Assembly (NCBI GenBank): GCA_016218805.1
Contig: JACRCW010000025.1
Span: 1,646-65,645 of the forward strand
Direction of reading: 5' to 3'
Length of the DNA: 64,000 nucleotides
DNA from: Deltaproteobacteria bacterium
GTDB lineage: Bacteria; Myxococcota; JACRCW01
Shown here: one piece after another, positions 1 to 64,000 of the stretch
Layout of the letters: each line of letters begins with the position of its first letter
How positions within the stretch are numbered: the stretch's first letter is position 1
Notes under the pieces: generated by a model
What the model saw: only the letters and a program-made list of their open reading frames with translations
What the model was told of the DNA's origin: nothing
Databases searched by the model: none
Program-made: the position numbers and the translations under genes

Positions 1-147
1 CACCAGCGCAAACCGCTCGTCCGAGAGCAGGGAGAGGTCCAGGGTGGTGCCGGGGCCCACGCGCACCTGCCGCCCGAACGGCGGCTGCCAGCAGGAGGCC
101 AGCGGCGCCAGGGCCAACAACAGGGCAAGCAGCCGGCCGCGCGTCAT
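1..147 (-). CDS. N-terminal part of a lipoprotein/secreted protein (gene continues beyond window start)
   Basis: Reverse-complement reads ATG at 145-147 then MTRGRLLALLLALAPLASCW... (signal peptide with lipobox-like LASC); open to window edge; start overlaps stop of next gene (ATGA). Confidence 0.4.
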   Translation of the reverse strand, partial: MTRGRLLALLLALAPLASCWQPPFGRQVRVGPGTTLDLSLLSDERFALV

Positions 148-1130
148 GGATTCCCCCGCGTGGTGGTGACCTCCACCTTGCCGTTCCTGGAGGGCTGGGC
201 GCTGGAGCACGCGCCGGTTTGCAGGCAATACAGGACCCCGCCGCCAGCGGTGGCGCCGGCCCCGCCCACCGCCAGCAGCCCCACCACCAGCAGCACGCCG
301 CCGCCGGCGAGTCCCGCGGTGAGGATCACCGGAATGACGGGCACCCCGCCACCACCACCACCTTCTGAGCCCTCGGTGGCGGCGGCCGCGGACTTGCACG
401 GGCGGGCGGCAGCCGCCGCGTCCCCCACGGTGACCCGGTAGGTGGGCTTGCCGCCCTTGACCTCCACCTTGTCACCAATGACGTTCATGAACTCCAGCGC
501 GTAGTCCAGGAAGTACCCGGCGGGCTTGTCCCCCGGCATGCTGGCGGCGGGGTCGGCAAGGCGCCCCTTGAAGCTGCGCTCGCCCTCCTTGCCGGCGGAG
601 CCCTGCAGCGGCACGTCCACCCAGGCGCCCTCCTTGCCGCACAGCACCGCGCGCACCCGCGCGCGCGCGTTGCTCACCCGCGCGAACGCGTCTTTCACGG
701 ACAGCTCAATACCCACCCCCTCGCCGGGGGGGGCCGTGGACGGCGCCTCGTGGGTGAGGCCCACCTCGCCGCGCTTCTGGAACTCCTTCTTCACGTCAGA
801 GAAGACCGTGCGGAAGCGCGGGCTGACGGACGCGTCCATCTCAAACGCGGCGTCAATGATGAGCAACTTGACGAACGCCTCGCGCGCCTTGGGCGCGTCA
901 CCCAGCGCGGTGTAGGTGAACCCCTGGAGCTTGTAGATTTCCAGGTATTCCTCGCGCTTGAGATCCGGCTGCAACAACGCTTCCGCCAGGATGGCGGGCA
1001 GCGCCTGGTAGTCCAGGTCCCGGTATTTCTCGCGGGCCTGTTGCAGGTAGGCGCCGCCGCCGGCCAGCGCACTGCCGGCCACGCCGGCCAGGCCCAGCAC
1101 CAGGGCAAAGCGCAGTGCGCGCTGGCGCAT
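144..1130 (-). CDS. hypothetical secreted protein, TPR-like N-region, C-terminal Gly-rich membrane anchor
   Basis: ORF 144..1196(-); internal start MRQRALRFALVLGLAGVAGSALA (signal peptide) at 1130; C-terminal GGGGG..VLLVVGLLAVGG hydrophobic segment. Confidence 0.5.
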   Translation of the reverse strand: MRQRALRFALVLGLAGVAGSALAGGGAYLQQAREKYRDLDYQALPAILAEALLQPDLKREEYLEIYKLQGFTYTALGDAPKAREAFVKLLIIDAAFEMDASVSPRFRTVFSDVKKEFQKRGEVGLTHEAPSTAPPGEGVGIELSVKDAFARVSNARARVRAVLCGKEGAWVDVPLQGSAGKEGERSFKGRLADPAASMPGDKPAGYFLDYALEFMNVIGDKVEVKGGKPTYRVTVGDAAAAARPCKSAAAATEGSEGGGGGGVPVIPVILTAGLAGGGVLLVVGLLAVGGAGATAGGGVLYCLQTGACSSAQPSRNGKVEVTTTRGNP

Positions 1131-1810
1131 CAGGGCACCTCGCTGCACTGCGGGATGCCCGCGCTGTTGATGGGGCATGCCACGGTGGTGGCGCACGGCC
1201 CACCGTCACCGGGCACACAGCGGCGTCCGTCACACGGCGCCACACCGGAACCGCAGCGCGTGGGCAGGAAGCGGTCCGGGTGCACGGCCTGCTCCGGAAT
1301 GGCGTACAGGTGGTGGATGCTGGTGCCACCGGCGCCCGGACAGCTGAGCTTGAGCGTCTCATCCCCCGCAATGACGGCGGAGCAGCCGCCGTCCGTGGTG
1401 GGGGTGAACGCGCTGTGCGGGTCCAGCGTTCCACCCAGCAGCAACGGCGCAGGACCCCCATCTATCCCCACCGACGCCACCGCGCAGCTTCCCTGCGCCT
1501 GCTGCAGCACCAGCACCACCGGGTCCGCAGCGGAACCCGTGCGGTAGGCGGCGTAGCGCCCGGAAACGTTGAGGCAGGGCGGCACAAACCGGCAGGTGCC
1601 CCCCACGCAGATGCGGCGGTCCGCGCAGTCGGCCGTCGTGCTGCAGGTGGGGATGGCCGGTTGCTCGCGCTCCACGCAGCGCTTGAGCGGGCCACACACC
1701 TCCCGTTCGCCGCAGTCAAAATCCGTGGAGCACAACAGCTCCCGGCAGCCGGTCACTTGCCCGGTGACCGCAAGCAACGCCGTGACGGTGAGCAGCGGGA
1801 CGCGCTTCAT
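1130..1810 (-). CDS. cysteine-rich secreted lipoprotein
   Basis: MKRVPLLTVTALLAVTGQVTGC lipobox signal; about 22 Cys in 226 aa with repeated C-x-x-G-x-C patterns; start overlaps downstream gene. Confidence 0.5.
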   Translation of the reverse strand: MKRVPLLTVTALLAVTGQVTGCRELLCSTDFDCGEREVCGPLKRCVEREQPAIPTCSTTADCADRRICVGGTCRFVPPCLNVSGRYAAYRTGSAADPVVLVLQQAQGSCAVASVGIDGGPAPLLLGGTLDPHSAFTPTTDGGCSAVIAGDETLKLSCPGAGGTSIHHLYAIPEQAVHPDRFLPTRCGSGVAPCDGRRCVPGDGGPCATTVACPINSAGIPQCSEVP

Positions 1811-1853
1811 GAGGGGGGCCCTTATCACACCGGCAGCCCGCCGCGCGCAACCG

Positions 1854-2753
1854 TCAGTCCCGTGACGCCCAGTCGCACGCGCGCAGGTGTTCCACCAGGC
1901 GCGCTTCGGGTGTGCCGGGCGCGGGGGACTCGTTGTAACCCCAGCGGCACAGCGGCGGCAGCGACATCAGGATGGACTCCACGCGCCCCTGCGTCTCCAA
2001 CCCGAACACCGTGCCGCGGTCATACAGGAGGTTGAACTCCGCGTAGCGGCCGCGGCGCCACAACTGGTGGCGGCGTTCGCGCGCGCCGTAACACAGGCTG
2101 GCGCGGCGCTCGACGATGGGCAGGTAGGCAGGGAGGAACGCGTGCGCCGTATCGCGCACCAGCGGGAAGTGGCGCGTGGGGTCGGCCTCGCCGCGGCCCA
2201 GGTGGTCAAAGAAGATGCCGCCCAGCCCGCGCGTCTCGCCGCGGTGCTTGAGGAAGAAGTACTGGTCACAGGCGGCCTTGAAGCACGGGTAGTAGGCGCG
2301 GTCATGCCGGTCACAGGCGGCCTGCAGCGTGCGGTGGAAGTGCGCGGCGTCCGACACGTACAGGTAGCTGGGTGTGAGGTCCGCGCCGCCGCCCCACCAG
2401 CGCGCGGCGCCCTGCTCAAAGTAGCGGAAGTTGGCGTGCACGGTGGGGCAATGCGGGTTGCGCGGGTGCAGCACCAGGCTCACGCCGGTGGCAAAGAACT
2501 GCGTCCCCTCCCCGCCCACCCGGCGCGCAAACTCCGGCGGCAGCTCCCCTTCCACGGCGGAGAAGTTCACCCCGCCCTTCTCAAACACGCGCCCCTCCTC
2601 AATCACGCGCGCCCGCCCGCCGCCGCCACCGGGGCGCTCCCAGGGGTCCTCGCGGAAGCGCCCGCGTCCATCCGCGGCCTCCAGGCCGGCGGTGATGCGG
2701 TCCTGCAGGGCGCGCATGAAGGTCTCCACCTCGTGGCTGTAGGGCGTTCGCAT
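1854..2753 (-). CDS. hemF: oxygen-dependent coproporphyrinogen III oxidase
   Basis: 299 aa; aerobic HemF-family length and motifs (e.g. FFDHLGRGEAD, GARERRHQLWRRGRYAEFNLLYDRGTVFGL). Confidence 0.9.
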   Translation of the reverse strand: MRTPYSHEVETFMRALQDRITAGLEAADGRGRFREDPWERPGGGGGRARVIEEGRVFEKGGVNFSAVEGELPPEFARRVGGEGTQFFATGVSLVLHPRNPHCPTVHANFRYFEQGAARWWGGGADLTPSYLYVSDAAHFHRTLQAACDRHDRAYYPCFKAACDQYFFLKHRGETRGLGGIFFDHLGRGEADPTRHFPLVRDTAHAFLPAYLPIVERRASLCYGARERRHQLWRRGRYAEFNLLYDRGTVFGLETQGRVESILMSLPPLCRWGYNESPAPGTPEARLVEHLRACDWASRD

Positions 2754-2904
2754 GGCGCTGGGGCACTTAGCGCAGCGGGCCTGCGGCCGCAGGGCGCCTC
2801 CGGGCGGTCCGCCGGACGTCCGTTGACGGCCCGCACCGGCCGTGGCCTAAGCAGCCCACGCGGCCGGGGCGCCAAGCCCGCCCCGGCGAGAGGGAGAGCA
2901 CGCC

Positions 2905-4305
2905 ATGCCCAAGCCGCTGGAGGGACCGCTGACCAAGGACATGCTGGTGGAGGAGACCCGGTTCCTCCTCAAGACGCTGCTGCGGGATGACCTGTTCGGC
3001 GAAGAGGTCAGCGTCACCGAAGCGGAAAAGCTGCTGGAGGCGAGCCTGAGCCTGGGGTTTGTGGACTACGCGGCGTTCCTCAAGAAGCGCGAGTACGTGG
3101 TCATTGACCGCACGCGCAACACCGTGAAGGTCACCTCCAAGGGCCGCCTCATCGCAGACGGGATGGACGACGCGGAGTTCCACCGCGAGCTGGCCGGGCA
3201 TTTTGCCTCCCGGCTGGCGGGGGCGTCCCCGGGCGGTTCGCTGCCGCCCCTGTCCAGCACGCTGCCGCGCACCGGCGCGTCCACGCCGCCCACGCGGTCC
3301 GCCAGCTCGGCGCTGCCGGGCGCGTCACTGGGGCACCGGGACGGGCACCACCACGCGGCGGCGGCGGATGACCTCAAGGACGGCCGCTACACGCGCGGCG
3401 AGCTGCTGGGCCAGGGCGGCCTGGGCGGCGTGTTCAAGGGCCGCAACATCTACCTGAACCGCGACGTGGCGGTGAAGGAGTTCCGGCACCTGTTTGACTA
3501 CCTGGCGTTCCTGCAGCGTGACGAGGTGCTGCGCCGCCTGCGCGCCGCGGTGATGGCGCAGGCGGGGCTGGGCCACCCGTTTGTGCTGGAGGTGCTGGAC
3601 CTCAACTTTGACCGGGACCCGCCGTACGTGGTGCTTTCCCTGGCCGCCGGCGGCAACCTGAAGGACCGGCTGGCGCGCGCGCCGGACGGCGGCCGCCTGC
3701 CGGTCAACCTGGGCGCACGGATCCTGTTCCAGGCGGCCTACGCGCTGCAGCACGCACACGCGCACGGCGTGGTCCACGGTGACCTCAAGCCGGAGAACGT
3801 GCTGTTTGACGGCGCCGGCAACGTGAAGGTGTCCGACTTTGGCGTGGCGCGCGTGGTGGAGAAAGCGCCGGGCCAGGGCCCGCCGGTGTACGTGGGCGTG
3901 GGCAACCCGAGCTACCTGTCCCCGGAACAGCTGCACAACAGCGGGGATGTGACGGTGCTGTCGGATATCTACTCGTTTGGGATCCTGCTGTATCAGGTGG
4001 CCACTGGTCAGCTGCCCGGCCGCCGCAGCCCCATGCCCAGCGAAGTGAACCCGGGCTACCCCAAGAGCCTGGACACGCTGTTTGACGAGATGACGCGCGA
4101 CAAGCCGGAGGAGCGGGTCAAGACGTTTGACGACGTGTTGGCGGGGTTGTACGCGGCCTTCCCGCGCGACGAGGTGCTGGCGCGCGGCAACCTCATCCTG
4201 TTTGAGACCGACCCGCTGCCCCCCGTGACCGCCAAACCGGAGGAGAAACCCGCCGCCGCGCCTCCGGGACCCAACGGCGCGGATGCGCGCACTGAGCCGG
4301 GCTAA
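2905..4305 (+). CDS. serine/threonine protein kinase with uncharacterised N-terminal domain
   Basis: Hanks kinase motifs: VAVKEF (Lys), HGDLKPENVLF (catalytic loop), SDFGVAR (DFG), SPEQ; about 150 aa N-domain before kinase. Confidence 0.85.
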   Translation: MPKPLEGPLTKDMLVEETRFLLKTLLRDDLFGEEVSVTEAEKLLEASLSLGFVDYAAFLKKREYVVIDRTRNTVKVTSKGRLIADGMDDAEFHRELAGHFASRLAGASPGGSLPPLSSTLPRTGASTPPTRSASSALPGASLGHRDGHHHAAAADDLKDGRYTRGELLGQGGLGGVFKGRNIYLNRDVAVKEFRHLFDYLAFLQRDEVLRRLRAAVMAQAGLGHPFVLEVLDLNFDRDPPYVVLSLAAGGNLKDRLARAPDGGRLPVNLGARILFQAAYALQHAHAHGVVHGDLKPENVLFDGAGNVKVSDFGVARVVEKAPGQGPPVYVGVGNPSYLSPEQLHNSGDVTVLSDIYSFGILLYQVATGQLPGRRSPMPSEVNPGYPKSLDTLFDEMTRDKPEERVKTFDDVLAGLYAAFPRDEVLARGNLILFETDPLPPVTAKPEEKPAAAPPGPNGADARTEPG

Positions 4306-4495
4306 GCCTGGGCGAGGACCGGCTGCGCCGGTTGGACGTCGTGGAGGAGGGCCGGGCCGGTGGCCGGCGGGGACGCCGGCCCCACCGTTGCTGGTTGCGG
4401 TGGAGCGGCTGCAGCAGGCAGTCATGGTGCGCGAGCGTGTCCCGAGAGCGGCGGCGCCGCACCGGTGCGCCGGGCCTCCCGCGCCTCACCGCGCT

Positions 4496-5398
4496 TCACG
4501 CCTCCGCGGGCCACAGCCACGCCGCGCCACGCACGCCGCTGGCGTCGCCGTGGGCGGCGGGTGCCAGGCGCGTGTCCACGCGGTCGCTGAACACGTACGC
4601 ACTCCAGCGCGCCGGGATATCCCGGTACAACTCATGGATGTTGGACAGCCCACCGCCCAGCACAATGACGTGCGGGTCCACCACGTTGATGACGCTGGCC
4701 AGCGAGCGCGCCAGCCGGTCCACGTAGCGGCCGTACGCGTCCCGCGCGGCGGCCACTCCCGCGTGGCACAGCGCCATGATCTCCTCCGCAGGCGCGTCCT
4801 GGCCGCCGTGGCGCGCGAAGTCATGCCGGAAGCCGGGGCCGGACAGAAACGTCTCAACGCACCCCGCCCTGCCGCAGTAGCAGGCGGGGCCCGGGCGCTC
4901 GTCGGCGGCGGGCCAGGGGAGCGGGTTGTGGCCCCATTCGCCCGCAATGGCGTTGGGCCCCTGCACCAACTGGCGTCCCACCACCAGGCCGCCGCCCACC
5001 CCCGTCCCCAGAATGGCGGCAAACACCACCCCCGCCCCGGCGCCCGCACCATCGGTGGCTTCGGACAGCGCAAAGCAGTCCGCGTCATTGGCCATCCGCA
5101 CCGGGCGCCGCAGCGCCTGCTGCAGGTCCTCCAGCAAGGGTTGGCCGTTGAGGCAGGTGGAGTTGCAGTTCTTCATCCGCCCCGTCGCCGGCGAGCGCGC
5201 GCCGGGCGTGCCGATGCCCACCGTGCACTGCGCGGCCACCTCCGCTTCCAGTTCCTCGACGATGGAGGCGATCTCGCGCAGCGTGGCGGGGTAGTCCCCC
5301 GCCGGCGTGGGAACGCGCCGCCGGGCCCGCACGCGGCCGCGGACGTCCATCACCACCGCTTCAATCTTGGTGCCCCCGAGATCCACTCCGATGCGCAT
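4496..5398 (-). CDS. ROK-family sugar kinase (N-acetylglucosamine kinase/fructokinase-like)
   Basis: MRIGVDLGGTKIE N-terminal ATPase motif; Cys-rich zinc motif CYCGRAGCVETFLSG typical of ROK. Confidence 0.8.
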   Translation of the reverse strand: MRIGVDLGGTKIEAVVMDVRGRVRARRRVPTPAGDYPATLREIASIVEELEAEVAAQCTVGIGTPGARSPATGRMKNCNSTCLNGQPLLEDLQQALRRPVRMANDADCFALSEATDGAGAGAGVVFAAILGTGVGGGLVVGRQLVQGPNAIAGEWGHNPLPWPAADERPGPACYCGRAGCVETFLSGPGFRHDFARHGGQDAPAEEIMALCHAGVAAARDAYGRYVDRLARSLASVINVVDPHVIVLGGGLSNIHELYRDIPARWSAYVFSDRVDTRLAPAAHGDASGVRGAAWLWPAEA

Positions 5399-5437
5399 GG
5401 GCTCCTCCGCGCACCCGCGGTTGTACCCCTTGGCCGC

Positions 5438-8257
5438 TCACGGCGCGCGCGGCACCACCGTGGCCGGGTCCGGCCCCACCACGGACAGGACGTACCGGCC
5501 GGTGTCCATGTACTTGCGCGCCAGTGCCCGCACATCCGCGGCGGTCACCGCCATGATGCGGTCCGCATACCGGGCGTGCTCGGCGTAGCCCAGGCCGTAC
5601 ACTTCGTTGAAGGACAGCGTGGCGGCCCGCGCACCCATCTTCTGCAGGCCAATCTCATGCGTACCGACCAGATAGCGCTGCGCGCGGTCCAGTTCCTTCT
5701 GGCTCACGGGCTCTTCGCAGACGCGGGTGAGCTCTGCCAGGATGCCGCTGAGCGCCTGGTCCACCTTGTCCGGGGACGTGCCCATGTAGACGGCCACGTA
5801 CCCGGGATCCACGCCCTCCAGCGAAAACGCCGTGATGGAGTACGCCAGGGACTGCTTGTCACGCAGCTCAATGAACAGGCGCCCGCCCTGCCCCGCCAGG
5901 ATCGTCGTGAGCACCTCCAGGCCGTAGCGGTCCGGGCTGCCCAGCGTGGCGCCGCGGAAGCCCAGCACCAGGTGCGTCTGCTCCTTGTCCTTCTTGAGCC
6001 GCGCAATCAGCGGCGCGGTGATCTCCGGCTCGGCGGGGAACACGCGCGGCGCGGGGAAGGGGCGGCTGCGCGGCAGGTCGTTGAACGAATCCTCCACCAG
6101 CTCGGCCACCCGCTCGGGGTCCACGTCCCCCACGACGGAAAGCACCATGCGGTCCGGGGTGAAGTGCTCGCGGTAGTAGCGCACCAGGTCGTCCCGCTTG
6201 AAGGCGGTCACCGTGTCACGCGTGCCCAGCGTGTCCATGCGGTAGGGGTGGTGCTTGTACAGCGTGCGGCCAAACTGCTCGAACGCCAGCCCGCTGGGGT
6301 TGTCCTCCTTGTTGCGGATCTCCTCCAACACCAGCTTGCGCTGCCTCTCCAGCTCGTCGGCAGCAAACGCGGGGCGGATGATGCTGTCCGCCATCAGGCT
6401 GAACCCGTGCTCAAAGTGCCGGGCCAGGAACTCACCGCGCACGCCAAAGCTGTTGCGGCCGGTGAAGCCCTCCAGCGTGCCCGCCGCGCTTTCCACCTCG
6501 TGCGCCACCTCCAGCGCGCTGGGTCCGCCTTCAATGCCCCGGGTGACCAGCTCCGCCATGAGGTTGTGGATGCCGTTGGTCTTGTCGTCCTCGTCGCGCA
6601 GGCCGCCCAGCCACACCGCGCGCATGCTGACCACGGGCACCTTGGGATCCGGCAGCACCAGCAGCGTGACGCCGCTCTGCAGCTGGCCGCGCCACACGCC
6701 CAGCTCGCCGCGGCTGAGCAGCATGCGCTGGCGGATCTTCCCCAGCTCGTCGGCGGCGGCGGCCACGGTCTCCTTGAGCTGCGCCTCGGCAACCGGCGGG
6801 GCCTGCTCGGGGAGCAGCGCCACCAGCGTGAGCCGGTCATCCATGAGGTACTTGGCCGCCACGCGCTTGACGTCCTGCGCGGTGACCGCGCGGATGCCCG
6901 CCATGTACTGGCGCTCAAAGTCCACGCTGCCGGCAACCGCCTCGTAGTAGCCCAGCTTGCGCGCCAGGCCCTGCACGGTCTCCTTCTGGTAGACCGTGTC
7001 AGACTCAATGATGGTCTTGGCCTTCTCCAGTTCCTCCGCGGTCACCTGCCCGTCACGCAGGCGGTAGGTCTCCACCAGCATGGCCTGCAGCGCCGCGTGC
7101 AGGTCACCGTGGTGCAGGGATGCGCCCACCATCAGCAGGCCCGGGTCCCGCGGCGTGTAGCTGTAGGCGTAGACGTCATTGACCAGCCGGCGGCCGTGTT
7201 TGACGCCGCGGGACAACCGGGACGAATCACCGTGGCCCAGCAGGATGGACAGCACGTCCAGCGCGTGGATGTCCGGGTTGAGCATGTCCGGGATGTGCCA
7301 GGCCAGGCTGAGGTGCGTCTCCTGGATCTTGTCCTTGCCCACGCGCACGCGCAGGCCCTGCTGGGTGGGTTCGGACTGGCGTGGCGGCAGCGGCTCGGAA
7401 GCGCCGGCAAACGCGCCAAAGTTGGCCTCCACCTTGCGCAGCGCCTCGGTGGTGTCAAAGTCACCGGTGATCACCAGCACCATGCGGTCCGGGCGGTAGT
7501 GGCGCTTGTAGAACCCGAGGATCTTCTCGCGCGTGAACGCGCGCACCGTCCTCTCGTAGCCGATCACCGGGCGGCGGTAGGTGTGCTTCTGGTAGGCGGT
7601 CTCAAAGGTCAGCTCGCTGATGACGCGCGCCGGCATGTCACGGCTGCGCTTGACCTCCTCAATGACCACCTCCAGTTCCTTGGCCAGTTCCGCCGGGTCA
7701 AAGCTGCTGTGCTGCACCGCGTCCGCCAGGACCTCCAGCCCCTGGTCAAAGAACCGGCTGGCCATGACCACGTGGTAGACGGTCTGGTCAAAGCTGGTCC
7801 ACGCGTTGATGTCGCCACCGGCCGCTTCCACCGCCTGGGCAATCTCACCCACGCCGCGCTTCTCGGTGCCCTTGAAGAGCATGTGCTCGTGGACGTGGGC
7901 CAGCCCCGCCTCGTCCTCGGACTCGTCGGCGGAGCCCACCTTGACCCAAACCTGGAAAGCCACCACGCGGGCCTGGTGGGACTCCTCCAGGATGACGGTG
8001 AGCCCGTTGGGCAACACGCGCCGGACGGGTCCTTTCTCCAGGACGGGGGCGGATTCGGACGGGCTTTGAGGGACCACGCGGTCTTCCTTTCCAGGGGCTT
8101 CCTGGGGTGGCTCCGGGGCCGGGGGCGGCGGAGCGGGCCGGGGCTGGGGTTCCGGGCGGGGGAGATGTTCCCGACGCGCCCCCTGTGTGCAAGCTGCCGA
8201 CGACACGGCGACAGCCAGGGCGACCCAGCAGGCCGCTGTTGGGACGCGGTGGCGCAT
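5438..8257 (-). CDS. M16-family zinc metallopeptidase (tandem insulinase-like halves), secreted/lipoprotein
   Basis: HVHEHMLFKGT (HxxEH inverted zinc motif); two M16 repeats; internal start MRHRVPTAACWVALAVAVSSAAC signal/lipobox at 8257. Confidence 0.8.
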   Translation of the reverse strand: MRHRVPTAACWVALAVAVSSAACTQGARREHLPRPEPQPRPAPPPPAPEPPQEAPGKEDRVVPQSPSESAPVLEKGPVRRVLPNGLTVILEESHQARVVAFQVWVKVGSADESEDEAGLAHVHEHMLFKGTEKRGVGEIAQAVEAAGGDINAWTSFDQTVYHVVMASRFFDQGLEVLADAVQHSSFDPAELAKELEVVIEEVKRSRDMPARVISELTFETAYQKHTYRRPVIGYERTVRAFTREKILGFYKRHYRPDRMVLVITGDFDTTEALRKVEANFGAFAGASEPLPPRQSEPTQQGLRVRVGKDKIQETHLSLAWHIPDMLNPDIHALDVLSILLGHGDSSRLSRGVKHGRRLVNDVYAYSYTPRDPGLLMVGASLHHGDLHAALQAMLVETYRLRDGQVTAEELEKAKTIIESDTVYQKETVQGLARKLGYYEAVAGSVDFERQYMAGIRAVTAQDVKRVAAKYLMDDRLTLVALLPEQAPPVAEAQLKETVAAAADELGKIRQRMLLSRGELGVWRGQLQSGVTLLVLPDPKVPVVSMRAVWLGGLRDEDDKTNGIHNLMAELVTRGIEGGPSALEVAHEVESAAGTLEGFTGRNSFGVRGEFLARHFEHGFSLMADSIIRPAFAADELERQRKLVLEEIRNKEDNPSGLAFEQFGRTLYKHHPYRMDTLGTRDTVTAFKRDDLVRYYREHFTPDRMVLSVVGDVDPERVAELVEDSFNDLPRSRPFPAPRVFPAEPEITAPLIARLKKDKEQTHLVLGFRGATLGSPDRYGLEVLTTILAGQGGRLFIELRDKQSLAYSITAFSLEGVDPGYVAVYMGTSPDKVDQALSGILAELTRVCEEPVSQKELDRAQRYLVGTHEIGLQKMGARAATLSFNEVYGLGYAEHARYADRIMAVTAADVRALARKYMDTGRYVLSVVGPDPATVVPRAP

Positions 8258-8382
8258 GGCGCGGCACCATGGGGCCGCACTCCTGCACGGCGCAAGCCCG
8301 CCCCGGGACGGGCGCCACCGCCGCCGATGGAGTATCAACCCGCGCAGGCAACGCACGGCGGCGGCCGGTGCGGGGAGTGACC

Positions 8383-8964
8383 ATGCGGAGTGCCGGGCTG
8401 GTGAAGGGATGGGCGGTGGCGCTGGCACTGGCGGCGGTGACGGTGGCCTGCCCCCGGCTGGGGCCCGGTGACCGCGGGGACCCGTGCCGCGAACACGCGG
8501 ACTGCGCGGATGACCTGGTGTGCGCGGATGACAAGTGCGGCACGCCGTGGGCGCGGCGCTGGCGGCTGACCGTGGTGGGCGCGCACATCAGCGCGCTGGA
8601 TCCCTCCGGCGGCGCCTGGGACAGCGATGACAGCGCGCCCGACCCGTACATGACGGTGACGGTGGACGGCGCCGAGGCGCTCCGCACGCAGGCCAAGCCC
8701 GACACGCTTACCCCGGCGTGGAACGAAGCGGTCACCGTGTTTCTGAACAACAACACCACGGTCCAGATCGCCCTGTGGGACGACGATTTCTTCTCCCTGT
8801 TCCCCGCCCCCATTGCCGCCACGCGGGATGCACCCGTGGCGCTGTTTGAGCTGCGGCAGGGCAGCACCACCGCGTACGCGGTGACCGGCACGCTGCCGGA
8901 CGGAGGCGGCGGCGGGATGCAGACCACCACGACAATCACCTACCAGTGGGACCTGGCGGAGTGA
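8383..8964 (+). CDS. C2-domain-containing lipoprotein
   Basis: Start MRSAGLVKGWAVALALAAVTVAC (lipobox); C2 signature LTVVGAHISALDPSGG..SDDSAPDPYMTVTVDG..TLTPAWNEAVTVF..IALWDDDFFS. Confidence 0.6.
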   Translation: MRSAGLVKGWAVALALAAVTVACPRLGPGDRGDPCREHADCADDLVCADDKCGTPWARRWRLTVVGAHISALDPSGGAWDSDDSAPDPYMTVTVDGAEALRTQAKPDTLTPAWNEAVTVFLNNNTTVQIALWDDDFFSLFPAPIAATRDAPVALFELRQGSTTAYAVTGTLPDGGGGGMQTTTTITYQWDLAE

Positions 8965-8977
8965 GCGGGGGTACCGC

Positions 8978-10324
8978 GTGAAGGTCTGGTCCGTTCCAGC
9001 GGCGGACATCCGCGGGCACAAGGACCGCGCCATGGCGCACCTGGCGCGCGGCCGCCCGGACCGCGCGCTGGGGGAGTACCTGGAGGTGCTGCGCGTCCGC
9101 CCGGATGACCTGGCGGTCCGGCAACGCGTGGGGGAGCTGTACCAGCGGGTGGGCCGCCATGCGGACGCCATCCGCGAATACCAGCACGTGGCCGGCCGCT
9201 ACGCGCATGACGGTCAGCCGCTCAAGGCCATTGCGGTGTGCAAGCTGATCCTGCGGCTGGACGCGGCGCACACCGAGACGCAGCGCGTGCTGGCCGGCCT
9301 GTACGGGAGCCCGCGCACGCCGGCGGGCGCGCTGCGCCTGCCCGCGTCCATGACGGCGGCCCTGCCGGATGCCGCGGCGCCCACGGCGTCCGCACCGACG
9401 GAGGAACTGGCCCTGGTGGTCCCCGCGGAGCCCGCGGACGGTCCCGGCGGTGCGTTTGACATTGACGTGGAGGCGCCGGCAGCGCCGTCCCAGCCGCGGA
9501 CGCTGGATGCCTCCCGCCTGCCCACCATTCCGTTGTTCCGGGACCTGGGGCCGCGGGCGTTTGCCATGTTGAGCGACCGGATCCACATGCGGCCGGTGGT
9601 GGCGGGGGAGGTGGTGGTCCGGGAGGGGGAGACCGGGCAGAGCATGTTTGCGGTGGTGCAGGGGAGCGTGGAGGTGCGGCGGGCGGGCCCGGACGGCGTG
9701 GTGCGCCCGGTGGCCCGCATGGGCGAGGGCGAGTTCTTTGGCGAGATGGCGCTGGTGGCGGACGTGCCGCGGCTGGCGACGGTGGTGGCGGCGGAGGACG
9801 GGCTGCTGTTTGAGTTCACGCGCGAGAAGATCCGCGAGCTGGCGGCGGAGCACCCCACGGTGGCGCGGGTGATTGAGCGCTTCCACCGGCAGCGGCTGCT
9901 GGAGAACCTGCTGCGCTCCTCGGCGCTGTTCCGCCCGCTGTCCGAGGGCGACCGCGAGCGCCTGGTGGCGGGCTTCCGCGTGCGCCGCGTGCCGCCGGGT
10001 ACCACGCTGCTGCGCGAGGGCGAGCCCGGCAACGGTTTCTACGTGGTGCTGCGCGGGCGGTGCCGCGTGACCCACGGCCGGCGCGAGCTCCCCGGCCTGC
10101 GCGAGGGCGACGTGTTTGGCGAGATCTCGCTGCTGGCCGGCGTGCCGGCGACGGCCACCGTGGTGACGGCGGAAGACTGCGTGCTGATGCGGCTGGCGCC
10201 GGCGGCGTTTGCGGACTTGGTGGCGGAGCAGGCGCACGTGCGGGACGCGGTGGCTGCGCTGGCGCGCGAGCGGCTGGCGCGCACGCACCCCGGCGCGGTG
10301 GCGCGCGCGGAGGGACGCGTCTGA
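8978..10324 (+). CDS. TPR repeat protein with two cyclic-nucleotide-binding (cNMP) domains
   Basis: N-terminal TPR-like helices; two CAP-family cNMP domains (GEFFGEMALV...; GDVFGEISLLAG...). Confidence 0.8.
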   Translation: MKVWSVPAADIRGHKDRAMAHLARGRPDRALGEYLEVLRVRPDDLAVRQRVGELYQRVGRHADAIREYQHVAGRYAHDGQPLKAIAVCKLILRLDAAHTETQRVLAGLYGSPRTPAGALRLPASMTAALPDAAAPTASAPTEELALVVPAEPADGPGGAFDIDVEAPAAPSQPRTLDASRLPTIPLFRDLGPRAFAMLSDRIHMRPVVAGEVVVREGETGQSMFAVVQGSVEVRRAGPDGVVRPVARMGEGEFFGEMALVADVPRLATVVAAEDGLLFEFTREKIRELAAEHPTVARVIERFHRQRLLENLLRSSALFRPLSEGDRERLVAGFRVRRVPPGTTLLREGEPGNGFYVVLRGRCRVTHGRRELPGLREGDVFGEISLLAGVPATATVVTAEDCVLMRLAPAAFADLVAEQAHVRDAVAALARERLARTHPGAVARAEGRV

Positions 10325-10333
10325 CCGGCCCCG

Positions 10334-13300
10334 TCAGGCCTTGGGGGGCGGGGGCTTGGGGGCCGCGGCCACGGCGGCCACGCCGCCCTTGAGGCGCTGC
10401 AACTGCTCCAGCGCCTTCTGGTAGTCCTCGGTCAGCTTCTTGCGCTCGTCCTCGCGCTGCTTATAGCGGGCCACCAGCTCATTGTACTTCTTACGCAGCT
10501 CCGCGGCCTCCGCCCCGCCCACGGTCTTCTTGGCCATCTCCTCCTGCAGGCGCTTGTTCTTGGTGGAGGCGTCCTGGAGGGTGGCGGTGATCATCTGGAG
10601 CTCGCCCTCCAGCTCCTCAATGCGCTCGTCGCGGTCCTTGAGGTTCTTCTCCATCTGCACGCTGGCGGTGCCGCCGCCGTGCGCCACCTGCTGCTCCAGT
10701 GCGGTGAGGCGCGTCTGCAGTGCGTTCTTCTCCACCGTGGAGGCGGCGCGCTCCCGGACGCGCGCGGTGCGCTCGCCGTTGGCATCCGTCTCGGCGGTGG
10801 TGGCACGGGCCTCCGCGCGCTCCAGGCGCCGCGTCAACTCCTCCACCTTGCCCTGCAGGCCGCGCTTCTCGTCCTCCAGCGCGCGGGTCACGCCCTGCTT
10901 CTCGCGCTCGCGGGCGGTCTTGTCGCGCGCGGCGGCTTCCTGCAGCTCCGCCAGGGAGCGCTCCTTGACGCGCATCTCCCCGCGCAGCGCGTCCAGCTCC
11001 ACCTTGTGGCGCGCCTCGGCCGCCGCCAGGTCCTGCTGCATCTGCTCGCGCTGCTTCTCCAGCTTCTCCAGGTTCTTGCGCACGGCCAGGCGGTCGCGTT
11101 CGCTCTTGTCGCGCTTGTCCTTCTCCTCGGCCAGTGACTTCTGGATGGTCTCCAGCCGCCCCTCGGAGTCCACGCGGGCGCGCGCCTCGGCGTCGCGCTC
11201 GGCGCGCATGGTCATCAGTTCACCGCCCAGGGACTGCGCCTGGACCTCGTGGCCCTCGGACTGCAGGCGCATGTCCTCCAGCATGCTGCGGGCCTCGGAC
11301 AGCTGCTCGGACAGCTCGGTGATCTTCTGGCGGGCGCGCTCCTCCAGCTTGGCGCGCGCCGCGTCCAGCTCGCCCTTCTCCATCCCAAACTGCTCGCGCA
11401 GGCTCTCCAGTTCATGCTCCACCTGGCCGCCGCGCGCCTGGGAGGCGGACAGCTCCGCGGTGAGGCGGGTCTCATTGTCCGTCTTGCGGCGCAGCTGGGC
11501 CTGCTGGTCAGCCACCTGGCCCTTGAGCTGGTCGCGCTCGGCGGTGGTCTCGTCCAGGGAACCGCGCGTCTGGCGCAGGGCGCGCTCGGTCTCGCCCAGC
11601 TTGGCGCGGGTGGCGCTGAGGTCCTTCTCCGCCTGGCGCAGGTGGTCGGTGGTGGTGGACAGCTCCGTCTCCAGGGACAGGATCCGGGACTGCTGCTCGC
11701 TGTCACGCCGGTCCGCCTGGGCCTTCTGTTCGGCGGCGGCCTTGCGCTCCTTGGCCAGCGTGCCTTCCAGCTTCTCGCGCGTCTGCTGGTGGCCGCGCTG
11801 CTCCTCGGCCAGGGTGGCTTCCACGCTGCCCAGCCGCTCGGAGAGGTTGTCGCGCTCGGCGCGGGAGGCATCCAGCGCGGCGGTGAGGCGCGCCACGTCG
11901 GACTCCAGCGTCTGGATGCGCAGGTCGCGCTCCCGCAGCGTGGTCTCCAGACCCAGGATCTGTTCGCGCAGCTGGCGTTCGGTCTCGGAGCGTTCGGTGG
12001 CATCGCGCTCGGCCTGGTCGCGCGTCTCGGCCAGGCGCTGCTCCAGGTTCTGGATGCGTTCACGCGCGCGCTCCACGTCCGTCTCCAGGCCCTGGATGCG
12101 CGCGGCGCGGGCCTGCAGCTCACCGTTCTGCTCCTCAATATGCGCGTTGCGCTCGGCCAGCAGGCGTTCCAGGTCGGTGACCTTGCCCTGCTCCTCCAGC
12201 AGCTGTGCCTCCAGCTCGGAGCCACGGCTTTCCAACCGGGCAATCTGGTCGGCGCGGGCGGCCAGCTCGGCCAGGTGCGCGTCGCGCTCGTTCTCCAGCT
12301 CGGTGCGCTCGCGGGTGAGCCCGGCCACCTTCTCCTGCAGGTCCTTCTTGTCGCGCGCGGCGGCCTTGTCCCCGTCCTCCTTGACGCGCGTGAGGTCCGC
12401 CAGTGCGGTCTGGACCTTGATGCGTTCCTCGGTCTCGCTCGTGAGCAGGGCCTGGACGCCTTCGCGCGTGCCAATCTCCTCGTCCAGCTGGGTGCGCAGC
12501 CCCTCCTTCTCCTTCTGCAGCTGCAACTCGCGGCCGTGCGCCTCCTCGGCCGCCTGGTCGGCGGACTTGCGGGCCTGGTCAATCCGCTGCTCCAGCGTGC
12601 GGATGTCGGCCACGCGTTCGGCCGCCACGGCCTCCATCTCCTCCTGCTCACGCGCTTTCTGCGCCTCCAGGTCGCGGTACCGCTCCTCGGCGGCCTGCCG
12701 GTCGCGCTCGGCGGCGTCACGCAGGTTCTCACCGTCCTGCAGCAGCGCGTCGCGTTCGCGCTCCATGCGTTGGACGCGCTCCTCCAGGATGGCGCCCTCG
12801 GCGGTGGCGGAGGCCAGCCGTTCGTCCAGCGCGGACAGGCGGACCTGGGTGTCCCGCAGCTCGTCCCGGACGGTGTCCAGGTCACGCGTGCGGGCATCCA
12901 GCGCCTCCTCCATCGCCTGGACCTCGCGCTCGCGCGCGGCCCACAGCTCGCGGGCGCGGCCCAGCTCGGCCTCGCGGCGGCGCAGGCTCTCGCGCAGGAA
13001 CTGCTGGCGGGCCTCAGGGCCGGCGTTGGGCGGCAGGGAACCGGTTCCCTCGTCCGGGCGGCCCTGGCGCAGCAGTTCATCCAGGGACCCGCCGCGGGCG
13101 GAGCGGCCCAGCCGGCTGCCGGCGCGCGGAATGGGCGGCGGGCCGCCCGCGGAAGGCGGCGGCGTCTGGGGCGGCCGGGAGAGGGGCGGGAGGGAATCCA
13201 CGCTGCCGGAGGACACCGGCGCCGCGTTTCCAAACGCCTGGTCCAGGCTGGCGTCCAGGCCCGCCTCGCTGGCATCCGCGCTCCCGTCCTGGCCGCGCTC

Positions 13301-13741
13301 CTGCACGGCCAGCACGTCGTCATCACCGCCGGACCGCGGGGGGGCCGGCGCGCCGTTGCCGCCCTGGAACGCACCGGGCGCCAGTTGCTGCATGCGCGCC
13401 AGCAGGTCCGCCAGCTCCACGGGCTTGTGCAGGTAGGCGTCCGCGCGCGTGGCCAGCTTCTGGTGCTGGGCAAACGCCTCAGGGGTGGCCTGGCCGGAGG
13501 TGAGGATCAGCGGAATGCCCTGCATCTCCGCGTTGCGGCGCAGCCGGTTGCACAGCGAAAACCCGCTCCCCCGCGCCAGCTCCACGTTGACCAGCACCAG
13601 GTCGGGCCGCTCGTTCTTGATGAGCTCCACGGCGGCATCCCCGTCACCAATGGTGAGGGCCCGCAGCCCGTGGGGCTGCACCAGGTGGTTGACCGATTCG
13701 GCAAAGGACGCATCCGCGTCGACGATCACCAGTTTTGCCAT
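10334..13741 (-). CDS. AglZ/FrzS-like protein: N-terminal pseudo-receiver domain plus ~1000-aa coiled coil
   Basis: Start MAKLVIVDAD at 13741 (CAT at 13739-41 checked); receiver fold lacks phospho-Asp (PDLVLVNVEL instead of LD); remainder is heptad-rich E/R/A/L coiled coil; Pro-rich C-terminus. Confidence 0.75.
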   Translation of the reverse strand: MAKLVIVDADASFAESVNHLVQPHGLRALTIGDGDAAVELIKNERPDLVLVNVELARGSGFSLCNRLRRNAEMQGIPLILTSGQATPEAFAQHQKLATRADAYLHKPVELADLLARMQQLAPGAFQGGNGAPAPPRSGGDDDVLAVQERGQDGSADASEAGLDASLDQAFGNAAPVSSGSVDSLPPLSRPPQTPPPSAGGPPPIPRAGSRLGRSARGGSLDELLRQGRPDEGTGSLPPNAGPEARQQFLRESLRRREAELGRARELWAAREREVQAMEEALDARTRDLDTVRDELRDTQVRLSALDERLASATAEGAILEERVQRMERERDALLQDGENLRDAAERDRQAAEERYRDLEAQKAREQEEMEAVAAERVADIRTLEQRIDQARKSADQAAEEAHGRELQLQKEKEGLRTQLDEEIGTREGVQALLTSETEERIKVQTALADLTRVKEDGDKAAARDKKDLQEKVAGLTRERTELENERDAHLAELAARADQIARLESRGSELEAQLLEEQGKVTDLERLLAERNAHIEEQNGELQARAARIQGLETDVERARERIQNLEQRLAETRDQAERDATERSETERQLREQILGLETTLRERDLRIQTLESDVARLTAALDASRAERDNLSERLGSVEATLAEEQRGHQQTREKLEGTLAKERKAAAEQKAQADRRDSEQQSRILSLETELSTTTDHLRQAEKDLSATRAKLGETERALRQTRGSLDETTAERDQLKGQVADQQAQLRRKTDNETRLTAELSASQARGGQVEHELESLREQFGMEKGELDAARAKLEERARQKITELSEQLSEARSMLEDMRLQSEGHEVQAQSLGGELMTMRAERDAEARARVDSEGRLETIQKSLAEEKDKRDKSERDRLAVRKNLEKLEKQREQMQQDLAAAEARHKVELDALRGEMRVKERSLAELQEAAARDKTAREREKQGVTRALEDEKRGLQGKVEELTRRLERAEARATTAETDANGERTARVRERAASTVEKNALQTRLTALEQQVAHGGGTASVQMEKNLKDRDERIEELEGELQMITATLQDASTKNKRLQEEMAKKTVGGAEAAELRKKYNELVARYKQREDERKKLTEDYQKALEQLQRLKGGVAAVAAAPKPPPPKA

Positions 13742-13787
13742 GGGGCCCTGCTCCCGGGATGGGAAGGATGGGGAATTGCGGCGCGCG

Positions 13788-15917
13788 TCAGGGGCAGTTC
13801 TGCAGCTCCGGCCCCTGCAGGATCTGCTTGATGCGGTCCACCATGGGGCTGCCGGGGTTGAGCTCCACGTATTTCTTGTAGTGCGTCTTGGCCTCGCAGT
13901 ACTTGGCCTGCCGCGCGTAGGCCACGCCCAGCAGCTTGTGGGCATCCGTCAGGGACGGGTCCAGTTTGAGGGCCGTCTTCCCCTTCTGCACCGCATCATC
14001 AAAGTTGCCCAGCAGGATGGCGCGGTTGCCGTCCTCCAGCAGCTTCTTGGCCTCGGCGGCCTTGCCGCCGCCGGCGGGCTGGGCATTGTCGGCGGGCGTG
14101 GGGGACGGGCGCGGCGTGGGCTGCGGGGTGGGCCGGGCGGGCTGGGCGGAGGACCGGGCCTTGAGCCGGAGCGCCTTGTCCAGGAGTTTCTGCGCGTCCT
14201 TGTTGCCTTTGTCCAGGTCCAGCACGTCCTCGGAGTAGGTCTTGGCGCTCTGCCAGTCGCCCTGCTGCAGCGCGGCCTCGCCGTCCTTGAGCCACTTCTT
14301 GATGATCTGCGCGCGGGTATTGCGCGCCTCCACCAGCGCGCGGTCACGGGCGCGGGTGCCCTCAATGACCTCCAGCAGCTGGCGGTAGCACCGCACGGGG
14401 TCCGTCCCGCACAGGCCCATGGCGTCCTCCAGCTGGCGCTGCGCGCGGATCTCGCGGTCCACCTGCTCCAGGCACTCGCGCGCCTTGGGCACCAGGTCCT
14501 GCACGCGTTCGCAGATCTCCTTGGCTTCCACAAAGTTGCCCTTCCGGAGCGCGTCCAGTGCTGCCTTGTGCTGGCGCTGCGCCTCCGCCACCGGGTCCTC
14601 CCTGACCGGTGCCGGCATGGGCGTGGGAGCGGGCGTGGGGGCCGGGTCCCGCGGCGGGTTGCGCGGGGGCTTGCGGTCATCCGGCGGCTTGTGGTCCTCC
14701 GGGGGCGCCGCGGAGGCGGGCGCCGGCGGGGTGACGGCGCCGCCGGAGGAGGTTGCGGGCTTGGGGTCCTTGCCGCCGGGCCCGCCGGAAAACGCAAAAC
14801 CGATGACGATGAGCAGCACCACCACCCCGGCGCCGGCGCCGGCGACGATCTTGACGGGGAAGCCGCCGGCCTTCACGCGGCTGGTCATCACCGTCGTGGA
14901 GCCGCCGCCCATGCCGCCATCCGCGTCGGTGTCCTCGCGCTTGAGGCGCTCTATTTCTGAGGCGGACAGCTGGAAGCCCTCGCCGGGCTCCACAAAGCGC
15001 AGCTTGACGTGTCCCAGCTCAATGATGTCGCCCTTGCGCAGGTCAATCCGCTTGTACTCCTCCCCGTTGACCAGCACGCCGTTGGCGGAGTTGAGGTCCA
15101 CCACCGTGTAGCGGGCGCCGTCCCGGACAATCTTGGCGTGGTTGCGGCTGACGCTGCGGTGGTCCAACACCACGTCATTGTCATCCGTGCGGCCAATGAC
15201 GTTCTCCGGCTTGGTGAGGGCGTAGCTGTTGCCGGCCAGGCCGGTGGACACGGCCACCACGCGCGCGGAGGCCTCCTCGGCGGATGCCGTCAGGTCCGAC
15301 GTACGGACGATGGCGGTGGGCTCGGAACGGCGGGTGGGCTCCGGGTCCGGCGTGGGTTCGCCGGCCGCGGGCAGCGGCATGCGCGCGGTGGCCTCCGGAG
15401 GCGCGGAGGCGTGCAGCGCCGCGGCGGGCGCCGGCATTTCCCGCTCCGTGCGGGTCTGGTCCGGGTCCAGCCCGCCGGGGGGCGGCGCCACCATCTGGCT
15501 GGTGACCTCGTCAGGCGCGGCCCCGGGCAGCGTCCCTTCAGCCAGCGCCGTGGCCATGGACACCCGCTGCGTGGACTCCTCCGGGTGGCCACCCGCCCCA
15601 GCCAGCCCCGGCGAATCCGTCCCCTCCTGCTGGATGACCAGGTGGTAGTCGCCGATCTCGATGAGATCGCCTTCGTTGATGGAGACGCGGGTGTTGACCT
15701 GGATGCGGTCACCATTGACGCGGATGCCGTTGTAGCTGTCCAGGTCCTCAATGAAGACGTCCGCGCTGGCCTTGGAGATGCGCGCGTGGTGGCGGCTGAC
15801 GTTCCGCTCCGTCAGACGGATGTTGTTGCCTTCCTTGCGGCCAATGGTGATTTCGTCTCGCATGATCGGGACGACGGTGGTCTTCCCCTCGTCATCCTCG
15901 ATGATGAGCTTGTACAT
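13788..15917 (-). CDS. tandem FHA-domain protein with TM segment, Pro-rich linker and C-terminal TPR
   Basis: Two FHA cores (GR..GNNIRL..VSRHHARI; IGRTDDNDVVL..VSRNHAKI..SANGVLVNG); hydrophobic AGAGAGVVVLLIVIGFAF; PxxP-rich region; TPR C-terminus. Confidence 0.8.
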   Translation of the reverse strand: MYKLIIEDDEGKTTVVPIMRDEITIGRKEGNNIRLTERNVSRHHARISKASADVFIEDLDSYNGIRVNGDRIQVNTRVSINEGDLIEIGDYHLVIQQEGTDSPGLAGAGGHPEESTQRVSMATALAEGTLPGAAPDEVTSQMVAPPPGGLDPDQTRTEREMPAPAAALHASAPPEATARMPLPAAGEPTPDPEPTRRSEPTAIVRTSDLTASAEEASARVVAVSTGLAGNSYALTKPENVIGRTDDNDVVLDHRSVSRNHAKIVRDGARYTVVDLNSANGVLVNGEEYKRIDLRKGDIIELGHVKLRFVEPGEGFQLSASEIERLKREDTDADGGMGGGSTTVMTSRVKAGGFPVKIVAGAGAGVVVLLIVIGFAFSGGPGGKDPKPATSSGGAVTPPAPASAAPPEDHKPPDDRKPPRNPPRDPAPTPAPTPMPAPVREDPVAEAQRQHKAALDALRKGNFVEAKEICERVQDLVPKARECLEQVDREIRAQRQLEDAMGLCGTDPVRCYRQLLEVIEGTRARDRALVEARNTRAQIIKKWLKDGEAALQQGDWQSAKTYSEDVLDLDKGNKDAQKLLDKALRLKARSSAQPARPTPQPTPRPSPTPADNAQPAGGGKAAEAKKLLEDGNRAILLGNFDDAVQKGKTALKLDPSLTDAHKLLGVAYARQAKYCEAKTHYKKYVELNPGSPMVDRIKQILQGPELQNCP

Positions 15918-16010
15918 GGCGCGAGAACGCTCCGCTGGGACCGAGAACGATTTGGGTAACACAAAGTCGTGAGCGGCCTCAAGGTGGACGCCGTGCTCAG
16001 CGCGCCTCCA

Positions 16011-17366
16011 TCAGGGGCCACCGGAGGCGGAGGTGGGACGGCGCGCGGCGGCGAAGATCCTCCAGGCCTTGAGCGCATCCAGGGCGGCGCGGACCTGCGG
16101 GTCCTTGGGGCCGGCGGCCTGGTCCCCGGGCTTGGCCTGCGGGTCCGTGGTGTTGCGCAGGTGGCGCTTGAGGTCCTTCTCCCGGAAGGTGCCGTCGGCG
16201 GCGGGAGCGGGGGCGGGGGCGGCTGGGGGCGCGTCACCCTCAGGGAGCGCGGGGTCCAGGCGGACGTCCGGGACAATGCCGCGCTCCTGGATGGAGCGGC
16301 CCTTGGGGGTGAAGTAGCGGGCAATGGTGAGCTTCAGGCCGCTGCCGTCCTCCAGCTCCATGATGGACTGCACGCTGCCCTTGCCAAACGTGGGCACCCC
16401 CATCACCACAGCGCGCCCGTGGTCCTGCAGTGCGCCGGCGACGATCTCAGAGGCGGACGCGGTCCCCTCGTTGACCAGCACCACGATGGGATAGTCCGGC
16501 TGCGTGTCCTTGGGATGGGCCGTGTGGCGGGCCAGCACCTTGCGGCCACGCCCCTCCGTGGTGACGATGACGCCGTCCCACAGGAACTCGTCGGCCACGG
16601 CCACCGCCTCGTCCAGCAGACCGCCGGGGTCATTGCGCAGGTCCAGCACCAGGCCGGCCAGCCCGCGGTCCCGGGGCCCGGCGGGCGCGGCGCACGACCC
16701 GCCCAGTTGGAACAGCGACTGGTGGAGTTCCCTGGCCACGCGCTCCTGGAAGCTCTTGATGCGCACGTGGGCGAACCCGGGCTCCAGGCAGTGGCCCTCC
16801 ACGGCCACCAGCTTCACCTTCTCGCGCACCAGCGCCACGTCGCGGGGCTCGCCCCAGGAGGCGCGGCGGATCTTGAGCACCACCTTGGTGCCCGCCAGGC
16901 CGCGCAGCACGCGCCAGGCATCCTGCAGGTGGCCGGACAGGGCCTGCCCGTCCACGGCGAGGATCTGGTCACCCGCCAGCAGACCCGCGCGCGCGCCCGG
17001 CGCCCCTTCCATGGGCGCAACAATGACAATGACGCCGTCCTTCTCTTCAATCTCCAGGCCCAGCCCGCCGAACTCGCCCGCGGTGTCTTCCTGCAGCTTC
17101 TTGTATTCCTCCGCGGGCATGAAGACGGAATGCGGGTCCAGGGTCTCCATCATGCCGCGCACCGCGCCGTACACCAGCTGGTCCTCAGGCACCGGCTCCA
17201 CGTAGCTCTGCTGAATGTGGGTCATCACCTGCGTGAAGATGCGGAGCTTCCGGTAGGTGGCATCCGGGTCCCTGGCGGCCACCTGCGCCCCGGCGGCCAA
17301 CACCGCTCCGCACACCAATGCCCCACCCACCCACCGCCAGCTCCGCCGGTCCCTGCGTGTCACCAT
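16011..17366 (-). CDS. ctp: carboxyl-terminal processing protease (S41 peptidase with PDZ domain)
   Basis: GLGLEIEEKDGVIVIV..GDQILAVDG (PDZ), LVLDLRNDPGG and TASASEIVAGALQD (S41 catalytic region), signal peptide. Confidence 0.85.
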   Translation of the reverse strand: MVTRRDRRSWRWVGGALVCGAVLAAGAQVAARDPDATYRKLRIFTQVMTHIQQSYVEPVPEDQLVYGAVRGMMETLDPHSVFMPAEEYKKLQEDTAGEFGGLGLEIEEKDGVIVIVAPMEGAPGARAGLLAGDQILAVDGQALSGHLQDAWRVLRGLAGTKVVLKIRRASWGEPRDVALVREKVKLVAVEGHCLEPGFAHVRIKSFQERVARELHQSLFQLGGSCAAPAGPRDRGLAGLVLDLRNDPGGLLDEAVAVADEFLWDGVIVTTEGRGRKVLARHTAHPKDTQPDYPIVVLVNEGTASASEIVAGALQDHGRAVVMGVPTFGKGSVQSIMELEDGSGLKLTIARYFTPKGRSIQERGIVPDVRLDPALPEGDAPPAAPAPAPAADGTFREKDLKRHLRNTTDPQAKPGDQAAGPKDPQVRAALDALKAWRIFAAARRPTSASGGP

Positions 17367-17377
17367 GGCCGCCTAGC

Positions 17378-18499
17378 CTAGCCGCGCTCCCCGCCGGCCC
17401 CCAACAACGCGTCCAGGCATCCGGCTGCGCCCGGGGACAGCCAGCGCACGCGCACCTGCAGCGCCACCACCGGGGGCTCCCGCGCGTCCAGCGGCCAGCC
17501 GGCCGCGTCCTTCTCCGTCACCACGGCGGCCTCCGCGCCCACCGCGCGCACCCGGGCCTCCAGCTGAGCGACATCGCCGGCGGTCCAACCGGCATGGTCC
17601 GGGCGGGCCCAGGTGGCGGCGATCACTGCCCCCAGCGCGCCCACCGTCCGGGCCACCGCATCCGGGCGCGCCACGGCCGCAGCCACCAGCACGCGCCGCC
17701 CGCGCAACCAGGCGGGGTCCCCGGGGGTCTCCGGGCCGGACAGGCGCACCAGCCGCGCCGGCACCAGCGCCGCCCGCAGCACCCGCGCGGGGCGGACGCC
17801 GTCGGGAACCGGTTGATCGGTGGCTGCGGACGCGTCACCCAGCAGCACCACGGCGTCCACGTCCGCCAGGACGCTGGCGGGGTCCCGCAGCGGGCCGGCG
17901 GGCAGCAGCCGCCCGTTGCCAAACGGCCCGGGCACGCGCAGCACGGCCACGCGCGCGTCCTGGTGCACGCGGTGGTGCTGGAGCGCGTCATCCAGCAGGA
18001 CCACCGCAGCGCCGGCTTCCCGCGCCGCGCGGTCCGCCAGCATGGCCCGGTCCCGTCCCGCGTAGACGCTGACGCCGGGCAGCGCGCGCGCCAGCTGCGC
18101 GGGTTCGTCCCCCGCGTGCGCCGCGTCCAGAAGCACCGACTGGCTGTTGGATACACGGGCGCCGCCGGGCGGGAGGGCCACCCCGTAGCCGCGGGACACC
18201 ACCGCCACGGCCAACCCGCGCGCGCGCGCGTGTTCCGCCAGCGCCAGCACCACCGGCGTCTTCCCCGCCCCACCGGTCACCACGTTGCCCACGCCCACCA
18301 CCCGCGCCGGGCAGCGGTGCGCGTGCAGCAAGCCGGCGCCGTACGCCCCGCGGTGCACCGTCCGGGCAATCCACCAGGCCGCGGACAGCGGCGCCAGCGC
18401 GGCGCGCGCCACCCGCAGTGACGGTGAAGGCGCGTCGTCGTACCACAGGCGCAGCGGCGTGACCGGCGGCATGCGCGTCAGTAGGGGTCCGGGCCGCAC
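17378..18499 (-). CDS. lpxK: tetraacyldisaccharide 4'-kinase
   Basis: VGNVVTGGAGKTP P-loop at LpxK position, VVSRGYG; alternative start at M10 (18472) would remove 22-nt overlap with upstream gene. Confidence 0.85.
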   Translation of the reverse strand: MRPGPLLTRMPPVTPLRLWYDDAPSPSLRVARAALAPLSAAWWIARTVHRGAYGAGLLHAHRCPARVVGVGNVVTGGAGKTPVVLALAEHARARGLAVAVVSRGYGVALPPGGARVSNSQSVLLDAAHAGDEPAQLARALPGVSVYAGRDRAMLADRAAREAGAAVVLLDDALQHHRVHQDARVAVLRVPGPFGNGRLLPAGPLRDPASVLADVDAVVLLGDASAATDQPVPDGVRPARVLRAALVPARLVRLSGPETPGDPAWLRGRRVLVAAAVARPDAVARTVGALGAVIAATWARPDHAGWTAGDVAQLEARVRAVGAEAAVVTEKDAAGWPLDAREPPVVALQVRVRWLSPGAAGCLDALLGAGGERG

Positions 18500-19479
18500 A
18501 GGCCGCGCCGGCCCGCGTCAGGATCAGCGCCCCAGCACAGCAGTCCCGCGGTGCAGGCCCCGCCGTCACACGGGTCCGCGCACACCACCCCGCCATCAAA
18601 CGTGGCCGTGCCAAAGCGCGCGCAGCGCCCGGATGCGCACTGGTCCGCGCGGTCACACGCCGTGCCCACCGGCCGCGTGTCCACCAGCGGCGTGCAGGCG
18701 CGCGCCCCGCCCTGCAGCGCCAGGCAGGCGCCTGCGGGCGGGCACTCCTGGTCCGGCCCGCACGGCCCCACGCACACCGCGCCGCCGTCCACGGCGAAGC
18801 AGATGGCGGACACGCACTCGCGGGGGTCACCGCAGGCGCCCAGGTCCGGCACCGGCACCACGCAGGCGCTCCCGTAGGCGTGGGTGGTGTCACAGATGGC
18901 GCCGGCGTCCCCGCAGCCGGCTTCGCAGCCGCCGGCGCACTGGTACCGCCCGCCCCAGGGGACGCAGCGGCCTCCCGCGCACTCCCGGCCGGACGAGCAC
19001 GCGTTCCCGGCGGGCAGGACATCCGTAGGCGGCATGCAATAGGGCACGCCGGCCAGCGCGGGCTCCACCGCGCAGCGCAGCGTGGTGTCCGTGCAGGAGC
19101 CGTTGGGAAGGCAAGGCTCCACGCAGATCCCGGAGCCGGCGGATTCCACGCACGCGCCGCTGGCGCACTCCCGCCCGCCGCGGCAGGCGGAGCCGGCGGG
19201 GAGCGTGGCCACCAGCGGCAGGCACAGGCGCACGCCGTCCACCGTGGTGCACGAATGCGCCGCCGCGCAGGTTCCATCCGCCGCGCACGGCAGGCGGCAG
19301 GCGGTCCGTTCACCGGGGACGTGCGCGCAGAAGCCGGAGGCGCACTCGGCGTTGCGTTCGCAGTCCCCGTCAATGGGGGTCCCGCCGCCGTCCGCGCTGC
19401 CACCGTCAGCGCCGGACCCACCGGGCTTGCAGGCCACACTCAGGAGCAGGACGAGGAAACAGGCGAGCGCGCGGTTCAT
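18478..19479 (-). CDS. cysteine-rich repeat lipoprotein (repeated C-x5-C-x-S-G-x-C modules)
   Basis: Start MNRALACFLVLLLSVAC (lipobox) at 19479; repeats ACRGGRECASGACV / ACSSGRECAGGRCV / ACDRADQCASGRCA; longer listed ORF start rejected because it overlaps the tRNA. Confidence 0.55.
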   Translation of the reverse strand: MNRALACFLVLLLSVACKPGGSGADGGSADGGGTPIDGDCERNAECASGFCAHVPGERTACRLPCAADGTCAAAHSCTTVDGVRLCLPLVATLPAGSACRGGRECASGACVESAGSGICVEPCLPNGSCTDTTLRCAVEPALAGVPYCMPPTDVLPAGNACSSGRECAGGRCVPWGGRYQCAGGCEAGCGDAGAICDTTHAYGSACVVPVPDLGACGDPRECVSAICFAVDGGAVCVGPCGPDQECPPAGACLALQGGARACTPLVDTRPVGTACDRADQCASGRCARFGTATFDGGVVCADPCDGGACTAGLLCWGADPDAGRRGLCGPDPY

Positions 19480-19545
19480 GCGCCGGTTGTAGCAGCGCGG
19501 GGTGATCCGGGCGAAAGGAGGGGCACCGTCAGCCGCCGGGCTTGA

Positions 19546-19628
19546 TGCCCAGAGGGGGAATCGAACCCCCATGGCTGTGAACCACACGGACCTGAACCGT
19601 GCGCGTCTACCAATTCCGCCATCTGGGC
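19546..19628 (-). tRNA. tRNA-Leu (anticodon CAG), class II long variable arm, CCA not encoded
   Basis: Reverse complement GCCCAGATGGCGGAATTGGTAGACGCGCACGGTTCAGGTCCGTGTGGTTCACAGCCATGGGGGTTCGATTCCCCCTCTGGGCA folds as cloverleaf: 7-bp acceptor, anticodon stem CACGG/CCGTG, loop TTCAGGT, T-arm GGGGG-TTCGATT-CCCCC. Confidence 0.9.
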
Positions 19629-19702
19629 AGGACAGACGGCTGACGGTGGCGGGCTTCATATGGGAGTGCCGTCGGCGGCGTCAAGAGCGATGTGGCGACC
19701 GT

Positions 19703-22180
19703 TCAGGAGTCCTTGAGCGTGACCACGGTGACGCCGTTGCCGCCTTCACGGTCATTGCCCTTGCGGTGGGATTGGACGGCGGGGTGGCGCGCGAGCACCT
19801 CACGGATGGCGGTGCGCAGGGCTCCCGTGCCATGGCCGTGGAGGACGGTGAGGGGGCCGCTGGCGTCTGGCACCGCGTGGTCCAGGAATGCGGCCAGACG
19901 CTCCAGCGCGTCATCCACGCGCGTGCCGCGCAGGTCCAGCAGGCGGGGATGCGGGTCATCCGGGCGGGCGCGGGGGCGCGGCGGCACCGCGCCGGCGGCG
20001 GGTGGCGGACCGGCCGGCCGCGGCGGCGCAAGATCCCCCAGCGCAACACGCAGCCGCAACGCACCCGCCGCCACCAGGGCATCCCGCGCGGTGAGCTCCA
20101 GCACCTCGCCCTCAACGTCCAGAGTGAGCACGTGCACGCGGCTGCCCACCTGCAGGGGCGCATCATAGGCGCGCTCCTTGGCCTGGCGGCGCCGCTCCAC
20201 CTCCGCCTCGTGGGTGAGCTTCTGCTGCAGGGCGGCCACGTTCCTGAGCGGCGCCTGTGCGGCCTCCAGGCGCGTAGCGTCCCCGGCGCGCACGGCGTCG
20301 CGGATGGTGGTGCGGGCCTCGGCCACGGCCTCCTCCAGCTCCGCGCGCAGCCGCGCGCTGTCATCCAGCAGGCCGCGGCGCACCTCCGTGCGAAGCTCGC
20401 GCGCGCGCAGGCGGAGTGACTCACGCTCCTCCTCCGCCTTCTGCCGGGCCGCCACCCCCGCTTCGTGGGCCCGCGCCACGGTGGCGCGTTCCTCATCCAG
20501 CGCTTCCCGCTGCGCGCCCAGTGCGCGCAGCAGCTCCTCCAGGCGGCGGCCCTGCTCGCTGGAGAGCTCACGCGCGCGCTCCACAATGGGCCCCGGCAGC
20601 CCCAGCATGGCCGCCATGTCCAGCGCGCTTGAGGAGCCGGGCGTGTCGTAGGTCAGCCGGTAGGTGGGGCGCAGCGTGCCGGAGGCCAGCCCCACCGCCG
20701 CGTTGCGGAACACGGCGCGTTGCGCGGGGTCCAGGCCCGGGGCCTTGAGCTTCTCAAAGTGCGTGGTGGCGACGACGTCCGCACCCAAGCGCGCCAGCTC
20801 TTCCAGCACCGCCTGGCCCAGCGCCGCGCCCTGGTCCGGGTCGGTGCCCGCCATGATCTCATCCAGAACGCACAGGCAACCGTGGTGCTCCGCAGCGGCG
20901 CGGCGAACACCGTGCAGCATGTCCCGGATGGCCTGCAGGTGCGCGGCAAAACTGCTGAGCCCCTCCTGGAGCGACTGCCCGTCGCCCACCACGGCGTGGA
21001 CGCGGTCGTACAGCGGCAGCGTGCTGCCGTCCTCAACGGGAAGCGGCAGGCCCGCGCGCACCATGACCGCGGACAACCCCGCGCCCTTGAGCGCCACCGT
21101 CTTGCCCCCCGTGTTGGGACCGGTGATCACCAGCACCCGCGGCTCACCCACAAGCAGGTCGTTGGCCACCACGGTGGACGCGTCCCCGGCCGCCAGTGCA
21201 TCCAGCGCCAGCAGCGGGTGCCGGAATCCGCGCAGCACCATGGCGCGGCCGCCGCCGCCATCAGGCGCGGACAGCGCCGGGACGCGGCCGCCCAGGTCCA
21301 CGCCCAGACGCGCCCCGGCACACACCACGTCCAACGCGTGGAGCGACTCCACGTCAATGGCGATCTCCCGGGCGCGTGCGCCGACCAGCGTGCTGAGGTG
21401 CTGGAGGATCCGGTGCTCCTCCTGCGCCACGTCCGCCTGGGCCGCCTTGAGACGGTTGCCCAGGTCCACCACCTCCTGCGGCTCAATGAAGTAGGTCTGG
21501 TGCGTCTGTGAGGTGTCGTGGACAATGCCCTGCACGCGCCAGCGTTCGTGCGCCTTGACGGGGAGCACGTAGCGGTCTTCGCGCAGCGTGTGGAAGGTGT
21601 CCTGGAGCAGCCCCTGCGCGTCGAACTCACGCACCATCTGCTCCATCCGCACGCCCAGCGTTTCGCGCAGGCCGGCGGCGCGGCGCCGCAGTTCCCCCAG
21701 CTCCGGTGACGCGCTGTCCGCCACACGTCCGGTCCGCTCAATGCTGCGGTCCAACGTCCGCACCAGGCCCGAATAATCCCCAAATGCCTCCAGGCGTCCC
21801 GCCACCGTCGGCGCACGCTCCCGGCGCGCCACGCACCAGTTGGAGACGCGCTCGCCCGCGCCCAGCGACGCGGCCACATCCAGCAACTGCCGCGGCTCCA
21901 GCACGCCGCCGCGCTCCGCCAGGCGCACCGCCGCCGTCACGTCCACCACACCGCCCAGGACGGGCCATTCCTCGTCCTCACGCGCCACGGCCATCAGCTC
22001 CGCGGTGGCTGCCAGTTGCGCCGCCACCGCGGTGGAATCCGGCAACAGCGGCAGTGCCGTGCAGCGGGCCTTGCCGCCGTCGGTCTGCGCGCGCGCAGCC
22101 ACCGCCGCCTGCACGCGCGGGAAGTCCAGCTCCGCAAGCGTGCGTGCATCAACGTTGGGGAGAGTGCGGGCGGTGGTCAT
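19703..22180 (-). CDS. mutS2: endonuclease MutS2 (MutS domain ATPase plus C-terminal Smr domain)
   Basis: Start MTTARTLPNVD at 22180; Walker A GPNTGGKTV; C-terminal Smr (LDLRGTRVDDALERL..LTVLHGHGTGALR). Confidence 0.85.
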   Translation of the reverse strand: MTTARTLPNVDARTLAELDFPRVQAAVAARAQTDGGKARCTALPLLPDSTAVAAQLAATAELMAVAREDEEWPVLGGVVDVTAAVRLAERGGVLEPRQLLDVAASLGAGERVSNWCVARRERAPTVAGRLEAFGDYSGLVRTLDRSIERTGRVADSASPELGELRRRAAGLRETLGVRMEQMVREFDAQGLLQDTFHTLREDRYVLPVKAHERWRVQGIVHDTSQTHQTYFIEPQEVVDLGNRLKAAQADVAQEEHRILQHLSTLVGARAREIAIDVESLHALDVVCAGARLGVDLGGRVPALSAPDGGGGRAMVLRGFRHPLLALDALAAGDASTVVANDLLVGEPRVLVITGPNTGGKTVALKGAGLSAVMVRAGLPLPVEDGSTLPLYDRVHAVVGDGQSLQEGLSSFAAHLQAIRDMLHGVRRAAAEHHGCLCVLDEIMAGTDPDQGAALGQAVLEELARLGADVVATTHFEKLKAPGLDPAQRAVFRNAAVGLASGTLRPTYRLTYDTPGSSSALDMAAMLGLPGPIVERARELSSEQGRRLEELLRALGAQREALDEERATVARAHEAGVAARQKAEEERESLRLRARELRTEVRRGLLDDSARLRAELEEAVAEARTTIRDAVRAGDATRLEAAQAPLRNVAALQQKLTHEAEVERRRQAKERAYDAPLQVGSRVHVLTLDVEGEVLELTARDALVAAGALRLRVALGDLAPPRPAGPPPAAGAVPPRPRARPDDPHPRLLDLRGTRVDDALERLAAFLDHAVPDASGPLTVLHGHGTGALRTAIREVLARHPAVQSHRKGNDREGGNGVTVVTLKDS

Positions 22181-22256
22181 GGCGGAGTGGAGTCCTGATT
22201 CTCTCGACGAGGAGGGCGCTTGTATCAAGCCCGCCGCCGGGCCGCCACCCGCGCCT

Positions 22257-23252
22257 TCACGACGCGGCGCGCACCATGCGGTCCCGCAGCGCATCCCAGG
22301 CCGCGCCCTCTGGCGGCGCTTCCATGACGAGCATGGAACATCCGGCGTCCTCCATGCGGTGGAGCGCGTCGTAGAACAGCGCCTGCGCCTCGCCGGGGTC
22401 CGGCGGCAGCTTCACGCCCAGCAGCGCGCCCCCCACGTCAAACGAAAACACCAGCGCCCCATGCCCCGGCCCCGCTTCACCCCGCGCCGCCTGCCACGCG
22501 GCGGTGTCACCGTGCGCCACCAGAGTGACCGGCACCCGCGGCGCGTAGTGACGCTGCGCCATCCCCGGGGAGGCGCGCGCCGCGCCGTCCTCCACCCGCG
22601 GCCCGTGCACAAACGCCACGCCGGGCAACGCGGCGCGCAACTGGTCAAGCGGCACACCCCCGGGCCGCAGCAGCGCGGGCTCAGCGCCGGAGAGATCCAC
22701 CACGGTGCTCTCCACGCCCACATCACAGCGGCCGCCGTCCAGCACCAGGTCCACCGCGTCCCCCAGGCTGCGCACCACGTGCTCCGCGCGGGTGGGGGAG
22801 ACGTGCATGAAGCGGTTGGCGGACGGCGCGGCCACGGGCTCACCCAAAGCGGCAATCAGCGCGCGGGCCACCGGGTGCGCGGGAACGCGCACGGCCACGG
22901 TGGGCAGGCCGGCGTTGACCTCGTCCGGGACGGCGGGAGCGCGGGGCAGCACCAGCGTCAGCGGCCCGGGCCAGAACGCCGCGGCCAGGGTGGCAGCCGT
23001 GGCGGGCCACGCCGACACGACGTGGGCGCGCGCCATCTCCACGCCGGACACATGCACGATGAGCGGGTTCCACCCGGGGCGGCCCTTGGCCGCGTAGATG
23101 CGGCGAACGTGCGCCGCGTCCAGCGCGCGTGCGCCCAGGCCGTAGACCGTCTCAGTGGGGAACGCCACCAGGCCGCCGCGGCGCATGACGTCAACCGCCT
23201 CGGCAATGCGCGCCGGCTCGGGGTGCACGGGGTCGACGGGGAGCACCTTCAT
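22257..23252 (-). CDS. tsaC: L-threonylcarbamoyladenylate synthase, Sua5-type (YrdC domain plus Sua5 C-domain)
   Basis: Start MKVLPVDPVHPE at 23252; YrdC motifs VAFPTETVYGLG, KGRP; about 331 aa. Confidence 0.8.
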   Translation of the reverse strand: MKVLPVDPVHPEPARIAEAVDVMRRGGLVAFPTETVYGLGARALDAAHVRRIYAAKGRPGWNPLIVHVSGVEMARAHVVSAWPATAATLAAAFWPGPLTLVLPRAPAVPDEVNAGLPTVAVRVPAHPVARALIAALGEPVAAPSANRFMHVSPTRAEHVVRSLGDAVDLVLDGGRCDVGVESTVVDLSGAEPALLRPGGVPLDQLRAALPGVAFVHGPRVEDGAARASPGMAQRHYAPRVPVTLVAHGDTAAWQAARGEAGPGHGALVFSFDVGGALLGVKLPPDPGEAQALFYDALHRMEDAGCSMLVMEAPPEGAAWDALRDRMVRAAS

Positions 23253-23340
23253 TGCGCGGGCGCTGGAAGCTAGGCGGCGCCAACGGCGGCGGCAACCGCG
23301 GCGGATGCCTCGCCGGAGCGGAACGGGTATGTGTGGGCGC

Positions 23341-23766
23341 ATGAGCGCGCTCGTCGTCCACCAGCAGTTCCTGGAGGTCCCTACCCGTGGCCGGGGCCTG
23401 GTCAACGTCACGCCGCGCATTGCCGAGGTGGTGGCCGCCTCCGGCGTGCGCACGGGACTGTGCGTCGCCTTCATCCAGCACACCTCCGCCAGCCTGGTCA
23501 TCCAGGAGAACGCGGACCCCTCCGTGCAGCGTGACCTGCTGCACTGGCTGGATGACCTGGCGCCGGAGACGCGCGGCTGGGAGCATGACGCCGAAGGGCC
23601 CGACGACATGCCCGCGCACGCCAAGAGCGCGGTGACCCGCACCAGCGAGACGATCCCCGTGGTGGAGGGCCGGCTGGCGCTGGGCACCTGGCAGGGCCTG
23701 TACCTGGCGGAACACCGCGCACGCCCGCACGTGCGGCGCCTGGTGGTGCACGTCCAGGGGTGCTGA
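23341..23766 (+). CDS. YjbQ/UPF0047 family protein (secondary thiamine-phosphate synthase-like)
   Basis: ATG at 23341 (MSALVVHQQFLEV...); about 141 aa typical YjbQ; 3-nt gap to uvrC start. Confidence 0.7.
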   Translation: MSALVVHQQFLEVPTRGRGLVNVTPRIAEVVAASGVRTGLCVAFIQHTSASLVIQENADPSVQRDLLHWLDDLAPETRGWEHDAEGPDDMPAHAKSAVTRTSETIPVVEGRLALGTWQGLYLAEHRARPHVRRLVVHVQGC

Positions 23767-23769
23767 GAC

Positions 23770-25827
23770 ATGGCGGCGGATGAGACGGAGGACCGCTACC
23801 GCGGCCTGCCCGCGGGACTGGGCGAGCGTATCGACAACCTGCCGCAGGAACCCGGCGTGTACCTGATGCGCAACCGGCGCGCCGAGGTGATCTACGTCGG
23901 CAAGGCGGTCAACCTGCGCAGCCGCGTGCGCAGCTACTTCGGACGGGGGGATGGACGCGCGTTTGTGGCGCTGCTGCACAAGCTGCTGGGAGACATTGAG
24001 GTCATCCTGGTGCGCAGCGAAAAGGAAGCGCTGCTGCTGGAACAACAGCTCATCAAGGAGCACCGCCCGCGTTTCAACGTCATTCACCGTGACGACAAGA
24101 GCTTCATCACGCTGGCCCTCAACACGCGGCATGACTGGCCGCGCATTGAGGTCACCCGCACCCACCAACTGCAGCAGGACGGCCCCAAGCCGGGGCACCG
24201 CTACTTCGGCCCGTTCTCGTCCGCCGCGGCGGTACGGGCCACGTTGCGGGTGCTCAACCATCACTTCCTGTTGCGCACCTGCACGGACCACGTGCTGCAG
24301 AACCGCGAGCGCCCGTGCCTGGAGTACCAGATTGGCCGCTGCATGGCGCCGTGCGTGTACGACGTGCCCGGCGACGTGTACCGCCAGCACGTGGACGACG
24401 CGGTGCTGTTCCTGTCCGGGCGCCGTGGTGCATTGGCCACGGAGTTGCGGCGCCGCATGACGGAGGCTTCGGACGGATTGCGGTTTGAGGAGGCGGCGCG
24501 GCTGCGGGACCAGTTGGTGGACGTGGAGCGCACCACGGAGAAGCAGGTGATGGCGGACGCCACGGGCCAGGAAGACACGGACATCCTGGGCCTGTGGCGT
24601 GAAGGCAGCACCGCCGCGGTAGGCGTGCTGGAGGCGCGGGGCGGGCGCGTGCTGGGGAAGGACGTCCTCACCTACCGGGACGCGGAGCTGCCCGATGACG
24701 AGTTGGTGCTCCAGGTGCTGGATGCGCGCTACGCGGACGTCCCCGGCGAAGACCTGCCCGCCGCCATCCTGGTACCCGCGGAGTTGCCCGACGACGAGCG
24801 CGCCGCGCGTGAGGCGCTGCTCACCGAGCGGCGCGGCCGGCGCGTGGAGGTGCACTTCCCGCAGCGCGGGGACCGGCGCGCGCTGCTGGAGATTGCCAAC
24901 CGCAACGCGCGCGCCGCGCTGGAGGAGAAAGCGCAGCAGGAGGCCACGCGGCGGGACGCGGTGGAGCGCCTCACGCAGCGGCTGGGACTGGGGCGGCGGC
25001 CCACGGTGATGGAGTGCTTTGATATCTCGCTGTTCCAGGGCTCTGCGCCGGTGGCCAGCCAGGTGACGTTTGTTGACGGGGCGCCGGAGAAGAAGCGCTA
25101 CCGCAAGTACGGCGTGCGCACGGTGGAGGGCACGGACGACTTCGCCATGATGCACGAGGTGCTCACGCGCCGCCTGGCGCGCGGCGTGACGGAGGGGGAC
25201 CTGCCGGATCTGGTGGTTATTGACGGCGGGCGCGGGCAGCTCAACGCGGCGCTGGCGGCGTTCCGTGACGCGGGTGTGCCCACCAGCGCGCTGGAGGCCA
25301 CCGAACAGAATGCATGGGTTTCTGACGCTGGAACGCCGGCCTGGCCGGATGCGCAGCGTTGGGTGGAGGTGGTGGGCCTGGCCAAGGCACGCACGCTCAA
25401 GGACGGCGGGCGCCGCGGGTGGGCGGGCCGCAAGCGCCTGGTGGAGGACGCGCCCGGCGGTGCGGAGCGCTGGGAAGAGGGCGGAGAAGGCGGTGGCAGC
25501 GCGCACAGCCCGGAGCGCGTGTTCCTGGCGACGGCGAAGGACCCCGTGACGCTGAAGCCCAACAGCGCGGAACTACACCTGCTGACGCAGCTGCGTGACG
25601 AGGCGCACCGGTTCGCCATCACGTTCCACCGCGCGCGGCGGTCCAAGAACACGCTGCGGTCTTCGCTGGACGAGGTGGACGGCGTGGGACCCGCGCGGCG
25701 CAAGGCGCTGCTGCGGCACTTCGGCAGCCTCACCGCGCTGCAGGAAGCGGACGTTGACACCATTGCCGCGGCACCGGGCATCCCGCGGCCGCTGGCGGAG
25801 CGCATCTGGGAACACTTCCGCAAGTGA
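23770..25827 (+). CDS. uvrC: excinuclease ABC subunit C
   Basis: N-terminal GIY-YIG (GVYLMRN..VIYVGKA), UvrBC-interaction region, C-terminal HhH; 685 aa. Confidence 0.9.
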   Translation: MAADETEDRYRGLPAGLGERIDNLPQEPGVYLMRNRRAEVIYVGKAVNLRSRVRSYFGRGDGRAFVALLHKLLGDIEVILVRSEKEALLLEQQLIKEHRPRFNVIHRDDKSFITLALNTRHDWPRIEVTRTHQLQQDGPKPGHRYFGPFSSAAAVRATLRVLNHHFLLRTCTDHVLQNRERPCLEYQIGRCMAPCVYDVPGDVYRQHVDDAVLFLSGRRGALATELRRRMTEASDGLRFEEAARLRDQLVDVERTTEKQVMADATGQEDTDILGLWREGSTAAVGVLEARGGRVLGKDVLTYRDAELPDDELVLQVLDARYADVPGEDLPAAILVPAELPDDERAAREALLTERRGRRVEVHFPQRGDRRALLEIANRNARAALEEKAQQEATRRDAVERLTQRLGLGRRPTVMECFDISLFQGSAPVASQVTFVDGAPEKKRYRKYGVRTVEGTDDFAMMHEVLTRRLARGVTEGDLPDLVVIDGGRGQLNAALAAFRDAGVPTSALEATEQNAWVSDAGTPAWPDAQRWVEVVGLAKARTLKDGGRRGWAGRKRLVEDAPGGAERWEEGGEGGGSAHSPERVFLATAKDPVTLKPNSAELHLLTQLRDEAHRFAITFHRARRSKNTLRSSLDEVDGVGPARRKALLRHFGSLTALQEADVDTIAAAPGIPRPLAERIWEHFRK

Positions 25828-25845
25828 CACACCGCGGAAATCCCA

Positions 25846-27015
25846 TCAATCCCGCAACACCGACGACGCGATGCGGTCCGCCAAGAGCGCTCCGCGCGCC
25901 GTCACGCGGAAACAGCGCGGTGCCGCGCGCTCCAGCAGCCCCTCCCGTGCGTACTGCTCCAGCGCCCCCTCCACGTCGCCAGGCACCCGCACCTGGTGCT
26001 CCGCCTCCAGCGCATCCAGCGCAATGCCGCGCTCCATGTCCCGCAACCCCGCAAACATCCGGTCCGCCAAAGCGTGTGCGCCGTCCAGGTGTTCCTCGTC
26101 GACAATGTGCGCCCGTCCGGCAAGGTACCCCTCCAGGTCCGGCGCGTTGCGTCCGCGCCACGCGGTACCATCGGGGTAGCGCAAGTAGGACGCCGCGCCG
26201 GGTCCCAACCCCAGATACGCCCGCCCCTGCCAGTACAACCGGTTGTGCACCGCCTCGTGGCCCGGCCGCGCGTAGTTGCTGGGCTCGTACTGGCGGAAAC
26301 CGGACGCCGTCAGGCGCGCCTGCACGCGCTCGTAGCGGTCCGCTTCCCCGTCGGAGTCCAGTGCCGCCAGCCTCCCGCGGGACCGCAGGCGCGTGAGGTG
26401 CGTCCCCTCCTCGTACGTCAGGCAATACACGCTCACGTGGTCGGCCATTGACGAGGCCAACGCCAGGTCGCGGTCCAGTTCATCCGCCCCCTGCGTGTCC
26501 GCGCCAAAGATGAGGTCAATGGACAACTCCCGGAACCCTGCACCCGCCAGCCGTTCCACCGCGGTCCGTGCATCCGCACCGGTGTGACCCCGTCCCAGCC
26601 GCTTGAGCGTGGCGTCGTGAAAGCTCTGCACGCCCAGGCTCACGCGCGTCACACCCGCCGCCCGCCACGCGGCCACACTTGCGGGGCTGACGTCGCGCGG
26701 GTTCACCTCCAGCGTGACCTCCGCGCCCGGCGTCAGTGCCGCTTCGCGTCCCACCGCGCTGATGATCGCGTGCACCTGTTCCGGCAGCAGCAGCCCCGGC
26801 GTCCCGCCGCCAAAGTACAGTCCCACCAGCGCGGGCGCCTCACCCAACTGCCCGCGGCGTTCCCGCCATTCATCCACCACCGCCTGCGCAAACCGCGGGT
26901 CCGGCCTCCCCACAACAAAATAGAAGTCACAATACGCACACCGGTGCTTGCACCACGGCACGTGGATGTAGACGCCGGCGGGGCGAACGACGGGGGAGCG
27001 CGCGGGGGGGGCCAA
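25846..27015 (-). CDS. hemW: radical SAM heme chaperone HemW (HemN-like, oxygen-independent coproporphyrinogen oxidase family)
   Basis: VYIHVPWCKHRCAYCDF CxxxCxxC radical-SAM motif near N-terminus; about 380 aa matches HemW; start set at in-frame TTG (27015), exact start uncertain. Confidence 0.7.
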   Translation of the reverse strand: MAPPARSPVVRPAGVYIHVPWCKHRCAYCDFYFVVGRPDPRFAQAVVDEWRERRGQLGEAPALVGLYFGGGTPGLLLPEQVHAIISAVGREAALTPGAEVTLEVNPRDVSPASVAAWRAAGVTRVSLGVQSFHDATLKRLGRGHTGADARTAVERLAGAGFRELSIDLIFGADTQGADELDRDLALASSMADHVSVYCLTYEEGTHLTRLRSRGRLAALDSDGEADRYERVQARLTASGFRQYEPSNYARPGHEAVHNRLYWQGRAYLGLGPGAASYLRYPDGTAWRGRNAPDLEGYLAGRAHIVDEEHLDGAHALADRMFAGLRDMERGIALDALEAEHQVRVPGDVEGALEQYAREGLLERAAPRCFRVTARGALLADRIASSVLRD

Positions 27016-27063
27016 GGGCCGGAGACCTTGCCAAAACCCTTCTGGCCGCGCCACCTTGCCGCC

Positions 27064-27654
27064 GTGGCCAAGCAGGTTGGAACCCCAGAAAAGCGCCCGG
27101 CACGTGCCACCGGTGGGACCGCGGCCACGCGGGATGCCGCGCGGCGCCGCCTGTTGGACCGCGCCAAGGGCCTCATCGGCGCCACCACGGATGACGGCTG
27201 GGACTGGCGCAAGGGTTCGCTCAGCGCACTGGACGTCTTCCCGTTTGCCGCGGAACCGCACCTGCGGGAGGCCATGCTGGCCGATTTCCAACGCGACCAG
27301 GCGGGCTACCGGAAGATCGGCGGCGGGTCCAACACGCCGCGCGCGGCGTACTTTCTCCGTCGTCACGCCAACGTGCGCCACTGCCTGCAGCGGCTGGACC
27401 TGTACTACCCGCGCGGCGGCGCCGTGGAGCCCGCGCCCGGCATGGTGGTGTTCTTTGAGTGGCCGGAGGACCGCGGCCGGTTCAACTTCAAGCCGGACCG
27501 CAGCGGCATCATTGAGTCCGTAGACAAGGGCGAAGTGGTGCGGGCCATCATGGCGGTGCAGGACGCGGACCGCTGGCGCGTGCGCCTGGTGACGCTGCCG
27601 GAGGCCTCACGCGTCGCCATCGTCGCCTACGGCGACTGCCCCGGCCTGGTCTGA
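27064..27654 (+). CDS. hypothetical protein (C-terminal conserved-looking GDCPG motif); start uncertain (alternative ATG at 27274)
   Basis: Only frame with protein-like composition between hemW and greA; C-terminal half MVVFFEWPEDRGRFNFKPDRSGIIES...VAIVAYGDCPGLV; competing minus-frame upstream of hemW is Arg/Gly/Ala junk. Confidence 0.4.
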   Translation: MAKQVGTPEKRPARATGGTAATRDAARRRLLDRAKGLIGATTDDGWDWRKGSLSALDVFPFAAEPHLREAMLADFQRDQAGYRKIGGGSNTPRAAYFLRRHANVRHCLQRLDLYYPRGGAVEPAPGMVVFFEWPEDRGRFNFKPDRSGIIESVDKGEVVRAIMAVQDADRWRVRLVTLPEASRVAIVAYGDCPGLV

Positions 27655-27655
27655 G

Positions 27656-28162
27656 TCACGCGCCGTACTTCACCGTAATGATGGTGACGTCCACCTCGCC
27701 GGCGGGCCGGCGCACCGTGGCCACGTCGTCCACCTTCTTGCGCAGCAGCGCGCGCGCCATGGGGCTGTTGATGGAGATGCGCCCGCCGCCGGAGCCCAGT
27801 TCATCCTCGCCCACAATGGTGTACGTGGCGCGCTTGCCGTCCTCGTCCTCCACCGTCACCGTGGCGCCAAAGTACACCTCCGCCTTCCCCGCGTGGTCCC
27901 GCGGATCCACCACGTTCACCTTGTCCAACCGGCGCTGGAGGAACTGCAGCCGCTTGTCGATCTCGCGCAGCTTCTTCTTGCCGTAGATGTACTCGGCGTT
28001 CTCGCTGCGGTCTCCCTGCGCGGCCGCGTCAGACACCTCCTGCACCACCTTGGGCCGATCCACCTTGGTCAGCCGCTCCAGTTCCGCGGCCAACCGCCGG
28101 TAGCCCTCCAGCGTGATGTGCACCGCGCCGCCCGGGCGCCGCTCGTCGTCCTCGTCCGTCAT
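27656..28162 (-). CDS. greA: transcription elongation factor GreA
   Basis: Start MTDEDDERRPG; GreA coiled-coil motif DRSENAEY and C-terminal FKBP-like domain. Confidence 0.85.
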   Translation of the reverse strand: MTDEDDERRPGGAVHITLEGYRRLAAELERLTKVDRPKVVQEVSDAAAQGDRSENAEYIYGKKKLREIDKRLQFLQRRLDKVNVVDPRDHAGKAEVYFGATVTVEDEDGKRATYTIVGEDELGSGGGRISINSPMARALLRKKVDDVATVRRPAGEVDVTIITVKYGA

Positions 28163-28286
28163 GGTGGACCGGGCATAGCCTCGCCGCGGCGCCGACGCCA
28201 ACGGCGTGGGCCTGATTTGACGCTCCGCTTCGCGGCCTGCTAGCCCCGCGGTCCCCGCGTGGGGACGTCACGGAGGCGCAACCGGC

Positions 28287-29234
28287 ATGGGCAGGATCGC
28301 GTTGTTGTTCCCGGGTCAGGGCAGCCAGGCGGTGGGCATGGGCAAGGCGCTGGCGGACAAGTACCCCGCCGCGCGCGCGGTGTTTGACCAGGCGGACGCG
28401 GCGCTGGGCTGGCCGCTGTCCAAGCTGTGCTTTGAGGGCCCGGACACGGAGCTCAAGCGCACCGCCGTCACGCAACCTGCCATCCTGACCACGTCCATTG
28501 CCGTCTGGAAGGTGGCCACCGCGGAGCTGGGCCTGACGGCGGACGCGGTGTGCGGCCACAGCCTGGGCGAGTACTCCGCGCTGGTGGCCGCCGGCTGCCT
28601 CACGCTGCGGGACGCGGTGAAGGCGGTGAACGCGCGCGGCCAGTTCATGCAGACCGCGGTGCCGGAGGGCGTGGGCGCCATGGGCGCGGTGCTGGGCCTG
28701 GACGCCGCCGCCATCCGCGAGGTGTGCGCCAAGGTGTCCAACCCCGCGGCCGGTGAGCTCGTCGAGGTGGCCAACTACAACGGGCCGGACCAGACGGTGA
28801 TCAGCGGCCACAAGGCCGGCGTGGAGAAGGCCACCGCGGCGCTCAAGGAGGCCGGGGCCAAGCGCGTGTTGCCGCTGCCGGTGTCCGCGCCCTTCCATTG
28901 CGGCCTGATGAAGCCGGTGCAGGCGCAGCTGCAGCACGTCCTGGATGGGTGCACGTTTGCGCCGCTGGCGGTGCCGTGCGTGGCCAACGTCAACGCGGAG
29001 CCCAACCAGGATCCCATGAAGCACCGGGGGCTGCTCATTGATCAGGTGGTGGCCAGCGTGCGGTTCACGCAGAGCGTGGAGGCGCTGCTGGGGATGGGCG
29101 TGGACACGTTTGTGGAGCTGGGGCCGGGCAAGGTGCTCACGGGGATTGTGAAGCGCATCCGCAAGGACGTGAAGCTCATCAACATTGAGGACCCGGCAGG
29201 GCTGGACGCGGCGCGCGCCGCCCTGGCCGGCTGA
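28287..29234 (+). CDS. fabD: malonyl-CoA:ACP transacylase
   Basis: LLFPGQGSQ, GHSLGEYSALV active-site Ser motif; SD GGAGG upstream. Confidence 0.9.
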   Translation: MGRIALLFPGQGSQAVGMGKALADKYPAARAVFDQADAALGWPLSKLCFEGPDTELKRTAVTQPAILTTSIAVWKVATAELGLTADAVCGHSLGEYSALVAAGCLTLRDAVKAVNARGQFMQTAVPEGVGAMGAVLGLDAAAIREVCAKVSNPAAGELVEVANYNGPDQTVISGHKAGVEKATAALKEAGAKRVLPLPVSAPFHCGLMKPVQAQLQHVLDGCTFAPLAVPCVANVNAEPNQDPMKHRGLLIDQVVASVRFTQSVEALLGMGVDTFVELGPGKVLTGIVKRIRKDVKLINIEDPAGLDAARAALAG

Positions 29235-29250
29235 CACGACGGAGGCCGTG

Positions 29251-29997
29251 ATGATGCTGAAGGATCGCGTGGCGGTGGTGACGGGTGCATCGCGCGGCAT
29301 CGGCCGCGCCATCGCGGTGGAGCTGGCGCGTCACGGGGCGCGCGTCGTGGTCAACTACCAGGGCAGCGAAGCCGCGGCGCAGGAAACCCTCAAGCTGTGC
29401 CAGGGCGCCGGCGGTGGCGAGCACATGGTCAAGCAGTTTGATGTGGGCAACCCGGACCAGGTGACCGCGACGATGAAGGAGCTCCACGAGGCGTGCGGCC
29501 GGCTGGACATCCTGGTCAACAACGCGGGTATCTCCCGGGACATGCTGATCATGCGCTTCAAGAACGAGGACTGGGATGCGGTGCTGCGCACCAACCTCTC
29601 CGGCGTGTTCTACTGCTCGCGCGCGGTGTCGCGGTACATGAGCAAGCAGGAGTTCGGGCGCATCGTGAACGTGTCGTCCATCGTGGGGCAGATGGGCAAT
29701 GCGGGCCAGGTGGCGTACTCCGCGGCCAAGGCGGGCATCATTGGGATGACCAAGACGCTGGCCAAGGAGTTGGCCAAGCGGAAGGTCACCGTGAACGCGG
29801 TGGCGCCGGGCTTCATCAAGACGGACATGACCGCCGCGCTGAAGGAAGAAATGGTGCAGATGGCGCAGATGGCCATCCCCATGGGCGAGCTGGGCACACC
29901 GGAGGACATCGCCCCCGGCGTCGCGTTCCTGTGCTCGGACGGCGCGCGCTACATCACCGGACAGGTGCTGGCCATCAACGGCGGCTTGTACATGTGA
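29251..29997 (+). CDS. fabG: 3-oxoacyl-ACP reductase
   Basis: ATG at 29251 (MMLKDRVAVVTGASRGIGRAIA Rossmann); SDR catalytic YSAAK; 17-nt after fabD stop. Confidence 0.85.
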   Translation: MMLKDRVAVVTGASRGIGRAIAVELARHGARVVVNYQGSEAAAQETLKLCQGAGGGEHMVKQFDVGNPDQVTATMKELHEACGRLDILVNNAGISRDMLIMRFKNEDWDAVLRTNLSGVFYCSRAVSRYMSKQEFGRIVNVSSIVGQMGNAGQVAYSAAKAGIIGMTKTLAKELAKRKVTVNAVAPGFIKTDMTAALKEEMVQMAQMAIPMGELGTPEDIAPGVAFLCSDGARYITGQVLAINGGLYM

Positions 29998-30006
29998 AGG
30001 GGGCAG

Positions 30007-32433
30007 TCAGCCGCGGAAGAACAACGGGTACGCGGCCGGATCCGTCTCGTGCATCGTGGCCCACGCGGCATCAAAGATCGTCTCGCGGTTGGGCTTGGAC
30101 CAGTAGTCACCGTCGGAACCGTACGCGGGGCGGTGCTCCGCGGCGGCCACCGTGCGCGGCGCGGCGTCCAGCCACTGGTAGCCGCCCTGCTTCTCCAAGA
30201 CCTCCTGCAGCATGTACGCGGTGGCGCCCCCGGGCACGTCCTCGTCCACAAACACCACGCGGTTGGTCCGCTGCAGGCTCTTGGTGATCACCCCGCGCAC
30301 ATCAAACGGCAGCAGCGTCTGCACGTCGATCACTTCGGCGGACACGCCCGCTTCCTGCAACATCTCCGCTGCCTCCAGCGCCACGCGGCAGCAAGCGCCG
30401 TAGGTCACCAGCGTGACGTCGCTGCCGGCGCGGATGACCTCCGGCACGCCCAGTGGGACGGTGAACTCAGTGAGGTTGGCGGGGAGGCGCTCCTTGAGGC
30501 GGTAGCCGTTGAGCACCTCCACCACGACGGCGGGGTCATCCCCGCGCAGCAGCGTGTTGTACATGCCCGCTGCCTGCACAAAGTTGCGCGGGACGCACAC
30601 GTGCATGCCGCGGCACAGGTGGATGATGGCCGCCATGGGGCTGCCCGAATGCCACACGCCCTCCAGCCGGTGCCCGCGCGTCCGGACAATGCACGGCGAC
30701 ATCTGCCCGCCGCGGGTGCGCCAACGCAGCGTGGCCAGGTCGTCGCTCATCAACTGCAGCGCGTAGAGGATGTAGTCCAGGTACTGAATCTCGACGATGG
30801 GACGCAGCCCCCGCATGGCCAGGCCAATGCCCTGTCCCAGCATGGTGCACTCGCGGATGCCGGTGTCCGCCACGCGCAGCACGCCGTGCTTGTCCTGCAG
30901 GCCGGCGCAGCCCTGGTTGACGTCACCCAGCTTCCCCACGTCCTCGCCAAAGATCAGCACGCGCGGATCGCGCGCCAGCAGCGCATCAAAGCAGCGGTTG
31001 ATGATCTCAAAGCCGTTGAGCCGCGGCGCGCCCTCGTCGTAGCGCGCGGGGATCTCCGGCACGCGCAGCGGGCTGGTGGCCGCCTCGCTGACCAGATTGT
31101 CGCTGTAGCGCGCACGCTGTGCGGCCTGCATGGCGTCACGCCAGGCCACCAGGCGGGCGCGCGCGTCGGACGGTTCCGCGCGCACCGCCAGCAGCGTGTC
31201 GGCGATGACCCGGAAGAAGTCACGGCGGAATGGCGCGGTTTCCGCCCGCAGCGCCGCCGCGTGTTCCCGCACCCGGGCGCCACCCGCGGGGCTCTGCGCC
31301 GCCACATCATCCAGCAGCGCCAGCAACTCCGCCTTCTCACCCTCCAGCGGCGCGCGGTGCTCGGCCCAGCACTTCCTCTGCAGCTCGCGCACCAGCTGGG
31401 TGTCCTCCTGCTCCCACTGCTCCAGCTGCGCGGCGGTGGCCACGCCCTCGGCCAGCACCCACAAACGCAGGCGCCGCAGGCAATCCCACTCATCCTCCCA
31501 GCCCAGCCGCTCCTTGCTCTTGTAGCGTTCGTGGCTGCCGGAGGTGGAATGCCCCTGCGGCTGGGTCATCTCCACCACGTGGATGATCTGCGGGACGTGC
31601 TCGGTCCGCGCCGTGTGCGCCGCCGCCTGGTAGACGTGACGCAGCGCCGCATAGTCGTGTCCCTTCACCACGTGGATGTCAAAACCGCGCGGGTCCGACG
31701 GCGAACGCCGGAATCCCTCGAGCAGGTCGCTGACGTTGCCGCGGATGACCTGCTGTTCGCTGGGCACGGAGATGCCGTAACCGTTGTCCCAGATGGACAT
31801 CACCAGCGGGATGCCCAGCACACCGGCCGCGTTCATGCCTTCCCAGAACATGCCCTCCGCGCAGGACGCATTGCCAATGGTGCCCCAGGCCACCTCGTCG
31901 CCACCGCGGGAGAACGGCGTGTCCGCCAGGTCCGGCAGCGCCCGGTAGATCTTGGAGGCCTGCGCCAGCCCCACCAGGCGCGGCACCTGGGAGCCCGTCG
32001 GGGAGATGTCCCCGGAGGTGCCCACCATGTCGCGCGCACCCTTCCACCGTCCCAACTCGTCCACGTAGCGCGTGGCAAAGTGCCCGTTCATCATGCGCCC
32101 AGCGCTCGCGGGTTCCAGTTCCACGTCGGTGGTTGCGTACAGCTGGTGGAAGAACCGTTCCATGGTCCCAATGCCGGCGGCGAACATGAAGGTCTGGTCG
32201 CGGTAATAGCCCGCGCGCGTGTCGCCCTTGCGGAACGCGCGCGCCATGGCCAGCTGGGCCACTTCCTTCCCGTCGCCAAAGATGCCGAACTTGGCCTTGC
32301 CCCCCAGCACCTCCCGGCGCCCCATGAGACTGGCCTGCCGGGACCGGAACCCCAACCGGTAGTCCTCAATGATGCTGTCGGCGCTGAATGGAAGTGCCCC
32401 GCGGCCTTCCTGCGAAGTGCTGGTTGCCACCAT
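30007..32433 (-). CDS. TPP-dependent 2-oxoacid dehydrogenase E1 component, fused alpha and beta subunits
   Basis: 808 aa; N-half E1-alpha-like (TPP-binding), C-half E1-beta/transketolase-C-like. Confidence 0.8.
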   Translation of the reverse strand: MVATSTSQEGRGALPFSADSIIEDYRLGFRSRQASLMGRREVLGGKAKFGIFGDGKEVAQLAMARAFRKGDTRAGYYRDQTFMFAAGIGTMERFFHQLYATTDVELEPASAGRMMNGHFATRYVDELGRWKGARDMVGTSGDISPTGSQVPRLVGLAQASKIYRALPDLADTPFSRGGDEVAWGTIGNASCAEGMFWEGMNAAGVLGIPLVMSIWDNGYGISVPSEQQVIRGNVSDLLEGFRRSPSDPRGFDIHVVKGHDYAALRHVYQAAAHTARTEHVPQIIHVVEMTQPQGHSTSGSHERYKSKERLGWEDEWDCLRRLRLWVLAEGVATAAQLEQWEQEDTQLVRELQRKCWAEHRAPLEGEKAELLALLDDVAAQSPAGGARVREHAAALRAETAPFRRDFFRVIADTLLAVRAEPSDARARLVAWRDAMQAAQRARYSDNLVSEAATSPLRVPEIPARYDEGAPRLNGFEIINRCFDALLARDPRVLIFGEDVGKLGDVNQGCAGLQDKHGVLRVADTGIRECTMLGQGIGLAMRGLRPIVEIQYLDYILYALQLMSDDLATLRWRTRGGQMSPCIVRTRGHRLEGVWHSGSPMAAIIHLCRGMHVCVPRNFVQAAGMYNTLLRGDDPAVVVEVLNGYRLKERLPANLTEFTVPLGVPEVIRAGSDVTLVTYGACCRVALEAAEMLQEAGVSAEVIDVQTLLPFDVRGVITKSLQRTNRVVFVDEDVPGGATAYMLQEVLEKQGGYQWLDAAPRTVAAAEHRPAYGSDGDYWSKPNRETIFDAAWATMHETDPAAYPLFFRG

Positions 32434-32734
32434 GGCTCTCCTTTATCGGGGCGCCCCCTGTACGGCATGGACGTGCAGATTGCCACCCCGGACCCACGGG
32501 CCCGCCCGCACCCGCGCACGGCGTTCCCGCGGGCCCTGACGACGAGGAGGGGTGCGCGGCGCCGGGCTCCCGGCCGTCCGGATCCGCGGCGCGCCTGCCC
32601 GGTTCGGCGCTGTGCGGCAGCGGCCCCCGGGCCGCGCAGGTGACGTGGCACCCCGTGCGTGGCGGGTGGTACCTCCCCGTCGGACCAGGGTACGCTCAGC
32701 GCGCGCGGCCACCGGCCGCCAGACGGGACAACCA

Positions 32735-33241
32735 ATGCTTGAACTCTACAACTTCATGGAAGGCAACCACGACGCGCTGGTGAGCAACCTGCTCGCCAAG
32801 GTGCCCAAGGAGGTCCCCGCCTACTCCCGGCTCCCCCGCAACGAGCTCAAGCAGTCCATTGAACACCTGCTGGAGGCCTACACGGACCTGCTGGTCACCG
32901 GCCAGGACGAGGGCTTGCGCGCGTTCTTCAAGTACATCGCCAAGATCCGCTCCGCGCAGTCCTTCAAGGTCTCTGACGTCATGCGCGCGCTGCTGTGCTT
33001 CCCGCCGGCCATCCGCCGCATGCTGCAGGACGAGTACCGCGACATGGAGGGCGACGGCCTGTCCCTGTTCAACAAGTCCATGGAGAAGATTGAGAGCACG
33101 TGCTTCACCAGCGTGTGCACCTTTGTGGACATCTTCCAGGAGTACCTGGACAGCCGCATCAAGGAACACAACGACTACCTGAATGAGAAGAACAAGCAGC
33201 TGGGCGTGGACCTCTCCAAGTTCATCCTGTTCCGCGGCTGA
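32735..33241 (+). CDS. hypothetical protein (168 aa, Lys/Phe/Tyr-rich, helical)
   Basis: ATG at 32735 (MLELYNFMEGNHDALVSNLLAKVPKEV...); codon usage native (GC3-rich) despite K/F/Y/N-rich composition. Confidence 0.5.
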   Translation: MLELYNFMEGNHDALVSNLLAKVPKEVPAYSRLPRNELKQSIEHLLEAYTDLLVTGQDEGLRAFFKYIAKIRSAQSFKVSDVMRALLCFPPAIRRMLQDEYRDMEGDGLSLFNKSMEKIESTCFTSVCTFVDIFQEYLDSRIKEHNDYLNEKNKQLGVDLSKFILFRG

Positions 33242-33346
33242 CCGGGACCGCCCACGGCCGCCCCGCCGCGCGCGGTTTGCGCGATCCGATATTGATATTG
33301 ACTTTCATTTTCAGAATGCGCTACCGGTTGGACACGGAGGTGGCGC

Positions 33347-34039
33347 GTGTCCGTTGTTGCAGGCGTGCTGGTGGTGGCCATGACGGCGGGCGGACTGCCC
33401 GGCGGCACGGTGCGGCACGTGTCCCGCATGACCGGGGCGCTGTTGGAGGTGGTGACCGCGTCACCCGGCGCGCTGGTGCGCGTGGACGGTGAAGTGCGCG
33501 GCCGCACACCGGTGCGGGTGGCCGGCCTGGCGCCGGGAGTGCACCGCGTGGAACTCAAGGGCGGCGGCGTGGATTCCGCCCGGTCGGTGGACATGGATGA
33601 CGGCATGCTGGTCCGTGTGGAGGCGGACGCCACCGGCGTGCGCGTGCGCAGCGGGCCACTGGCGGACACCAGCCCGGCCGCAGCGGGTTCCGCTTCGGAC
33701 GCGCCGGCGGCGTGGCGGCCGGACGTGTCGTCGTTGCGCAGCCTGCTGGCGCAGCCCTGGGTGTATGCGGCGGCGGCCTGCACCGGGTTGGCGCTGCTGG
33801 GCGCCGGCTTGCTGTGGACCTCCACGCCGGACCGGTTCCCCGTGCTGCGCCGCCTGCCGCTCCACGTGGAGCCCTGGCAATACACCGCGGCGCGTTGGGT
33901 TTCCGTGGGCGCCGTTGCCACGGGGCTGGTGCTCACCGCGGCGCTGTGGGTGGTCCCGGCGCTGCCCAGCCTGGCGGCCCTGCTCCACCGTGACCGCGCA
34001 GCGGCGGCGGCGCCGCCGCCGGACGCCACGGCCGGCTGA
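33347..34039 (+). CDS. PEGA-domain membrane protein
   Basis: PEGA motif ALLEVVTASPGALVRVDGEVRGRTPVRVAGLAPGVHRVEL; C-terminal TM helices; GTG start preceded by GGAGGTG. Confidence 0.6.
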   Translation: MSVVAGVLVVAMTAGGLPGGTVRHVSRMTGALLEVVTASPGALVRVDGEVRGRTPVRVAGLAPGVHRVELKGGGVDSARSVDMDDGMLVRVEADATGVRVRSGPLADTSPAAAGSASDAPAAWRPDVSSLRSLLAQPWVYAAAACTGLALLGAGLLWTSTPDRFPVLRRLPLHVEPWQYTAARWVSVGAVATGLVLTAALWVVPALPSLAALLHRDRAAAAAPPPDATAG

Positions 34040-34045
34040 CGTCGT

Positions 34046-34321
34046 TCAGAACCTCAGATCACAGCGGTCGTTGGCCGCCTCCGCGCAGCTGGCGCTGTAA
34101 CTGCTCACGTTCGGATTGGCGCAGTGGTACGCGCGCCGGAACGCCTCCACCGCCTTGCGCTCCGCTTCAGCCGAGGACGACGTGGACACACACACCCGCG
34201 CCTTCCGACCGCAGCCCTGGACCCGCACGCTGTAGCAGCCCGCTGCCACGGCCTCACCGGTCACCGCCAGCCAGCCGGCGGCCACCAGCAACCACGCCAG
34301 GAAAGGAACCAGCGCGCGCAT
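34046..34321 (-). CDS. small secreted cysteine-containing protein (91 aa)
   Basis: Signal peptide MRALVPFLAWLLVAAGWLAVTGEAVAA; 6 Cys; directly downstream of preceding gene. Confidence 0.4.
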   Translation of the reverse strand: MRALVPFLAWLLVAAGWLAVTGEAVAAGCYSVRVQGCGRKARVCVSTSSSAEAERKAVEAFRRAYHCANPNVSSYSASCAEAANDRCDLRF

Positions 34322-34360
34322 GACCGGACTGTAGGACGCCGCCGGCAGCGGGGCCAGACG

Positions 34361-35320
34361 TCACGCCACCCGCAGCACCAGCGCCGTGGCCAGGCCCTCC
34401 ACCAGCACCCCGCCGTCACCCCGGCGCAGCCGCGGCTGGGCCACGCCCAGCTCCGCCAGGGGGACCACGTTCCCGTCATCCAGGCCCACGCGGCAGGCAT
34501 GCAGCGGCCCGGAGGTCTCCCCCGGCGCGTTGGCCACCATCAGTGCGGCCACCACCGTCCGCTCGTCCAGCACCGCGGGCACGCTCACACCCTGGTTCAC
34601 CGCGCGCTGATGCACCACGCGGCCCGGGCCGTCCGCCTCCAAGACCCGCAGCGTGCAGCGCGGCCCGTCGTGGAGTTCCTGCACAAGCGCCACCACCCGG
34701 CCGGACGGGAGGAAGCCCCCGCTCACCCGCGAGGGCGCGGACAGCGGCCCCAACACGGTCCGCCGCTCACCGTCATCAAGCGAAATGGCCTCCAGCGCCC
34801 CGTCCAGCTGTGCGGTCCGGGCGGTCATGACCAACGCGCGGGCGCCGTCGTCGGACAACGCCGGCACCGGAGCCAGCATGGGATGCATGGCGGTGGCCAC
34901 CGGGCAGGCTTCGCGGGAGGTTGCCGCCAACAGGTCCACCGCGTGGAGGACACCGCGCACCACGTCCACCACCGCCGCGCGCCGCCCGTCCGCAGAAACG
35001 CCCAGTGATTGACCCGGCACGCGCAGGACCTCCCTCCCCTCCGCCAGGAACGCGACCTCGTCGACAATGGGCGGGATGGACCCGGGGCGGAACCGGTGCA
35101 CGGCCAGCAGGCGTCCCGCGGCCACGGGGAACACGTGCACCGCGCCGGCATGGTCCAGCCACACCGGGCGGGGGCTGCCGCCTTCGTCCTCCACGTAGAC
35201 GCCCGGGTGCACGCCGCCCTCGGCGCGGAACACCAGCGCGCTGCCCCAGAAGCCGCAACCGGTGACGCGGACCCCCGCTCCCAGGCGCGGACCGCGCGAG
35301 CTGACCGTGCAGCTTCCCAT
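34361..35320 (-). CDS. hypothetical protein
   Basis: Start chosen at MGSCTVSS (35320), 6 nt after DJ-1 stop; protein-like composition versus Arg/His-rich opposite-strand ORF. Confidence 0.45.
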   Translation of the reverse strand: MGSCTVSSRGPRLGAGVRVTGCGFWGSALVFRAEGGVHPGVYVEDEGGSPRPVWLDHAGAVHVFPVAAGRLLAVHRFRPGSIPPIVDEVAFLAEGREVLRVPGQSLGVSADGRRAAVVDVVRGVLHAVDLLAATSREACPVATAMHPMLAPVPALSDDGARALVMTARTAQLDGALEAISLDDGERRTVLGPLSAPSRVSGGFLPSGRVVALVQELHDGPRCTLRVLEADGPGRVVHQRAVNQGVSVPAVLDERTVVAALMVANAPGETSGPLHACRVGLDDGNVVPLAELGVAQPRLRRGDGGVLVEGLATALVLRVA

Positions 35321-35325
35321 CCGGC

Positions 35326-35841
35326 TCACCCCCGGTGGAGGAACTTCACCAGCGCCTCGCCAAAGGCCGGCAGGTCCGGCGGACGGCGGGAGGTCACCAG
35401 GTTCCCGTCCACCACCACCGGGTCGTCGCGCCACAGGGCGCCCGCGTTCTCCACGTCGTCACGCACGCCGGCGGAACCCGTCACGCGCCGCCCCTTGAGG
35501 ATCCTGGCGGACACCAGCACCCACGGGCCGTGGCAGATGGCCGCCACCAGCTTTCCGCGCGCATCCATGTCCCGCACCACTTCCAGCAGCTGCCCGTGCC
35601 GCCGCAGCACGTCCGGCGCCCACCCGCCGGGCACCACCACGCCGTCCAGTTCGCGCGGGTCCACCGCGCCCAGCGCCGCGTGCACGTCCATGGGATAGCC
35701 GTGCTTGCCGCGGCAGCCCTTGCCATCCGGACTGGCAACGACCACGTGCACACCTGCCGCCTCCAGTCGCAGGCGCGGGTACCACGCTTCCAGGTCTTCG
35801 TAGGCATCAGCCACCGGGATGAGAATGCGCGTGGGAGTCAT
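35326..35841 (-). CDS. DJ-1/PfpI family protein (glutamine amidotransferase-like/intracellular protease)
   Basis: AICHGPWVL nucleophile-elbow Cys-His, GKGCRGKHGYPMD, 171 aa. Confidence 0.85.
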   Translation of the reverse strand: MTPTRILIPVADAYEDLEAWYPRLRLEAAGVHVVVASPDGKGCRGKHGYPMDVHAALGAVDPRELDGVVVPGGWAPDVLRRHGQLLEVVRDMDARGKLVAAICHGPWVLVSARILKGRRVTGSAGVRDDVENAGALWRDDPVVVDGNLVTSRRPPDLPAFGEALVKFLHRG

Positions 35842-35894
35842 GCGCCCTTTGTAGCCGCCGCGCGCAACCGCCCGCTACCCGTGCCGCGGCGCTT

Positions 35895-37928
35895 GTGCCG
35901 GGACCGTGGACGCGGGCATCCTGCACCGCCTCCACGACGGGAGCACCCCTGGCCCGACTCCGCCCCCACGTCCTGCGCGCGCTCCTCCTCAAGGAGGCGC
36001 GCGAGGTCCTGCGCGACCGGCGCACCCTCCTGCTGACGCTGGCGCTGCCCACCATCATCTACCCCGTGTTCATCGCCGGCCTGGGCGAGATCTCCGCCGC
36101 GGCCACGCTCAGCCTGCGTGCGCGGCCCATCAGCGTGGTTGTTGCCGCAGAGGTCCCGGAGGATGTGCGCCGCGCCCTGCGCGCGGCGGAACGGGTCACC
36201 GTGCGCGCCGGCGCGCCCGAGGAGGAGGTCCGCGCGGGCCTGGCGGAGGCGGGCGTGGGTGCGCGGCCGCGCCCGCGGGGGGACCACGCGCTGGTGGTCT
36301 ACGTGGACCGTTCGCGTGATGAGAGCAGCGCCGCGGCGGAGCGCGTGAACCGCGCCATTGCCCGCGCCCGGGACGCGCGGCTGCAGGCGCGCGTGGCCGC
36401 GCTGGGCATCCCCCGTGAGGACGTGGAGCCGCTCCCCGCGGAACAGCGCAATGTCTCGTCGGGCGAGCGCATGCGTTCATACATGGCCAGCCGCATGCTG
36501 CCCTTCCTGCTCATTGTGCTGAGCCTGGTGGGCGCCACGGCCACCGCCGTGGACATCACCGCGGGCGAACGCGAACGCGGCACCCTCCTCACGCTGCTCT
36601 CCACGCCGGTGCACGCGGCGGAGGTCGCCGCGGCCAAGCTGGTCACGGTGGCCGCCGTGGCGCTGGCCAGCGGGCTGGTCAACGTGGTGGCGCTGGCCCT
36701 CACGCTGACCTCGTCACTGGGCCAGGGCGCGGCCGAGTTCTCCGCCGGGCTGGACGCGCGCCTGCTGCTGGGCACCATGGCCGCGCTGCTGCCCACCTCG
36801 TTGTACGGCGCCGCGCTGCTGCTGGGCCTGGCCGCGCTGGGGAAGACCACCAAGGAGGCGCAGGCCTCTACCGCTCCCGCGCTGTTCCTGGCGCTGGGCC
36901 TGTCCGCCGTCAGCATTGTGCCCGGCGTGCGCGCCAACCTCATGCTGGACGCGCTCCCCGTTGCCGGGCCCGCGCTGCTGATGCGGGACCTGGTCATGGG
37001 CGACGCCACGCTGGGCCAGGGCCTGGCCGTGCTGATCTCCAGCGCGCTGACCCTGTGGCTGATGGTGGCCTTTGCCGCGCGCGTGCTGATGAGTGAACCC
37101 ATGCTCTCCGCGCACCTGTCCGCCTCCGCCGTCCTGCGCGAGCTGGGCGGCGACCGGCGACCCACGCCGCTGACCGCCGCGCTCGTCGCCTCGCTGCTGC
37201 TGGGCGTGGTGGTCTACGCGGGCCCGGCGCTGCAGGGCGCGGACCTCCCGCTGGGCCTCCTGGGAACGCTGGCGCTGCTGGCCGCCTGCCCGCTGCTGCT
37301 GCTGCGCGGCCTGGGGCTGCTGTCGGGCCCGCTGCTGGGATTTGGACGGCGGCCGGACGGCGGCGCGCTGGCCGCCGCGGTGCTGTGGGGCCTGGCGCTG
37401 TTGCTGCCGCTGTCCGCGGGCACCCGCGCGCTGGTGCGCCTGATGGGCATGGACGAGGCCGCCGAGGCGCTGGAGGAGGCGCTGCGCGCGCTCATGGAGG
37501 GCCAGCAGCACGGCGGCATGGCGCTGCTGCTCGTCGGCCTGGCGCCGGGTTTCCTGGAGGAGGTGGCCTTCCGCGGCGCGCTGCAGGGCGTGCTGCTGAG
37601 GGTGACCACGCCGGGGCGCGCGGTGCTGGCGCAGGCGGTGGCCTTTGGGCTGGCGCACCTGAGCGTCATCCGCTTCCCGGGGACCTTTGCGGTGGGGCTG
37701 CTGTTGGGCGCGCTGCGGTGGCGCTCGGGGTCCATCTGGCCGGGCGTGCTGATGCACTCGCTGCACAACGGACTGGCCACCGCGCTGGTAGTGCTGGGCG
37801 TGGCGGCCGAGGGCGGTGACGACGAACTCCCGGCCGCGCTGCTGGGCGGGTGCGTGGCGGCGCTGGTGGCGGGCGGGTGGCTGCTGCAGCGGGTGCGGCC
37901 GCCGGTCAGCGACGTCGGAAGAACGTGA
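35895..37928 (+). CDS. fusion protein: ABC-2 family transporter permease (N) plus CPBP/CAAX intramembrane metalloprotease (C)
   Basis: N-term LKEAREVLRDRRTLLLTLALPTIIYPV and 6 TM helices (ABC-2 permease); C-term CPBP motifs FLEEVAFRGALQ, FGLAHL, MHSLHN; GTG start. Confidence 0.7.
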   Translation: MPGPWTRASCTASTTGAPLARLRPHVLRALLLKEAREVLRDRRTLLLTLALPTIIYPVFIAGLGEISAAATLSLRARPISVVVAAEVPEDVRRALRAAERVTVRAGAPEEEVRAGLAEAGVGARPRPRGDHALVVYVDRSRDESSAAAERVNRAIARARDARLQARVAALGIPREDVEPLPAEQRNVSSGERMRSYMASRMLPFLLIVLSLVGATATAVDITAGERERGTLLTLLSTPVHAAEVAAAKLVTVAAVALASGLVNVVALALTLTSSLGQGAAEFSAGLDARLLLGTMAALLPTSLYGAALLLGLAALGKTTKEAQASTAPALFLALGLSAVSIVPGVRANLMLDALPVAGPALLMRDLVMGDATLGQGLAVLISSALTLWLMVAFAARVLMSEPMLSAHLSASAVLRELGGDRRPTPLTAALVASLLLGVVVYAGPALQGADLPLGLLGTLALLAACPLLLLRGLGLLSGPLLGFGRRPDGGALAAAVLWGLALLLPLSAGTRALVRLMGMDEAAEALEEALRALMEGQQHGGMALLLVGLAPGFLEEVAFRGALQGVLLRVTTPGRAVLAQAVAFGLAHLSVIRFPGTFAVGLLLGALRWRSGSIWPGVLMHSLHNGLATALVVLGVAAEGGDDELPAALLGGCVAALVAGGWLLQRVRPPVSDVGRT

Positions 37929-38565
37929 ACTCGCCGCTCATGTCATCCGCCAGGCGGTCAAACGCGGCCGGCCCGAACAGGTAGCTGTACTCCTCGCCGT
38001 GCGCGCGCGCCCACGCCTGCAGGTAGCGCTTGAGATCCCCCGTCTCCGGCCGGGCCTCTTCGGGCTCCGGCGCCGGCGGCTCCGCGCCGGCGGTGATGGG
38101 CGCGGGCTCCATGGGCAGATCCAGCGTCCAGGGCGGCGGCTCATCCGGCTCCAACCGGTGCTGCTTCATCCAGTCCAGGATGTACTGGTGCGCCAGCACG
38201 TCGCGGAAGGTGAACCAGCGCTTGCGCTCGTCCGCGTATTGCGTGACCACGTCCTTGAAGCGCCGGAACGCGCCCTTGCCCACAATGCTGTCCTGCAGGC
38301 GCGTCTTGAGCTCCGCGTGCACCACGGTGGCAATGAAGCGTTCCATCATCCGGTACTGCTCGCGGCTGGGGATGGGCTCCACCCGGGCAAAGTTCTCCGG
38401 CCCCTCCGCCACGCGTTTGGCCAGCGCGTCGGTCGTGTCGTCGCCCAGCACCGTCACCACCTCGCCGGAGGCGCGGTCCACGTAACTGCGCGCATCCGGC
38501 GAATGGTTCTCAAAGGCGCTCTCCAGGCTCGCCCAATCCATGTGCAGCGTCCGACCCGTCATCAT
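37906..38565 (-). CDS. hypothetical protein (conserved-looking, Trp/Arg-rich DUF-like)
   Basis: 219 aa, MMTGRTLHMDWASLESAFENHSPDARSYVD...; 23-nt convergent overlap with ABC-2/CPBP gene. Confidence 0.5.
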   Translation of the reverse strand: MMTGRTLHMDWASLESAFENHSPDARSYVDRASGEVVTVLGDDTTDALAKRVAEGPENFARVEPIPSREQYRMMERFIATVVHAELKTRLQDSIVGKGAFRRFKDVVTQYADERKRWFTFRDVLAHQYILDWMKQHRLEPDEPPPWTLDLPMEPAPITAGAEPPAPEPEEARPETGDLKRYLQAWARAHGEEYSYLFGPAAFDRLADDMSGEFTFFRRR

Positions 38566-38587
38566 CCAACCTCCGTGTGCGCGCCGT

Positions 38588-38935
38588 TCATCCCGCGGCG
38601 TTCAGGACCGCCCGCAGCTCCATGGACAGTTCGTCCGCCATCATAAGCCGCACCACCCCCGCCGCCCGCAAGGACGCCACCTCGCCCGGCAACACCGTCT
38701 CCCACACACCCAGCACCGGCACGCCCGCCCCGCCCGGTAGGGCGCGCAGGGCCGCCACGTCGGCGGCGCAACCCGGGGCGGCCCATCGGATCACCAACGC
38801 CGGCGCCGTGTCACCCCACCACGCCGCGGCCGGCCCCGCCCGGCCCTCCACCGCCACCCGCGGCGGCGCACACCCCGCCGCCCGACGGAGCCACGCCTCC
38901 CCCATGTCCCACAGCACCACCCGGATGCGCTGCAT
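38588..38935 (-). CDS. hypothetical small protein (possible degenerate receiver-like fold)
   Basis: 115 aa ORF 22 nt upstream of previous gene; weak support. Confidence 0.3.
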   Translation of the reverse strand: MQRIRVVLWDMGEAWLRRAAGCAPPRVAVEGRAGPAAAWWGDTAPALVIRWAAPGCAADVAALRALPGGAGVPVLGVWETVLPGEVASLRAAGVVRLMMADELSMELRAVLNAAG

Positions 38936-39001
38936 TGCCCCGGCACACTAGGGACGTGCCGCGCCCCGGGCCAACGCCGCGCGCGGGGCCCGGGTAAAGT
39001 T

Positions 39002-39029
39002 TTGACCCACGGCGCCCGTGGGTTACGGT
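39002..39029 (+). promoter_or_regulatory. candidate sigma70-type promoter (-35 TTGACC, -10 TACGGT) with a 7-bp perfect palindrome CCCACGG-cgc-CCGTGGG in the spacer
   Basis: TTGACC-16 nt-TACGGT about 30 nt upstream of kinase ATG (39060); palindrome 39006-39022 overlaps spacer (operator-like). Confidence 0.3.
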
Positions 39030-39059
39030 GCCTGATTGGCAGACCCGATCGGGGAAGTC

Positions 39060-41234
39060 ATGGGCGAGAAGTTCGGAAACTACGAGCTCGTGCGCCGCAT
39101 TGCGCAAGGCGGCATGGCCGAGGTGTTCCTCGCCCGTTTCACGGGCGTCGAAGGCTTCGAGCGGTGGCTCGTCATCAAGCGGATGCTGCCCGAGCTGGCC
39201 ATCCGCAAGGACTTTGTCGAGATGTTTCTCGACGAGGCCCGGCTCGCCGCGCGGTTCAACCACCCCAATATTGTGCTGGTGCATGAGCTGGGTGAAAAGA
39301 ACGGCAGCTATTTCATGGCCATGGAGTACGTGGACGGGCCGCACCTGGGCGCCCTGTTCGCGCACAGCCTGCGCAAGAAGTCCCCCATGCCCGTGTCCCT
39401 GTGCTGCTACGTGCTGGCCCGCGCCGCTGAGGGCCTGCACCACGCGCATGAGCTCAAGGACCGTGACGGCACGCCGCTGTCCATTGTCCACCGGGACGTG
39501 TCCCCGCAGAACATCCTCATCAGCCGTGATGGCGACGTGAAGGTGATGGACTTTGGCGTGGCCAAGGCCGCCAGCCAGACCACGCAGACGCGCACCGGCG
39601 TGGTCAAAGGCAAGGTCGGCTACATGTCCCCGGAGCAGTGCCTGGCCAACCCGGTGGACCGCCGCACCGACGTGTTTGCGCTGGGCATTGTCCTGTACGA
39701 GCTGGTCACGCGCCGCCGCCTGTTCCGCGACAAGAGCGACCTGGTGGTGATGCAGAAGATCACGACGGAGGAGGTGCCGCCGCCTTCGCAGGTCAACCCC
39801 AAGATTCCGCGCGAGTTGGACGAGCTCATCCTCAAGTCCCTGCGCCGGGAGAAGGACGCGCGCACCCCGGACGCCCTCACGCTGTCCGACGAGCTGGACA
39901 CCTACCTGGCGGGCAGCGGCGAAGCGGTCACGCGCAACACCCTGGCCCGCTGGATGAACGAGAACGCCACCGACCTGGTCCCCAGCGGCGAGCTGGTGCA
40001 GAACCCCACGCCGTCCTGGACGGGGGCGCAGAGCCCGTCCGGCGGCTCGCGGCCGGGGATGGCCTCCACCGCCCCCACGCCCCCGCGCTCCAATGACGCG
40101 GAGACGCGCGCGCTGAGCACCGCCCACCTCAACGAAGGCACCCAGGACGAGACCCCCGCGTCGTCCGGCGCCGCCGAGGGCGGACTGGCCCTTCCGCCCG
40201 ACACGCCGGTGGACACCGGTGGAAAACCGGCCGGGCCCAGCCGGGCTCCGCTGGTGGCCGGCGCCGTGGTGGCCGTGGTGGCGCTGGGCGGCACCGCGGC
40301 GTTCTTTGCCCTGGGCGGGCTGAGCTCCACGGGGACCCTCCGGCCGGTCACCCCCACCACCACCTCGGGGAGTTCCGGCCAACCCGAGGCGCCGCCCTCC
40401 TCCGCCGCCCCCACCCCGCCGCCGGCCAGCGCGGGCAGCCCCGCCACCGCGGCAGGTGGCGCCCCCGCACCGGACATCACGCTGGGCGCGCTGCGGATCC
40501 TGGTGGACCCGCCGCAGGCGGAGGTCACCGTCAACCGCGTGTCCCGCGGCACCTGTGAGAACGGCGCGGTCCTGGTGGACAAGCTCAGCATGGAAAACCC
40601 TGAGGCGCAGGTGGTCCTCAGCCTGGACGGCTATGAGACCCAGCGCATGAGCGTCCCGCTTGTTGGCGGGGATACCATTACGCTGCCCGTCATCCGGCTG
40701 CGCAGGCAGTCCGCCACCGTCCGGCCGGTGCACGGCATCTTTGAAATCACCTCCGACCCGTCCAATCTCAAGGTGAGCATTGACGGGAGGACGGTGGGAC
40801 GGACGCCGCTGGTCAAGCTGGAAGTGAAGGACGGCGCGCACACCATCGTCGTTGAGGCGCCGCCGGGGTACGAGCCATACCGGGACACGTTCAAGAGCGT
40901 GGCCGGGATGAAGCAGTCACTGCCCATCACGCTGCAGAAGGCCGCGCGCCCCCCGCGGGATGACCGCCCCCGGGAACCGGAGGGCACCGGCAAGCTCGTC
41001 GTGGACACCACGCCGTACTGGACCTACGTGTACCTCAACGGCAAGAACCTGGGCGCCACACCCATTGCGCCCCCGGTGGAGGTACCCGCAGGAAAGGTCA
41101 CACTGCGGCTGCGGCGGGACGGCAAGGACGGTTGCACCATTGACGTCACGCGCAGCGTGGAGGTGGCCGCCAACCAGCTCACCCGCAAGTCGTTCACGCT
41201 GGAAGCGCGCGAAGCCAAGGGCACCTGCCAGTAG
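39060..41234 (+). CDS. serine/threonine protein kinase with C-terminal Pro/Ser linker, TM segment and PEGA domains
   Basis: ATG at 39060 (MGEKFGNYELVRRIAQGGMAEV glycine loop), VIKRM Lys, HRDVSPQNILI, MDFGVAK, SPEQ; C-terminal PEGA-like repeats. Confidence 0.85.
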   Translation: MGEKFGNYELVRRIAQGGMAEVFLARFTGVEGFERWLVIKRMLPELAIRKDFVEMFLDEARLAARFNHPNIVLVHELGEKNGSYFMAMEYVDGPHLGALFAHSLRKKSPMPVSLCCYVLARAAEGLHHAHELKDRDGTPLSIVHRDVSPQNILISRDGDVKVMDFGVAKAASQTTQTRTGVVKGKVGYMSPEQCLANPVDRRTDVFALGIVLYELVTRRRLFRDKSDLVVMQKITTEEVPPPSQVNPKIPRELDELILKSLRREKDARTPDALTLSDELDTYLAGSGEAVTRNTLARWMNENATDLVPSGELVQNPTPSWTGAQSPSGGSRPGMASTAPTPPRSNDAETRALSTAHLNEGTQDETPASSGAAEGGLALPPDTPVDTGGKPAGPSRAPLVAGAVVAVVALGGTAAFFALGGLSSTGTLRPVTPTTTSGSSGQPEAPPSSAAPTPPPASAGSPATAAGGAPAPDITLGALRILVDPPQAEVTVNRVSRGTCENGAVLVDKLSMENPEAQVVLSLDGYETQRMSVPLVGGDTITLPVIRLRRQSATVRPVHGIFEITSDPSNLKVSIDGRTVGRTPLVKLEVKDGAHTIVVEAPPGYEPYRDTFKSVAGMKQSLPITLQKAARPPRDDRPREPEGTGKLVVDTTPYWTYVYLNGKNLGATPIAPPVEVPAGKVTLRLRRDGKDGCTIDVTRSVEVAANQLTRKSFTLEAREAKGTCQ

Positions 41235-41332
41235 CTTCACACCCCAACGCGTCATCCCATTGGGTCGGGGTCGGCGCTCGGCCCGGCTTCCAACAAGACC
41301 GGCGAAGTTGTGACCTCACCGAGTTCCCCTGC

Positions 41333-42124
41333 TCAGTTGCTGGGAATGCTTCCGTTGGGACGCGGGGCGGATGAGCTGGCCTCATCCCGCGTGCGCCGTT
41401 CACTGACCCGTGCGCATCCTTCGCCGAAGAAGCACGTCTCGCCATCGGTACATTGGACAGCACCACATGACTCGCGGATCTGTGCGGCCACCTCCAACGT
41501 GACTGAGTTGGGCCATGCCACGGATATCATCCGCCGCAGCTGGACAAGCGTGACCTGCGCTTCCTCAAGAAGACCCGGTCCGTCGCTGGTCTCCTTGTCC
41601 TGCAGGAGGACGCGGTCCCCTTCCATGCAAAAGAACTTGTACATGCCGCTCGCCGTGTATGCGTCGGCTCCGTCGGGCGCGCGGGCAACGCCGGCCGCGC
41701 TCACCACCGCGACAACCCTTGTACCGACCGGGGGAGCACCCTTCCCGTCGCACATCTCGTCGACCCAGCGCCTGGTCCGGATGGTGTGTTCATCGCCCAA
41801 TCGCCAATCAGGGCGACCGCCCGGAAGCGGCTGAAGCGGAGCGGTGAGTTGTTCCAGCACGCGGATGCGGACGAAGCGCCCCTCCGACAGGCCCGTTGGA
41901 TTTCGAGGTCTATCCATGCACGCCTGGACGGGTCCATAGGCGACCTCTTCGGCGATGGTCTCGACCAGGAAGATTCCGTGTTGCGCCCGCCAATCCGCGA
42001 TTTCTGAAATGCGATAGAGGGAGAGCGCACCAGTGCCCGACGGCGGCCCCTCACACGCCAGGTAGCAGCACAAGACCAGCAGGCCCACACGCCCAGAACT
42101 CCGGCCCGGCGCAATTTGGCGCAT
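41333..42124 (-). CDS. lipoprotein of unknown function with atypical (lower-GC) codon usage
   Basis: MRQIAPGRSSGRVGLLVLCCYLAC lipobox; strong SD AAGGAGG 7 nt before ATG; codons tat/gaa/aat/aga/cga frequent, unlike neighbours. Confidence 0.55.
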   Translation of the reverse strand: MRQIAPGRSSGRVGLLVLCCYLACEGPPSGTGALSLYRISEIADWRAQHGIFLVETIAEEVAYGPVQACMDRPRNPTGLSEGRFVRIRVLEQLTAPLQPLPGGRPDWRLGDEHTIRTRRWVDEMCDGKGAPPVGTRVVAVVSAAGVARAPDGADAYTASGMYKFFCMEGDRVLLQDKETSDGPGLLEEAQVTLVQLRRMISVAWPNSVTLEVAAQIRESCGAVQCTDGETCFFGEGCARVSERRTRDEASSSAPRPNGSIPSN

Positions 42125-42371
42125 GAAAGGCCTCCTTTCAGCGTGTCGGTGTCAGTGCGGGTCCTTCCGACTGCAGGCAACCGACCGAAAGGACCGCAAC
42201 ACAACACAGCCCGCGAATGGTCATCATGATCCCTCCGCGTGAGGATCCTCGGTGGCCCGCGGTTGGGGTTCAAGCGAACCGACTGCGCCGCCAACGCGTG
42301 CGTCGCCGCGGGTGCATCGCCGTGCGTTCAGCCCTTGTGCCCGCCCCTTCCCGAGTCCTAGCTTGCTCGCC

Positions 42372-43835
42372 ATGCACAAGCGGTGGCTCGCCTACGGAGC
42401 CTGCGTTCTCCTCGTCGCCACGGGTGCCGGGGCGGAGACCCCGCCGGCGCCCGACAAGGTCGCGCCCAAGGCGCCCACGGAGGACGACGCCAAGGCGCGC
42501 TTCCTCCGCGGCAAGGAGCTGTACGCGCAGGGCGACTTTGACGGTGCCATCCGCGAGTGGCAGGCGGCGCACGAGCGGGCACCCAAACCGGAGCTGCTGT
42601 TCAACATTGCGCGGGCGTGTGAGCAGGCGGGCCGCACCGAGGACGCCATCCGCAACTACCGCCGCTACCTGGACGAGGCGAAGGACCCGCCCGACCGTCC
42701 CAGCGTGGAGGCCACCATTGCGCGCCTGCAGGAGCAGCAGGACGCCCGGGCCAGCAAGGAGGGTGAAGCGCGCAAGCAGGAGCAGGCGGCCGAACACCTG
42801 CGCAAGGGCCGCGAACTCTACCAGGCCAGCCGCTACGCCGACGCGCTCAAGGAGCTGCAGGCGGCTTTTGAGCTCGTTCCGTCCGCCACGCTGGTTTACA
42901 ACATGGCCAAGACGCGCGAGCGGTTGGGGGACCTGCGCGGCGCGCTGGGTGACTACCGCCGCTACCTGGAGATGGAGCCGCGGGCACCGGACCGCTCCGA
43001 CGTGGACTTTGTAATCAAGGCGCTGGAGAAGAAACTGGGCCAGTCCATCAACGAGCTGGCCCTGGAGTCCAGCCCGCCCGGCGCGGAGGTCTACCTGGAC
43101 GACGGGACCGCCCTGGCTGGTCAGACGCCGCTCACGCTCCGCGTGGTGGCCGGGCCGCACAAGCTCCGCGTGGTGCGCAACGGTTTTGAGCCGGCGGTGC
43201 GGGACTTCACCATGCCGGAGGACCGGCCGCTGACCCTGACGTTTGACCTGCGGCCGCTGGAGAACGTGGGCTGGCTCAGTGTGGACTGCGACCAGGAAGG
43301 CAGCCACATCTTCCTGGACGGCACCATCCTGGCGCTCACGCCCTACCGGGACCGGCGTGCGCTGCCCGCGGGCCGCCACCAGGTGGTCCTGGAGCGCACG
43401 GGCTACGAGCGGTTTGTGCAGGTGGTGGACGTCAAGCAGGGCAAGGAGACGCACGTGCGCGTACGGCTGCAGTCCGCCGGGGGCCGCTCCGTTCTCCCGT
43501 TGGTGCTGGCGCCGCTGCTGGGGACGCCGCTGGTGCTGGCGGGCGCCGCCGCGGGCGGCCTGTCCGGCGCGTTGTTCTACCGGGCGCGCTCCGTCATTGA
43601 CGGGACGCCGGCCTGGCAGCGCGCGCTGGGCGGGATGGGCGCGGCCGCCGCCGCCGCCGTGGTGCTGGTGCTGACCGGAGCGGGCGTGTGCGGCGGCATC
43701 GTGGGACTGTGGGTGGCGCTGGGCCTGGTGGGCCGCAGCGGCAGTGACGTCAGCGTGCGCCCCGGGCCGGCCACCGCGGAGACCGCACCCGCCCCGACGG
43801 CCAAGCCACCCGCGCCCGCCGGAGGTGCGCCGTGA
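42372..43835 (+). CDS. secreted TPR-repeat protein with PEGA domains and C-terminal TM/Ala-Gly-rich region
   Basis: Start MHKRWLAYGACVLLVATGAGA signal; four TPR-like units; PEGA-like modules. Confidence 0.7.
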   Translation: MHKRWLAYGACVLLVATGAGAETPPAPDKVAPKAPTEDDAKARFLRGKELYAQGDFDGAIREWQAAHERAPKPELLFNIARACEQAGRTEDAIRNYRRYLDEAKDPPDRPSVEATIARLQEQQDARASKEGEARKQEQAAEHLRKGRELYQASRYADALKELQAAFELVPSATLVYNMAKTRERLGDLRGALGDYRRYLEMEPRAPDRSDVDFVIKALEKKLGQSINELALESSPPGAEVYLDDGTALAGQTPLTLRVVAGPHKLRVVRNGFEPAVRDFTMPEDRPLTLTFDLRPLENVGWLSVDCDQEGSHIFLDGTILALTPYRDRRALPAGRHQVVLERTGYERFVQVVDVKQGKETHVRVRLQSAGGRSVLPLVLAPLLGTPLVLAGAAAGGLSGALFYRARSVIDGTPAWQRALGGMGAAAAAAVVLVLTGAGVCGGIVGLWVALGLVGRSGSDVSVRPGPATAETAPAPTAKPPAPAGGAP

Positions 43836-44974
43836 CCTCCCGCCTGCCCCGCGCGCTGGCCGTGCTGGCCCTGGCCGTGTTTGCCGCGGCGGGCAGCTGC
43901 CCGTTCTCCGGGCTGCCCGTGCCGTGCGCCACGCCGGAGATTCCCGTCTCCACCGGCCTCACCTTCCTTGTGGGCGGGGACCCCACGTGCTCGGAGAATG
44001 GGACCCCGCTGTGCGCCAACTCCATTGGTGATGACGGTGACCGCACCATCCCGGAGCACCTGGTGAGCCTGGACCCGTTCCTGGTGGACCAGACGGAGGT
44101 CAGCAACATCCAGTACCGGGAATGCGTGGACCGCGGCGCCTGCGGCCTCCCGTTGGACTGCGTGCCGGGCGCGCCGTTCCTGGCGTTGGGGGCGCGCGTC
44201 AATCCCGCCGGCGGCTGCCGGTTTGAGCTGCGCCAGTATGACGACCTGCCGGTGGTGGCGGTGAGCTGGGACGACGCCCGGCGGTACTGTGAATGGCGCG
44301 GCAAGAGCCTGCCCACCGAGGCGCAGTGGGAGCGGGCCGCCGTGGGCCCGCGGGGAGAGGGCGAGGCCGCGCGCAAGTTCCCGTGGGGCGACGAGGCGTC
44401 CTTTGAAGGGCGCGCGCAGGTCACGCCCGAGGACCGGTGCGACGGATTCCTCAAGGACCGGCCCGCGCCCGTCCGGGACGAGGCCCGCCGGGCAGGGCGC
44501 TCCGTGGAGGGCGTCTATGACCTGGCGGGCAACGTGCGCGAGTGGACCCTGGATGACTTTGACCCGGCGCTCTACTGCCGGGACACCACGCCCTCCGCCG
44601 AGGAACGGGCGGCCCACGGCGGCGCGGACTGCGGGGGCGCGGAGCACCGCGAGTGCCCGCGCACCGACCAGGCGCCGCTGCCCCCCGCCGTCGTGGCCAA
44701 CCCGGTCTACGGCGGCAGCGCCGCGCGCAAGGTCGTCCGCGGGGGGGCGTTCTGCTCCACCAACGTCTCGCAGGTGCAGCATGACTGCGACCTGCACGCG
44801 CGCTCACGCGCGGGACTCCAGCGCGACTTCCAGACGGCGGACCTGCCTTCCGTGCCCCTGCTCACCGCGCGCCTGGCTGGCCTGTACAATGACGCCCAGC
44901 TCACCGGCTTCCGGTGTGTGCGCAACGGCCTGGTGCCGGACCCCGCGCTGTCCTACTGCCCGCTGCTGCCCTGA
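43832..44974 (+). CDS. formylglycine-generating enzyme (FGE-sulfatase/SUMF1) family lipoprotein
   Basis: Lipobox LAVFAAAGSC; FGE signature VSWDDARRYCEWRGKSLPTEAQWE, LAGNVREW, RGGAF; GTGA overlap with upstream stop. Confidence 0.8.
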   Translation: MTSRLPRALAVLALAVFAAAGSCPFSGLPVPCATPEIPVSTGLTFLVGGDPTCSENGTPLCANSIGDDGDRTIPEHLVSLDPFLVDQTEVSNIQYRECVDRGACGLPLDCVPGAPFLALGARVNPAGGCRFELRQYDDLPVVAVSWDDARRYCEWRGKSLPTEAQWERAAVGPRGEGEAARKFPWGDEASFEGRAQVTPEDRCDGFLKDRPAPVRDEARRAGRSVEGVYDLAGNVREWTLDDFDPALYCRDTTPSAEERAAHGGADCGGAEHRECPRTDQAPLPPAVVANPVYGGSAARKVVRGGAFCSTNVSQVQHDCDLHARSRAGLQRDFQTADLPSVPLLTARLAGLYNDAQLTGFRCVRNGLVPDPALSYCPLLP

Positions 44975-46722
44975 GGCGCGGCGCCCGGGGACACGGGCAG
45001 CAGGTGGTCACGCAGCCAACGCTCCTCCTGTTCCACCACGTCGGCCGCGCCCAGGCGCTGTGCCAGCACCCGGCGCTCCTCGTGCAGCCGGCGCGAACAG
45101 CACGCCCGGGCCACCGCTTCGTCATACGCCTCCAGCGCCTGGGGTAGCGCGCCGCGGGCAAACCGCCCGCGGGCCAGCACCATGGGGCCGGCGGGCAGCC
45201 ACGGTGCCAGGCGGGCAGCGCGGATCGCGGCCTCGTCGTGCTCCCGCCACAGTGCGGCCTGCTCATCCGGGTCCTGCGTGCGCTGGATGGACAGCAGGAT
45301 CTCCTCGGCCAGCGTGAGCTGCGCCCGCGCGTCGTAGCTCAGCAGCTGCGCGCCCGCCCGCGTGGCCGCCAGGTTGGGCTCTTCTCCCGGCAGGCGCGGT
45401 ACACCGCGGTCCGCCAGCCCCACGCCGGCGCATACCCACGCGGCGGCCAGGAAGCCTGCGCCCGCCGCCATCCGCGCGGGCGCGGGAAGCTCGTCCAGGT
45501 CCTGCGGGGAGGCCGTGCGCGCGCACAGCCAGCCCAGCGCAATCCACAGGCCCAGGCCCGCCACGTGGTGCGCGTCATAATCCACCTGGTGGTGCAGGAT
45601 GGACGCCAGCACCCCCGTCGCCGCCAGCACCTCCGGCAGCTCCCCCCGCGCGGCCCACCGCAGCGCCCACGCCGCCAGCGCCCCGTACATCACCACCGCC
45701 AGCAGGCCGCCCAGCGGACCCAGCTCCACCATCATCTGCAGGACCCCGCTGTGCACGTAGGCGGCGTAGCGGCGGGGCGGTGACAGGTGGTTGAACGCGG
45801 ACTCAAAGGCACCGGCCCCCACGCCCCACGGCGGCAGGTGCGCCAGCATGGCCGCGGCATTGGCCCAGTCCTCCAGCCGCTCGCGCCCGCTCATGGCGGC
45901 GGACGCATCCGGCCGCCATGACCGCAACCACCACACCAATGCCAACGCCGCGGCCACCGCCAGCCACGCCAGCAGCACCGTGCCCCACCGGCGCCTGCGC
46001 CAGCCCGCCGCCGTGATCCCCAGCACCACCGCCCCGCCCAGCGCCAGCGCCGCCCCCACCGACTGGGTCATCAGCAGCACCAGGCCGCCCAGGGACGCCA
46101 GCGCCAGCCAGGTGGCGCGGACGCCGGGGCGGCCGCCTTCGCGCGCGGCCAGGGCGGCCAGCATGCCCAGCAGTGGGAGCAGAAAGCCCGCCAGCATGTC
46201 CGGCGAGCTGAACGGTCCCATGGCGCGGTGCCGCGTCACCCACAGCTCCGCGAACCCGCGCGCCTGGGCGTCCTCCACCGTGGCCGCCAATTCCCCGGCG
46301 GCCTCCAGGCTCCCGCCCAGCTGCCGCAGCGCGGACAGCGCGCACGCTGCCACCGCCACGCCCGCGCCCAATTCCAGCGCCCGCTCCTGCCCGCGGGATG
46401 CCAGCAGCAGCGCGGCCCCGCCGGCCCACAGCGTCACAGTCCACGCGGACTGCCCGGCATCCACGCTCCACGTCATGCTGGCCAGCTGCCAGGCCAGCAG
46501 GGCCAGCACGGGTATCTCCAGGCGCACGCGGGGTGCGCGCTCCATCACCGCCAGGGCCAGCAGGCCCAGCGGCGCGGTGGCCATGGACAAGCCGGGCAGC
46601 AGCACCTGGGGCACCACGGGCGCGGCGGCGGCCAGCAGCAGCAGCACGTGCTGGGCGCGGCCGCTGAGGCCCCGCAGCCCCGGGCGCTCTTCCGTGGGCA
46701 GGGATGCGGGGGGCGTGCTCAC
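44953..46722 (-). CDS. O-antigen ligase (Wzy_C) family polytopic membrane protein with C-terminal TPR-like soluble domain; candidate protein O-oligosaccharyltransferase
   Basis: about 10 TM helices; O-antigen-ligase-like loop; 4-nt overlap with upstream ABC permease gene; 22-nt convergent overlap with FGE gene. Confidence 0.55.
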   Translation of the reverse strand: MSTPPASLPTEERPGLRGLSGRAQHVLLLLAAAAPVVPQVLLPGLSMATAPLGLLALAVMERAPRVRLEIPVLALLAWQLASMTWSVDAGQSAWTVTLWAGGAALLLASRGQERALELGAGVAVAACALSALRQLGGSLEAAGELAATVEDAQARGFAELWVTRHRAMGPFSSPDMLAGFLLPLLGMLAALAAREGGRPGVRATWLALASLGGLVLLMTQSVGAALALGGAVVLGITAAGWRRRRWGTVLLAWLAVAAALALVWWLRSWRPDASAAMSGRERLEDWANAAAMLAHLPPWGVGAGAFESAFNHLSPPRRYAAYVHSGVLQMMVELGPLGGLLAVVMYGALAAWALRWAARGELPEVLAATGVLASILHHQVDYDAHHVAGLGLWIALGWLCARTASPQDLDELPAPARMAAGAGFLAAAWVCAGVGLADRGVPRLPGEEPNLAATRAGAQLLSYDARAQLTLAEEILLSIQRTQDPDEQAALWREHDEAAIRAARLAPWLPAGPMVLARGRFARGALPQALEAYDEAVARACCSRRLHEERRVLAQRLGAADVVEQEERWLRDHLLPVSPGAAPQGSSGQ

Positions 46723-47465
46723 TTGAGATCCCGGCGCTCAAACACAATGCCCGCCACCAGCACCAGCGCCACGGCGTGAACCACCGCGTCAGCCAGCACC
46801 AGCGCCGTGCGGGAGGCATCCAGCGGGTGGGCGTTGAAGTCCAGCCGCTGCAGGTTGGGCATGGCCCAGGCGGCCAGGCGGAGCATCCAGGCCAGCGCGG
46901 CCTCGCCTTGGGTTTCTGCGTAGCGGCGGAGTTCGTCGCCCCCCAGACCCACCAGCCACGTCGCCAGGCCGCACACGGCGGCCACCGTGGTGCCGGCAAA
47001 CGCCGTGAAGACCAGCGTCGCCGCCACCACCAGCGCCGCCTCCGCCCCCAGCCCCAGCAGCGGCACCAGCAGGCCCGCTCCGGGCGCATCCGACACGGCA
47101 ACGGCCAGGCGCAGCAGCAGCCCGGCCAGCAGCGTGTTCACCCACAGCAGCGCGGACAGGCCCAGGAACTTCCCCGCCATCAGCTGCATGCGGGTGACCG
47201 GCCGCACCAGCACGGTCAGGAGCATCCGCCGGTCATCCGCGCCGCCCATGCTCTGCACGGCCATCATCACCGCCAGCAGCGCGTTGACGCCGGACAACAG
47301 CGCCAGCGCGGTGTCCCGCAGCGTGCGCCCTTTCTCCCCAATGGTGAGCCCCTCCAGCAGCAGGGCCATGCCCACCGCAAACACGGCAAACACCGCCAGG
47401 TTGACAAACACCTGGCTGCGGACGCCTTCGCGGAACGTGGCGCGCGCAATGACCAGGACCCTCAT
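46719..47465 (-). CDS. ABC-2 type transporter permease (PilI-like)
   Basis: Start MRVLVIARATFREG at 47465 (ATGA overlap with ATPase stop); 6 predicted TM helices. Confidence 0.7.
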   Translation of the reverse strand: MRVLVIARATFREGVRSQVFVNLAVFAVFAVGMALLLEGLTIGEKGRTLRDTALALLSGVNALLAVMMAVQSMGGADDRRMLLTVLVRPVTRMQLMAGKFLGLSALLWVNTLLAGLLLRLAVAVSDAPGAGLLVPLLGLGAEAALVVAATLVFTAFAGTTVAAVCGLATWLVGLGGDELRRYAETQGEAALAWMLRLAAWAMPNLQRLDFNAHPLDASRTALVLADAVVHAVALVLVAGIVFERRDLK

Positions 47466-48415
47466 GGCGAGTTCCTCCCCTCCACCGGTGCCAGCGCGTG
47501 TGCCTGCAGGACCAGTTCCTCCAGCGCGCCCTGGCGGGGGAGGACCCCCAGCACCTGGCAGCCTGATGCCAGCGCCAGCTCCAGGGCGGCGTTGATGCTG
47601 CCGGGGTCCTGCAACTCCCACACGTGCACGGGCCCCGCCGTGCGGACCGGCCCCAGCTTCTCCAGCGCCCCCAGCGTCCCCGGCCGCCCGCCGGACAGGC
47701 GGACCTCCACGCTGGTGGTGGTGCCCGCGGCCACCTCAGCCAGCGTTCCGGCCCGGAACACGCGCCCGCGCGCCAGGACCGCCACGTCGTCGCACAGCGC
47801 TTCCACGTCCGCCAGCACGTGTGACGAGAACAGCACCGTGCACCCCCGCGCGTGCTCCGCACGGATGATTTCCCGGACATGGTGGCGTCCCAGCGGGTCC
47901 AACCCGCTCATGGGCTCATCCAGCACCAGCAGGTCCGGCAGCGCGCACAGCGCCACGGCAATACCCAGGCGCTGCTGCATGCCCTTGGAGTACGTGTGCA
48001 GCCGGTCGCCCGCGGCGCGGCCCAGCCCCACGCGCTCCAGCAGCCCGTCACGGCGCCCGGTCCAGCCCGCGTCCCGGACCCCGGCCAGACCGGCCTGGAA
48101 GTCCAGCACCTCCGCACCGGTGAGGAAGCGCGGGTAGACCGGCAGCTCCGGCAGGTAGCCCAGGCGTGCACGGGCCCGGAGGCTCCCGAGCGGCTCGCCC
48201 AGCAGCGTGCCGCGGCCCGCGTCAGGGCGGACAAAGCCCAGCAGCATCCGCAGTGTGGTGGTCTTCCCGGCGCCGTTGGGGCCAATCAGCCCCACCACGT
48301 GCCCCGCGGGCACCTGCAGCGTGACGTCGTCAACCGCCAGCACGCGCCGGCCCCAGAAGCCCACGCGGAACACCTTGCGCAGGTGTTGGACCTCGCAGGC
48401 CAGGGGCGCGCTCAC
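47462..48415 (-). CDS. ABC transporter ATP-binding protein (PilH-like)
   Basis: Walker A GPNGAGKTT, signature LSGGQ-like YSKGMQQRL, Walker B LLVLDEP, H-loop. Confidence 0.85.
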   Translation of the reverse strand: MSAPLACEVQHLRKVFRVGFWGRRVLAVDDVTLQVPAGHVVGLIGPNGAGKTTTLRMLLGFVRPDAGRGTLLGEPLGSLRARARLGYLPELPVYPRFLTGAEVLDFQAGLAGVRDAGWTGRRDGLLERVGLGRAAGDRLHTYSKGMQQRLGIAVALCALPDLLVLDEPMSGLDPLGRHHVREIIRAEHARGCTVLFSSHVLADVEALCDDVAVLARGRVFRAGTLAEVAAGTTTSVEVRLSGGRPGTLGALEKLGPVRTAGPVHVWELQDPGSINAALELALASGCQVLGVLPRQGALEELVLQAHALAPVEGRNSP

Positions 48416-49326
48416 GGCGCGCTCCCGGGCGGCGGCGGAGCATCATGCCCGCGCAGGTGGATGCGCGGTACCGGCGCGGCCAGATTCACGCTGCCGTCAC
48501 CTGCAAGGACCACAGGCTGACCGGCCGCCCGGGGAACCCCGCCCAGCAGCCCGGCGGCCACCACTTCATCCAGGGTGGCCGGAAGACGCCCCTCCCGCTG
48601 GCGGTAGCTGGCCACCGCCGCCTCCACGTTGCGCAGCGTGCACTCCACCTTCAGGTCCCGCACGCGTGCAGCCAGCGCCGCCTGTCCCTGCCCTGGCGGG
48701 CTCATGTCCAGGATCTGCTCCGCGGTGCGCTGGGCAATGAGGCACGCCTCGTCACGCGACCGCAGGCGGCCCGCGGCTTGCGCCAGATAGGGCGGCGCGT
48801 CTGGCAGCGCCGACGCCCGCTCCCACGCCGCAGCGGCGGCCGTGGTATTGAACAACGCCGTGAGCTGCAGGGCCCCCTCCAGGAACGGGAAGCGCCATTG
48901 GTTGGGGAAGTGGCTGCCGGCCTCGTGGGCCACCGCGGCTGCTTCACGCTCCCCGCCCTTCTCCGTCGACAGGATCAGCGCACCTACCCACCACGCGTCG
49001 GCAAACCCGCTGTCCAGGTCCAGCACCAGGCGCAACAGGGGTTGCAGCGCGGGACGGACGGCCTGGTGGCGGTTGTCCCCCGCGTAGCTGGCAAACCTCA
49101 GCCATTGGATGTCCGCCGCGGCCCGGCCCCGCAGCAGGCCGTGGAACAGCGCCACCGGGTAGGAGGGTACGTTGGGGTGCATCACGGGCGGCCTGGCGCC
49201 CTGGACCTGCCCGTCCAGCCACGCATGCGTGCCTGCCGCAGCCACCAGCAACAGGGCGGGGACGGCCCGCGTCGTGGCCGCCATCCCTCGAGACGTGCTC
49301 GGCGGTATTGGGGATGCTCGGCTCAT
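48412..49326 (-). CDS. hypothetical secreted protein (PilG-like accessory protein of ABC transporter)
   Basis: Start MSRASPIPPSTSRGMAATTRAVPALLLVAAAGTHA (signal) at 49326, CAT at 49324-26 checked; ATGA-type overlap with ATPase gene. Confidence 0.5.
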   Translation of the reverse strand: MSRASPIPPSTSRGMAATTRAVPALLLVAAAGTHAWLDGQVQGARPPVMHPNVPSYPVALFHGLLRGRAAADIQWLRFASYAGDNRHQAVRPALQPLLRLVLDLDSGFADAWWVGALILSTEKGGEREAAAVAHEAGSHFPNQWRFPFLEGALQLTALFNTTAAAAAWERASALPDAPPYLAQAAGRLRSRDEACLIAQRTAEQILDMSPPGQGQAALAARVRDLKVECTLRNVEAAVASYRQREGRLPATLDEVVAAGLLGGVPRAAGQPVVLAGDGSVNLAAPVPRIHLRGHDAPPPPGSAP

Positions 49327-49595
49327 GCCTGCAACAGCCTGCCGGGTGTGGGTGGGAACGGGTCCGGCAAGGGATTGCTGAAGTAGTCCATCACAGCAGG
49401 GACGCGCGAGCTTCAAAGGGACGCGGCCCCGTCCGGGAAACGGCCCAGCGCCGGGGCCCGCCCGGGAGCAGCAGCTTGTTGGAACGGCTGGTGGCTTGTT
49501 GCGGACCGTCTCACGCACTCGGCGGGCGAACGCGCAACCAAGCCCGCGGAAGGCGTGGAACCGACCAACGACCCAGCGCGCGGGCCGGTGCCGGC

Positions 49596-49638
49596 AAAGA
49601 CAACGAGACACCCCCGACAGACCAGCCGGGGGTGTCTC
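49596..49638 (-). terminator. rho-independent terminator downstream of pilA
   Basis: Perfect 12-bp GC-rich inverted repeat GAGACACCCCCG-10 nt-CGGGGGTGTCTC followed on transcript by GUUGUCUUU. Confidence 0.55.
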
Positions 49639-49653
49639 TCGTCATTCACTGAT

Positions 49654-50067
49654 TCAGTTGCAGGCGTTGGTTCCGTTGGCGGGTTGCGCGCTGTTCTGGT
49701 CGATGGTCCAAATGTCATCGGCACCAGAGGTGTTGATGCGGACCCGGTTGTCCTGCGCGGTAGCTGAGAAGTTGCTGCCGCCCGTGATGGTGTAGTTGTA
49801 GTACTTGGTGTTGCCGACGGTCTTGGTGTCCAGGCCGCCGAACGACGTGAGCTGGTCGAGGTTCAGATAGGAGCCGAACTCACCGTTGTAGGCGAGCTGG
49901 GTGGTGTACACGGCCTTCAGGCCCGTCTTGGCCTCGGTCTGCTTGGCCTTGCACTGGAACTTGAGGAAGTTGGGAATGGCGATGGCTGCCAAGATGCCGA
50001 TGATGGCGACGACGATCATCAGCTCGATGAGCGTGAAGCCCTTGGCAATCTTCTTGAGTGCGGACAT
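49654..50067 (-). CDS. pilA: type IV pilin (PilA-like, 137 aa)
   Basis: ATG at 50067 with SD GGAGGA; prepilin leader [10 protein letters not shown] then [28 protein letters not shown]; Ser/Thr/Asn-rich C-domain ending ...NGTNACN. Confidence 0.85.
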
Positions 50068-50119
50068 GAGGATCCTCCGTTGGGTGTTCGCGCGTGCACA
50101 GCGCGGCAGGCGTGCCTCT

Positions 50120-50135
50120 AGCACGGGGCGAGCCA
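50120..50135 (-). promoter_or_regulatory. candidate sigma54 (-24/-12) promoter for pilA: TGGCTC-N5-GTGCT
   Basis: On minus strand TGGCTCgccccGTGCT with GG/GC spacing identical to TGGCAC-N5-TTGCW, about 50 nt upstream of pilA ATG; AT-rich palindrome TTTTCG-ct-CGAAAA about 25 nt further upstream (plus 50157-50170). Confidence 0.35.
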
Positions 50136-50269
50136 CCGGCAACAGGATCTTGCCCGTGGTTTTCGCTCGAAAAACGGGCAGGTGCGGCTGACCACTGACG
50201 AACTTTGTCACTGCCTACAGTCACGCAGTGACGCGTGCCGTCACCCAGGCACCGGGGTATGGGGGGCGG

Positions 50270-51196
50270 ATGGAACTTGACGTCGCAACCGCCATCCGGA
50301 CGCTGTGGCTCCTGTTCGGGGCCACGGTGGGAGCGTGCCTGGGGTCCTTTGCCAACGTCGTGGTCGCCCGCGTGCCAGCGGGCGAAAGCATCGTCCACCC
50401 GCCCAGCCGCTGCCCGCACTGCGGCACGCCCATCGCCCCCTGGCACAACATCCCTGTGGCCAGCTGGCTGGCACTGCGCGGCAGGGCGCGGTGCTGCGGC
50501 GCGCCCATCGCCGCGCGTTACGTGGTCGTGGAGCTTGCGGGTGCGCTGCTGGGCTGGTCCTTGGTGCTGCGGGACGGGCCCTCAGCCGAAGCCGTGATGC
50601 ATGGCCTGGCGTTGCTGGCGCTGCTGTGCGTGGCGCTCATTGACCTGGAACACTGGATCATCCCGCCCGCCCTGTCGTTGGGGCTCATCCCCGTGGGGCT
50701 GCTGGGCAACGCGTGGGTGGGCTGGCAGGCGGACGCCTCGCTGGCGGGGATGGCGGGCCACCTGCTGCGCCACAGCGTCCTGGGTGGCGTGGCCGGGTTT
50801 CTGGTGCTGTGGGTGATGCGGGTGACCAGCACGGCATTGCTGCGGCGCACGGGCCGGTTGGCCCCGGATGAGGACGCCATGGGCTCCGGGGATGAAGACC
50901 TGCTGGCGGGGGTGGGCGCGGTGCTGGGGCCGGCGGGCGTGTTCTGGACGCTGTTCCTGGGTGCGGCCCAGGGTGCCGCGGCCGGGATCACCCTCAGAAT
51001 CGGCAGGGCCGCGCGCGGTGAGCCCGAACAGTCCGTCCCCCTGCCCGACGGGTGGACGCCGCCATCCGGGTCGCTGCCATTTGGCCCGTTCCTGGCGCTG
51101 GCCGCCACGGAGTTCCTCTTCCTGTCCACCTACCTGCCATCCGTGTCCCTGCCGCCGTGGGGCCTGCTGCTGGGCCTGGGTGACGGCGAGCCGTGA
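50270..51196 (+). CDS. pilD: prepilin peptidase (A24 family leader peptidase/N-methyltransferase)
   Basis: ATG at 50270 (MELDVATAIRTLWLLFG); zinc tetracysteine CPHCGTPI..CCGAPI; multiple TM helices; catalytic Asp region. Confidence 0.85.
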   Translation: MELDVATAIRTLWLLFGATVGACLGSFANVVVARVPAGESIVHPPSRCPHCGTPIAPWHNIPVASWLALRGRARCCGAPIAARYVVVELAGALLGWSLVLRDGPSAEAVMHGLALLALLCVALIDLEHWIIPPALSLGLIPVGLLGNAWVGWQADASLAGMAGHLLRHSVLGGVAGFLVLWVMRVTSTALLRRTGRLAPDEDAMGSGDEDLLAGVGAVLGPAGVFWTLFLGAAQGAAAGITLRIGRAARGEPEQSVPLPDGWTPPSGSLPFGPFLALAATEFLFLSTYLPSVSLPPWGLLLGLGDGEP

Positions 51197-51238
51197 CGCG
51201 GTTGCAAAGCGCGCGCGCGGCGGCCATGAGTCCGCCCC

Positions 51239-52303
51239 ATGGTGGCGCGTCCGCTCCTGGCCCGGCTGTTGTTGCCCTGCCTGCTGTCCGGCTGCGGCGA
51301 GGAGCGCCTGGTGGACTCCGGGGGTGGCGGCGGGCCGGCGCACACTGCGGACGACGCCGGGACCGGCACCGCGCGGTCGCTTGATGACCCCCAGATGGTG
51401 CCGTTGGTGCCCGAACCGGTCCAACCGGTGCGCGTGCACGATGGCCGCCGCGGCCCGCCCTACCCGGTGGTGCTGGCGCACGGTCTCAACGGTTTCCGGG
51501 ACGTGGGACCGGTGGACTACTACTTCCGCGTCCCCGGCGCGCTGCAGGACGCCGGGGTGGAGGTCTACGTCACGGCGGTGGCACCGTACGACGGCAGCAC
51601 GGCGCGGGCGCGCGCGCTGGCGGCAGAGATTGACCGCATCCTCGCCCAGTCGGGTGCCGCGCGGGTGAACATCATCGCGCACAGCCAGGGCGGCATTGAC
51701 AGCCGCTACCTCATCTCCACGCTGGGCTACGGCGACCGCGTGGCCAGCCTGACCACCATCTCCACGCCGCACCGGGGCACCCACGTGGCGGACCTCATCG
51801 CCGGCGGCGGCGTGGTGGCGGTGGCCATCGCGGACGCCTGGGCGTGGCTGTTCGGTGAGCTGTCACGGGACACCGTCAATGACCCCAATTCCCGCGCCGC
51901 CCTGGAGACGTTGTCCACCGCCGGGATGGAGGCCTTCAACCGCGCCAACCCGGATGACCCGCGGGTGCGGTACTTTTCGTTCGCCGGGCGCAGCAACCTG
52001 CAGAAGGCGGACGCGGAGTGCGGGGCGGGTGAGCGCGGCAACCCCGACGCGGTGGACACCATTGAGCCGGCGCTGCTGCCAACGTGGGCGTACCTGGCGG
52101 ACTCACTGACGGACCCGGTGCCCAACGACGGGCTGGTCACCGTGCCCAGCGCCCGGTGGGGGCGCTTCATGGGCTGCCTCCCGGCCGACCACGCCGACGA
52201 GATCGGCCAGCTGGCGGACCTGTTCCCGGACCTGGTGAGCGGGTGGGACCACGTGGGTTTCTACGTCGAGTGGGTGGCCTACCTGCGCGGCCTGGGCCTG
52301 TGA
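51239..52303 (+). CDS. secreted lipase/esterase (alpha/beta hydrolase, lipase class 2-like) lipoprotein
   Basis: Lipobox LLPCLLSGC; VVLAHGLNGF, nucleophile elbow AHSQGG, His near C-terminus. Confidence 0.8.
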   Translation: MVARPLLARLLLPCLLSGCGEERLVDSGGGGGPAHTADDAGTGTARSLDDPQMVPLVPEPVQPVRVHDGRRGPPYPVVLAHGLNGFRDVGPVDYYFRVPGALQDAGVEVYVTAVAPYDGSTARARALAAEIDRILAQSGAARVNIIAHSQGGIDSRYLISTLGYGDRVASLTTISTPHRGTHVADLIAGGGVVAVAIADAWAWLFGELSRDTVNDPNSRAALETLSTAGMEAFNRANPDDPRVRYFSFAGRSNLQKADAECGAGERGNPDAVDTIEPALLPTWAYLADSLTDPVPNDGLVTVPSARWGRFMGCLPADHADEIGQLADLFPDLVSGWDHVGFYVEWVAYLRGLGL

Positions 52304-52352
52304 AGCCGCGGCGCCTTTCTGGCCTTCCCAAACCCGCTGCGCCACACTGGCT

Positions 52353-52778
52353 GTGATGTGTGCGTGGTTGCCGCAACGGGCCAGACCGCTCCGCCTCGTT
52401 GCGGGCACGGCGGAGGGGCTCGCCCTGCTGCTGGTGGTGGGGTGCACGCAGACCATGCATGCGTTTCCGGAGGAATACGTTGGCGTGGGGGTGGAACTCA
52501 CGGTCCGGGACGGCGTGCCCCAGGTGGTGCAGGTGGTGCCCGGCAGCCCGGCGGACATGGCGGGCCTGGCGCCGGGCATGGAGTTGCGCACGGTGGCCGG
52601 CGAAGACGTGCGCGGGCGCCCGCTGGCCGACGTGGTGAAGCTGCTGCGCGGCAAGCCGGAGACGCGTGTGAGCGTGGAGGCCGCCCAGGGTGGCCGGACC
52701 TTCCGCGTGTCACTGCTGCGGCGCAGCCTGACGCGGGCGGGTGCTGACGGCGGGGGCTATCTGACGGGCAGCCGCTGA
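52353..52778 (+). CDS. small PDZ-domain lipoprotein
   Basis: LLLVVGC lipobox-like; PDZ core GVGVELTVRDGVPQVVQVVPGSPADMAGLAPGMEL; start uncertain. Confidence 0.5.
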   Translation: MMCAWLPQRARPLRLVAGTAEGLALLLVVGCTQTMHAFPEEYVGVGVELTVRDGVPQVVQVVPGSPADMAGLAPGMELRTVAGEDVRGRPLADVVKLLRGKPETRVSVEAAQGGRTFRVSLLRRSLTRAGADGGGYLTGSR

Positions 52779-52789
52779 CGGGCCGCGGG

Positions 52790-54685
52790 TCACCCGGGCT
52801 GGCAGCAGAACGTCACCGGCCCGGATGCCGTGACCTCACCGGTGGGTGACGCCGTGGCGGTGCACGCCGCCGCGCCGGAGAAGTTCCCCGAGATGGCCAC
52901 GCTGACCGTACCTGTGGCGGCACCGCGGTCCACGCATTCCTGGCCCACCGTGAGGTTGTCCAGCGGCGCGGGCAGCCGGAGGGTGCAGCGGGTGTCCGCC
53001 CATGCCGCAATGCTGGTGATGGCGCAGTTCCCGGTGCGGTTGCAGGTACACGCCGTGCAGCTGCGCCCGTCCAAAGCGTCACGGTGGTACAGCGCACGCA
53101 CCGGCCAGGCGGCGGGGCAGGCGAGGTCCCCGTCCTGGTGGATGCACAAGGGCGCCGGAAATGGCGCGGTATCCGGCCAGCACGTCCCACCCGCCGCGCA
53201 CACGTGGTCCACCGGCCCGGCGCCGGTGCACGCGGACAGCGTGGTCAACGCGGTCCACGGCGCCGTGGAGGACGTGCCGGTGGCCGCGCAGGTCTGGCCG
53301 CCGGTCTCCAGCGCCACCGTGGCGGAATCCACGTTGCTGGCCAGCGAGATGTCCTGGCAGGCCTGCAACATGGTCTCCGTCACCACCTCAGAGAAGACGA
53401 GCGGCAGCCCCAGGCAGTTCCGCCCCAGGTAGCGCCGCACGCGCAGTGCGCACTCCGCCGCGCAACTGCACGGACAGGAAGCGGACGCACCGGTGATGCC
53501 GGCGTAGGCCGCCAGCTCTGGCGTGGGCCAGGCGGGCGGGCAGGCAGATGCGGCGGTGGCCGCATGCGCCGCCACGGGGCCACTCCACCCGGGCTCCACG
53601 GCGGGAGCACAGGTGAACCCGCACGGAGGCTTCACGGCAATGTTCACCGTGCTGGTGGTGGCGCCGACGTCATTGTGGGCGGTGACCACGTAGGTGGTTC
53701 GGGGGGACAGGACGTTGGGCCGCCCGGAGATGGCACCCGTCACCGCATCCATGAGCAGGCCGTTGGGCAGCGGCGGGTCCACCGTGAACGAGTTGGCACC
53801 GGCCGCACCGACGGGAAGGTTGGGCGTGACATCCACTCCCAGGGCCCAGGTCACCTCCGGCTCCGCGTACGCAAAGGGCGCCGGCGGGTCCAACACCGCC
53901 AGGTAGAGCGTGAAGTCGGACTGGCCGCCGCTGTTGGCGGCCGTGATCACGTATGCGCTGCGGGCGGCCACGTCGGTGGGGATGCCGGAGACCACGCCGG
54001 TAAGGGCGTGCAGGACCAGCCCGGGGGGCAGGGACGGGGCGGCGGTGAACGCCAGCGGCGTGCCCCCTGTCAGCGAAGGCACGTTGGGCGTGATGGGATC
54101 CCCGCGCCGGTAGCTGGCAATGGGCTCAGAGTAGGTGACGATGAGCGGCGGCACATCCACCACCGTGACGGCGAGCGTGGCGTGCCCCGCGAACGACGGG
54201 CCGCTGGCCGTGACGCCGAATTCGGTACGCGGGGACACCGCCGCAGGCTGGCCCGTGATGACGCCGGTGGCGGCATCCAGCACCAGGCCCACCGGGAGCG
54301 CCGGAGTCACCGCAAACGCTGTGGCGCCCTCGGCGCCCACCGGGGTGTTGGGGGCGATCACGCTGCCCAGGACGTAGACCGCGTCCGGGGTTGCGTAGGT
54401 GAATTGCACCGGCCCACCGGAGGACGCGGACGCGGCCCCCGCGGACGAGGACGCGGCGAACGACGACGGTGCTCCGGCGAGCGATGACGGTGCGCCGGCG
54501 GACGACGAGGGTGCGCCGGCGGACGACGCGGTCCGCGCGGACGAGGGTCCCGGGGACGCGGCGGAAGCGGCCGAGGAGGAAGCAGGGGCGCCGACGGGGT
54601 CATTGCCCCCGGTGGTCCGCTGTTCGGGACAAGCGGCAAGGGCGGAAACCAGCACTCCCAGCACCGCGGCGCGGCATGCGTGCAT
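52790..54685 (-). CDS. surface lipoprotein with Ser/Ala-rich linker, tandem putative-Ig (He_PIG-like) repeats and Cys-rich C-terminal domain
   Basis: Start MHACRAAVLGVLVSALAAC at 54685; four repeats with LP.GL..D..TG.I.G.P pattern; about 30 Cys in last 250 aa. Confidence 0.6.
   Translation of the reverse strand: MHACRAAVLGVLVSALAACPEQRTTGGNDPVGAPASSSAASAASPGPSSARTASSAGAPSSSAGAPSSLAGAPSSFAASSSAGAASASSGGPVQFTYATPDAVYVLGSVIAPNTPVGAEGATAFAVTPALPVGLVLDAATGVITGQPAAVSPRTEFGVTASGPSFAGHATLAVTVVDVPPLIVTYSEPIASYRRGDPITPNVPSLTGGTPLAFTAAPSLPPGLVLHALTGVVSGIPTDVAARSAYVITAANSGGQSDFTLYLAVLDPPAPFAYAEPEVTWALGVDVTPNLPVGAAGANSFTVDPPLPNGLLMDAVTGAISGRPNVLSPRTTYVVTAHNDVGATTSTVNIAVKPPCGFTCAPAVEPGWSGPVAAHAATAASACPPAWPTPELAAYAGITGASASCPCSCAAECALRVRRYLGRNCLGLPLVFSEVVTETMLQACQDISLASNVDSATVALETGGQTCAATGTSSTAPWTALTTLSACTGAGPVDHVCAAGGTCWPDTAPFPAPLCIHQDGDLACPAAWPVRALYHRDALDGRSCTACTCNRTGNCAITSIAAWADTRCTLRLPAPLDNLTVGQECVDRGAATGTVSVAISGNFSGAAACTATASPTGEVTASGPVTFCCQPG
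54430..54600 (-). repeat. imperfect tandem DNA repeats (~18-21 bp units) encoding Ser/Ala-rich linker
   Basis: Plus strand ggtgcgccggcggacgacg-like units repeated; protein SSAGAPSSSAGAPSSLAGAPSSF. Confidence 0.4.
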
Positions 54686-54726
54686 GGCGCGCAGGGTAGC
54701 CCCCGGACCTGCCGCCTTCCACCGCC

Positions 54727-55431
54727 TCACGGCGCAGCCGCGGCATCACAGACGACGACGCAGCGCGGGTGCAGCCGCAACGCAAGCTGGACGGGCATGG
54801 CCTGGATGTCCACCGGGTCCGCCAGCGCGCGGCGCAGCACCGCCGCCTTGGACGCACCGGTCACCAGCACCACCACGTGCGCCGCACGGGCTATCTCCGC
54901 GGGGGTCACGGTGAGCCGGCGGTGCCGCGGCGTGCCTTCGTGAACGGCCACCACGCGCTCCCCGGAGGGGGTCAACGCCCCGCTGCCCGGGAACAGGCTT
55001 GCGGTGTGCGCGTCATCCCCCAGGCCCAGCAACAGGACGTCCAGCCCGCGGTCCCCCAGGCAGGTCTGCAGTTCCGCGGAGGCGCGGCGCGCTTCCACGT
55101 CAATATCCGCCGCCTCCCCGCGCAGGCGGTGGACCATGTCCGGCGGGAAGTGGCGCGTGAGCGCAAGGTGCGCCATGCGCGCATTGCTGTCCGCGTGGTC
55201 CGGCGGCACGCACCGCTCATCCCCAAAGAACAGGTGCACACCGGTGAGCCGGGCAGGATCACCCTCCAGGGCCATCCGCTCATACAGCGCCCGCGGCGTG
55301 CTCCCGCCGGACAATCCCAACGCCGCCGTGCCGGACCGGCCGCGCGCTTCCAGCAGCCCCGTGACCACCAGCGCACGCGCGGCCACCGCCACGTCTCCGG
55401 GCGCGGCACACCGCAGCAGCACCGCCGTCAC
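54727..55431 (-). CDS. pgl: 6-phosphogluconolactonase
   Basis: GLSGGSTP motif, 234 aa, downstream of zwf-opcA. Confidence 0.85.
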   Translation of the reverse strand: MTAVLLRCAAPGDVAVAARALVVTGLLEARGRSGTAALGLSGGSTPRALYERMALEGDPARLTGVHLFFGDERCVPPDHADSNARMAHLALTRHFPPDMVHRLRGEAADIDVEARRASAELQTCLGDRGLDVLLLGLGDDAHTASLFPGSGALTPSGERVVAVHEGTPRHRRLTVTPAEIARAAHVVVLVTGASKAAVLRRALADPVDIQAMPVQLALRLHPRCVVVCDAAAAP

Positions 55432-56522
55432 GCCGCCATCTCCACCGCCCGCGCCAGCACCCGCGGGAACGCCGGGTCAAACGCCCGCGGCCCCATGGCG
55501 CGCGCCACGCGGTCCCCCAGTGACGATGGATCCAGCGCCATGCTGCGCACCCCCACCGCCGTCTCGATGAGCGCCACCGGCTCGCTGCCGCGGCGCACGC
55601 GCACCACCTGGTCCCGCATCACCAGCTCCAGCAGCGTCTCCGGCTCCGCCCCACCGGGCGGTGCGGGAACCGCGGTCAGCTCCACGGTCAGCGCACCCGC
55701 CGGGCCACTGAACACGCTGGTGCGCCGCGCACCCGCGCGCAGGTTGTCAGGCGGGCCGCGCCACTTGAGCCGCTCAGCCAGCCAGGCCACCAGCAGCACG
55801 CGCCCGGCCATCCGCGCCGCCGGAGCCACCAGGTTCACCTGCGTGAGGGTGCCCAGCGCCGCGCGCGGCCCGTCATGGTCAAACACGCTGGCAATGGAGC
55901 TGCGCAACCCCGCCAGCCCCAGCCAGCCCAGGTCCACCACCTGGCGCGCCCCGTCAGCCAGCGCCTCCATGCGAACCAGTTCCCGGAGGTCCGTGAGCAT
56001 GGCGGTGTCAATGATCAGGCGGTCACACAGGCCCAGCAGCGGGGTGACGGCGGTGGTGCCCGCCGTGGGCGGACGCACCAGGAGGAACATGGTGGGGACG
56101 TTGGCCACCAGCAGCGCGCGGACCACCGCGGCCACGTGGCGCAGCCCGTCCCCGCGCGCCACCAGCGTCACCTCCTCGGAGCACACCAGCTTGCCGCCGC
56201 CGGGCGCCAGGATGCAGTTGGCGCTGATGTAGCTCTCAAACGCCGGCGCGTCGTCACGGGCCGGCTCGCTCTTCACAATGAGCACGCGCGCGGGCACGCT
56301 GACCACCAGCGCATCAAACGCCTGCTTGAGGGCGGCCAGGTGCGCGTCGTCCTCGCACCACACCACCAGGTTGGCCAGGCACGCGCGCGTGACCGGTTTC
56401 AGGTCGGCCGCGCCCGCCTCGCCGGAGGCGCTGCGCCACAGCGCCGCAAACTCCCGCTCAATGGCGGCCACGTCCACACCCACGTCCTCGCCCCGGCCCA
56501 GCCGTTCCGTGGTGGCCGTCAC
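55428..56522 (-). CDS. opcA: glucose-6-phosphate dehydrogenase assembly protein OpcA
   Basis: OpcA-like sequence directly after zwf; start assigned to GTG overlapping zwf stop (GTGA); ATGA overlap with pgl. Confidence 0.7.
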   Translation of the reverse strand: MTATTERLGRGEDVGVDVAAIEREFAALWRSASGEAGAADLKPVTRACLANLVVWCEDDAHLAALKQAFDALVVSVPARVLIVKSEPARDDAPAFESYISANCILAPGGGKLVCSEEVTLVARGDGLRHVAAVVRALLVANVPTMFLLVRPPTAGTTAVTPLLGLCDRLIIDTAMLTDLRELVRMEALADGARQVVDLGWLGLAGLRSSIASVFDHDGPRAALGTLTQVNLVAPAARMAGRVLLVAWLAERLKWRGPPDNLRAGARRTSVFSGPAGALTVELTAVPAPPGGAEPETLLELVMRDQVVRVRRGSEPVALIETAVGVRSMALDPSSLGDRVARAMGPRAFDPAFPRVLARAVEMAA

Positions 56523-58042
56523 GGGCGCCTCCAGGTGCGGCCGGTGCGCGCCAGCAGCGCGTCCGCCTCCGCCGGCCCCCACGTCCCCGCCTCGTACGGC
56601 GGCATGTCCGGGCGGCGGTCCGCGGCCCACGTCTCATGAATGCGGCTGACGTAGCGCCAGCTCTCCAGCACCCAGTCCGCGCGCGTGAACAGCGTGGTGT
56701 CACCCAGCATGCAGTCCAGCAGCAGGCGCTCATAGGCTTCCGGGGGCTCCGCGCCAAAGCTGGACGCGTAGCGGAACTCCATGGTCACCGGCGTGACGGC
56801 CACGGACGGACCGGGGACCTTGGAACCCATGTTGAGGCTGATACCCTCGTCAGGCTGGATGCGCAGCGCCAGCACGTTGGGCACCACGTGCGCGGCGCCA
56901 AACAGCGCCAGCGGCGCCTGCTTGAAATGGATGGCCACCTCCGTGACGCGCTTGGGCATGCGCTTGGCGCTGCGCAGGAAGAACGGCACGCCGGCCCAGC
57001 GCCAGTTGTCAATGGCCATCTCCAGCGCCACGTACGTCTCCGTGGACGACGCGGGGTTCACGCCCGGTTCCTCGCGGTAGCCGGGGACCTGGCGCGCCAG
57101 CACGCTGCCGGCGCCGTACTGGCCCCGCACCACGTGGCGCCGCACGTCCTCCGCGCTCAGCGGCCGCAGCGCCCGCAGCACCTTGGTCTTCTCATCCCGC
57201 ACGCTGGCCGCATCAAAGCCCACCGGCGGCTCCATGGCCGCCATGCACAGCACCTGCAGCAGGTGGTTCTGCACCATGTCCCGCAGGATGCCGGCTTCCT
57301 CAAAGTAGCCGCCGCGGCCCTCCACACCAATGGCCTCCGCGCCGGTGATTTGCACGTGGTCCACGTATTTGCCGTTCATGAGCGGTTCAAAGATGGCGTT
57401 GGCAAACCGGAAGACCAACATGTTCTGCACGGTCTCTTTTCCCAGGTAATGATCGATCCGGTAGATTTGTTCCTCGTCCAGCACGGCGTGCAGTTCCGCG
57501 TTGAGGCGCTCCGCCGAGCGGTAGTCCACGCCAAACGGTTTCTCCACAATGACCCGCGCGTAGCCCTGCCCGTCCCGGGGCACCAGGCCGGCGGCGCCCA
57601 GCGCCCGCACAATGGGACCAAACGACGAGGGCGGCGTGGACAGGTAGAAGATGCGGTTGGGCGGCATGCCGCTCTCCCGTTCAATCTGCTCCAGGCGCGC
57701 CTTCAGCGTCCGGTAGTCCTCCACGTTGTCAAATGACCCCTGGTGGTAGTGCACGCGTGACGCAAAGCTCTTCCACAGGTCCGCGTGCACCGGGCGCCGC
57801 CGGGCGTGTTCGTTGACGCCCTCCAGCATCTGCTCCCGGAACGCGTCATCCGCCACCGGACGCCGCGCGAACCCGACGATGGCCACGCGCGTGAGCATGC
57901 GGTCCCGCGCCAGGCTGTAGAGCGCGGGCAGCAGCTTGCGCTTGGTGAGGTCCCCGGAGGCACCAAAGATGACCACGGTGCACTCGTCGGGGATGCGGTC
58001 CTGGGCAAGTCCTTCCCTCAAGGGATTGGCGGCAACATCCAT
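56519..58042 (-). CDS. zwf: glucose-6-phosphate 1-dehydrogenase
   Basis: Start MDVAANPL at 58042; VIFGASGDL NADP motif, RIDHYLGKE active-site motif. Confidence 0.9.
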   Translation of the reverse strand: MDVAANPLREGLAQDRIPDECTVVIFGASGDLTKRKLLPALYSLARDRMLTRVAIVGFARRPVADDAFREQMLEGVNEHARRRPVHADLWKSFASRVHYHQGSFDNVEDYRTLKARLEQIERESGMPPNRIFYLSTPPSSFGPIVRALGAAGLVPRDGQGYARVIVEKPFGVDYRSAERLNAELHAVLDEEQIYRIDHYLGKETVQNMLVFRFANAIFEPLMNGKYVDHVQITGAEAIGVEGRGGYFEEAGILRDMVQNHLLQVLCMAAMEPPVGFDAASVRDEKTKVLRALRPLSAEDVRRHVVRGQYGAGSVLARQVPGYREEPGVNPASSTETYVALEMAIDNWRWAGVPFFLRSAKRMPKRVTEVAIHFKQAPLALFGAAHVVPNVLALRIQPDEGISLNMGSKVPGPSVAVTPVTMEFRYASSFGAEPPEAYERLLLDCMLGDTTLFTRADWVLESWRYVSRIHETWAADRRPDMPPYEAGTWGPAEADALLARTGRTWRRP

Positions 58043-58104
58043 GTTGGTGACCCCTGGGCGGCCCCGGGCCGCGCGCGTGGCGCCGGACCCTATCACCACG
58101 TCCC

Positions 58105-58398
58105 GGACGGGATGGAACGGTTGACGTTCGCTCCGCGAACGGGGGGACTCCGGCGTGGCTGGCCGAACCCACCGATGTGTTCCTCGGGCAACTGTCCGTG
58201 GTCCCGTTCGACGGCGACGTGGCGCATGTGTACGGGTCCGTGCGCGCCACCCTGGAGAAGCGGGGCAAACCCATTGGGGAGCTGGACATGCTCATCGCCG
58301 CCACCGCCCTGCACCGGAGGTCCGTGCTGGTGACCAACAACCTGCGCGAGTTCCAGCGCGTACCGCGATTGGAGTGCGAGAGCTGGGCAAGCGCGTGA
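58105..58398 (+). pseudogene. vapC: truncated vapC (PIN-domain toxin) remnant: C-terminal half only
   Basis: In-frame translation ...DVFLGQLSVVPFDGDVAHVYGSVRATLEKRGKPIGELDMLIAATALHRRSVLVTNNLREFQRVPRLECESW matches VapC C-terminal half (DxLIAATA..LVTxNxxxF..I.GL motif); N-terminal half with MILLDTNV-type motif absent; no vapB upstream (zwf start abuts). Confidence 0.55.
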
Positions 58399-58416
58399 AC
58401 ACCGCAACGCCGCGGT

Positions 58417-59325
58417 TCACTCCACGAACGCGCTGCCGCGGATGCGCTTGGCGCGCTTCTTCTTCTCAATGAGCGCCTCGCCCGCGGCGGACGCGGTGGC
58501 AAAGTTTTCCCGCGCGGAACTGACCGCGGCGATGGACAGTGACAGCAGCGGGAACTGCGCCTGCCGGCCGCGCCGGTCCCGCGCCATGTAGTAGCCCTGC
58601 TTGAGTTCGTCCGGCGTGTGGAAGCGCGCGCGCTTCTGGTCAAACTCCTCCAGGATGCGCGTGCAGATGCGGCGGTAGCGGCTCTCCGGCAGCACCAGCA
58701 CAAAGTCGTCCCCGCCCAGGTGCCCGACGAATTCGCTGCCATCCCCCTCCAGCGTGCCAATGCCGGCGAGGATGCGGGACGTCAGCGCAATGACCTCGTT
58801 GGCGCGCTCAAACCCGTGGCTGTCCGCGTAGCTCTTGAAGTTGTCCAGATCAGCGTGGCAGACGGCCACCGGCTGGCCGTCCTTGAGGCGCTTCTGGATG
58901 GCCGCCTCAATGGCGTCCCCGCCCGGCAGGTTGGAGGTGGGGTTGCGTTCCAGGTTGCGGCGCGCCAGGCGGACCAGCGCGCCACACTTGGCAACAAGCT
59001 CGTCCAGTTCGAAGGGCTTGGTGAGGTAGTCGTCGACGCCGCTTTCGTAGGCCAGCAGCTTCTCGTGCGAATCACTGACGGCCGTGAGCATCAGCACCGG
59101 GATCTGCGCCAGGAACGGGTTGCTGCGGATCTTCTGAAGCAGCGCCAGCCCATCCATGCCCGGCATCTGGCGGTCCATGATGATGAGGTCCGGCGTCTCC
59201 TGCTGCAGCTGCTGCAGCGCCGCCTCACCGTCGTGGGTGACGTCGCAGGTGAACCCGCGCGACACCAGCGCGCGGTTCACCAGTTCGCCCATGTGGGGCT
59301 CGTCGTCGACCACCAGTGCCCGCAT
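58417..59325 (-). CDS. response regulator: receiver domain plus GGDEF-like domain with GGDDF motif
   Basis: Start MRALVVDDE at 59325; receiver LIIMDRQMPGMDG with phospho-Asp; C-terminal diguanylate-cyclase-like fold with HLGGDDFVLVL. Confidence 0.75.
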   Translation of the reverse strand: MRALVVDDEPHMGELVNRALVSRGFTCDVTHDGEAALQQLQQETPDLIIMDRQMPGMDGLALLQKIRSNPFLAQIPVLMLTAVSDSHEKLLAYESGVDDYLTKPFELDELVAKCGALVRLARRNLERNPTSNLPGGDAIEAAIQKRLKDGQPVAVCHADLDNFKSYADSHGFERANEVIALTSRILAGIGTLEGDGSEFVGHLGGDDFVLVLPESRYRRICTRILEEFDQKRARFHTPDELKQGYYMARDRRGRQAQFPLLSLSIAAVSSARENFATASAAGEALIEKKKRAKRIRGSAFVE

Positions 59326-59512
59326 CCGCCGCCCGTGACCCTCGCCTGCCGTCGCCGCCACCATACGCGAGCGCGCAGTGAACCGGCCAATCTTCCGCCC
59401 TGCAACTCCCCGGATCTGCGGGCCACTTGACCCGCTCCCACCTTCCCCCACGCGGGTTGACCGGCGGGCGGGCGCGCGCGATGGGGGGCGCCCCCGCACC
59501 GGTTCCACCCCC

Positions 59513-60088
59513 ATGGCCGCCCGCTCTCACCCGCGTTCTTCCGTCGCCACGTGGCGCGGCGCTGCCGCGGCGGGTGCGCTGCTGGCCTGGGCGTGCACGC
59601 CGCCGCCCGTGGACTTTTCGCGGCCGGTGGCGTGTTCCAACGTCCCGGCAGAGGAGGTTCCCAGTGAGGGCTGGGCCCACGTGGACGAGGGCACGCCCCT
59701 GGAATACGCGCACAACCCGCCGGCATCCGGGCCGCACTACCCGTCCTGGGGGCGTTACGGCGTGCACGCCACCGTCCTGGAGCGCCCCTACTGGGTGCAC
59801 AACGTGGAGCACGGTGCGGTGGTGCTGCTGTACCGCCCGGACGCCCCGGCGGACGCGGTGGATGAGCTGCGTGCCGCCTACGACGACATCCCGCTGGACC
59901 CCACCTGCCTGCACCGCCGCACCGTGCTCACCGCGGACCCGCTGCTGGACGTCCCCGTTGCCGCCGTGACCGCACTGCGCGTGAAGAAGGGGGACCGCCT
60001 GGCCCGGGCGGAGGTGGTGACCTTTGCGCGGGCGTGCCGCGGGCACGCGCCGGAGGACGTGTGTACGGACGGGTCCCAGGGAGACTGA
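59513..60088 (+). CDS. DUF3105-like secreted lipoprotein
   Basis: Start MAARSHPRSSVATWRGAAAAGALLAWAC; conserved GPHYPSWGRYGV..WVHNVEHGAVVLLY pattern. Confidence 0.6.
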   Translation: MAARSHPRSSVATWRGAAAAGALLAWACTPPPVDFSRPVACSNVPAEEVPSEGWAHVDEGTPLEYAHNPPASGPHYPSWGRYGVHATVLERPYWVHNVEHGAVVLLYRPDAPADAVDELRAAYDDIPLDPTCLHRRTVLTADPLLDVPVAAVTALRVKKGDRLARAEVVTFARACRGHAPEDVCTDGSQGD

Positions 60089-60094
60089 ACGTGC

Positions 60095-60844
60095 TCACTC
60101 CCGCCGGGACAGCGTGACGTCGTACCCCAACCAGCCCAGCAGGCGTTCCAGGGCGCGCTGCAGCAGCGGCGGCCGCGTGGCCGCGACCCGCACCGCGCGG
60201 GAATCCACCACCAGGCGCACTTCCCTGGCGTGCAGCCGGACCACGCGCTCTTCCAGCCAGCTGCCCCACCACTGTTCCTTCACCATCTGCAGGCCCCAGC
60301 CCCCCTTGAGCGCCGCGCGCAGCGCCTCCACCAGCGCCGCAGACAGGCCGCCCTTGTGCACCAGCTGGCCAAGCTGCTCCACGTCACCCGCCAGGATCCA
60401 CGCACGCGCCACGTCATCATGCGCGCGCTGGCAGGACCACCCCGGCTGCGCCAGCAGCGCCGCGCACACCGGTGCCCGGCCGGCCACCCACGCGGTCTCA
60501 AACAGCGCTTCGCCGCGTTCACGCAGCAGCTCCGCATCCGCCCGCACCACGTCCAGCGCCACCTCCAGGTGCCGCAGCTGCATGGATGCGTCAAACACGG
60601 AGCGACGACGGGCCGCGCTCTCCGGACCCGGGGGGAGCCCGTCGAGTTCGCGGCGGAGCAGCAGCACGGTGTCCGCCGGCGGTGCAACCGCGGGGGCGGG
60701 CGCCGCGGTGCTCACACTGTCGGACTCGGCCAGCGCAATGGTGCGCGGCCCGGGCGGGTCAAAGGGCGTGTCCGCCGGCGGCGCCGCCGTGGTGTCCCCC
60801 GCGGTCGCTTCGGCAGCGGGCGCTTTCTCCTCGGTGTCCGGCAT
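60095..60844 (-). CDS. hypothetical protein (Ala/Pro-rich N-terminus)
   Basis: 249 aa ORF with protein-like C-terminal two-thirds; no recognised motif. Confidence 0.4.
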   Translation of the reverse strand: MPDTEEKAPAAEATAGDTTAAPPADTPFDPPGPRTIALAESDSVSTAAPAPAVAPPADTVLLLRRELDGLPPGPESAARRRSVFDASMQLRHLEVALDVVRADAELLRERGEALFETAWVAGRAPVCAALLAQPGWSCQRAHDDVARAWILAGDVEQLGQLVHKGGLSAALVEALRAALKGGWGLQMVKEQWWGSWLEERVVRLHAREVRLVVDSRAVRVAATRPPLLQRALERLLGWLGYDVTLSRRE

Positions 60845-60944
60845 GGGGGTCTCCTGCGCCGGAGCCTACCGCCCACCCGTGCGCGGAGATACCGCGCCAC
60901 GTCGGGCATGACGGCCACGCGCGCGTTCTGGTATCAGCGCGGCC

Positions 60945-62123
60945 ATGCGGCGGCGGGCGTGGACGGTGGTGCTGGTGGTGACGGCGTGCGCGCGGCCGGT
61001 GATGCGGCCCGTGGAGGTCGTGGAGCCGTCGCTGCCGCGCGTGTCTGAGGCGGAGGTGGCCCGCACCATCCCGCGCACCGTCAAGGACCGCGACGGTTGG
61101 GCGGCGGACATCGTGGAGGCGCTGGACGCATTGGAGCTGGGGCGGTCGCCCACGTCGGTGTGTTCGGTGGTCGCGGTGATTGAGCAGGAGAGCGGGTTCA
61201 ATCCCAACCCGGTGGTTCCGGGCCTGGCGCGGATCGTCCAGGAGCGGCTGGACCGCTATTCCGCCAAGCTGGGGCTGCTGGGGCGGCCGGCGCTGCACGC
61301 GCTGCTGCAGGGACACGGCCCGTCCAGCAAGGAGACGTTTGAGCAGCGGCTGGAGCACGTGAAGACGGAGAAGGACCTGGATGTCATCTTCCGTGAACTG
61401 CTGGACTACTATGACCGCAAGTACCCCACCACCATGATGCTGCTGGACACGCTGGGCGGCGCGTTCACCGCGAGCCACCTGGAGGACCTCAACCCGGTGA
61501 CCACCGCGGGTTCCATGCAGGTGTCCGTGCGGTACGCCACGCAGCAGGGCGAGGCTTCCGGCCTGACGGGCTCCATGGTGCGGGACCGCCTGTACACGCG
61601 CCGCGGCGGCGTGCACTACGGCACCGCGCGCCTGCTCGGGTACGACGCTGCTTATGCCGACCCGCTGTACCGGTTTGCGGACTACAACGCGGGGCTGTAC
61701 GCGTCCCGCAACGCGGCGCTGCAGGCGCAACTGGCCGAGTTGACCGGCTTCAAGCTCACCGCTGACGGAGACCTGCTGGCGTACAACCGCGTGGGCCGCC
61801 CCACGGATGCGCTGACCAACACGGTGCGCGCGCTGATGGCGTGGCGCACGCGGTACGCGCGCAGCCTGTCTGACGCGCAGCTCCGCCGGGACGCGGCCAC
61901 AGAGAAGACGGCGGCGTTTGAAGCCACGGAAACCTGGCGCGCGCTCAAGCGCACCTACGAGCACCACGCCGGCCGCGCGCCGGCCTATGCGCGGATGCCA
62001 GACGTGACCATCACGTCCCCCAAGATGAAGCGTGACCGCTCCACCGCGTGGTACGCGCGCAACGTCAACCTCCGTTTCCAGGCGTGCCTGGGAAAGCTGC
62101 GGGCACGCGCCCCCGAAGCCTGA
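60945..62123 (+). CDS. conserved lipoprotein (resembles DUF1615 family)
   Basis: MRRRAWTVVLVVTAC lipobox; VIEQESGFNPNP and downstream conserved blocks. Confidence 0.6.
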   Translation: MRRRAWTVVLVVTACARPVMRPVEVVEPSLPRVSEAEVARTIPRTVKDRDGWAADIVEALDALELGRSPTSVCSVVAVIEQESGFNPNPVVPGLARIVQERLDRYSAKLGLLGRPALHALLQGHGPSSKETFEQRLEHVKTEKDLDVIFRELLDYYDRKYPTTMMLLDTLGGAFTASHLEDLNPVTTAGSMQVSVRYATQQGEASGLTGSMVRDRLYTRRGGVHYGTARLLGYDAAYADPLYRFADYNAGLYASRNAALQAQLAELTGFKLTADGDLLAYNRVGRPTDALTNTVRALMAWRTRYARSLSDAQLRRDAATEKTAAFEATETWRALKRTYEHHAGRAPAYARMPDVTITSPKMKRDRSTAWYARNVNLRFQACLGKLRARAPEA

Positions 62124-62143
62124 AGCACGTGCATAGGAATCCC

Positions 62144-63334
62144 ATGCGAACACTCCGCCTCCTCAGCCTGCTGTGCGTGCCCGGGGTTGCCGCGGCGGCC
62201 CCGCCGCCCAAGGCCATGCGCGCGCCGCTGCACGTCACCGGTGACGCGCGCGCGGTGCACGTCCACGCGGAGGGCAGTGGCGTGGGCGAGGTGGCGGCGC
62301 GGACCGGGGCCGTGGCGGGGCTGGCCGTGCGGGTGGACCCGGACGTCGCCACGCTGCCGGTGTGGGTGCATGCGGACGGCGTGGAACCGGAGGAATTGCT
62401 GCGCCGGGTGGCGGCCGCGCTGGGCCTGCTGGCCACGGAGGAACCTGCCACCAGTGGGCCGGTGGTGTGGCGGGTGTCCCCGGCGGCGGCGGCGGATCCG
62501 CCGCTGGACCCGGCCCGCCGGCGCCGCATTGTCGCCACCGGCGCGCCGGACGAGCTGGCGGCCCTGATGCAGAACCACATCCTGTCCTCCCGCGGGCGCG
62601 CCACGCCGTTCAGCGCCCGCAGCGCGGTGATCCTGGAGGACACGCCGGAACACGTGGACGCCGCGGAGCGGCTCGCGGGCATGCTGACCCCCAACCCCGG
62701 CACCGCGCCGCTGCTGGTGACGCCGCCACCGCGCGCGCCCGCCGGCCCCGCCCCCTGCCGGCCGGCCGCACCCCTGCCACCGTGGCGGCCGCTGGACCCG
62801 GTCAACGCCGTGCGCGGCGAGCCCGCGGGGCAGGCGCTGGTGGTGGTGGCCGCCTTGCAGGCGCGCAACGTGGTGGTGGGTTGCGGTGGTGACCGGCCCG
62901 CGTGGGCCAGCTTTGACCGCACCACGCTGCTGGAGGAGTTGGCGGACGGGCTGGGCCTGTGGAGTTCCGCGCGGGCATCCCAGCCAGCGGCGGACGCGGC
63001 CCCCGGACGCCGCCGTGAGGCGTGGCGCCAGGACGCGGCCGGTTCACCGCTGTTGCAGGTGCTGATGGACCGGCGCGAGCAGGCGGCGCTGGCGCGGTGG
63101 TCCTCTGACGAACCGCCCGCACGGGTCCTGCTGTTCCCCGTGCGCAAACCGGAGACGTACACGGGAATCACCGCGCTGACCGGCGGCGTGGTCACCGTGC
63201 TGCCCACGCTGGGATGGGTGGCGGTGGAGTGCGCGGACCCCGCGGCGGCCGAAGCGGTGCTGCGTCAGCTGTCTCCCAAGGTCTCCCCGGAGCTGCCCCC
63301 GTCCCGGGAGGTGCACCTGGGTCCCGCGCGGTAG
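62144..63334 (+). CDS. hypothetical secreted protein
   Basis: ATG at 62144, MRTLRLLSLLCVPGVAAAAPPP signal; 20 nt after upstream gene. Confidence 0.5.
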   Translation: MRTLRLLSLLCVPGVAAAAPPPKAMRAPLHVTGDARAVHVHAEGSGVGEVAARTGAVAGLAVRVDPDVATLPVWVHADGVEPEELLRRVAAALGLLATEEPATSGPVVWRVSPAAAADPPLDPARRRRIVATGAPDELAALMQNHILSSRGRATPFSARSAVILEDTPEHVDAAERLAGMLTPNPGTAPLLVTPPPRAPAGPAPCRPAAPLPPWRPLDPVNAVRGEPAGQALVVVAALQARNVVVGCGGDRPAWASFDRTTLLEELADGLGLWSSARASQPAADAAPGRRREAWRQDAAGSPLLQVLMDRREQAALARWSSDEPPARVLLFPVRKPETYTGITALTGGVVTVLPTLGWVAVECADPAAAEAVLRQLSPKVSPELPPSREVHLGPAR

Positions 63335-63338
63335 GCGG

Positions 63339-63932
63339 TCACTTCACGGCCAGCACCTGCACCACCGCGGACATCCCGTTGTGCAGCCGGCCTTCATGGA
63401 TCTCGCGCACCTTCTCCTCGGCCTGGAGAAAGCGCAGCGGGGCCAGCTCCGTGCGCAGCGCGGCCAGCGTGGGCAGCATGTCCGCGTTGGGCGGACCGCC
63501 GGTGCGGTAGGTGAGCTGCTCGGGCGTGTACGCCTCCATCACAAACATCCCGCCGGGCCGCAGCGCCTCCACAATGCGGCGGTTGACCTCCCGGCGCAGC
63601 GCGGACGGCAGGTGGCACCAGATGGCAACCATGACGTCCCACTGCGCATTCCCCAGTTCAAACGTGGCCAGGTCCCCCTGCACGGTGGACAGCCGCGTGC
63701 CCCGCCGGGCCGCAAGCTCGCGCGCCTTGCCCAGGCCCACCTCGGACAGGTCCATGGCGGTGACCTCCCAGCCGCGCCCCGCCAGGAACACCGCGTTGCG
63801 GCCCTCGCCTTCCGCAAGGAACAGCGCGCGGCCCGGCGGCAGCTGCCCCACCACCTCGGCCAGGAAGTCATTGGGCGCCTCACCGTAGGCAAACCCGTCC
63901 TGCGCATACTGCAAATCCCAGTGTTCCTTCAT
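63339..63932 (-). CDS. class I SAM-dependent methyltransferase (TehB/TPMT-like)
   Basis: Start MKEHWDLQY at 63932; motif I LFLAEGEGRNAVFLAGRG; 197 aa. Confidence 0.75.
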   Translation of the reverse strand: MKEHWDLQYAQDGFAYGEAPNDFLAEVVGQLPPGRALFLAEGEGRNAVFLAGRGWEVTAMDLSEVGLGKARELAARRGTRLSTVQGDLATFELGNAQWDVMVAIWCHLPSALRREVNRRIVEALRPGGMFVMEAYTPEQLTYRTGGPPNADMLPTLAALRTELAPLRFLQAEEKVREIHEGRLHNGMSAVVQVLAVK

Positions 63933-64000
63933 GCCGGCCTCTCCTTCACGCAACCACGACGGCGTCGTGGCCCTCCCGCAGTCCCTGTTCTGCCAGCTCG

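Follow-up and report, generated by a model that had tools for sequence, protein, structure and literature searches.

A probable C2-domain lipoprotein with a cysteine knot and its paralogous family in the Myxococcota

Introduction

C2 domains are the textbook eukaryotic module for Ca2+-triggered membrane binding, familiar above all from proteins of signaling and membrane trafficking. They are not confined to the cell interior, and the C2 domain of perforin acts outside the cytoplasm at high Ca2+, where it docks a secreted protein on its target membrane. Among bacteria, the C-terminal domain of Clostridium perfringens alpha-toxin is an extracellular, Ca2+-dependent membrane-binding beta-sandwich that is often called C2-like; it belongs to the PLAT class, not to PF00168, and is fused to a phospholipase C.

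A 2012 survey knew of no C2 domains outside the eukaryotes and considered the origin of the domain unclear for that reason (PMC3495828). The literature library searched contains no paper on C2 proteins of bacteria. Proteins of the kind described here are already labelled as C2 by automatic Pfam annotation, and what is new is the recognition and description of a family rather than a new fold. The representative examined is encoded in a 64,000-nucleotide stretch (the window) of contig JACRCW010000025.1 from a member of the Myxococcota, and is very probably an exported C2-domain protein. The module is known but its setting is new: a C2 domain with its ligands largely intact in a predicted bacterial envelope protein, combined with a putative lipid anchor and disulfide knot.

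Results and Discussion

The C2 gene and its product

The gene is complete and extends from 8383 to 8964 on the plus strand (ATG at 8383, TGA at 8962–8964), encoding 193 residues. A GGGGAG motif is located 7–12 nt 5′ of the start codon, and the GC content by codon position (0.68/0.57/0.90) has the pattern of a genuine gene, given a genomic GC of 72%. An identical 193-residue product is present at NCBI as HY904_03485, where it is labelled 'hypothetical protein'. An NCBIfam search of the protein returned no match, and no effector domain is detected in it by either Pfam or NCBIfam.

Sequence and predicted fold of the C2 domain

The C2 domain occupies residues ~57–191 (8551..8955, plus strand) and is assigned from Pfam, AlphaFold2, Foldseek and HMM alignment. 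The first-pass annotation had proposed a C2 signature from two quoted motifs, and both are present, SDDSAPDPYMTVTV at residues 81–94 and the second as TLTPAWNE (residues 108–115) and IALWDDDFFS (residues 129–138); the C2 motifs PDPY, T-x5-T-x2-P-x-W-N-E and D-x-D are all found. A HMMER comparison with PF00168, chosen beforehand as a check, gives a significant match of 37.2 bits (gathering score 22; E 3.7e-9) that aligns residues 81–137 only, and 72 of 77 relatives match the same family. The best phmmer matches in the PDB are exclusively C2 domains (e.g. CAR4 at 1.7e-4, and SMURF2), and a profile of the family matches C2 domains of solved structure with E values of 1e-17 to 1e-7; those of synaptotagmin-1, E-Syt2, cPLA2 and PKC are matched at 1e-15 to 1e-8, E-Syt2 being among the best single-domain matches (56.7 bits).

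An AlphaFold2 model built with a 77-sequence alignment (pLDDT 89.9, pTM 0.81) predicts an eight-stranded sandwich with strands at residues 58–68, 88–94, 97–101, 112–121, 126–133, 142–146, 161–169 and 181–191, and supersedes a model from a two-sequence alignment (pLDDT 60, Foldseek TM about 0.2). The Gly-rich loop that links strand 7 to strand 8 (residues 170–180, LPDGGGGGMQT; 8890..8922, plus strand) is modelled with low confidence (mean pLDDT of 61 for residues 171–180). Foldseek returns 141 PDB matches at E≤1e-3, of which the best 50 are C2 domains without exception, with per-target TM scores of 0.6–0.71; matches include Itch, PKC-epsilon, intersectin-2 (TM 0.71 per target), Munc13 C2B, cPLA2, perforin and PLC-delta1. 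The predicted fold is thus the C2 beta-sandwich that had been proposed. Type II topology is suggested by the position of loop 1 between strands 1 and 2 of the model together with an HMM alignment in which the family profile is collinear with the cPLA2 C2 domain over its full length; the collinear matches to cPLA2 and PKC-epsilon likewise point to type II.

Chance or convergent resemblance of an unrelated bacterial beta-sandwich, or an ORF that is not a real gene, would accommodate both the short Pfam alignment and the poor two-sequence model. It is nonetheless extremely unlikely, as the curated Pfam threshold is exceeded here and C2 is matched by nearly all of the relatives, collinearity with cPLA2 covers the whole domain with the C2 motifs all in place, the best 50 matches of the high-confidence model are C2 domains throughout, GC at the third codon position is high, and structural and ligand positions are kept in orthologues of 40–60% identity.

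Calcium ligands and loops

Calcium-binding loop 1 is assigned to residues 69–87 (SALDPSGGAWDSDDSAPD; 8587..8643, plus strand) from the conservation of W79, D80, P86 and D87, and loop 3 to residues 133–142 (DDDFFSLFPA; 8779..8808, plus strand) from the conservation of D133 and D135 and alignment with synaptotagmin-1. The canonical ligand set is taken as synaptotagmin-1 D172, D178, D230, D232 and D238, and profile alignment to its C2A domain places family Asp residues on D178, D230, D232 and D238, with D87 corresponding to D178. Over 210 family domains the five ligand columns are Asp in 99% (D80), 100% (D87), 97% (D133), 96% (D135) and 80% (the fifth), and W79 and P86 of loop 1 are each conserved in 99%. 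The C2 protein itself has four of the five (D80, D87, D133 and D135), which we take to be those of the first Ca2+ site of synaptotagmin-1, while the fifth is replaced by Ala142 and loop 3 carries a two-residue insert. The acidic Ca2+-binding loops reported in the first-pass annotation are therefore present, although they are not fully canonical.

The tip of loop 3 is hydrophobic (F136, F137, L139 and F140 in DDDFFSLFP), and this character recurs across the orthologue group (DDDFFSLFP, DDDLLSILP, DEDFLIP and DDDFLIP). One orthologue (P0004) has lost the D-x-D pair, with REEN in its place, which together with the Asp-to-Ala replacement suggests that Ca2+ binding may be weakening in this subgroup. 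The C2 protein is a somewhat degenerate member of its family.

Export, lipid anchor and cysteine knot

The N-terminal 23 residues (MRSAGLVKGWAVALALAAVTVA followed by C; 8383..8451, plus strand) constitute a putative signal peptide with a lipobox, containing R2 and K8 in the n-region and a hydrophobic core at residues 9–19. The lipobox (residues 13–23, ALALAAVTVAC) passes a PROSITE PS51257-type rule, and Cys23 is predicted to form the N-terminus of the mature form and to carry the lipid. A Cys follows the hydrophobic segment in all complete orthologues (e.g. LGAC in P0002, MAAC in P0003, LAGC in P0005 and LCGC in L080), in accord with the earlier lipobox call, and of the 126 short family members that start with Met, 86 (68%) also pass the rule. 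Pro, and neither Asp nor Lys, occupies the +2 position, which by the Lol sorting rules suggests release of the lipoprotein from the inner membrane.

The −3 position of the lipobox is Thr where Leu is usual, and VTVA before the Cys is acceptable as an AxA-like signal peptidase I site. It is accordingly conceivable that signal peptidase I cuts the protein and releases the knot and C2 domain to the periplasm, vesicles or medium, where it could serve as a coat or label for foreign (prey) membranes; some family members (such as P0010 and P0048) have type I signal peptides with no lipobox, and the Myxococcota, as predators, secrete numerous proteins. An exported but unanchored protein is nevertheless judged improbable, given that the Cys is kept in every complete orthologue, including in more canonical contexts such as LGAC and LAGC, and that about two-thirds of the Met-start short members satisfy the lipobox rule.

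Cys23 is followed by a short Pro/Gly-rich linker (residues 24–34, PRLGPGDRGDP; 8452..8484, plus strand), and residues 21–30 are modelled with a mean pLDDT of 83. The RGD within the linker (PGDRGD) is probably fortuitous, being absent from the orthologue P0002. A four-Cys knot follows (C-x5-C-x5-C-x4-C, residues 35–52; 8485..8538, plus strand), assigned from conserved Cys columns and the model, which predicts a beta-hairpin (46–48/51–53) and gives the knot a pLDDT of 97–98. Its cysteines (C35, C41, C47 and C52) occupy columns that are filled in 80–87% of 210 family domains, the others having gaps, and four conserved Cys fit with an oxidizing, extracytoplasmic location. The knot is defined by its Cys pattern and not by a Pfam family: DUF7107 scores 15.3 bits on it (E 0.026), below the gathering threshold of 24.6, in an alignment that covers 19 of the 48 positions of the profile, and weak DUF7107 matches occur in 21 of 77 relatives.

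A paralogous family in the Myxococcota

An exhaustive HMMER search reveals a family of 914 cluster representatives, the best of which are short, exported and likewise built of a knot followed by a C2 domain. Word-indexed homologue searches found few of these, with two matches for the single protein, seven for the 77-sequence alignment and 12 once this alignment was cut down to the knot and C2 domain. A scan of species genomes with a degenerate DNA motif for WDxxGGAPDP[FY] identified 73 loci, at least 59 of them labelled Myxococcota, and all 74 ORFs from these loci match the family profile. The motif occurs in 31 of 155 family proteins and in none of the orthologue group of the C2 protein, such that the taxonomy derived from the scan covers the wider family only. 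Loci labelled Bifidobacterium, Enterobacteriaceae, Rickettsiales and Dehalococcoidaceae were rejected as evidence of a wider host range, since their GC content of 65–70% suggests that these four are probably mis-binned contigs. Ten long stop-to-stop ORFs were inspected for domain fusions, and the extra matches, including a metallopeptidase motif (L034) and somatomedin B (L053), are all weak and below the Pfam cut-offs.

The family spans several myxobacterial classes and orders with paralogue identities of about 25–30%, and the C2 protein is a divergent member of this large, uncharacterized paralogous family that is found almost only in myxobacteria. C2 domains had been noted from the sequence as uncommon in bacteria; this holds for bacteria generally, but the present example is not isolated, as the family is common in the Myxococcota. 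With hundreds of cluster representatives it is centered on a single phylum of social, predatory bacteria.

Genome neighborhood

The gene to the left is transcribed leftwards and encodes a 939-residue tandem M16 (pitrilysin-type) peptidase (5438..8257, minus strand) with two Pfam M16 and two M16_C domains and its own lipobox (MRHRVPTAACWVALAVAVSSAAC, with VSSAAC at the lipobox); the most likely start codon is the ATG at 8257. The 125 bp intergenic region (8258..8382) separating the two divergent genes presumably contains both promoters; no sigma-70-like site was found in it, which is uninformative at such GC content. To the right, a gene encoding a cytoplasmic protein with TPR and two cNMP-binding domains by Pfam (8978..10324, plus strand) starts 13 nt after the C2 stop codon, with no terminator-like site found between the two, and these genes are possibly co-transcribed. 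Both neighbors had been called correctly from the sequence alone.

The same C2–cNMP/TPR arrangement is seen at L001, where the cNMP/TPR product is 73% identical, and among the orthologous loci this gene recurs only in the closest relative. The M16 gene is divergent in four of the five orthologous loci examined, and the pairing is seen in L075/L077, L079 and L080. All-against-all BLAST of ORFs in the 73 loci of the wider family reveals no conserved operon partner: the only ORF group that is widespread is that of the C2 proteins themselves, at 66 loci, and the next is present in 10 loci. The lack of a common neighbor suggests that the C2 protein is a self-contained module.

Proposed function

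Most likely, the protein is a lipoprotein of the cell envelope whose C2 loops dock it on a membrane. The protein would be exported by Sec and lipidated at Cys23 in the myxobacterial cell envelope, and the mature form would comprise a lipid anchor, a linker of roughly 10 residues, the disulfide-bonded four-Cys knot acting as a stalk, and the type II C2 domain. Loops 1 and 3 would together create an acidic pocket (D80, D87, D133 and D135, with D82, D83 and D134 nearby) that would bind at least one Ca2+, an ion plentiful outside the cytoplasm. The mature protein has a pI of 4.2 and a net charge of about −14 and contains no basic patch, so that binding to anionic or zwitterionic lipids would need cation bridging or hydrophobic insertion; Ca2+ would neutralize the very acidic C2 domain and link it to the head groups of phospholipids, with the hydrophobic tip of loop 3 entering the bilayer. 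An acylated end and a Ca2+-switched docking surface would together form a peripheral membrane clamp or tether, acting either on the membrane in which the protein is anchored or on an apposed one (inner membrane, vesicle, or neighboring or prey cell). The analysis establishes the gene, its export and lipobox signals, the homology to C2 domains, the predicted fold, the conservation of the ligands and the family with its taxonomy; acylation of the protein, its final destination, the binding of Ca2+ and of lipid, and any tethering activity are inferred. Ca2+-assisted membrane docking stands at about an even chance, and the whole statement, of a Sec-exported, probably lipidated type II C2 protein with Ca2+-assisted docking, is marginally favored.

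The bacterial outer surface is composed of lipopolysaccharide and not phospholipid, which weighs against phospholipid docking there, and many eukaryotic C2 domains bind proteins instead of lipids or act independently of Ca2+. The fold could serve here to bind proteins or glycans, either with Ca2+ or independently of it, for which exopolysaccharide, peptidoglycan, LPS core or the neighboring M16 lipoprotein peptidase could be ligands. The lost fifth ligand and remodelled loop 3 of the orthologue group, with no D-x-D in P0004, would be consistent with this, as would the divergent pairing with the M16 gene; moreover, the C2 protein is 40–47% identical where the M16 peptidase is 76–82% identical, and such much faster evolution is often typical of interaction surfaces exposed to the outside. 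However, the four Asp ligands and the loop 1 Trp are still strongly conserved, a hydrophobic loop tip is a classic membrane-insertion feature, and the M16 linkage, seen only in closely related genomes, may be inherited synteny; a non-lipid ligand is thus considered rather unlikely. If the membrane-docking mechanism is right, it would provide Ca2+-dependent docking in the myxobacterial envelope, with vesicle biology, outer-membrane exchange and prey contact as candidate roles.

Origin of the domain

The Myxococcota knot-C2 family might represent an old bacterial C2 lineage and not a late eukaryotic import, and so be the missing relative among prokaryotes, if not the very source, of C2, which ranks with the most widespread membrane-targeting modules of eukaryotes. 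This reading, which is very doubtful, draws on the conservation of the five ligands in the family, the spread over classes and orders, the deep divergence, and the lack of any close eukaryotic donor among those seen. Recent papers propose Myxococcota as donors of eukaryotic lipid pathways (PMC13012113, PMC12004948). The data also fit an ancient transfer from a eukaryote to a myxobacterium followed by expansion, and the two readings are inseparable here. The family lets phylogenetics test directly whether C2 is a eukaryotic invention, and a single-domain bacterial C2 protein is a tractable minimal system for C2 biophysics.

Comparison with known systems

The eukaryotic type II C2 domains (cPLA2-alpha, PKC-epsilon/eta, PLC-delta1, Itch/Smurf) share PF00168 homology, the predicted eight-stranded sandwich and acidic loops 1 and 3 located at one tip with the C2 protein, and that of cPLA2 additionally resembles it in full-length collinearity and in a hydrophobic loop 3 tip. 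Sequence identity to the eukaryotic C2 domains examined is at most 36–46% over 35–59 residues. Whereas the eukaryotic proteins are cytosolic, the bacterial one is predicted to be exported and is probably lipid-anchored in the envelope; a putative disulfide knot precedes its C2 domain in place of a catalytic or signaling domain, loop 1 is longer and contains an almost invariant Trp, and the fifth Asp is missing.

The perforin C2 domain (3nsj, 5ug7) is a structural match of the model, but serves to target a pore-forming protein of the MACPF class, whereas the bacterial protein has no detectable effector domain. Alpha-toxin is absent among the matches listed in the PDB sequence, Foldseek and family-profile searches. 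Extended synaptotagmins and other C2 tethers combine a fixed membrane end with a Ca2+-regulated C2 domain, a logic like that proposed here; E-Syts, however, are held in place by a hairpin and carry an SMP domain for lipid transfer along with three to five type I C2 domains, in contrast to the predicted acyl anchor and single type II C2 domain of the C2 protein.

A further comparison is with the wider Myxococcota knot-C2 family (P0003–P0151; loci L002–L074), which has the same order of signal peptide or lipobox, low-complexity linker, C-x5-C-x5-C-x4-C knot and C2 domain, and the same motifs W-D-x(2)-G-G-x-P-D-P, D-T-x(2)-P-x-W-N-E and D-x-D. The C2 protein differs in belonging to a divergent orthologue group (P0002–P0008; E 1e-70 to 1e-28) in which loop 1 reads WD(S/G)D(D/G)S(A/P)PDP, loop 3 is hydrophobic, the fifth Asp is absent, the beta7–beta8 loop is Gly/Thr-rich, and the gene is tied to that of the M16 peptidase.

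Gene and protein anatomy

The open reading frame at window positions 8383–8964 (+) has 193 codons from ATG to TGA and a Shine-Dalgarno-like GGGGAG 7–12 nt 5′ of its start. Its GC fractions at codon positions 1, 2 and 3 are 0.68, 0.57 and 0.90, a pattern that in a 72% GC window marks a real gene; the same product carries the NCBI annotation 'hypothetical protein HY904_03485' in a MAG labelled Deltaproteobacteria bacterium. The protein contains a signal peptide and lipobox (residues 1–23, MRSAGLVKGWAVALALAAVTVAC) with two basic residues and a hydrophobic core, a Pro/Gly linker (residues 24–34; window 8452–8484, +), a four-cysteine module (C35-x5-C41-x5-C47-x4-C52; the knot) and a C2 domain at residues about 57–191. 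The mature form is strongly acidic (pI 4.2, net charge about −14). The lipobox, recognized in the first-pass annotation, passes the PROSITE-type rule coded for this analysis and, being both rule-conforming and conserved, predicts that the protein is exported. The conserved knot fits an oxidising compartment, and scores below threshold against Pfam DUF7107. The linker includes an RGD tripeptide (PGDRGD) that is also present in the orthologue P0004; it is probably fortuitous, since it is absent from the orthologue P0002 (PAQKGD).

Assignment of the C2 domain

The two motifs from which a C2 domain had been proposed lie at residues 81–94 and at 108–115 plus 129–138. Pfam C2 (PF00168) matches residues 81–137 with an E-value of 3.7e-9 and a score of 37.2 bits, above the curated cut-off of 22; NCBIfam has no model for the protein. 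The top phmmer matches among PDB sequences are exclusively C2 domains (Arabidopsis CAR4 at 1.7e-4, SMURF2, SMURF1, Itch and PKC-epsilon). An AlphaFold2 model from two sequences is poor (pLDDT 60), but one built on a 77-sequence family alignment reaches pLDDT 89.9 and pTM 0.81, with a hairpin in the knot (46–48/51–53) and eight C2 strands (58–68, 88–94, 97–101, 112–121, 126–133, 142–146, 161–169 and 181–191). Foldseek returns 141 PDB matches at E≤1e-3, of which the best 50 are all C2 domains, including those of Itch, PKC-epsilon, intersectin-2, Munc13-1 (C2B), cPLA2, dysferlin (C2A), perforin and PLC-delta1. The intersectin-2 match has a TM-score of 0.71 per target. Normalised to the query, TM-scores fall to about 0.45, since the domain leaves out 56 of the protein's 193 residues. 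A chance resemblance to C2 is untenable given the Pfam score, predicted fold and PDB matches, and we regard it as very improbable. By sequence and predicted structure the protein thus has a real C2 domain; score and modelled fold place it within the Pfam family, and the assignment is solid, bearing out the first-pass annotation.

In the model, strands 1 and 2 flank the first acidic loop, and the family profile (57–177) is collinear with cPLA2 C2 residues 13–136, the whole domain, whereas its alignment with synaptotagmin is restricted to the core. Loop position and collinearity point to a type II topology.

A family of knot-C2 proteins

Word-indexed homologue searches recover almost no relatives. 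An exhaustive HMMER search, run over 1.84 billion cluster representatives, finds 914 proteins at E≤1e-3, of which 150 reach E≤1e-10. The best matches are proteins of 140–420 aa, barring about 15 long multi-C2 proteins; the three of these that were checked have 5–11 Pfam C2 repeats each and look eukaryotic. The short members share a common plan of signal peptide, usually a lipobox Cys, low-complexity linker, at least one Cys knot, and C2, with a Pfam C2 match in 72 of 77 aligned members. The lipobox rule is satisfied by 86 of 126 short members with a Met start, and several that fail it have obvious type I signal peptides. Release of the window protein in soluble form, rather than as a lipoprotein, would be compatible with membrane docking but is unlikely.

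Across an alignment of 210 domains to the family HMM (window numbering), conservation is highest at D87 (100%), W79, D80 and P86 (99% each), D133 (97%) and D135 (96%), followed by T102 (83%) and W113 (81%); the fifth Asp, which a typical member has five residues beyond D135, is 80% conserved. Profile alignment to synaptotagmin-1 equates D87 with D178, D133/D135 with D230/D232, and the fifth Asp with D238; we read D80 as the counterpart of D172, in a loop 1 that is longer by one residue. From these matched columns, the family as a whole keeps a complete canonical Ca2+ site.

In the window protein four of the five canonical ligands are present by alignment, which makes it a candidate member of the Ca2+-dependent C2 subclass. 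Its nearest relative is P0002 (60% identity), and the other orthologues, P0003–P0008, match at E-values of 1e-50 to 1e-28 (40–47% identity). This group has loop 1 as WD(S/G)D(D/G)S(A/P)PDP, a hydrophobic loop 3 (DDDFFSLFP, DDDLLSILP, DEDFLIP or DDDFLIP) and a Gly/Thr-rich beta7-beta8 loop. The fifth Asp is missing from the group, and in P0004 the D-x-D pair is lost too (REEN). The 123-aa gene call for P0008 is truncated: read from ATG 2831 further upstream (locus L080, 2831–3372, +), the same frame supplies a complete signal peptide, a lipobox (LTLCGC) and the Cys knot.

Eight proteins of about 310–350 aa (P0010, P0015, P0048, P0057, P0107, P0114, P0135 and P0143) represent a second architecture of bacterial C2 proteins: they have a C-W-D-x-C motif and a signal peptide that is type I-like and lacks a lipobox. 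In most of them the query profile matches at two to three places, and P0010 (Deltaproteobacteria bacterium) has two Pfam C2 stretches. They are Lys-rich, which suggests lower-GC hosts.

Neighbouring genes

The divergent neighbour is a tandem M16 peptidase gene (window 5438–8257, −), which most likely starts at ATG 8257 and not at GTG 8428 of the mechanical ORF. Its product has its own lipoprotein signal (MRHRVPTAACWVALAVAVSSAAC), so that two lipoprotein genes diverge from a 125-bp spacer. The first-pass annotation had noted this gene and a downstream TPR/cNMP gene, and both are present; the M16 gene recurs in most orthologous loci, but the TPR/cNMP gene is kept elsewhere only in L001 (product 73% identical). 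M16 adjoins the C2 gene in the window, at L075/L077 (P0005) and at L079 (P0003), with the order ROK kinase-M16-C2 also kept in L075. At L080 (P0008) the two are separated by an inserted Uma2-family endonuclease gene, and L078 (P0004) has no M16. There, a CAP/SCP/PR-1-domain gene (4297–5937, +; 546 aa) lies directly upstream on the same strand; CAP is a family best known from eukaryotic secreted proteins. The C2 protein has 40–43% identity where M16 is 76–82% identical, and on these comparisons is evolving much faster than its neighbour. No conserved neighbour was found across 73 wider-family loci, so the pairing with M16 may reflect inherited synteny and not a functional unit.

An ORF at 10334–13945 (−; 1203 aa, true start likely at MAKLVIVDAD) encodes an N-terminal response-regulator receiver and about 1000 residues rich in Glu/Arg/Ala/Leu that look like a coiled coil; it presumably resembles the FrzS/AglZ-type motility regulators of myxobacteria. 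It adjoins an FHA-FHA-TPR gene (13788–15962, −).

Taxonomic distribution and paralogy

Distribution was examined by scanning one genome per GTDB species with a degenerate DNA pattern for W-D-x2-G-G-A-P-D-P-[FY], a motif present in 31 of 155 family proteins. The scan yields 74 matches at 73 loci, all from MAGs, and every one of the 74 ORFs matches the family HMM (E 6e-6 to 5e-49). Labels are explicitly Myxococcota for 59 loci (including Polyangiales/Polyangiaceae, Labilithrix, Sandaracinaceae, Kofleriaceae, Nannocystales, Myxococcaceae, Archangiaceae and 'Myxococcales'), 'Deltaproteobacteria' for four, unspecific for six, and other phyla for four. These last knot-C2 loci (L034, L037, L042 and L047) are in MAGs labelled Enterobacteriaceae, Bifidobacterium breve, Rickettsiales and Dehalococcoidaceae. 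Their contig GC of 65–70% is unlike those taxa, and they are probably myxobacterial contigs mis-binned into unrelated MAGs serving as GTDB species representatives. The motif is absent from the window protein's orthologue group, so the placement of its organism in the Myxococcota rests on the NCBI label and on gene content (Ser/Thr kinases, FHA-TPR proteins, and a response regulator with a roughly 1000-residue putative coiled coil).

Two motif-positive genes occur in each of ACE_MYX5, P-RSF-IL-17, STL-MYX5, SMAG_U6175 and MJ-time_bin-8340, and L066 (2773–4016, −) has a tandem pair; the family is thus paralogous within genomes. Copy number is probably higher still, as the motif is found in only about a fifth of members.

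Proposed function and comparison with known systems

By analogy with the C2 domains of synaptotagmin, PKC and cPLA2, we assume that the four retained Asp residues make up the first Ca2+ site. Ca2+ would neutralise the acidic C2 tip and bridge it to phospholipid, and the hydrophobic loop-3 residues would insert into the bilayer, as happens in cPLA2. We propose that the protein is a lipid-anchored envelope protein that docks its C2 tip, assisted by Ca2+, on a membrane surface and acts as a clamp or tether; candidate targets are the inner membrane, the outer membrane on its inner leaflet, a vesicle, or the surface of a foreign cell. That the ligand is instead a protein or glycan is a less probable but serious alternative to this inferred membrane docking.

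Precomputed Pfam annotation already tags family proteins as C2, so the domain call itself is not new. A full-text literature search for phrases that denote bacterial or prokaryotic C2 domains returned no paper, and it gave nothing relevant joining C2 with Myxococcus. What is new is the bacterial setting of a classical C2 domain, outside the cytoplasm, probably lipid-anchored and fused to a knot, and above all the phylum-restricted, unstudied family. That this family represents an ancient branch of C2 domains in bacteria, with a bearing on how the eukaryotic domain arose, we consider quite doubtful, because an old eukaryote-to-myxobacterium transfer fits the data equally well.

By functional analogy, the nearest systems are the cPLA2-type C2 domains, with hydrophobic loop insertion; the C2 domain of perforin, active outside the cell where Ca2+ is high; and tethers of the E-Syt type, which pair an anchor at one end with C2 at the other.

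Follow-up and report, generated by a model that had tools for sequence, protein, structure and literature searches.

A FrzS/AglZ-family pseudo-receiver coiled-coil protein from a distinct subfamily of uncultured Myxococcota, with neighbouring genes that probably form separate units

Introduction

Four adjacent genes, encoding a C2 protein, a TPR protein with two cNMP-binding domains, a long coiled-coil protein with an N-terminal receiver domain (hereafter, the scaffold) and a tandem-FHA protein, raise the question of whether they constitute one motility or polarity signalling module, as an earlier note had proposed, and of what the scaffold may do. The answer at which we arrive, and which we consider probable, is that the scaffold is a FrzS/AglZ-family protein of a distinct subfamily of uncultured Myxococcota, and that its neighbours are separate units. 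The family, whose members FrzS and AglZ serve to position motility machinery, is already known; what is new is one more member, and no new system is involved.

Results

The calls of the four genes, within the 64-kb window (the whole stretch of DNA that was analysed), were backed by GC3 frame analysis and by calls made independently on a public contig of identical sequence (Logan contig SRR12113407_2154), in which the identical 1135-aa scaffold product is called. The relevant features are the following:

2905-4305: Ser/Thr kinase gene
8383-8964, + strand: C2 protein, 193 aa (Pfam C2, E 3.7e-9; GC3 0.90)
9032 (or GTG 8978)-10324, + strand: TPR + 2x cNMP protein (Pfam cNMP_binding, E 2e-43, two stretches; TPR)
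10334-13741, - strand: FrzS/AglZ-family pseudo-receiver coiled-coil protein, 1135 aa (Pfam Response_reg, E 1.4e-14; GC3 0.91)
13367-13741, - strand: its pseudo-receiver domain, aa 1-125 (alignments; (beta-alpha)5 fold in the AlphaFold2 model)
13016-13366, - strand: its disordered Pro/Gly/Ser-rich linker, aa 126-242 (composition, pLDDT, alignment columns)
10367-13015, - strand: its coiled-coil rod, aa 243-1125 (periodicity, no Pro, AlphaFold2 helices)
13788-15917, - strand: 2x FHA/TM/TPR protein, 709 aa (Pfam FHA, E 5e-36, two stretches; TPR_2, E 1e-10)
16011-17366, - strand: S41 (CtpA-type) C-terminal processing protease with PDZ (Pfam Peptidase_S41, E 4e-51; PDZ_6; CtpB_N-like)
17378-18499, - strand: LpxK (lipid A 4'-kinase), context gene (Pfam LpxK, E 1.6e-73)

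Pfam bears out the domains that had previously been assigned to all four genes. The description of the central protein as a receiver followed by a coiled coil is also right, apart from its length, which is 1135 aa and not 1136 aa (one codon off). A Shine-Dalgarno-like GGGAG is located 9 nt 5' of its ATG.

The scaffold consists of a receiver, a disordered linker of ~115 aa and a heptad-periodic helical rod of ~880 aa. In the AlphaFold2 model, which was built from 9 sequences only (mean pLDDT 63), the N-terminus folds as (beta-alpha)5 with a pLDDT of ~80, residues 127-242 are disordered (pLDDT <50), and helices with six short breaks run from 243 to 1126; being a monomer, the model cannot show coiled-coil pairing. 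The linker contains 15% G and 15% P, and its C-terminal end bears the motifs 'SLDELL..GR.DE' and 'AGPEA[KR]..FLRE.LRRRE...ARELW', which are conserved in the subfamily as invariant alignment columns. The rod has no Pro at all across residues 251-1100, and its dominant hydrophobic period is 3.5-3.55, with z-scores against shuffles of 3-8.5 over ~250-840 and weaker ones further on.

Long coiled coils invite the reading that the scaffold is a generic SMC-like protein; indeed, a homologue (P0002) carries the JGI label 'chromosome segregation ATPase', and NCBIfam SMC models match the rod with E 1e-17. These matches are, however, confined to the coiled coil and far under the cut-offs (63 bits versus 567), the N-terminus is a FrzS-type receiver, and the protein has neither head nor hinge domains. 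A search of the scaffold sequence for a Walker A motif was negative. Lacking these ATPase motifs, an SMC-like identity is effectively refuted, and we give it hardly any credence.

The N-terminal domain is a receiver fold whose nearest likeness is FrzS. The top PDB match is the Myxococcus xanthus FrzS receiver 2GKG (E 6e-19, domain-wide identity 32%), with MtrA being the next family (E 1.7e-12), and the motif 'FAQH.KL...AD.Y..KP' is common to the scaffold and 2GKG. Alignment with CheY places N51, within 'LVLVNVEL', at the position of D57, and A9 at that of D13, whereas D12, T87, Y106 and K109 are retained; the equivalents of FrzS His92, Tyr102 and Lys are H93, Y103 and K106. The absence of a phospho-acceptor Asp, which had been read from VNVEL, is thereby confirmed, and alignment revealed neither an intact Asp pocket nor relatives that are SMC-like only. 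As far as the sequence can tell, phosphorylation of this receiver at the canonical site is impossible, since it carries Asn instead of Asp57 and Ala instead of Asp13. A non-canonical, signal-dependent switch is still conceivable, given that D12, T87 and K109 are kept, which is not the case in FrzS.

It had been claimed that the scaffold has the architecture of AglZ/FrzS. The top match to 2GKG and the missing phospho-acceptor Asp uphold membership of the FrzS/AglZ family, all paralogues of which lack a functional phosphorylation site (Guzzo et al. 2015, PMC4546325), but the claim does not extend to orthology with AglZ. As family markers we used the 26 beta4-alpha5 segments of FrzS/AglZ proteins in the S7 figure of PMC4546325, so that the placement between FrzS and AglZ rests on an alignment of ~50 residues and on the FrzS receiver. 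The scaffold segment scores highest against the copies of Sorangium cellulosum (1099 aa), Anaeromyxobacter (858 and 527 aa) and P. pacifica (737 aa), and lowest, among the published segments, against AglZ proper, which suggests that on these markers the scaffold is nearer the FrzS-like (ancestral) type than AglZ proper. The alternative, in which the scaffold would be this organism's AglZ orthologue and a marker of Agl-Glt gliding (focal adhesion) complexes, draws on its rod, whose ~880 aa come closer to the 1076 aa of AglZ than to the 235 aa of M. xanthus FrzS, and on the argument from architecture, which holds for AglZ too. However, FrzS-like single copies can also have long rods, as in S. 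cellulosum; the AglZ signature 'WGQNLKVLLLSS' is absent from the scaffold; AglZ is further characterised by loss of K109 ('AIP'/'AMP'), where the scaffold reads 'HKP'; the AglZ duplication has been placed within the Cystobacterineae (Guzzo et al., PMC4546325); and the NCBIfam GltG and GltJ models match domain-level pieces only, far under their cut-offs. Orthology with AglZ is therefore very improbable, the poor match of the beta4-alpha5 segment included.

Within the FrzS/AglZ family, the scaffold belongs to a distinct subfamily of ~1110-1150 aa known from uncultured Myxococcota. Eight full-length relatives (1113-1153 aa) have invariant receiver and linker motifs in common, namely 'ATPEAFAQHQ', 'SLCNR', 'SLDELL' and 'AGPEAK..FLRE'. 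Eleven of the 12 genome loci come from MAGs of uncultured Myxococcota or 'Deltaproteobacteria'; the remaining locus (L013), in a Nocardioides MAG, is a weak match (28% identity, E 4e-6).

The neighbouring genes tell a different story from that of a single module. The C2 gene, which is divergent from an M16 peptidase gene, is the first of a pair with the TPR-cNMP gene. Its product (Pfam score 37 bits versus a cut-off of 22) carries a signal peptide that terminates in ...AAVTVAC, together with a Cys-rich stretch and the C2 domain, and is a small secreted protein or lipoprotein. The TPR-cNMP protein (430 aa from ATG 9032, as called on the public contig, or 448 aa from GTG 8978) is cytoplasmic and, among solved structures, matches the PKA regulatory subunit 3OF1 best (E 1e-30). 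Its first cNMP domain has the Arg in the phosphate-binding cassette ('PRLATV'); in the cassette of the second, Ala takes the place of this residue ('PATATV'). The pair and the scaffold gene run towards each other on opposite strands, with stop codons separated by 9 bp, and are therefore not co-transcribed. L001 and L016, the only close relatives, have sigma-54 activator genes in place of the pair. The pair is thus a convergent, non-conserved neighbour.

The tandem-FHA gene is directly upstream of the scaffold gene (gap of 46 nt). Its 709-aa product (MBI5494065.1), orthologous with the members of a family widespread among Myxococcota, has two cytoplasmic FHA domains, both retaining the pThr-binding residues GR...SR.H...NG, a single inner-membrane TM (aa 357-376) and a periplasmic helical-TPR part; all six Cys residues are C-terminal to the TM. 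An S41 (CtpA-like) protease gene precedes it in 34 of the 38 informative metagenome loci, and no FrzS-like gene was found at 51 other tandem-FHA loci, in 22 of which the downstream sequence extends for 500 nt or more. To judge from these gene neighbourhoods, the tandem-FHA gene has evolved in partnership with the S41 protease gene and not with the scaffold gene. With lpxK, which is syntenic with the S41 gene in L001, L016 and L019, the S41 and tandem-FHA genes form an envelope unit, downstream of which the scaffold gene was appended in this clade and with which it is probably co-transcribed. The S41/tandem-FHA pair, a by-product of this analysis, is in our view more intriguing than the scaffold itself.

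These observations bear on the proposal that the four genes form one module responsive to Ser/Thr phosphorylation and cyclic nucleotides. The four architectures are genuine and adjacent, the FHA domains have intact pThr-binding residues, FrzS-type receivers dock TPR domains and TPRs are present in both neighbours. The N-terminal TPR of the cNMP protein is hit by the N-terminal part of the SgmX model, at E 1.5e-12 and with 46.7 bits, a score far short of the 1800-bit cut-off. The Ser/Thr kinase gene 10 kb away carries no weight, myxobacteria being very rich in such kinases. Against the proposal, the C2/cNMP pair is convergent and has sigma-54 activator genes in its position in both close relatives, the FHA protein is conserved with S41, the FHA, C2 and cNMP neighbours are all missing from distant loci of the scaffold subfamily, the FHA protein has its TPR in the periplasm, out of reach of a cytoplasmic receiver, and the second cNMP domain lacks its phosphate-binding Arg. 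We thus regard a four-gene module as improbable.

A narrower coupling, of the scaffold with the S41/tandem-FHA pair in this clade, is somewhat less improbable, though still unlikely. For example, FHA domains might bind a phosphothreonine of the scaffold, enabling a cytoplasmic rod to position periplasmic proteolysis or cell-wall remodelling. Consistent with this, lpxK, S41, FHA/TPR and scaffold genes are co-directional, with a gap of 46-52 nt and no terminator; the same order occurs in three genomes (62/60% identity between scaffolds, 50/49% between FHA proteins); and the linker contains Thr193 and Thr233. The three genomes are, however, one lineage in which synteny extends to the housekeeping genes mutS2 and lpxK, so the gene order may simply reflect descent. 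The association is also absent from all other loci of either family, and Ser occupies, in this clade, the sole conserved Ser/Thr position of the linker, whereas FHA domains are pThr-specific.

Discussion

The most likely function of this FrzS/AglZ-family scaffold would be phosphorylation-independent docking and localisation. In M. xanthus, the FrzS pseudo-receiver docks TPR9-11 of SgmX via alpha3-beta4-alpha4, for which H92, G88 and AHA97-99 are needed, and the coiled coil suffices for polar localisation (PMC9811614). By homology with FrzS, the rod of the scaffold would dimerise or oligomerise and would set its cell position, at the poles or on a cytoskeletal platform, and the pseudo-receiver would act as a docking module recruiting a partner independently of phosphorylation, plausibly a TPR protein as in the FrzS-SgmX case. 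This partner is probably a different one from M. xanthus SgmX, because the positions of G88 and A97-H98-A99, required for SgmX binding, read A and T-R-A. The presumed link with motility is drawn purely from homology, since the 64-kb window has no mglA/mglB, frz, sgmX, agl/glt or pil machinery genes, except for a PilD-type prepilin peptidase.

Comparison with known systems places the scaffold as follows. Periplasmic S41 C-terminal processing proteases working with a TPR adaptor are known from Prc-NlpI and CtpA-LbcA (PMC6050968, PMC8764530), which bear on the S41/tandem-FHA genes and not on the scaffold. Here too, an S41 gene adjoins a gene for a periplasmic TPR/helical-repeat protein, and a partnership is presumed; however, the repeat protein has one TM in the inner membrane and two cytoplasmic FHA domains, whereas NlpI and LbcA are outer-membrane lipoproteins without a cytoplasmic part. 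AglZ (MXAN_2991), a FrzS paralogue and hence of the same superfamily, shares with the scaffold the pseudo-receiver and a very long coiled coil, but is the least similar in beta4-alpha5; the scaffold retains K109 and lacks the AglZ-specific signatures, and no Agl-Glt genes are in view.

FrzS (MXAN_4149; PDB 2GKG/2I6F) is like the scaffold in its N-terminal receiver fold without phospho-acceptor Asp, its alpha4 His (H92), switch Tyr (Y102) and Lys, and the flexible middle region that leads into a coiled coil at its C-terminus. It differs in having a rod of 235 aa instead of ~880 aa, Ala instead of Asn at the D57 position, and G88 and AHA97-99 as SgmX contacts, where the scaffold reads A and TRA. 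D12, T87 and a 3-residue beta4-alpha4 segment, missing from FrzS, are kept in the scaffold, whose middle part consists of a disordered Pro/Gly linker with conserved motifs of its own and whose gene, unlike that of FrzS, has no frz operon nearby. The FrzS-like single copies of Sorangiineae, Nannocystineae and Anaeromyxobacter, also from non-Cystobacterineae Myxococcota, have the closest beta4-alpha5 segment, the K109 equivalent and coiled coils about as long. The receivers of P0009 and P0010, proxies for these copies, are nevertheless only 35-43% identical to that of the scaffold, whose subfamily is set apart by its own invariant motifs and a fixed length of ~1130 aa.

Gene content of the window

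At 72% G+C, raw ORF lists of the window are crowded with spurious frames, and genes were picked out by third-position GC. The genes around the pseudo-receiver and coiled-coil protein, hereafter the scaffold, are as follows (domains by Pfam where indicated).

Genes around the scaffold gene (window positions)
5438-8257, minus strand: M16 peptidase (third-position GC)
8383-8964, plus strand: C2-domain protein (third-position GC, Pfam)
9032 (or GTG 8978)-10324, plus strand: TPR and two cNMP-binding domains, 430-aa call (third-position GC, Pfam)
10334-13741, minus strand: receiver and coiled coil, the scaffold, 1135 aa (third-position GC, Pfam)
13788-15917, minus strand: tandem FHA, TM, TPR protein, 709 aa, MBI5494065.1 (third-position GC, Pfam)
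16011-17366, minus strand: S41 protease (third-position GC)
17378-18499, minus strand: LpxK (third-position GC)

An identical sequence is present on a public Logan contig, where the calls agree (1135, 709 and 430 aa). Every domain named by the earlier note was recovered with Pfam (E 4e-9 to 2e-43), and the scaffold is real, its length being 1135 aa rather than the 1136 aa claimed. A plus-strand ATG ORF of 1365 codons (4283-8380) was rejected as an antisense artefact of the M16 gene, having a first codon position GC of 0.90; for the M16 peptidase gene itself, which is divergent from the C2 gene, the likely start is ATG 8257, giving the product a lipoprotein-type signal (...SSAAC).

The remainder of the window is mainly housekeeping (HemF, ROK kinase, MutS2, UvrC, GreA, FabD/FabG, an E1 dehydrogenase and pentose-phosphate genes), together with two Ser/Thr kinases, PEGA/TPR proteins, a PilD-type peptidase and a receiver-GGDEF protein. 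No mgl (including mglA), frz, sgmX or agl/glt genes were found within the 64 kb. One of the two kinases carries C-terminal PEGA domains, and two further PEGA proteins are encoded, a TPR-PEGA one and a small one; these kinase/PEGA genes are adjoined by genes for an FGE-sulfatase-like protein (43832-44974) and a Wzy_C protein (44953-46722). The prepilin peptidase implies that the organism has type IV pili or a T2SS.

Signalling-related and prepilin peptidase genes elsewhere in the window
2905-4305, 39036-41234, 42252-43835 and 33347-34039, all plus strand: kinase/PEGA genes
50228-51196, plus strand: PilD-type prepilin peptidase (A24)
58417-59514, minus strand: receiver-GGDEF protein

The scaffold has a FrzS-related pseudo-receiver

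The first 125 residues of the scaffold match the Pfam receiver model (E 1.4e-14), and the N-terminal domain adopts a (beta-alpha)5 fold in an AlphaFold2 model. Among all solved structures the top match is the receiver of M. xanthus FrzS (PDB 2GKG, E 6e-19), the next unrelated family being MtrA (1.7e-12). Alignment with CheY and FrzS places Asn51 at CheY position D57 and Ala9 at D13, and equivalents of D12, T87, Y106 and K109 are retained. Asn51 lies in the motif 'VNVEL', so that the proposal that this motif replaces the phospho-acceptor Asp was borne out by the residue alignment; the D57 position is N or S in all members of the scaffold subfamily. A canonical two-component response regulator is ruled out by the missing phosphorylatable Asp and full acidic pocket (D57 to N, D13 to A). 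H93 and Y103 are invariant across the relatives (alignments A1 and A3), and correspond to His92 and Tyr102 of FrzS, output-face residues that are important for function in vivo (PMC1974792, PMC9811614).

When the full-length scaffold was used as query, only 14 matching proteins were found in a collection of 5.8 billion sequences; eight of these, of 1113-1153 aa, can be aligned end to end, two at 60-62% and six at 25-29% identity. All eight share the invariant receiver motifs SLCNR, ATPEAFAQHQ and ADAY.HKP. A protein search with the N-terminal 309 aa gave four irrelevant matches, swamped by Pro-rich linker words. When a receiver profile was used in an exhaustive HMM search, the top ranks were filled by multi-receiver proteins, whose scores are additive, and single-domain family members score about 170-180 bits. 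A profile search that included FrzS gave 740 matches at E <= 1e-18; the 120 matches listed are short fragments from the N-terminus (123-211 aa). A few of these have names and come from MAGs of Polyangiaceae, Polyangia or Myxococcales; AglZ and FrzS are not among the names.

A disordered linker joins the receiver to a long helical rod

Residues 126-242 are Pro/Gly/Ser-rich and predicted to be disordered, and proline is absent from residues 243-1125. An AlphaFold2 monomer model predicts the latter stretch, the rod, as long helices with six short breaks. In local 84-aa windows the dominant hydrophobic period of the rod is 3.5-3.55, with z-scores of up to 8.5 relative to shuffles; because of phase shifts, Fourier power over the whole rod at exactly 3.5 residues shows no excess over shuffles. 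An SMC or chromosome-segregation ATPase was considered and rejected: the scaffold has no Walker A motif, and SMC models reach 63 bits against a cut-off of 567. Given the lack of a Walker A motif, the name 'SMC' or 'chromosome segregation ATPase' that one homologue carries is a coiled-coil artefact.

The junction of linker and rod (13016-13100, minus strand; aa ~215-275; columns 260-330 of alignment A2) contains two subfamily-invariant motifs, 'SLDELL..GR.DE' and 'AGPEA[KR]..FLRE.LRRRE...ARELW..R.RE', the second of which opens the rod. Both, the second as far as ARELW, are common to the eight full-length relatives, as is a 'KYNE.V' motif near the C-terminus. Homologues P0009-P0012, which include the proxies for FrzS-like single-copy proteins (P0009, P0010), show a weaker junction motif, 'REFLDLRE.LN.K.KE'. 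The junction motifs could serve as a site of partner binding or as a trigger. Conservation of a linker pThr site was rejected, the conserved position being Ser in the window clade.

Neighbourhoods of the scaffold gene

A scan with one genome per bacterial species yielded 12 scaffold loci, 11 of which come from MAGs of uncultured Myxococcota or 'Deltaproteobacteria', and the twelfth and weakest from a Nocardioides MAG (L013, 28% identity, E 4e-6). The two closest relatives, at loci L001 (from a Myxococcota MAG) and L016, share the order MutS2 ... LpxK - S41 - FHA/TPR - scaffold with the window; both have a sigma-54 activator gene convergent to the scaffold gene, and neither has a C2 or cNMP protein there. 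These activators (L001 13394-14902 and L016 11364-12299, both minus strand) are only 37% identical to each other, and the one in L001 has an N-terminal FHA domain, an FHA neighbour different from that in the window.

The distant half of the subfamily (25-29% identity) has a helicase gene of the AAA_11/AAA_12 (Upf1-like) type 10-170 nt downstream of the scaffold gene, at all four loci with gene calls. Upstream of the scaffold gene in this half lies a gene for a FliH-like protein or for an ASH/HYDIN-type Ig-repeat protein. The loci of these more distant members have no adjacent FHA, C2 or cNMP gene, and the sole FHA-like match there is weak and about 5 kb upstream (L007).

Helicase genes downstream of distant scaffold genes
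L014, 11440-13473
L015, 7254-9287
L017, 11389-13362
P0008 locus

The association of the scaffold with S41 and tandem-FHA genes is limited to one lineage, in which the housekeeping genes are syntenic too.

The S41 protease and tandem-FHA genes form a conserved pair

Both FHA domains of the 709-aa protein retain the pThr-binding residues. A metagenome scan with this protein gave 52 loci, 51 of them with a tandem-FHA relative (L070 matched the C-terminal TPR only). Family members are about 590 aa long, have an extremely conserved N-terminus ('MYKLIIEDDEGKTT...') and the same FHA-FHA-TM-periplasmic helical/TPR layout as the window protein, with cysteines in the periplasmic part only, and are named in their sources, mostly Polyangia, Myxococcales or 'Deltaproteobacteria' MAGs, only 'FHA domain-containing protein' or 'hypothetical'. 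Among the 38 loci with enough upstream sequence (from L019-L069; window pair at 13788-17366, minus strand), 34 carry an S41 gene immediately upstream in the same orientation and two carry it upstream on the opposite strand; the other two have no S41 gene. A FrzS-like receiver was found in none of the 51 tandem-FHA loci, 22 of which extend at least 500 nt beyond the FHA gene, and the downstream genes vary (OmpA-domain, Tim44-like, DUF4331 and TPR proteins). What is conserved is therefore S41 plus tandem-FHA, a widespread pair in Myxococcota whose adjacency and shared direction are strongly maintained.

This pair has no NCBIfam name, and no description of it was found in a targeted literature search. 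Orthology of the FHA protein with GltG or GltJ was rejected, the matches being at the domain level only (60 bits for GltG, cut-off 650, and 17 bits for GltJ, cut-off 450). The principle of a protease working with a TPR adaptor has precedents in Prc-NlpI and CtpA-LbcA (PMC6050968, PMC8764530), and the pair may provide an S41-protease adaptor analogous to NlpI or LbcA, seated in the inner membrane and regulated by pThr. Cytoplasmic phosphothreonine marks would then control a periplasmic S41 protease through an inner-membrane TPR adaptor, and a FrzS-type polar scaffold appended to the operon would bring envelope proteolysis under cell polarity. We consider it unlikely that the pair is such a trans-envelope signalling device to which the scaffold was added in the window lineage, placing envelope proteolysis under cell-polarity control.

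The four clustered genes and the cNMP protein

The earlier note had grouped the C2, cNMP, scaffold and tandem-FHA genes into one module responsive to pThr and cyclic nucleotides. This grouping is not supported: the C2 and TPR-cNMP genes are encoded on the other strand and converge on the scaffold gene, and in L001 and L016 a sigma-54 activator gene stands in that position. Nor did the FHA protein stand as the module partner of the scaffold, since the conserved neighbour of its gene is the S41 protease gene. The apparent module of four genes reflects local gene order, and reveals no new signalling system. In the window lineage the scaffold gene lies downstream of the S41/tandem-FHA pair; because the gap is 46 nt, the Shine-Dalgarno sequence is good and there is no terminator between them, co-transcription with the pair is likely. 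A scan of 8000-18700 for terminators and promoters gave nothing convincing. The stop codons of the cNMP and scaffold genes are 9 bp apart (10324-10334), without a terminator-like hairpin, and the two transcripts may overlap.

The cNMP protein is similar to regulatory subunits of PKA (3OF1, E 1e-30). Of its two phosphate-binding cassettes the first, 'VPRLATV', is intact, and in the second, 'VPATATV', Ala replaces the key Arg (PKA 'PRAATV'); judged from these motifs, the second domain may be unable to bind nucleotide, and one functional site is probably left. The N-terminal TPR (9032-9300, plus strand) matches the NCBIfam model for SgmX over positions 13-100 (E 1.5e-12), much more strongly than it matches generic TPR models, at 46.7 bits, far below the model cut-off of 1800 bits. 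This match is suggestive because FrzS docks SgmX, but a lead rather than evidence because FrzS binds TPR9-11 of SgmX and not its N-terminus.

Comparison with FrzS and AglZ

The FrzS/AglZ family is marked by binding of MglA-GTP, by localisation to poles or motility complexes and by being required for motility; in Myxococcus, FrzS and AglZ couple the two motility engines to the polarity switch MglA, and knowledge of them comes nearly all from one suborder. The scaffold combines a FrzS-related receiver, no phospho-site, His92/Tyr102 equivalents and an extended C-terminal coiled coil, so that the AglZ/FrzS architecture proposed for it stands at the family level; AglZ itself does not, the receiver match and segment scores leaning towards a FrzS-like protein.

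None of the FrzS/AglZ proteins has a functional phosphorylation site, and other myxobacteria have a single copy, which is FrzS-like (Guzzo et al. 2015, PMC4546325). We took the beta4-alpha5 segments of 26 proteins from the S7 figure text of that study, and placed the scaffold by pairwise scores on these published 50-aa segments. Scores were highest against S. cellulosum (1099 aa), Anaeromyxobacter (858 and 527 aa) and P. pacifica (737 aa), intermediate against M. xanthus FrzS and lowest against AglZ proper. The AglZ group has the signature 'WGQNLKVLLLSS...GLAQHRQTP.AADGYL.[IF]P' and has lost the equivalent of K109 ('AIP'), whereas the scaffold reads 'EMQGIPLILTSGQATPEAFAQHQKLATRADAYLHKP' and retains that residue ('HKP'). 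AglZ orthology was rejected on the absent signature and the lowest score. In FrzS, G88 and A97-H98-A99 contact SgmX, whereas the scaffold has A and T-R-A at those positions; the FrzS gene adjoins the frz operon, whereas the neighbours of the scaffold gene are envelope and housekeeping genes. With both the SgmX-contact residues and the frz-operon location missing, the scaffold is not a FrzS orthologue in the strict sense. On the segment scores and the retention of K109, we assign it to the FrzS/AglZ family as a protein of FrzS-like (ancestral) type, in a subfamily of its own and not an AglZ orthologue.

The coiled coil of FrzS is enough for polar localisation, and the sole function of its pseudo-receiver is to dock TPR9-11 of SgmX through the alpha3-beta4-alpha4 face, which requires H92, G88 and A97-H98-A99; AglZ is predicted by the same authors to recruit a TPR protein likewise (PMC9811614). 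The scaffold retains the His, and has Ala in place of G88 and T-R-A in place of AHA; by analogy, its pseudo-receiver would plausibly dock a partner as FrzS does, one that is different from SgmX or co-evolved.

The S41/tandem-FHA pair is a more novel lead than the scaffold, raises the idea that Ser/Thr phosphorylation and periplasmic proteolysis are linked, and merits separate study. The scaffold belongs to a well-delimited subfamily of ~1130 aa from uncultured Myxococcota, in which the output-face His/Tyr of FrzS are kept and the SgmX-contact residues are changed, and which offers natural variants for asking what pseudo-receivers dock and how partner specificity evolves. It is a further, distinct subfamily of the known FrzS/AglZ family.

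Follow-up and report, generated by a model that had tools for sequence, protein, structure and literature searches.

What does a protein with the fold of a formylglycine-generating enzyme (FGE) do when it is encoded near a receptor Ser/Thr kinase? Few unexplained extracytoplasmic modules are as common on bacterial Ser/Thr kinases as FGE-like domains, which are much expanded in the myxobacteria, with 69 copies reported in Minicystis rosea (PMC8436480). The question is raised here by a locus in a 64 kb stretch of DNA from a member of the Myxococcota (the window, meaning the whole stretch that was analysed), in which genes for a kinase, a TPR-PEGA protein and an FGE-like lipoprotein lie close together. 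The region is read tentatively, at a little under an even chance, as encoding an envelope module that is conserved in a clade of uncultured Myxococcota; its three products would most likely assemble into a periplasmic complex for signalling or docking, with no part in sulfatase maturation.

Organization of the locus

The features of the locus, with positions in the window, are as follows.

38936-39059, no strand: intergenic spacer that separates the kinase gene from a small, divergently transcribed gene on the minus strand (38588-38935); holds the promoter-like boxes; limits set from GC3 and homology
39002-39029, plus strand: promoter-like boxes TTGACC-N16-TACGGT, conserved in orthologous upstream regions
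39006-39022, no strand: inverted repeat of two perfectly matching 7-bp arms around a 3-nt loop, CCCACGGcgcCCGTGGG; at chance frequency and lineage-specific
39060-41234, plus strand: receptor Ser/Thr kinase gene (Pkinase-TM-PEGA)
41333-42124, minus strand: inserted gene, 263 aa, MBI5494088.1 (from GC3, annotation and distant homologues)
42372-43835, plus strand: TPR-PEGA protein gene (from domains, signal peptide and TM helices)
43832-43835, plus strand: GTGA start/stop overlap, with GGAGG 7 nt upstream
43832-44974, plus strand: cysteine-rich FGE-fold lipoprotein gene (from PF03781, lipobox and conserved Cys)
44953-46722, minus strand: Wzy_C (O-antigen-ligase-like) gene, convergent, its 3' end overlapping the FGE-like gene by 22 nt

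The initial annotation described the kinase, TPR-PEGA and FGE-like genes as a co-directional trio. A Pfam search confirmed the stated domains in three plus-strand genes, which share a GC3 of 0.90-0.92, but an opposite-strand gene lies between the first and the second, so the trio is not one uninterrupted unit in this genome. The inserted gene has a lipoprotein-like N-terminus, an AAGGAGG Shine-Dalgarno sequence and a GC3 of 0.72. It is found between the kinase and TPR-PEGA genes in this lineage only, among the loci compared, and is not part of the conserved module. In this window it would uncouple transcription of the two downstream genes from that of the kinase. A repeat search around it found no insertion-sequence-like ends and no target duplications, and when the 1.1 kb insert was compared with all the loci retrieved, blastn and tblastx returned nothing relevant. 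The gene had been overlooked in the initial annotation.

An Rfam scan of 38500-45500 found no credible RNA. A defence-system reading of the locus was rejected, as PADLOC gave generic kinase-domain models only (PD-T4-6, MAD6) and left the other three proteins unmatched.

The receptor kinase and its promoter

The kinase gene encodes a Pkinase domain (PF00069, 6e-37) and PEGA repeats (3e-24). The predicted topology places the Pkinase domain (aa 8-268) in the cytoplasm, followed by a Pro/Ser-rich linker and a single TM helix (aa 398-416); in the periplasmic region beyond, Pfam gives significant scores to two PEGA repeats, and a third repeat is PEGA-like. The kinase domain has the Hanks-type motifs VIK38, HRD144, DFG164 and SPE190. 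Its catalytic loop, HRDVSPQN, lacks the Lys of HRDxKxxN; the same Ser-for-Lys exchange is seen in more than 110 of 123 kinase homologues, which makes it a trait of the subfamily. The start at ATG 39060 is favoured over the annotated TTG 39036 because the orthologues begin MGE[KR]FGNYEL.

Upstream of this start, TTGACC (39002-39007) and TACGGT (39024-39029) form a box pair of the type TTGnnn-N15-17-TAnnnT, which is kept in five orthologous upstream regions, as is a TGG directly preceding the -10. The pair falls below the threshold of a generic sigma-70 consensus scan. Its conservation suggests that the kinase gene has a conserved sigma-70-type promoter.

Between these boxes, at 39006-39022, lies the palindrome CCCACGG-cgc-CCGTGGG, located as first described in a -35/-10-like spacer, 30 nt before the ATG. 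It had been proposed to act as an operator, which would make it the site of a lineage-specific repressor of the kinase gene. The appeal of this proposal is that a perfect 7+3+7 repeat sits exactly between two conserved boxes and that the window holds a single exact copy. However, such repeats occur at about the frequency expected by chance: there are 17 perfect 7+3+7 inverted repeats in the window against 13.4 expected, three variants of this palindrome with up to two mismatches against 2.5 expected, and 150 perfect inverted repeats with 7-bp arms when loops of 0-10 nt are counted. The palindrome was not found in four orthologous promoters, where its left arm is not kept even though the flanking -35 and -10 boxes are. 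Its right arm coincides with the conserved TGG(G) before the -10 and is thus explained by the promoter itself, and no regulator gene is linked to it. Chance frequency and lack of conservation together leave the operator idea unsupported, and it is now very improbable; the palindrome is incidental.

The coupled TPR-PEGA and FGE-like genes

The second protein of the trio has TPR and PEGA (3e-23) matches in Pfam. It is predicted to carry an N-terminal signal peptide, two TPR blocks and two PEGA domains, and its C-terminal part has TM helices at aa 374-392 and 426-444, followed by a Pro/Ala-rich tail. The GTGA overlap reported between this gene and the FGE-like gene is real, with the GTG at 43832 lying on the TGA at 43833-43835 and GGAGG 7 nt upstream. 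An [A/G]TGA overlap with a purine-rich, Shine-Dalgarno-like motif recurs in all seven independent lineages that have the pair (the L003 overlap being counted on a corrected gene call). The overlap is ATGA in every lineage but the window's, and the FGE-like genes of the seven share at most 69% nucleotide identity. Tight coupling of the FGE-like gene to the TPR-PEGA gene is strongly supported by this sequence pattern. With start and stop codons overlapping in this way, the lipoprotein and the membrane-anchored TPR-PEGA protein would be synthesized at a constant ratio.

The FGE fold without its catalytic Cys pair

Membership of the third protein in the FGE family was checked by profile search, which gave an FGE-sulfatase (PF03781) match of 3e-33. 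The match spans only positions 24-195 of the 255 in the profile, and the active-site part is unmatched. The fold is predicted by AF2 (pLDDT 81, pTM 0.85), and Foldseek matched the model, at a probability of 1.0 in each case, to true FGEs, pFGE, CalU17, EgtB and PorK. True FGEs are the best matches in the PDB by both sequence and fold; OvsA and ToxD are also among the structural matches. The protein reaches the cut-off of no NCBIfam model, the best match being GldK and PvdO a weak one. In every orthologue the N-terminus is hydrophobic and closes with a Cys, here the lipobox residue C23, which marks the protein as a lipoprotein, probably of the outer membrane. A further sixteen Cys are conserved.

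The catalytic Cys pair was looked for on a MAFFT L-INS-i alignment, with the human FGE sequence verified against PDB 5ssy; an hhalign comparison with human FGE ended at residue 243, short of the active site. In this alignment the canonical C-x4-C pair, which binds Cu(I) in aerobic, copper-dependent FGEs, is absent. The lipoprotein loop reads GGAFC308STNVSQVQH317DC319DLHARSR, against GGSYMC336HRSYC341YRYRCAAR in human FGE, so that an invariant C308-x10-C319 with H317 stands in the place of the pair (seven orthologues). Compared with generic FGE-like proteins, the lipoprotein has four insertions, of which the loop is one; all were modelled at low confidence (pLDDT 39-65).

The surroundings of the gene point the same way. 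As had been claimed, no sulfatase is encoded in the window: a Pfam search of the 64 kb gave no PF00884 match, and no sulfatase signature appeared in any of the six frames. About 10 orthologous loci likewise hold no sulfatase. A search of the kinase, TPR-PEGA, Wzy_C and ORF263 proteins for the C/S-x-P-x-R substrate motif found nothing conserved.

The alternative is that the gene codes for a true formylglycine-generating enzyme, serving to mature sulfatases whose genes lie in other parts of the genome. The PF03781 match, the top rank of true FGEs among PDB matches, and the JGI auto-annotation of the orthologues, which names them so, would all suit it. Against it, the C-x4-C pair is missing from a loop that differs from that of human FGE and is longer, and the Pfam match gives out at position 195 of the 255 in the profile. 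The protein also has the export signal of a lipoprotein, and sulfatases are found neither in the window nor in any orthologous locus. This alternative is therefore given hardly any likelihood. The product of the last gene is most likely not a formylglycine-generating enzyme; it is most likely a secreted lipoprotein, rich in disulfides, in which the FGE fold is retained as a scaffold and bears clade-specific insertions. The earlier suggestion of a role other than sulfatase maturation thus holds, on the absent catalytic pair, the lack of a sulfatase in the window and in the orthologous loci, and the export of the protein. It follows that the FGE-type labels on these genes are wrong.

Residual or new chemistry may still be possible, since the invariant Cys/His loop occupies the place of the FGE active site. 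The lipoprotein might catalyse some reaction in the periplasm that does not yield formylglycine, as a PvdO-like oxidase or as a redox enzyme (thiol-disulfide or metal-dependent) that works on an envelope substrate with C308, H317 and C319. The TPR-PEGA protein would then be its partner or would present the substrate, and the kinase would be a mere neighbour or a regulator. The FGE fold does support several chemistries, as the structural matches to EgtB, OvsA, CalU17 and ToxD and the weak NCBIfam match to PvdO illustrate, and the kinase is separable from the pair (see below). On the other hand, no DinB or other catalytic partner domain was found, no NCBIfam equivalog was reached, and no candidate substrate motif is kept in the neighbouring proteins. 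Structural disulfides are a simpler account of sixteen conserved Cys in a secreted protein, and the closest lipoprotein analogues, PorK and GldK, are non-enzymatic. Such an enzyme is considered unlikely.

A variant of the signalling reading gives the same loop a sensory task. The Cys308-x10-Cys319/His317 loop would be a working redox or metal centre, making the lipoprotein a periplasmic sensor of thiol/disulfide state or Cu, or it would bond reversibly to a partner through an intermolecular disulfide, as Cys343 of GldK does; in either case its state would be relayed via the translationally coupled TPR-PEGA protein to the PEGA-bearing kinase. This is something of a long shot. If true, the trio would represent a new type of signalling module, one that links redox state in the envelope to phosphorylation.

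Distribution and synteny

The TPR-PEGA and FGE-like orthogroups are small and discrete, with about 7-9 members, all metagenomic. The TPR-PEGA group has 8-9 members before the score falls from 259 to 103 bits, and the FGE-like group has 7 before a fall from 326 to 171. A contig scan of genomes with an alignment of the orthologues returned, among the matches listed, only paralogues of 25-39% identity; it was dominated by the generic motif LP[TS]EAQWE and is uninformative on the spread of the orthogroup in GTDB genomes. A metagenome scan with an orthogroup-specific C-terminal motif gave two loci only, both already known.

The kinase gene lies directly upstream of the pair in five lineages (the window, L001/L002, L003, L091 and L094), and the pair follows it on the same strand within about 42 bp in five lineages, the window itself bearing the insert. 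One related locus, L093, has a kinase orthologue (58% identity) and the same flanks without the pair, which means that the kinase does not need the pair. In another, L089, no kinase adjoins the pair, on a contig that ends 1.7 kb upstream. The separability of the kinase from the pair had also been overlooked in the initial annotation.

On the other side of the pair, Wzy_C is a convergent, adjoining neighbour in the window, L003, L004/L005 and L090, with ABC and pilin-like genes beyond. TPR lipoproteins often work in envelope assembly. One could therefore consider the pair a structural or assembly module of the envelope, independent of the kinase and tied to surface-polymer and pilus-like genes (Wzy_C, ABC-2 transporter, pilin-like protein, prepilin peptidase). 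PorK and GldK belong to envelope machines, and weak matches to BamD, PilW and Tgl are consistent with the idea. However, Wzy_C, though a conserved neighbour, is also found where the pair is missing: in L093 the Wzy_C/ABC/pilin/peptidase block is complete and the pair absent, so the block does not need it. The pair is also transcribed opposite to this block, and it is behind the kinase, closely and on the same strand, that it is found in the five lineages. An assembly role of this kind seems quite unlikely.

Domain fusions tie the pair to the kinase in another way. Kinase and PEGA are fused in more than 100 homologues, PEGA and FGE in one protein (P0095), and kinase and FGE in another (P0061); together these fusions appear to close a triangle linking kinase, PEGA and FGE. 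Among the matches listed, a kinase-FGE fusion occurs in 14 of 80 FGE-like loci, from many phyla, with two fusions in one locus. The recurrence of FGE-like domains with kinases in Myxococcota, noted at the outset, thus stands, but it is not specific to Myxococcota and was already published (PMC1262709; PMC5915273). As both kinase/FGE-like and PEGA/FGE-like associations are documented, the trio is a variant of these.

A possible periplasmic complex

The periplasmic signalling or docking complex can be outlined on this evidence. In most lineages the pair would be co-transcribed behind the PEGA-repeat receptor kinase. The TPR-PEGA protein and the lipoprotein most likely form a periplasmic complex in which the FGE fold would be a docking or ligand-binding hub, comparable to PorK/GldK with PorN. 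The pair would most likely dock on the kinase via PEGA-PEGA or PEGA-FGE contacts and modulate it as an accessory co-sensor; both complex formation and control of the kinase are what we infer, while the gene structure, domains, loss of the catalytic Cys pair, conserved coupling and synteny, and separability of kinase and pair are observed. Separate genes with strictly conserved coupling offer a cleaner system than fusions for the role of an FGE fold beside a kinase, whether that role concerns a partner, a ligand or a redox state.

Comparison with known systems

True FGEs (SUMF1, bacterial FGE) and pFGE (SUMF2) share the overall fold with the lipoprotein (TM 0.68-0.74, normalised to the target) and the core motifs PVV.V.W, LPTEA.WE, GNV.EW, RGG and GFRC, and the human C218-C365 disulfide is probably retained as C153-C362, judging by the alignment. 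In contrast to FGE, the lipoprotein has no C336/C341-type pair and no equivalent of Ser333, counts 21 residues from the GG to the invariant Arg where human FGE has 17, carries a lipoprotein export signal and lacks a sulfatase context. The sulfoxide synthases EgtB, OvoA and SenA are also different, having an iron-binding DinB-like domain fused N-terminally to the FGE-like one; no DinB domain was found here, and the lipoprotein reaches 47-56 bits with the EgtB and SenA models, whose cut-offs are 360-420.

The FGE fold is known to serve without catalysis. For example, Tsi3 immunity proteins use it with no enzymatic role (bioRxiv 10.1101/2021.05.21.445229), OCTIN is a further case, and FGE domains without the catalytic Cys are known in fusions with kinase or PEGA domains (PMC5915273). 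By description, fungal OCTIN and the T6SS immunity proteins of the Tsi3 type resemble the lipoprotein in that their FGE domain has no catalytic Cys and works purely as a scaffold for protein binding or assembly; they differ in that there is no T6SS effector context here and in their insertions.

Kinases with a fused FGE-like (DUF323/NirV-like) domain, such as the chlamydial Pkn1 type and those of Chloroflexota, Planctomycetota and Myxococcota, likewise combine a Hanks-type kinase with a non-catalytic extracytoplasmic FGE-like domain. This combination is widespread (PMC1262709; PMC5915273). Here, the FGE-like module is instead a separate lipoprotein gene coupled to the TPR-PEGA gene, and the kinase itself bears PEGA repeats.

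The closest working analogy for the lipoprotein would be PorK/GldK, in which the FGE fold serves as a docking hub with insertion motifs and functional Cys (PMC12421860; PMC12635249). PorK, GldK and GldJ of Bacteroidota type IX secretion and gliding are, as the protein here probably is too, outer-membrane-type lipoproteins built on a repurposed, non-catalytic FGE fold with lineage-specific insertions, which in PorK/GldK form the docking surface for PorN, a partner from the same operon. Conserved Cys are put to functional use in PorK/GldK, and PorK is a significant fold match. The differences are also clear. The lipoprotein scores 70.3 bits against the GldK model (TIGR03525, cut-off 350), with residues 131-248 only matched, and has 16 conserved Cys where PorK/GldK have two. 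Pfam found no PorL/M/N (GldL/M/N) or other T9SS families among the window genes and orthologous loci; the partner is a TPR-PEGA membrane protein in place of PorN, the host is a myxobacterium, and the link is to a Ser/Thr kinase, not a secretion motor. If the analogy is sound, the idea of the PorK/GldK FGE fold as a docking hub would be carried beyond the Bacteroidota.

Genes of the locus

The window has a G+C content of about 72%, and because spurious open reading frames (ORFs) are numerous at this composition, genes were called by third-position G+C (GC3). The proteins it encodes are identical to NCBI entries MBI5494087-MBI5494091 ("MAG: Deltaproteobacteria bacterium," 71.6-kb contig); Myxococcota is the bin of a related contig. 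The genes concerned are the following:

37906-38601 (−): UPF0158 gene
38588-38935 (−): small 115-aa gene, GC3 0.91, overlapping the UPF0158 gene by 14 nt and divergent from the kinase gene
39060-41234 (+): kinase gene
41333-42124 (−): 263-aa gene
42372-43835 (+): TPR-PEGA gene
43832-44974 (+): FGE-like gene
44953-46722 (−): Wzy_C gene

The 115-aa product has no Pfam match but is 41% identical to that of an 87-aa gene at the equivalent position in L093, a contig with a kinase orthologue.

Pfam searches bear out the three architectures proposed in the initial annotation: a Ser/Thr kinase with a Pkinase domain (aa 8-268, 6e-37) and PEGA (3e-24), a protein with several TPR families and PEGA (3e-23), and a protein in the family of formylglycine-generating enzyme (FGE; PF03781, 3e-33). 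The kinase, judged by a hydropathy scan and its N-terminus, is predicted to have a cytoplasmic kinase domain, one transmembrane helix (398-416), and a periplasmic part of about 300 residues bearing the PEGA repeats. For the TPR-PEGA protein, the prediction is a signal peptide followed by the TPR and PEGA region in the periplasm and two transmembrane helices at the C-terminus. Since kinase orthologues begin MGE[KR]FGNYEL, the likely start is ATG 39060 rather than the annotated TTG 39036, making the NCBI call probably 8 codons too long. The kinase-PEGA architecture occurs in more than 100 homologues. In the catalytic loop (39489-39512, aa 144-151), which reads HRD[IV]SPQN, Ser replaces the usual Lys of HRDxKxxN; this holds for more than 110 of 123 PEGA-kinase homologues (P0125-P0243), a deviation across the subfamily.

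A coupled pair behind a receptor kinase

The start codon of the FGE-like gene (GTG 43832) overlaps the TGA stop of the TPR-PEGA gene (43833-43835), with GGAGG 7 nt upstream, which confirms the GTGA overlap noticed initially. Only six full-length relatives of the FGE-like protein were found, all metagenomic and 48-61% identical, after which scores drop from 326 to 171 bits and generic FGE-like paralogues follow; the TPR-PEGA protein has eight to nine relatives before a drop from 259 to 103 bits. Contigs were obtained for every orthologue and represent seven independent lineages (the window; L001/L002; L003; L004/L005/L094; L089; L090; L091/L092), whose FGE-like genes are no more than 69% identical in nucleotide sequence. 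In all seven, the TPR-PEGA gene lies directly 5' of the FGE-like gene; the two overlap by 4 nt ([A/G]TGA), and the junction carries a Shine-Dalgarno-like motif rich in purines. The JGI call of the L003 gene is too short, and upstream translation recovers the lipoprotein signal and an ATGA overlap; the call of its product P0006 (4893 vs 5073) is without the first 60 residues, the signal among them. In L090, a 251-aa HATPase_c gene (2035-2790, +) begins on the last base of the FGE-like gene (2035), and a convergent Wzy_C gene comes after it.

A kinase-PEGA gene stands immediately upstream of the pair in L001/L002, L091, and L094, where some 42 bp separate the two. It is also upstream in L003, parted from the pair by an extra 154-aa Cys-rich ORF, and in the window, parted from it by the 263-aa gene. 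In L089, two unrelated minus-strand genes are followed by the contig end before any kinase could show. L093 carries a kinase orthologue (3419-5671, 58% identity over its full length) without a TPR-PEGA/FGE pair at that locus, despite sharing with the window the UPF0158 and small genes on one side and Wzy_C, ABC-2, ABC ATPase, pilin-like, prepilin peptidase, and α/β hydrolase genes on the other. For the pair, L093 represents a presence/absence polymorphism occurring in nature. Taken together, the conserved coupling and L093 indicate that the pair is a tightly coupled two-gene unit, usually but not obligatorily behind the kinase. A role of the pair in envelope assembly, independent of the kinase, would fit L093 and the conserved neighbor Wzy_C, and we regard it as improbable.

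The block after the module comprises Wzy_C (O-antigen-ligase-like, with a TPR-like C-terminus), an ABC-2 permease, an ABC ATPase, a gene of no assigned function, and a type IV pilin-like N_methyl protein, continuing on the other strand with a prepilin peptidase and an α/β hydrolase. Its order is identical in three lineages (window 44953-52300; L004 2333-8381; L093 5806-13206), and a pseudopilus system or one for a surface polymer may be encoded here. The window is also rich in signaling genes (2851-4302, +; 8885-10321, +; 10337-16010, −; 33302-34036, +; 58420-59526, −), among them a second Ser/Thr kinase, a cNMP-binding/TPR protein, a large response-regulator protein, an FHA-FHA-TPR protein, another small PEGA protein, and a receiver-GGDEF protein.

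An inserted gene

All three genes of the module are on the plus strand, as first described, but the opposite-strand gene 41333-42124 interrupts them. NCBI lists its product as a hypothetical protein. An AAGGAGG Shine-Dalgarno sequence precedes the ATG by 6 nt, and the product has a lipoprotein-like N-terminus and 10 Cys. There are 12 distant homologues of similar length among 1.84 billion representative proteins, the best with 36% identity (E = 2e-26). Its G+C is 0.65 and its GC3 0.72, compared to about 0.90 for its neighbors, and no orthologous locus has a counterpart; on these two grounds it is a recent insertion, one that in this genome has come between kinase and pair. No repeats were found at its borders. 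The kinase/TPR-PEGA junction looks like a recurrent insertion site. The L003 ORF at this junction (2926-3390, +) is rich in CxxC repeats, with GC3 0.92 and no Pfam match, and one of the two L089 genes upstream of the TPR-PEGA gene (47-1530, −) has a weak Zeta_toxin-like P-loop.

The kinase promoter

In an alignment of five orthologous upstream regions, three elements stand out as conserved: TTGnnn, TAnnnT at 15-17 nt downstream of it, and, immediately preceding the −10, TGG. Their conservation speaks for a genuine sigma-70-type promoter of the kinase, although a generic sigma-70 consensus scan found nothing there. The palindrome CCCACGG-cgc-CCGTGGG and its flanking hexamers are placed as initially annotated, but it is not statistically unusual: perfect 7+3+7 inverted repeats number 17 in the window against 13.4 expected from first-order Markov simulations, and there are 150 perfect 7-bp inverted repeats with loops of 0-10 nt. 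Its right arm, CCGTGGG, shares bases with the conserved TGG(G). The left arm is not conserved, and the other four spacers hold at most unrelated short self-complementary stretches. The suggested operator is not supported on these grounds, chance frequency and an unconserved left arm. A search of the window for further copies gave 3 near-matches against 2.5 expected, a chance level, and the palindrome is no genome repeat either.

An FGE fold with a different active-site loop

The FGE-like protein has a predicted lipoprotein signal ending at Cys23. Its closest solved relatives by sequence are true FGEs (2e-17), pFGE, CalU17, PorK, OvsA, and EgtB. An AlphaFold2 model is confident overall (pLDDT 80.9, pTM 0.85) and weak at insertions, with 10-residue block means of 39-74 (residues 251-290) and 65 (311-320). 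The top Foldseek matches are FGEs (TM 0.64-0.74, normalized to target), followed by CalU17, EgtB, pFGE, PorK, and OvsA, all at probability 1.0. The fold by itself therefore does not tell members with catalytic activity from those without.

What decides the matter is the active-site loop. In human FGE (reference sequence identical to PDB 5ssy, residues 72-374), it reads GGSYMC336HRSYC341YRYRCAAR; in the window protein, GGAFC308STNVSQVQH317DC319DLHARSR. Relative to generic FGE-like proteins, the orthogroup has an insertion of 6-7 residues holding H317 and C319, both absent from all other 113 aligned homologues, and C308, H317, and C319 do not vary among the seven orthologues. The canonical catalytic Cys pair, which the initial annotation named for checking, is therefore absent, C308-x10-C319 standing in place of the C-x4-C that defines FGE. 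Also specific to the orthogroup are a Cys-rich N-terminal extension and two more insertions, of about 40 residues after DDFDP..YC and about 20 before GFRC; 16 Cys are conserved in addition to the lipobox Cys. By alignment, C153/C362 would match the human structural disulfide C218-C365, and the second disulfide (C235-C346) appears lost on both sides. None of the NCBIfam models attains its cut-off; GldK scores best (70 bits vs 350).

A true FGE is very unlikely given this spacing and the lack of a conserved C/S-x-P-x-R motif in neighboring proteins; no sulfatase domain or signature occurs anywhere in the 64-kb window, as first stated. The proposal of a role other than sulfatase maturation is thus right, though not new in kind. 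The invariant Cys/His loop could also suit an enzyme with chemistry other than formylglycine formation, which we consider unlikely.

A proposed scaffold and its known relatives

Bacterial Ser/Thr kinases with a fused FGE-like (DUF323/NirV) domain have been known since 2005 (PMC1262709), and in many bacterial proteins with an FGE domain the catalytic Cys is missing and an extension of the kinase, caspase, DinB, NACHT, or PEGA type is present (PMC5915273). The kinase association put forward initially agrees with this: single-ORF kinase-FGE fusions (such as P0061) occur in 14 of the 80 FGE-like loci listed, from many phyla, with two in one locus. As P0095 is a PEGA-PEGA-FGE fusion and kinase-PEGA is common, all three pairwise combinations are found fused, which gives Rosetta-stone-type support for a functional link among the three window proteins. 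In L020 (7430-19899), from a groundwater Deltaproteobacteria MAG with 72% G+C, a kinase-FGE fusion ORF is followed on the same strand by three further ORFs with kinase matches and one with a PEGA match.

The initial observation was largely right. What is new, descriptively, is a discrete, rare, strictly coupled pair of a TPR-PEGA protein and an FGE-fold lipoprotein with a distinctive conserved Cys/His loop, together with the usual position of this pair, which in an uncultured clade of Myxococcota is behind a receptor kinase with PEGA. Most likely, the lipoprotein is a scaffold rather than an FGE: made in fixed proportion to the TPR-PEGA protein, it would join it in a periplasmic complex that serves the PEGA-bearing receptor kinase as an accessory, either sensor or docking unit. 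The lipoprotein might sit at the outer membrane, since it has a lipobox and the residues after its lipid-modified Cys (P, L, T, G, A) are not known retention residues. Inner-membrane retention is signaled by Asp in E. coli and Lys in Myxococcus.

Non-enzymatic uses of the FGE fold are established. In Tsi3 immunity proteins, binding alone is the mode of action. The Bacteroidota lipoproteins PorK, GldK, and GldJ use the fold as a docking hub: insertions bind PorN, their partner from the same operon, and intermolecular disulfides form through an invariant Cys (PMC12421860, PMC12635249).
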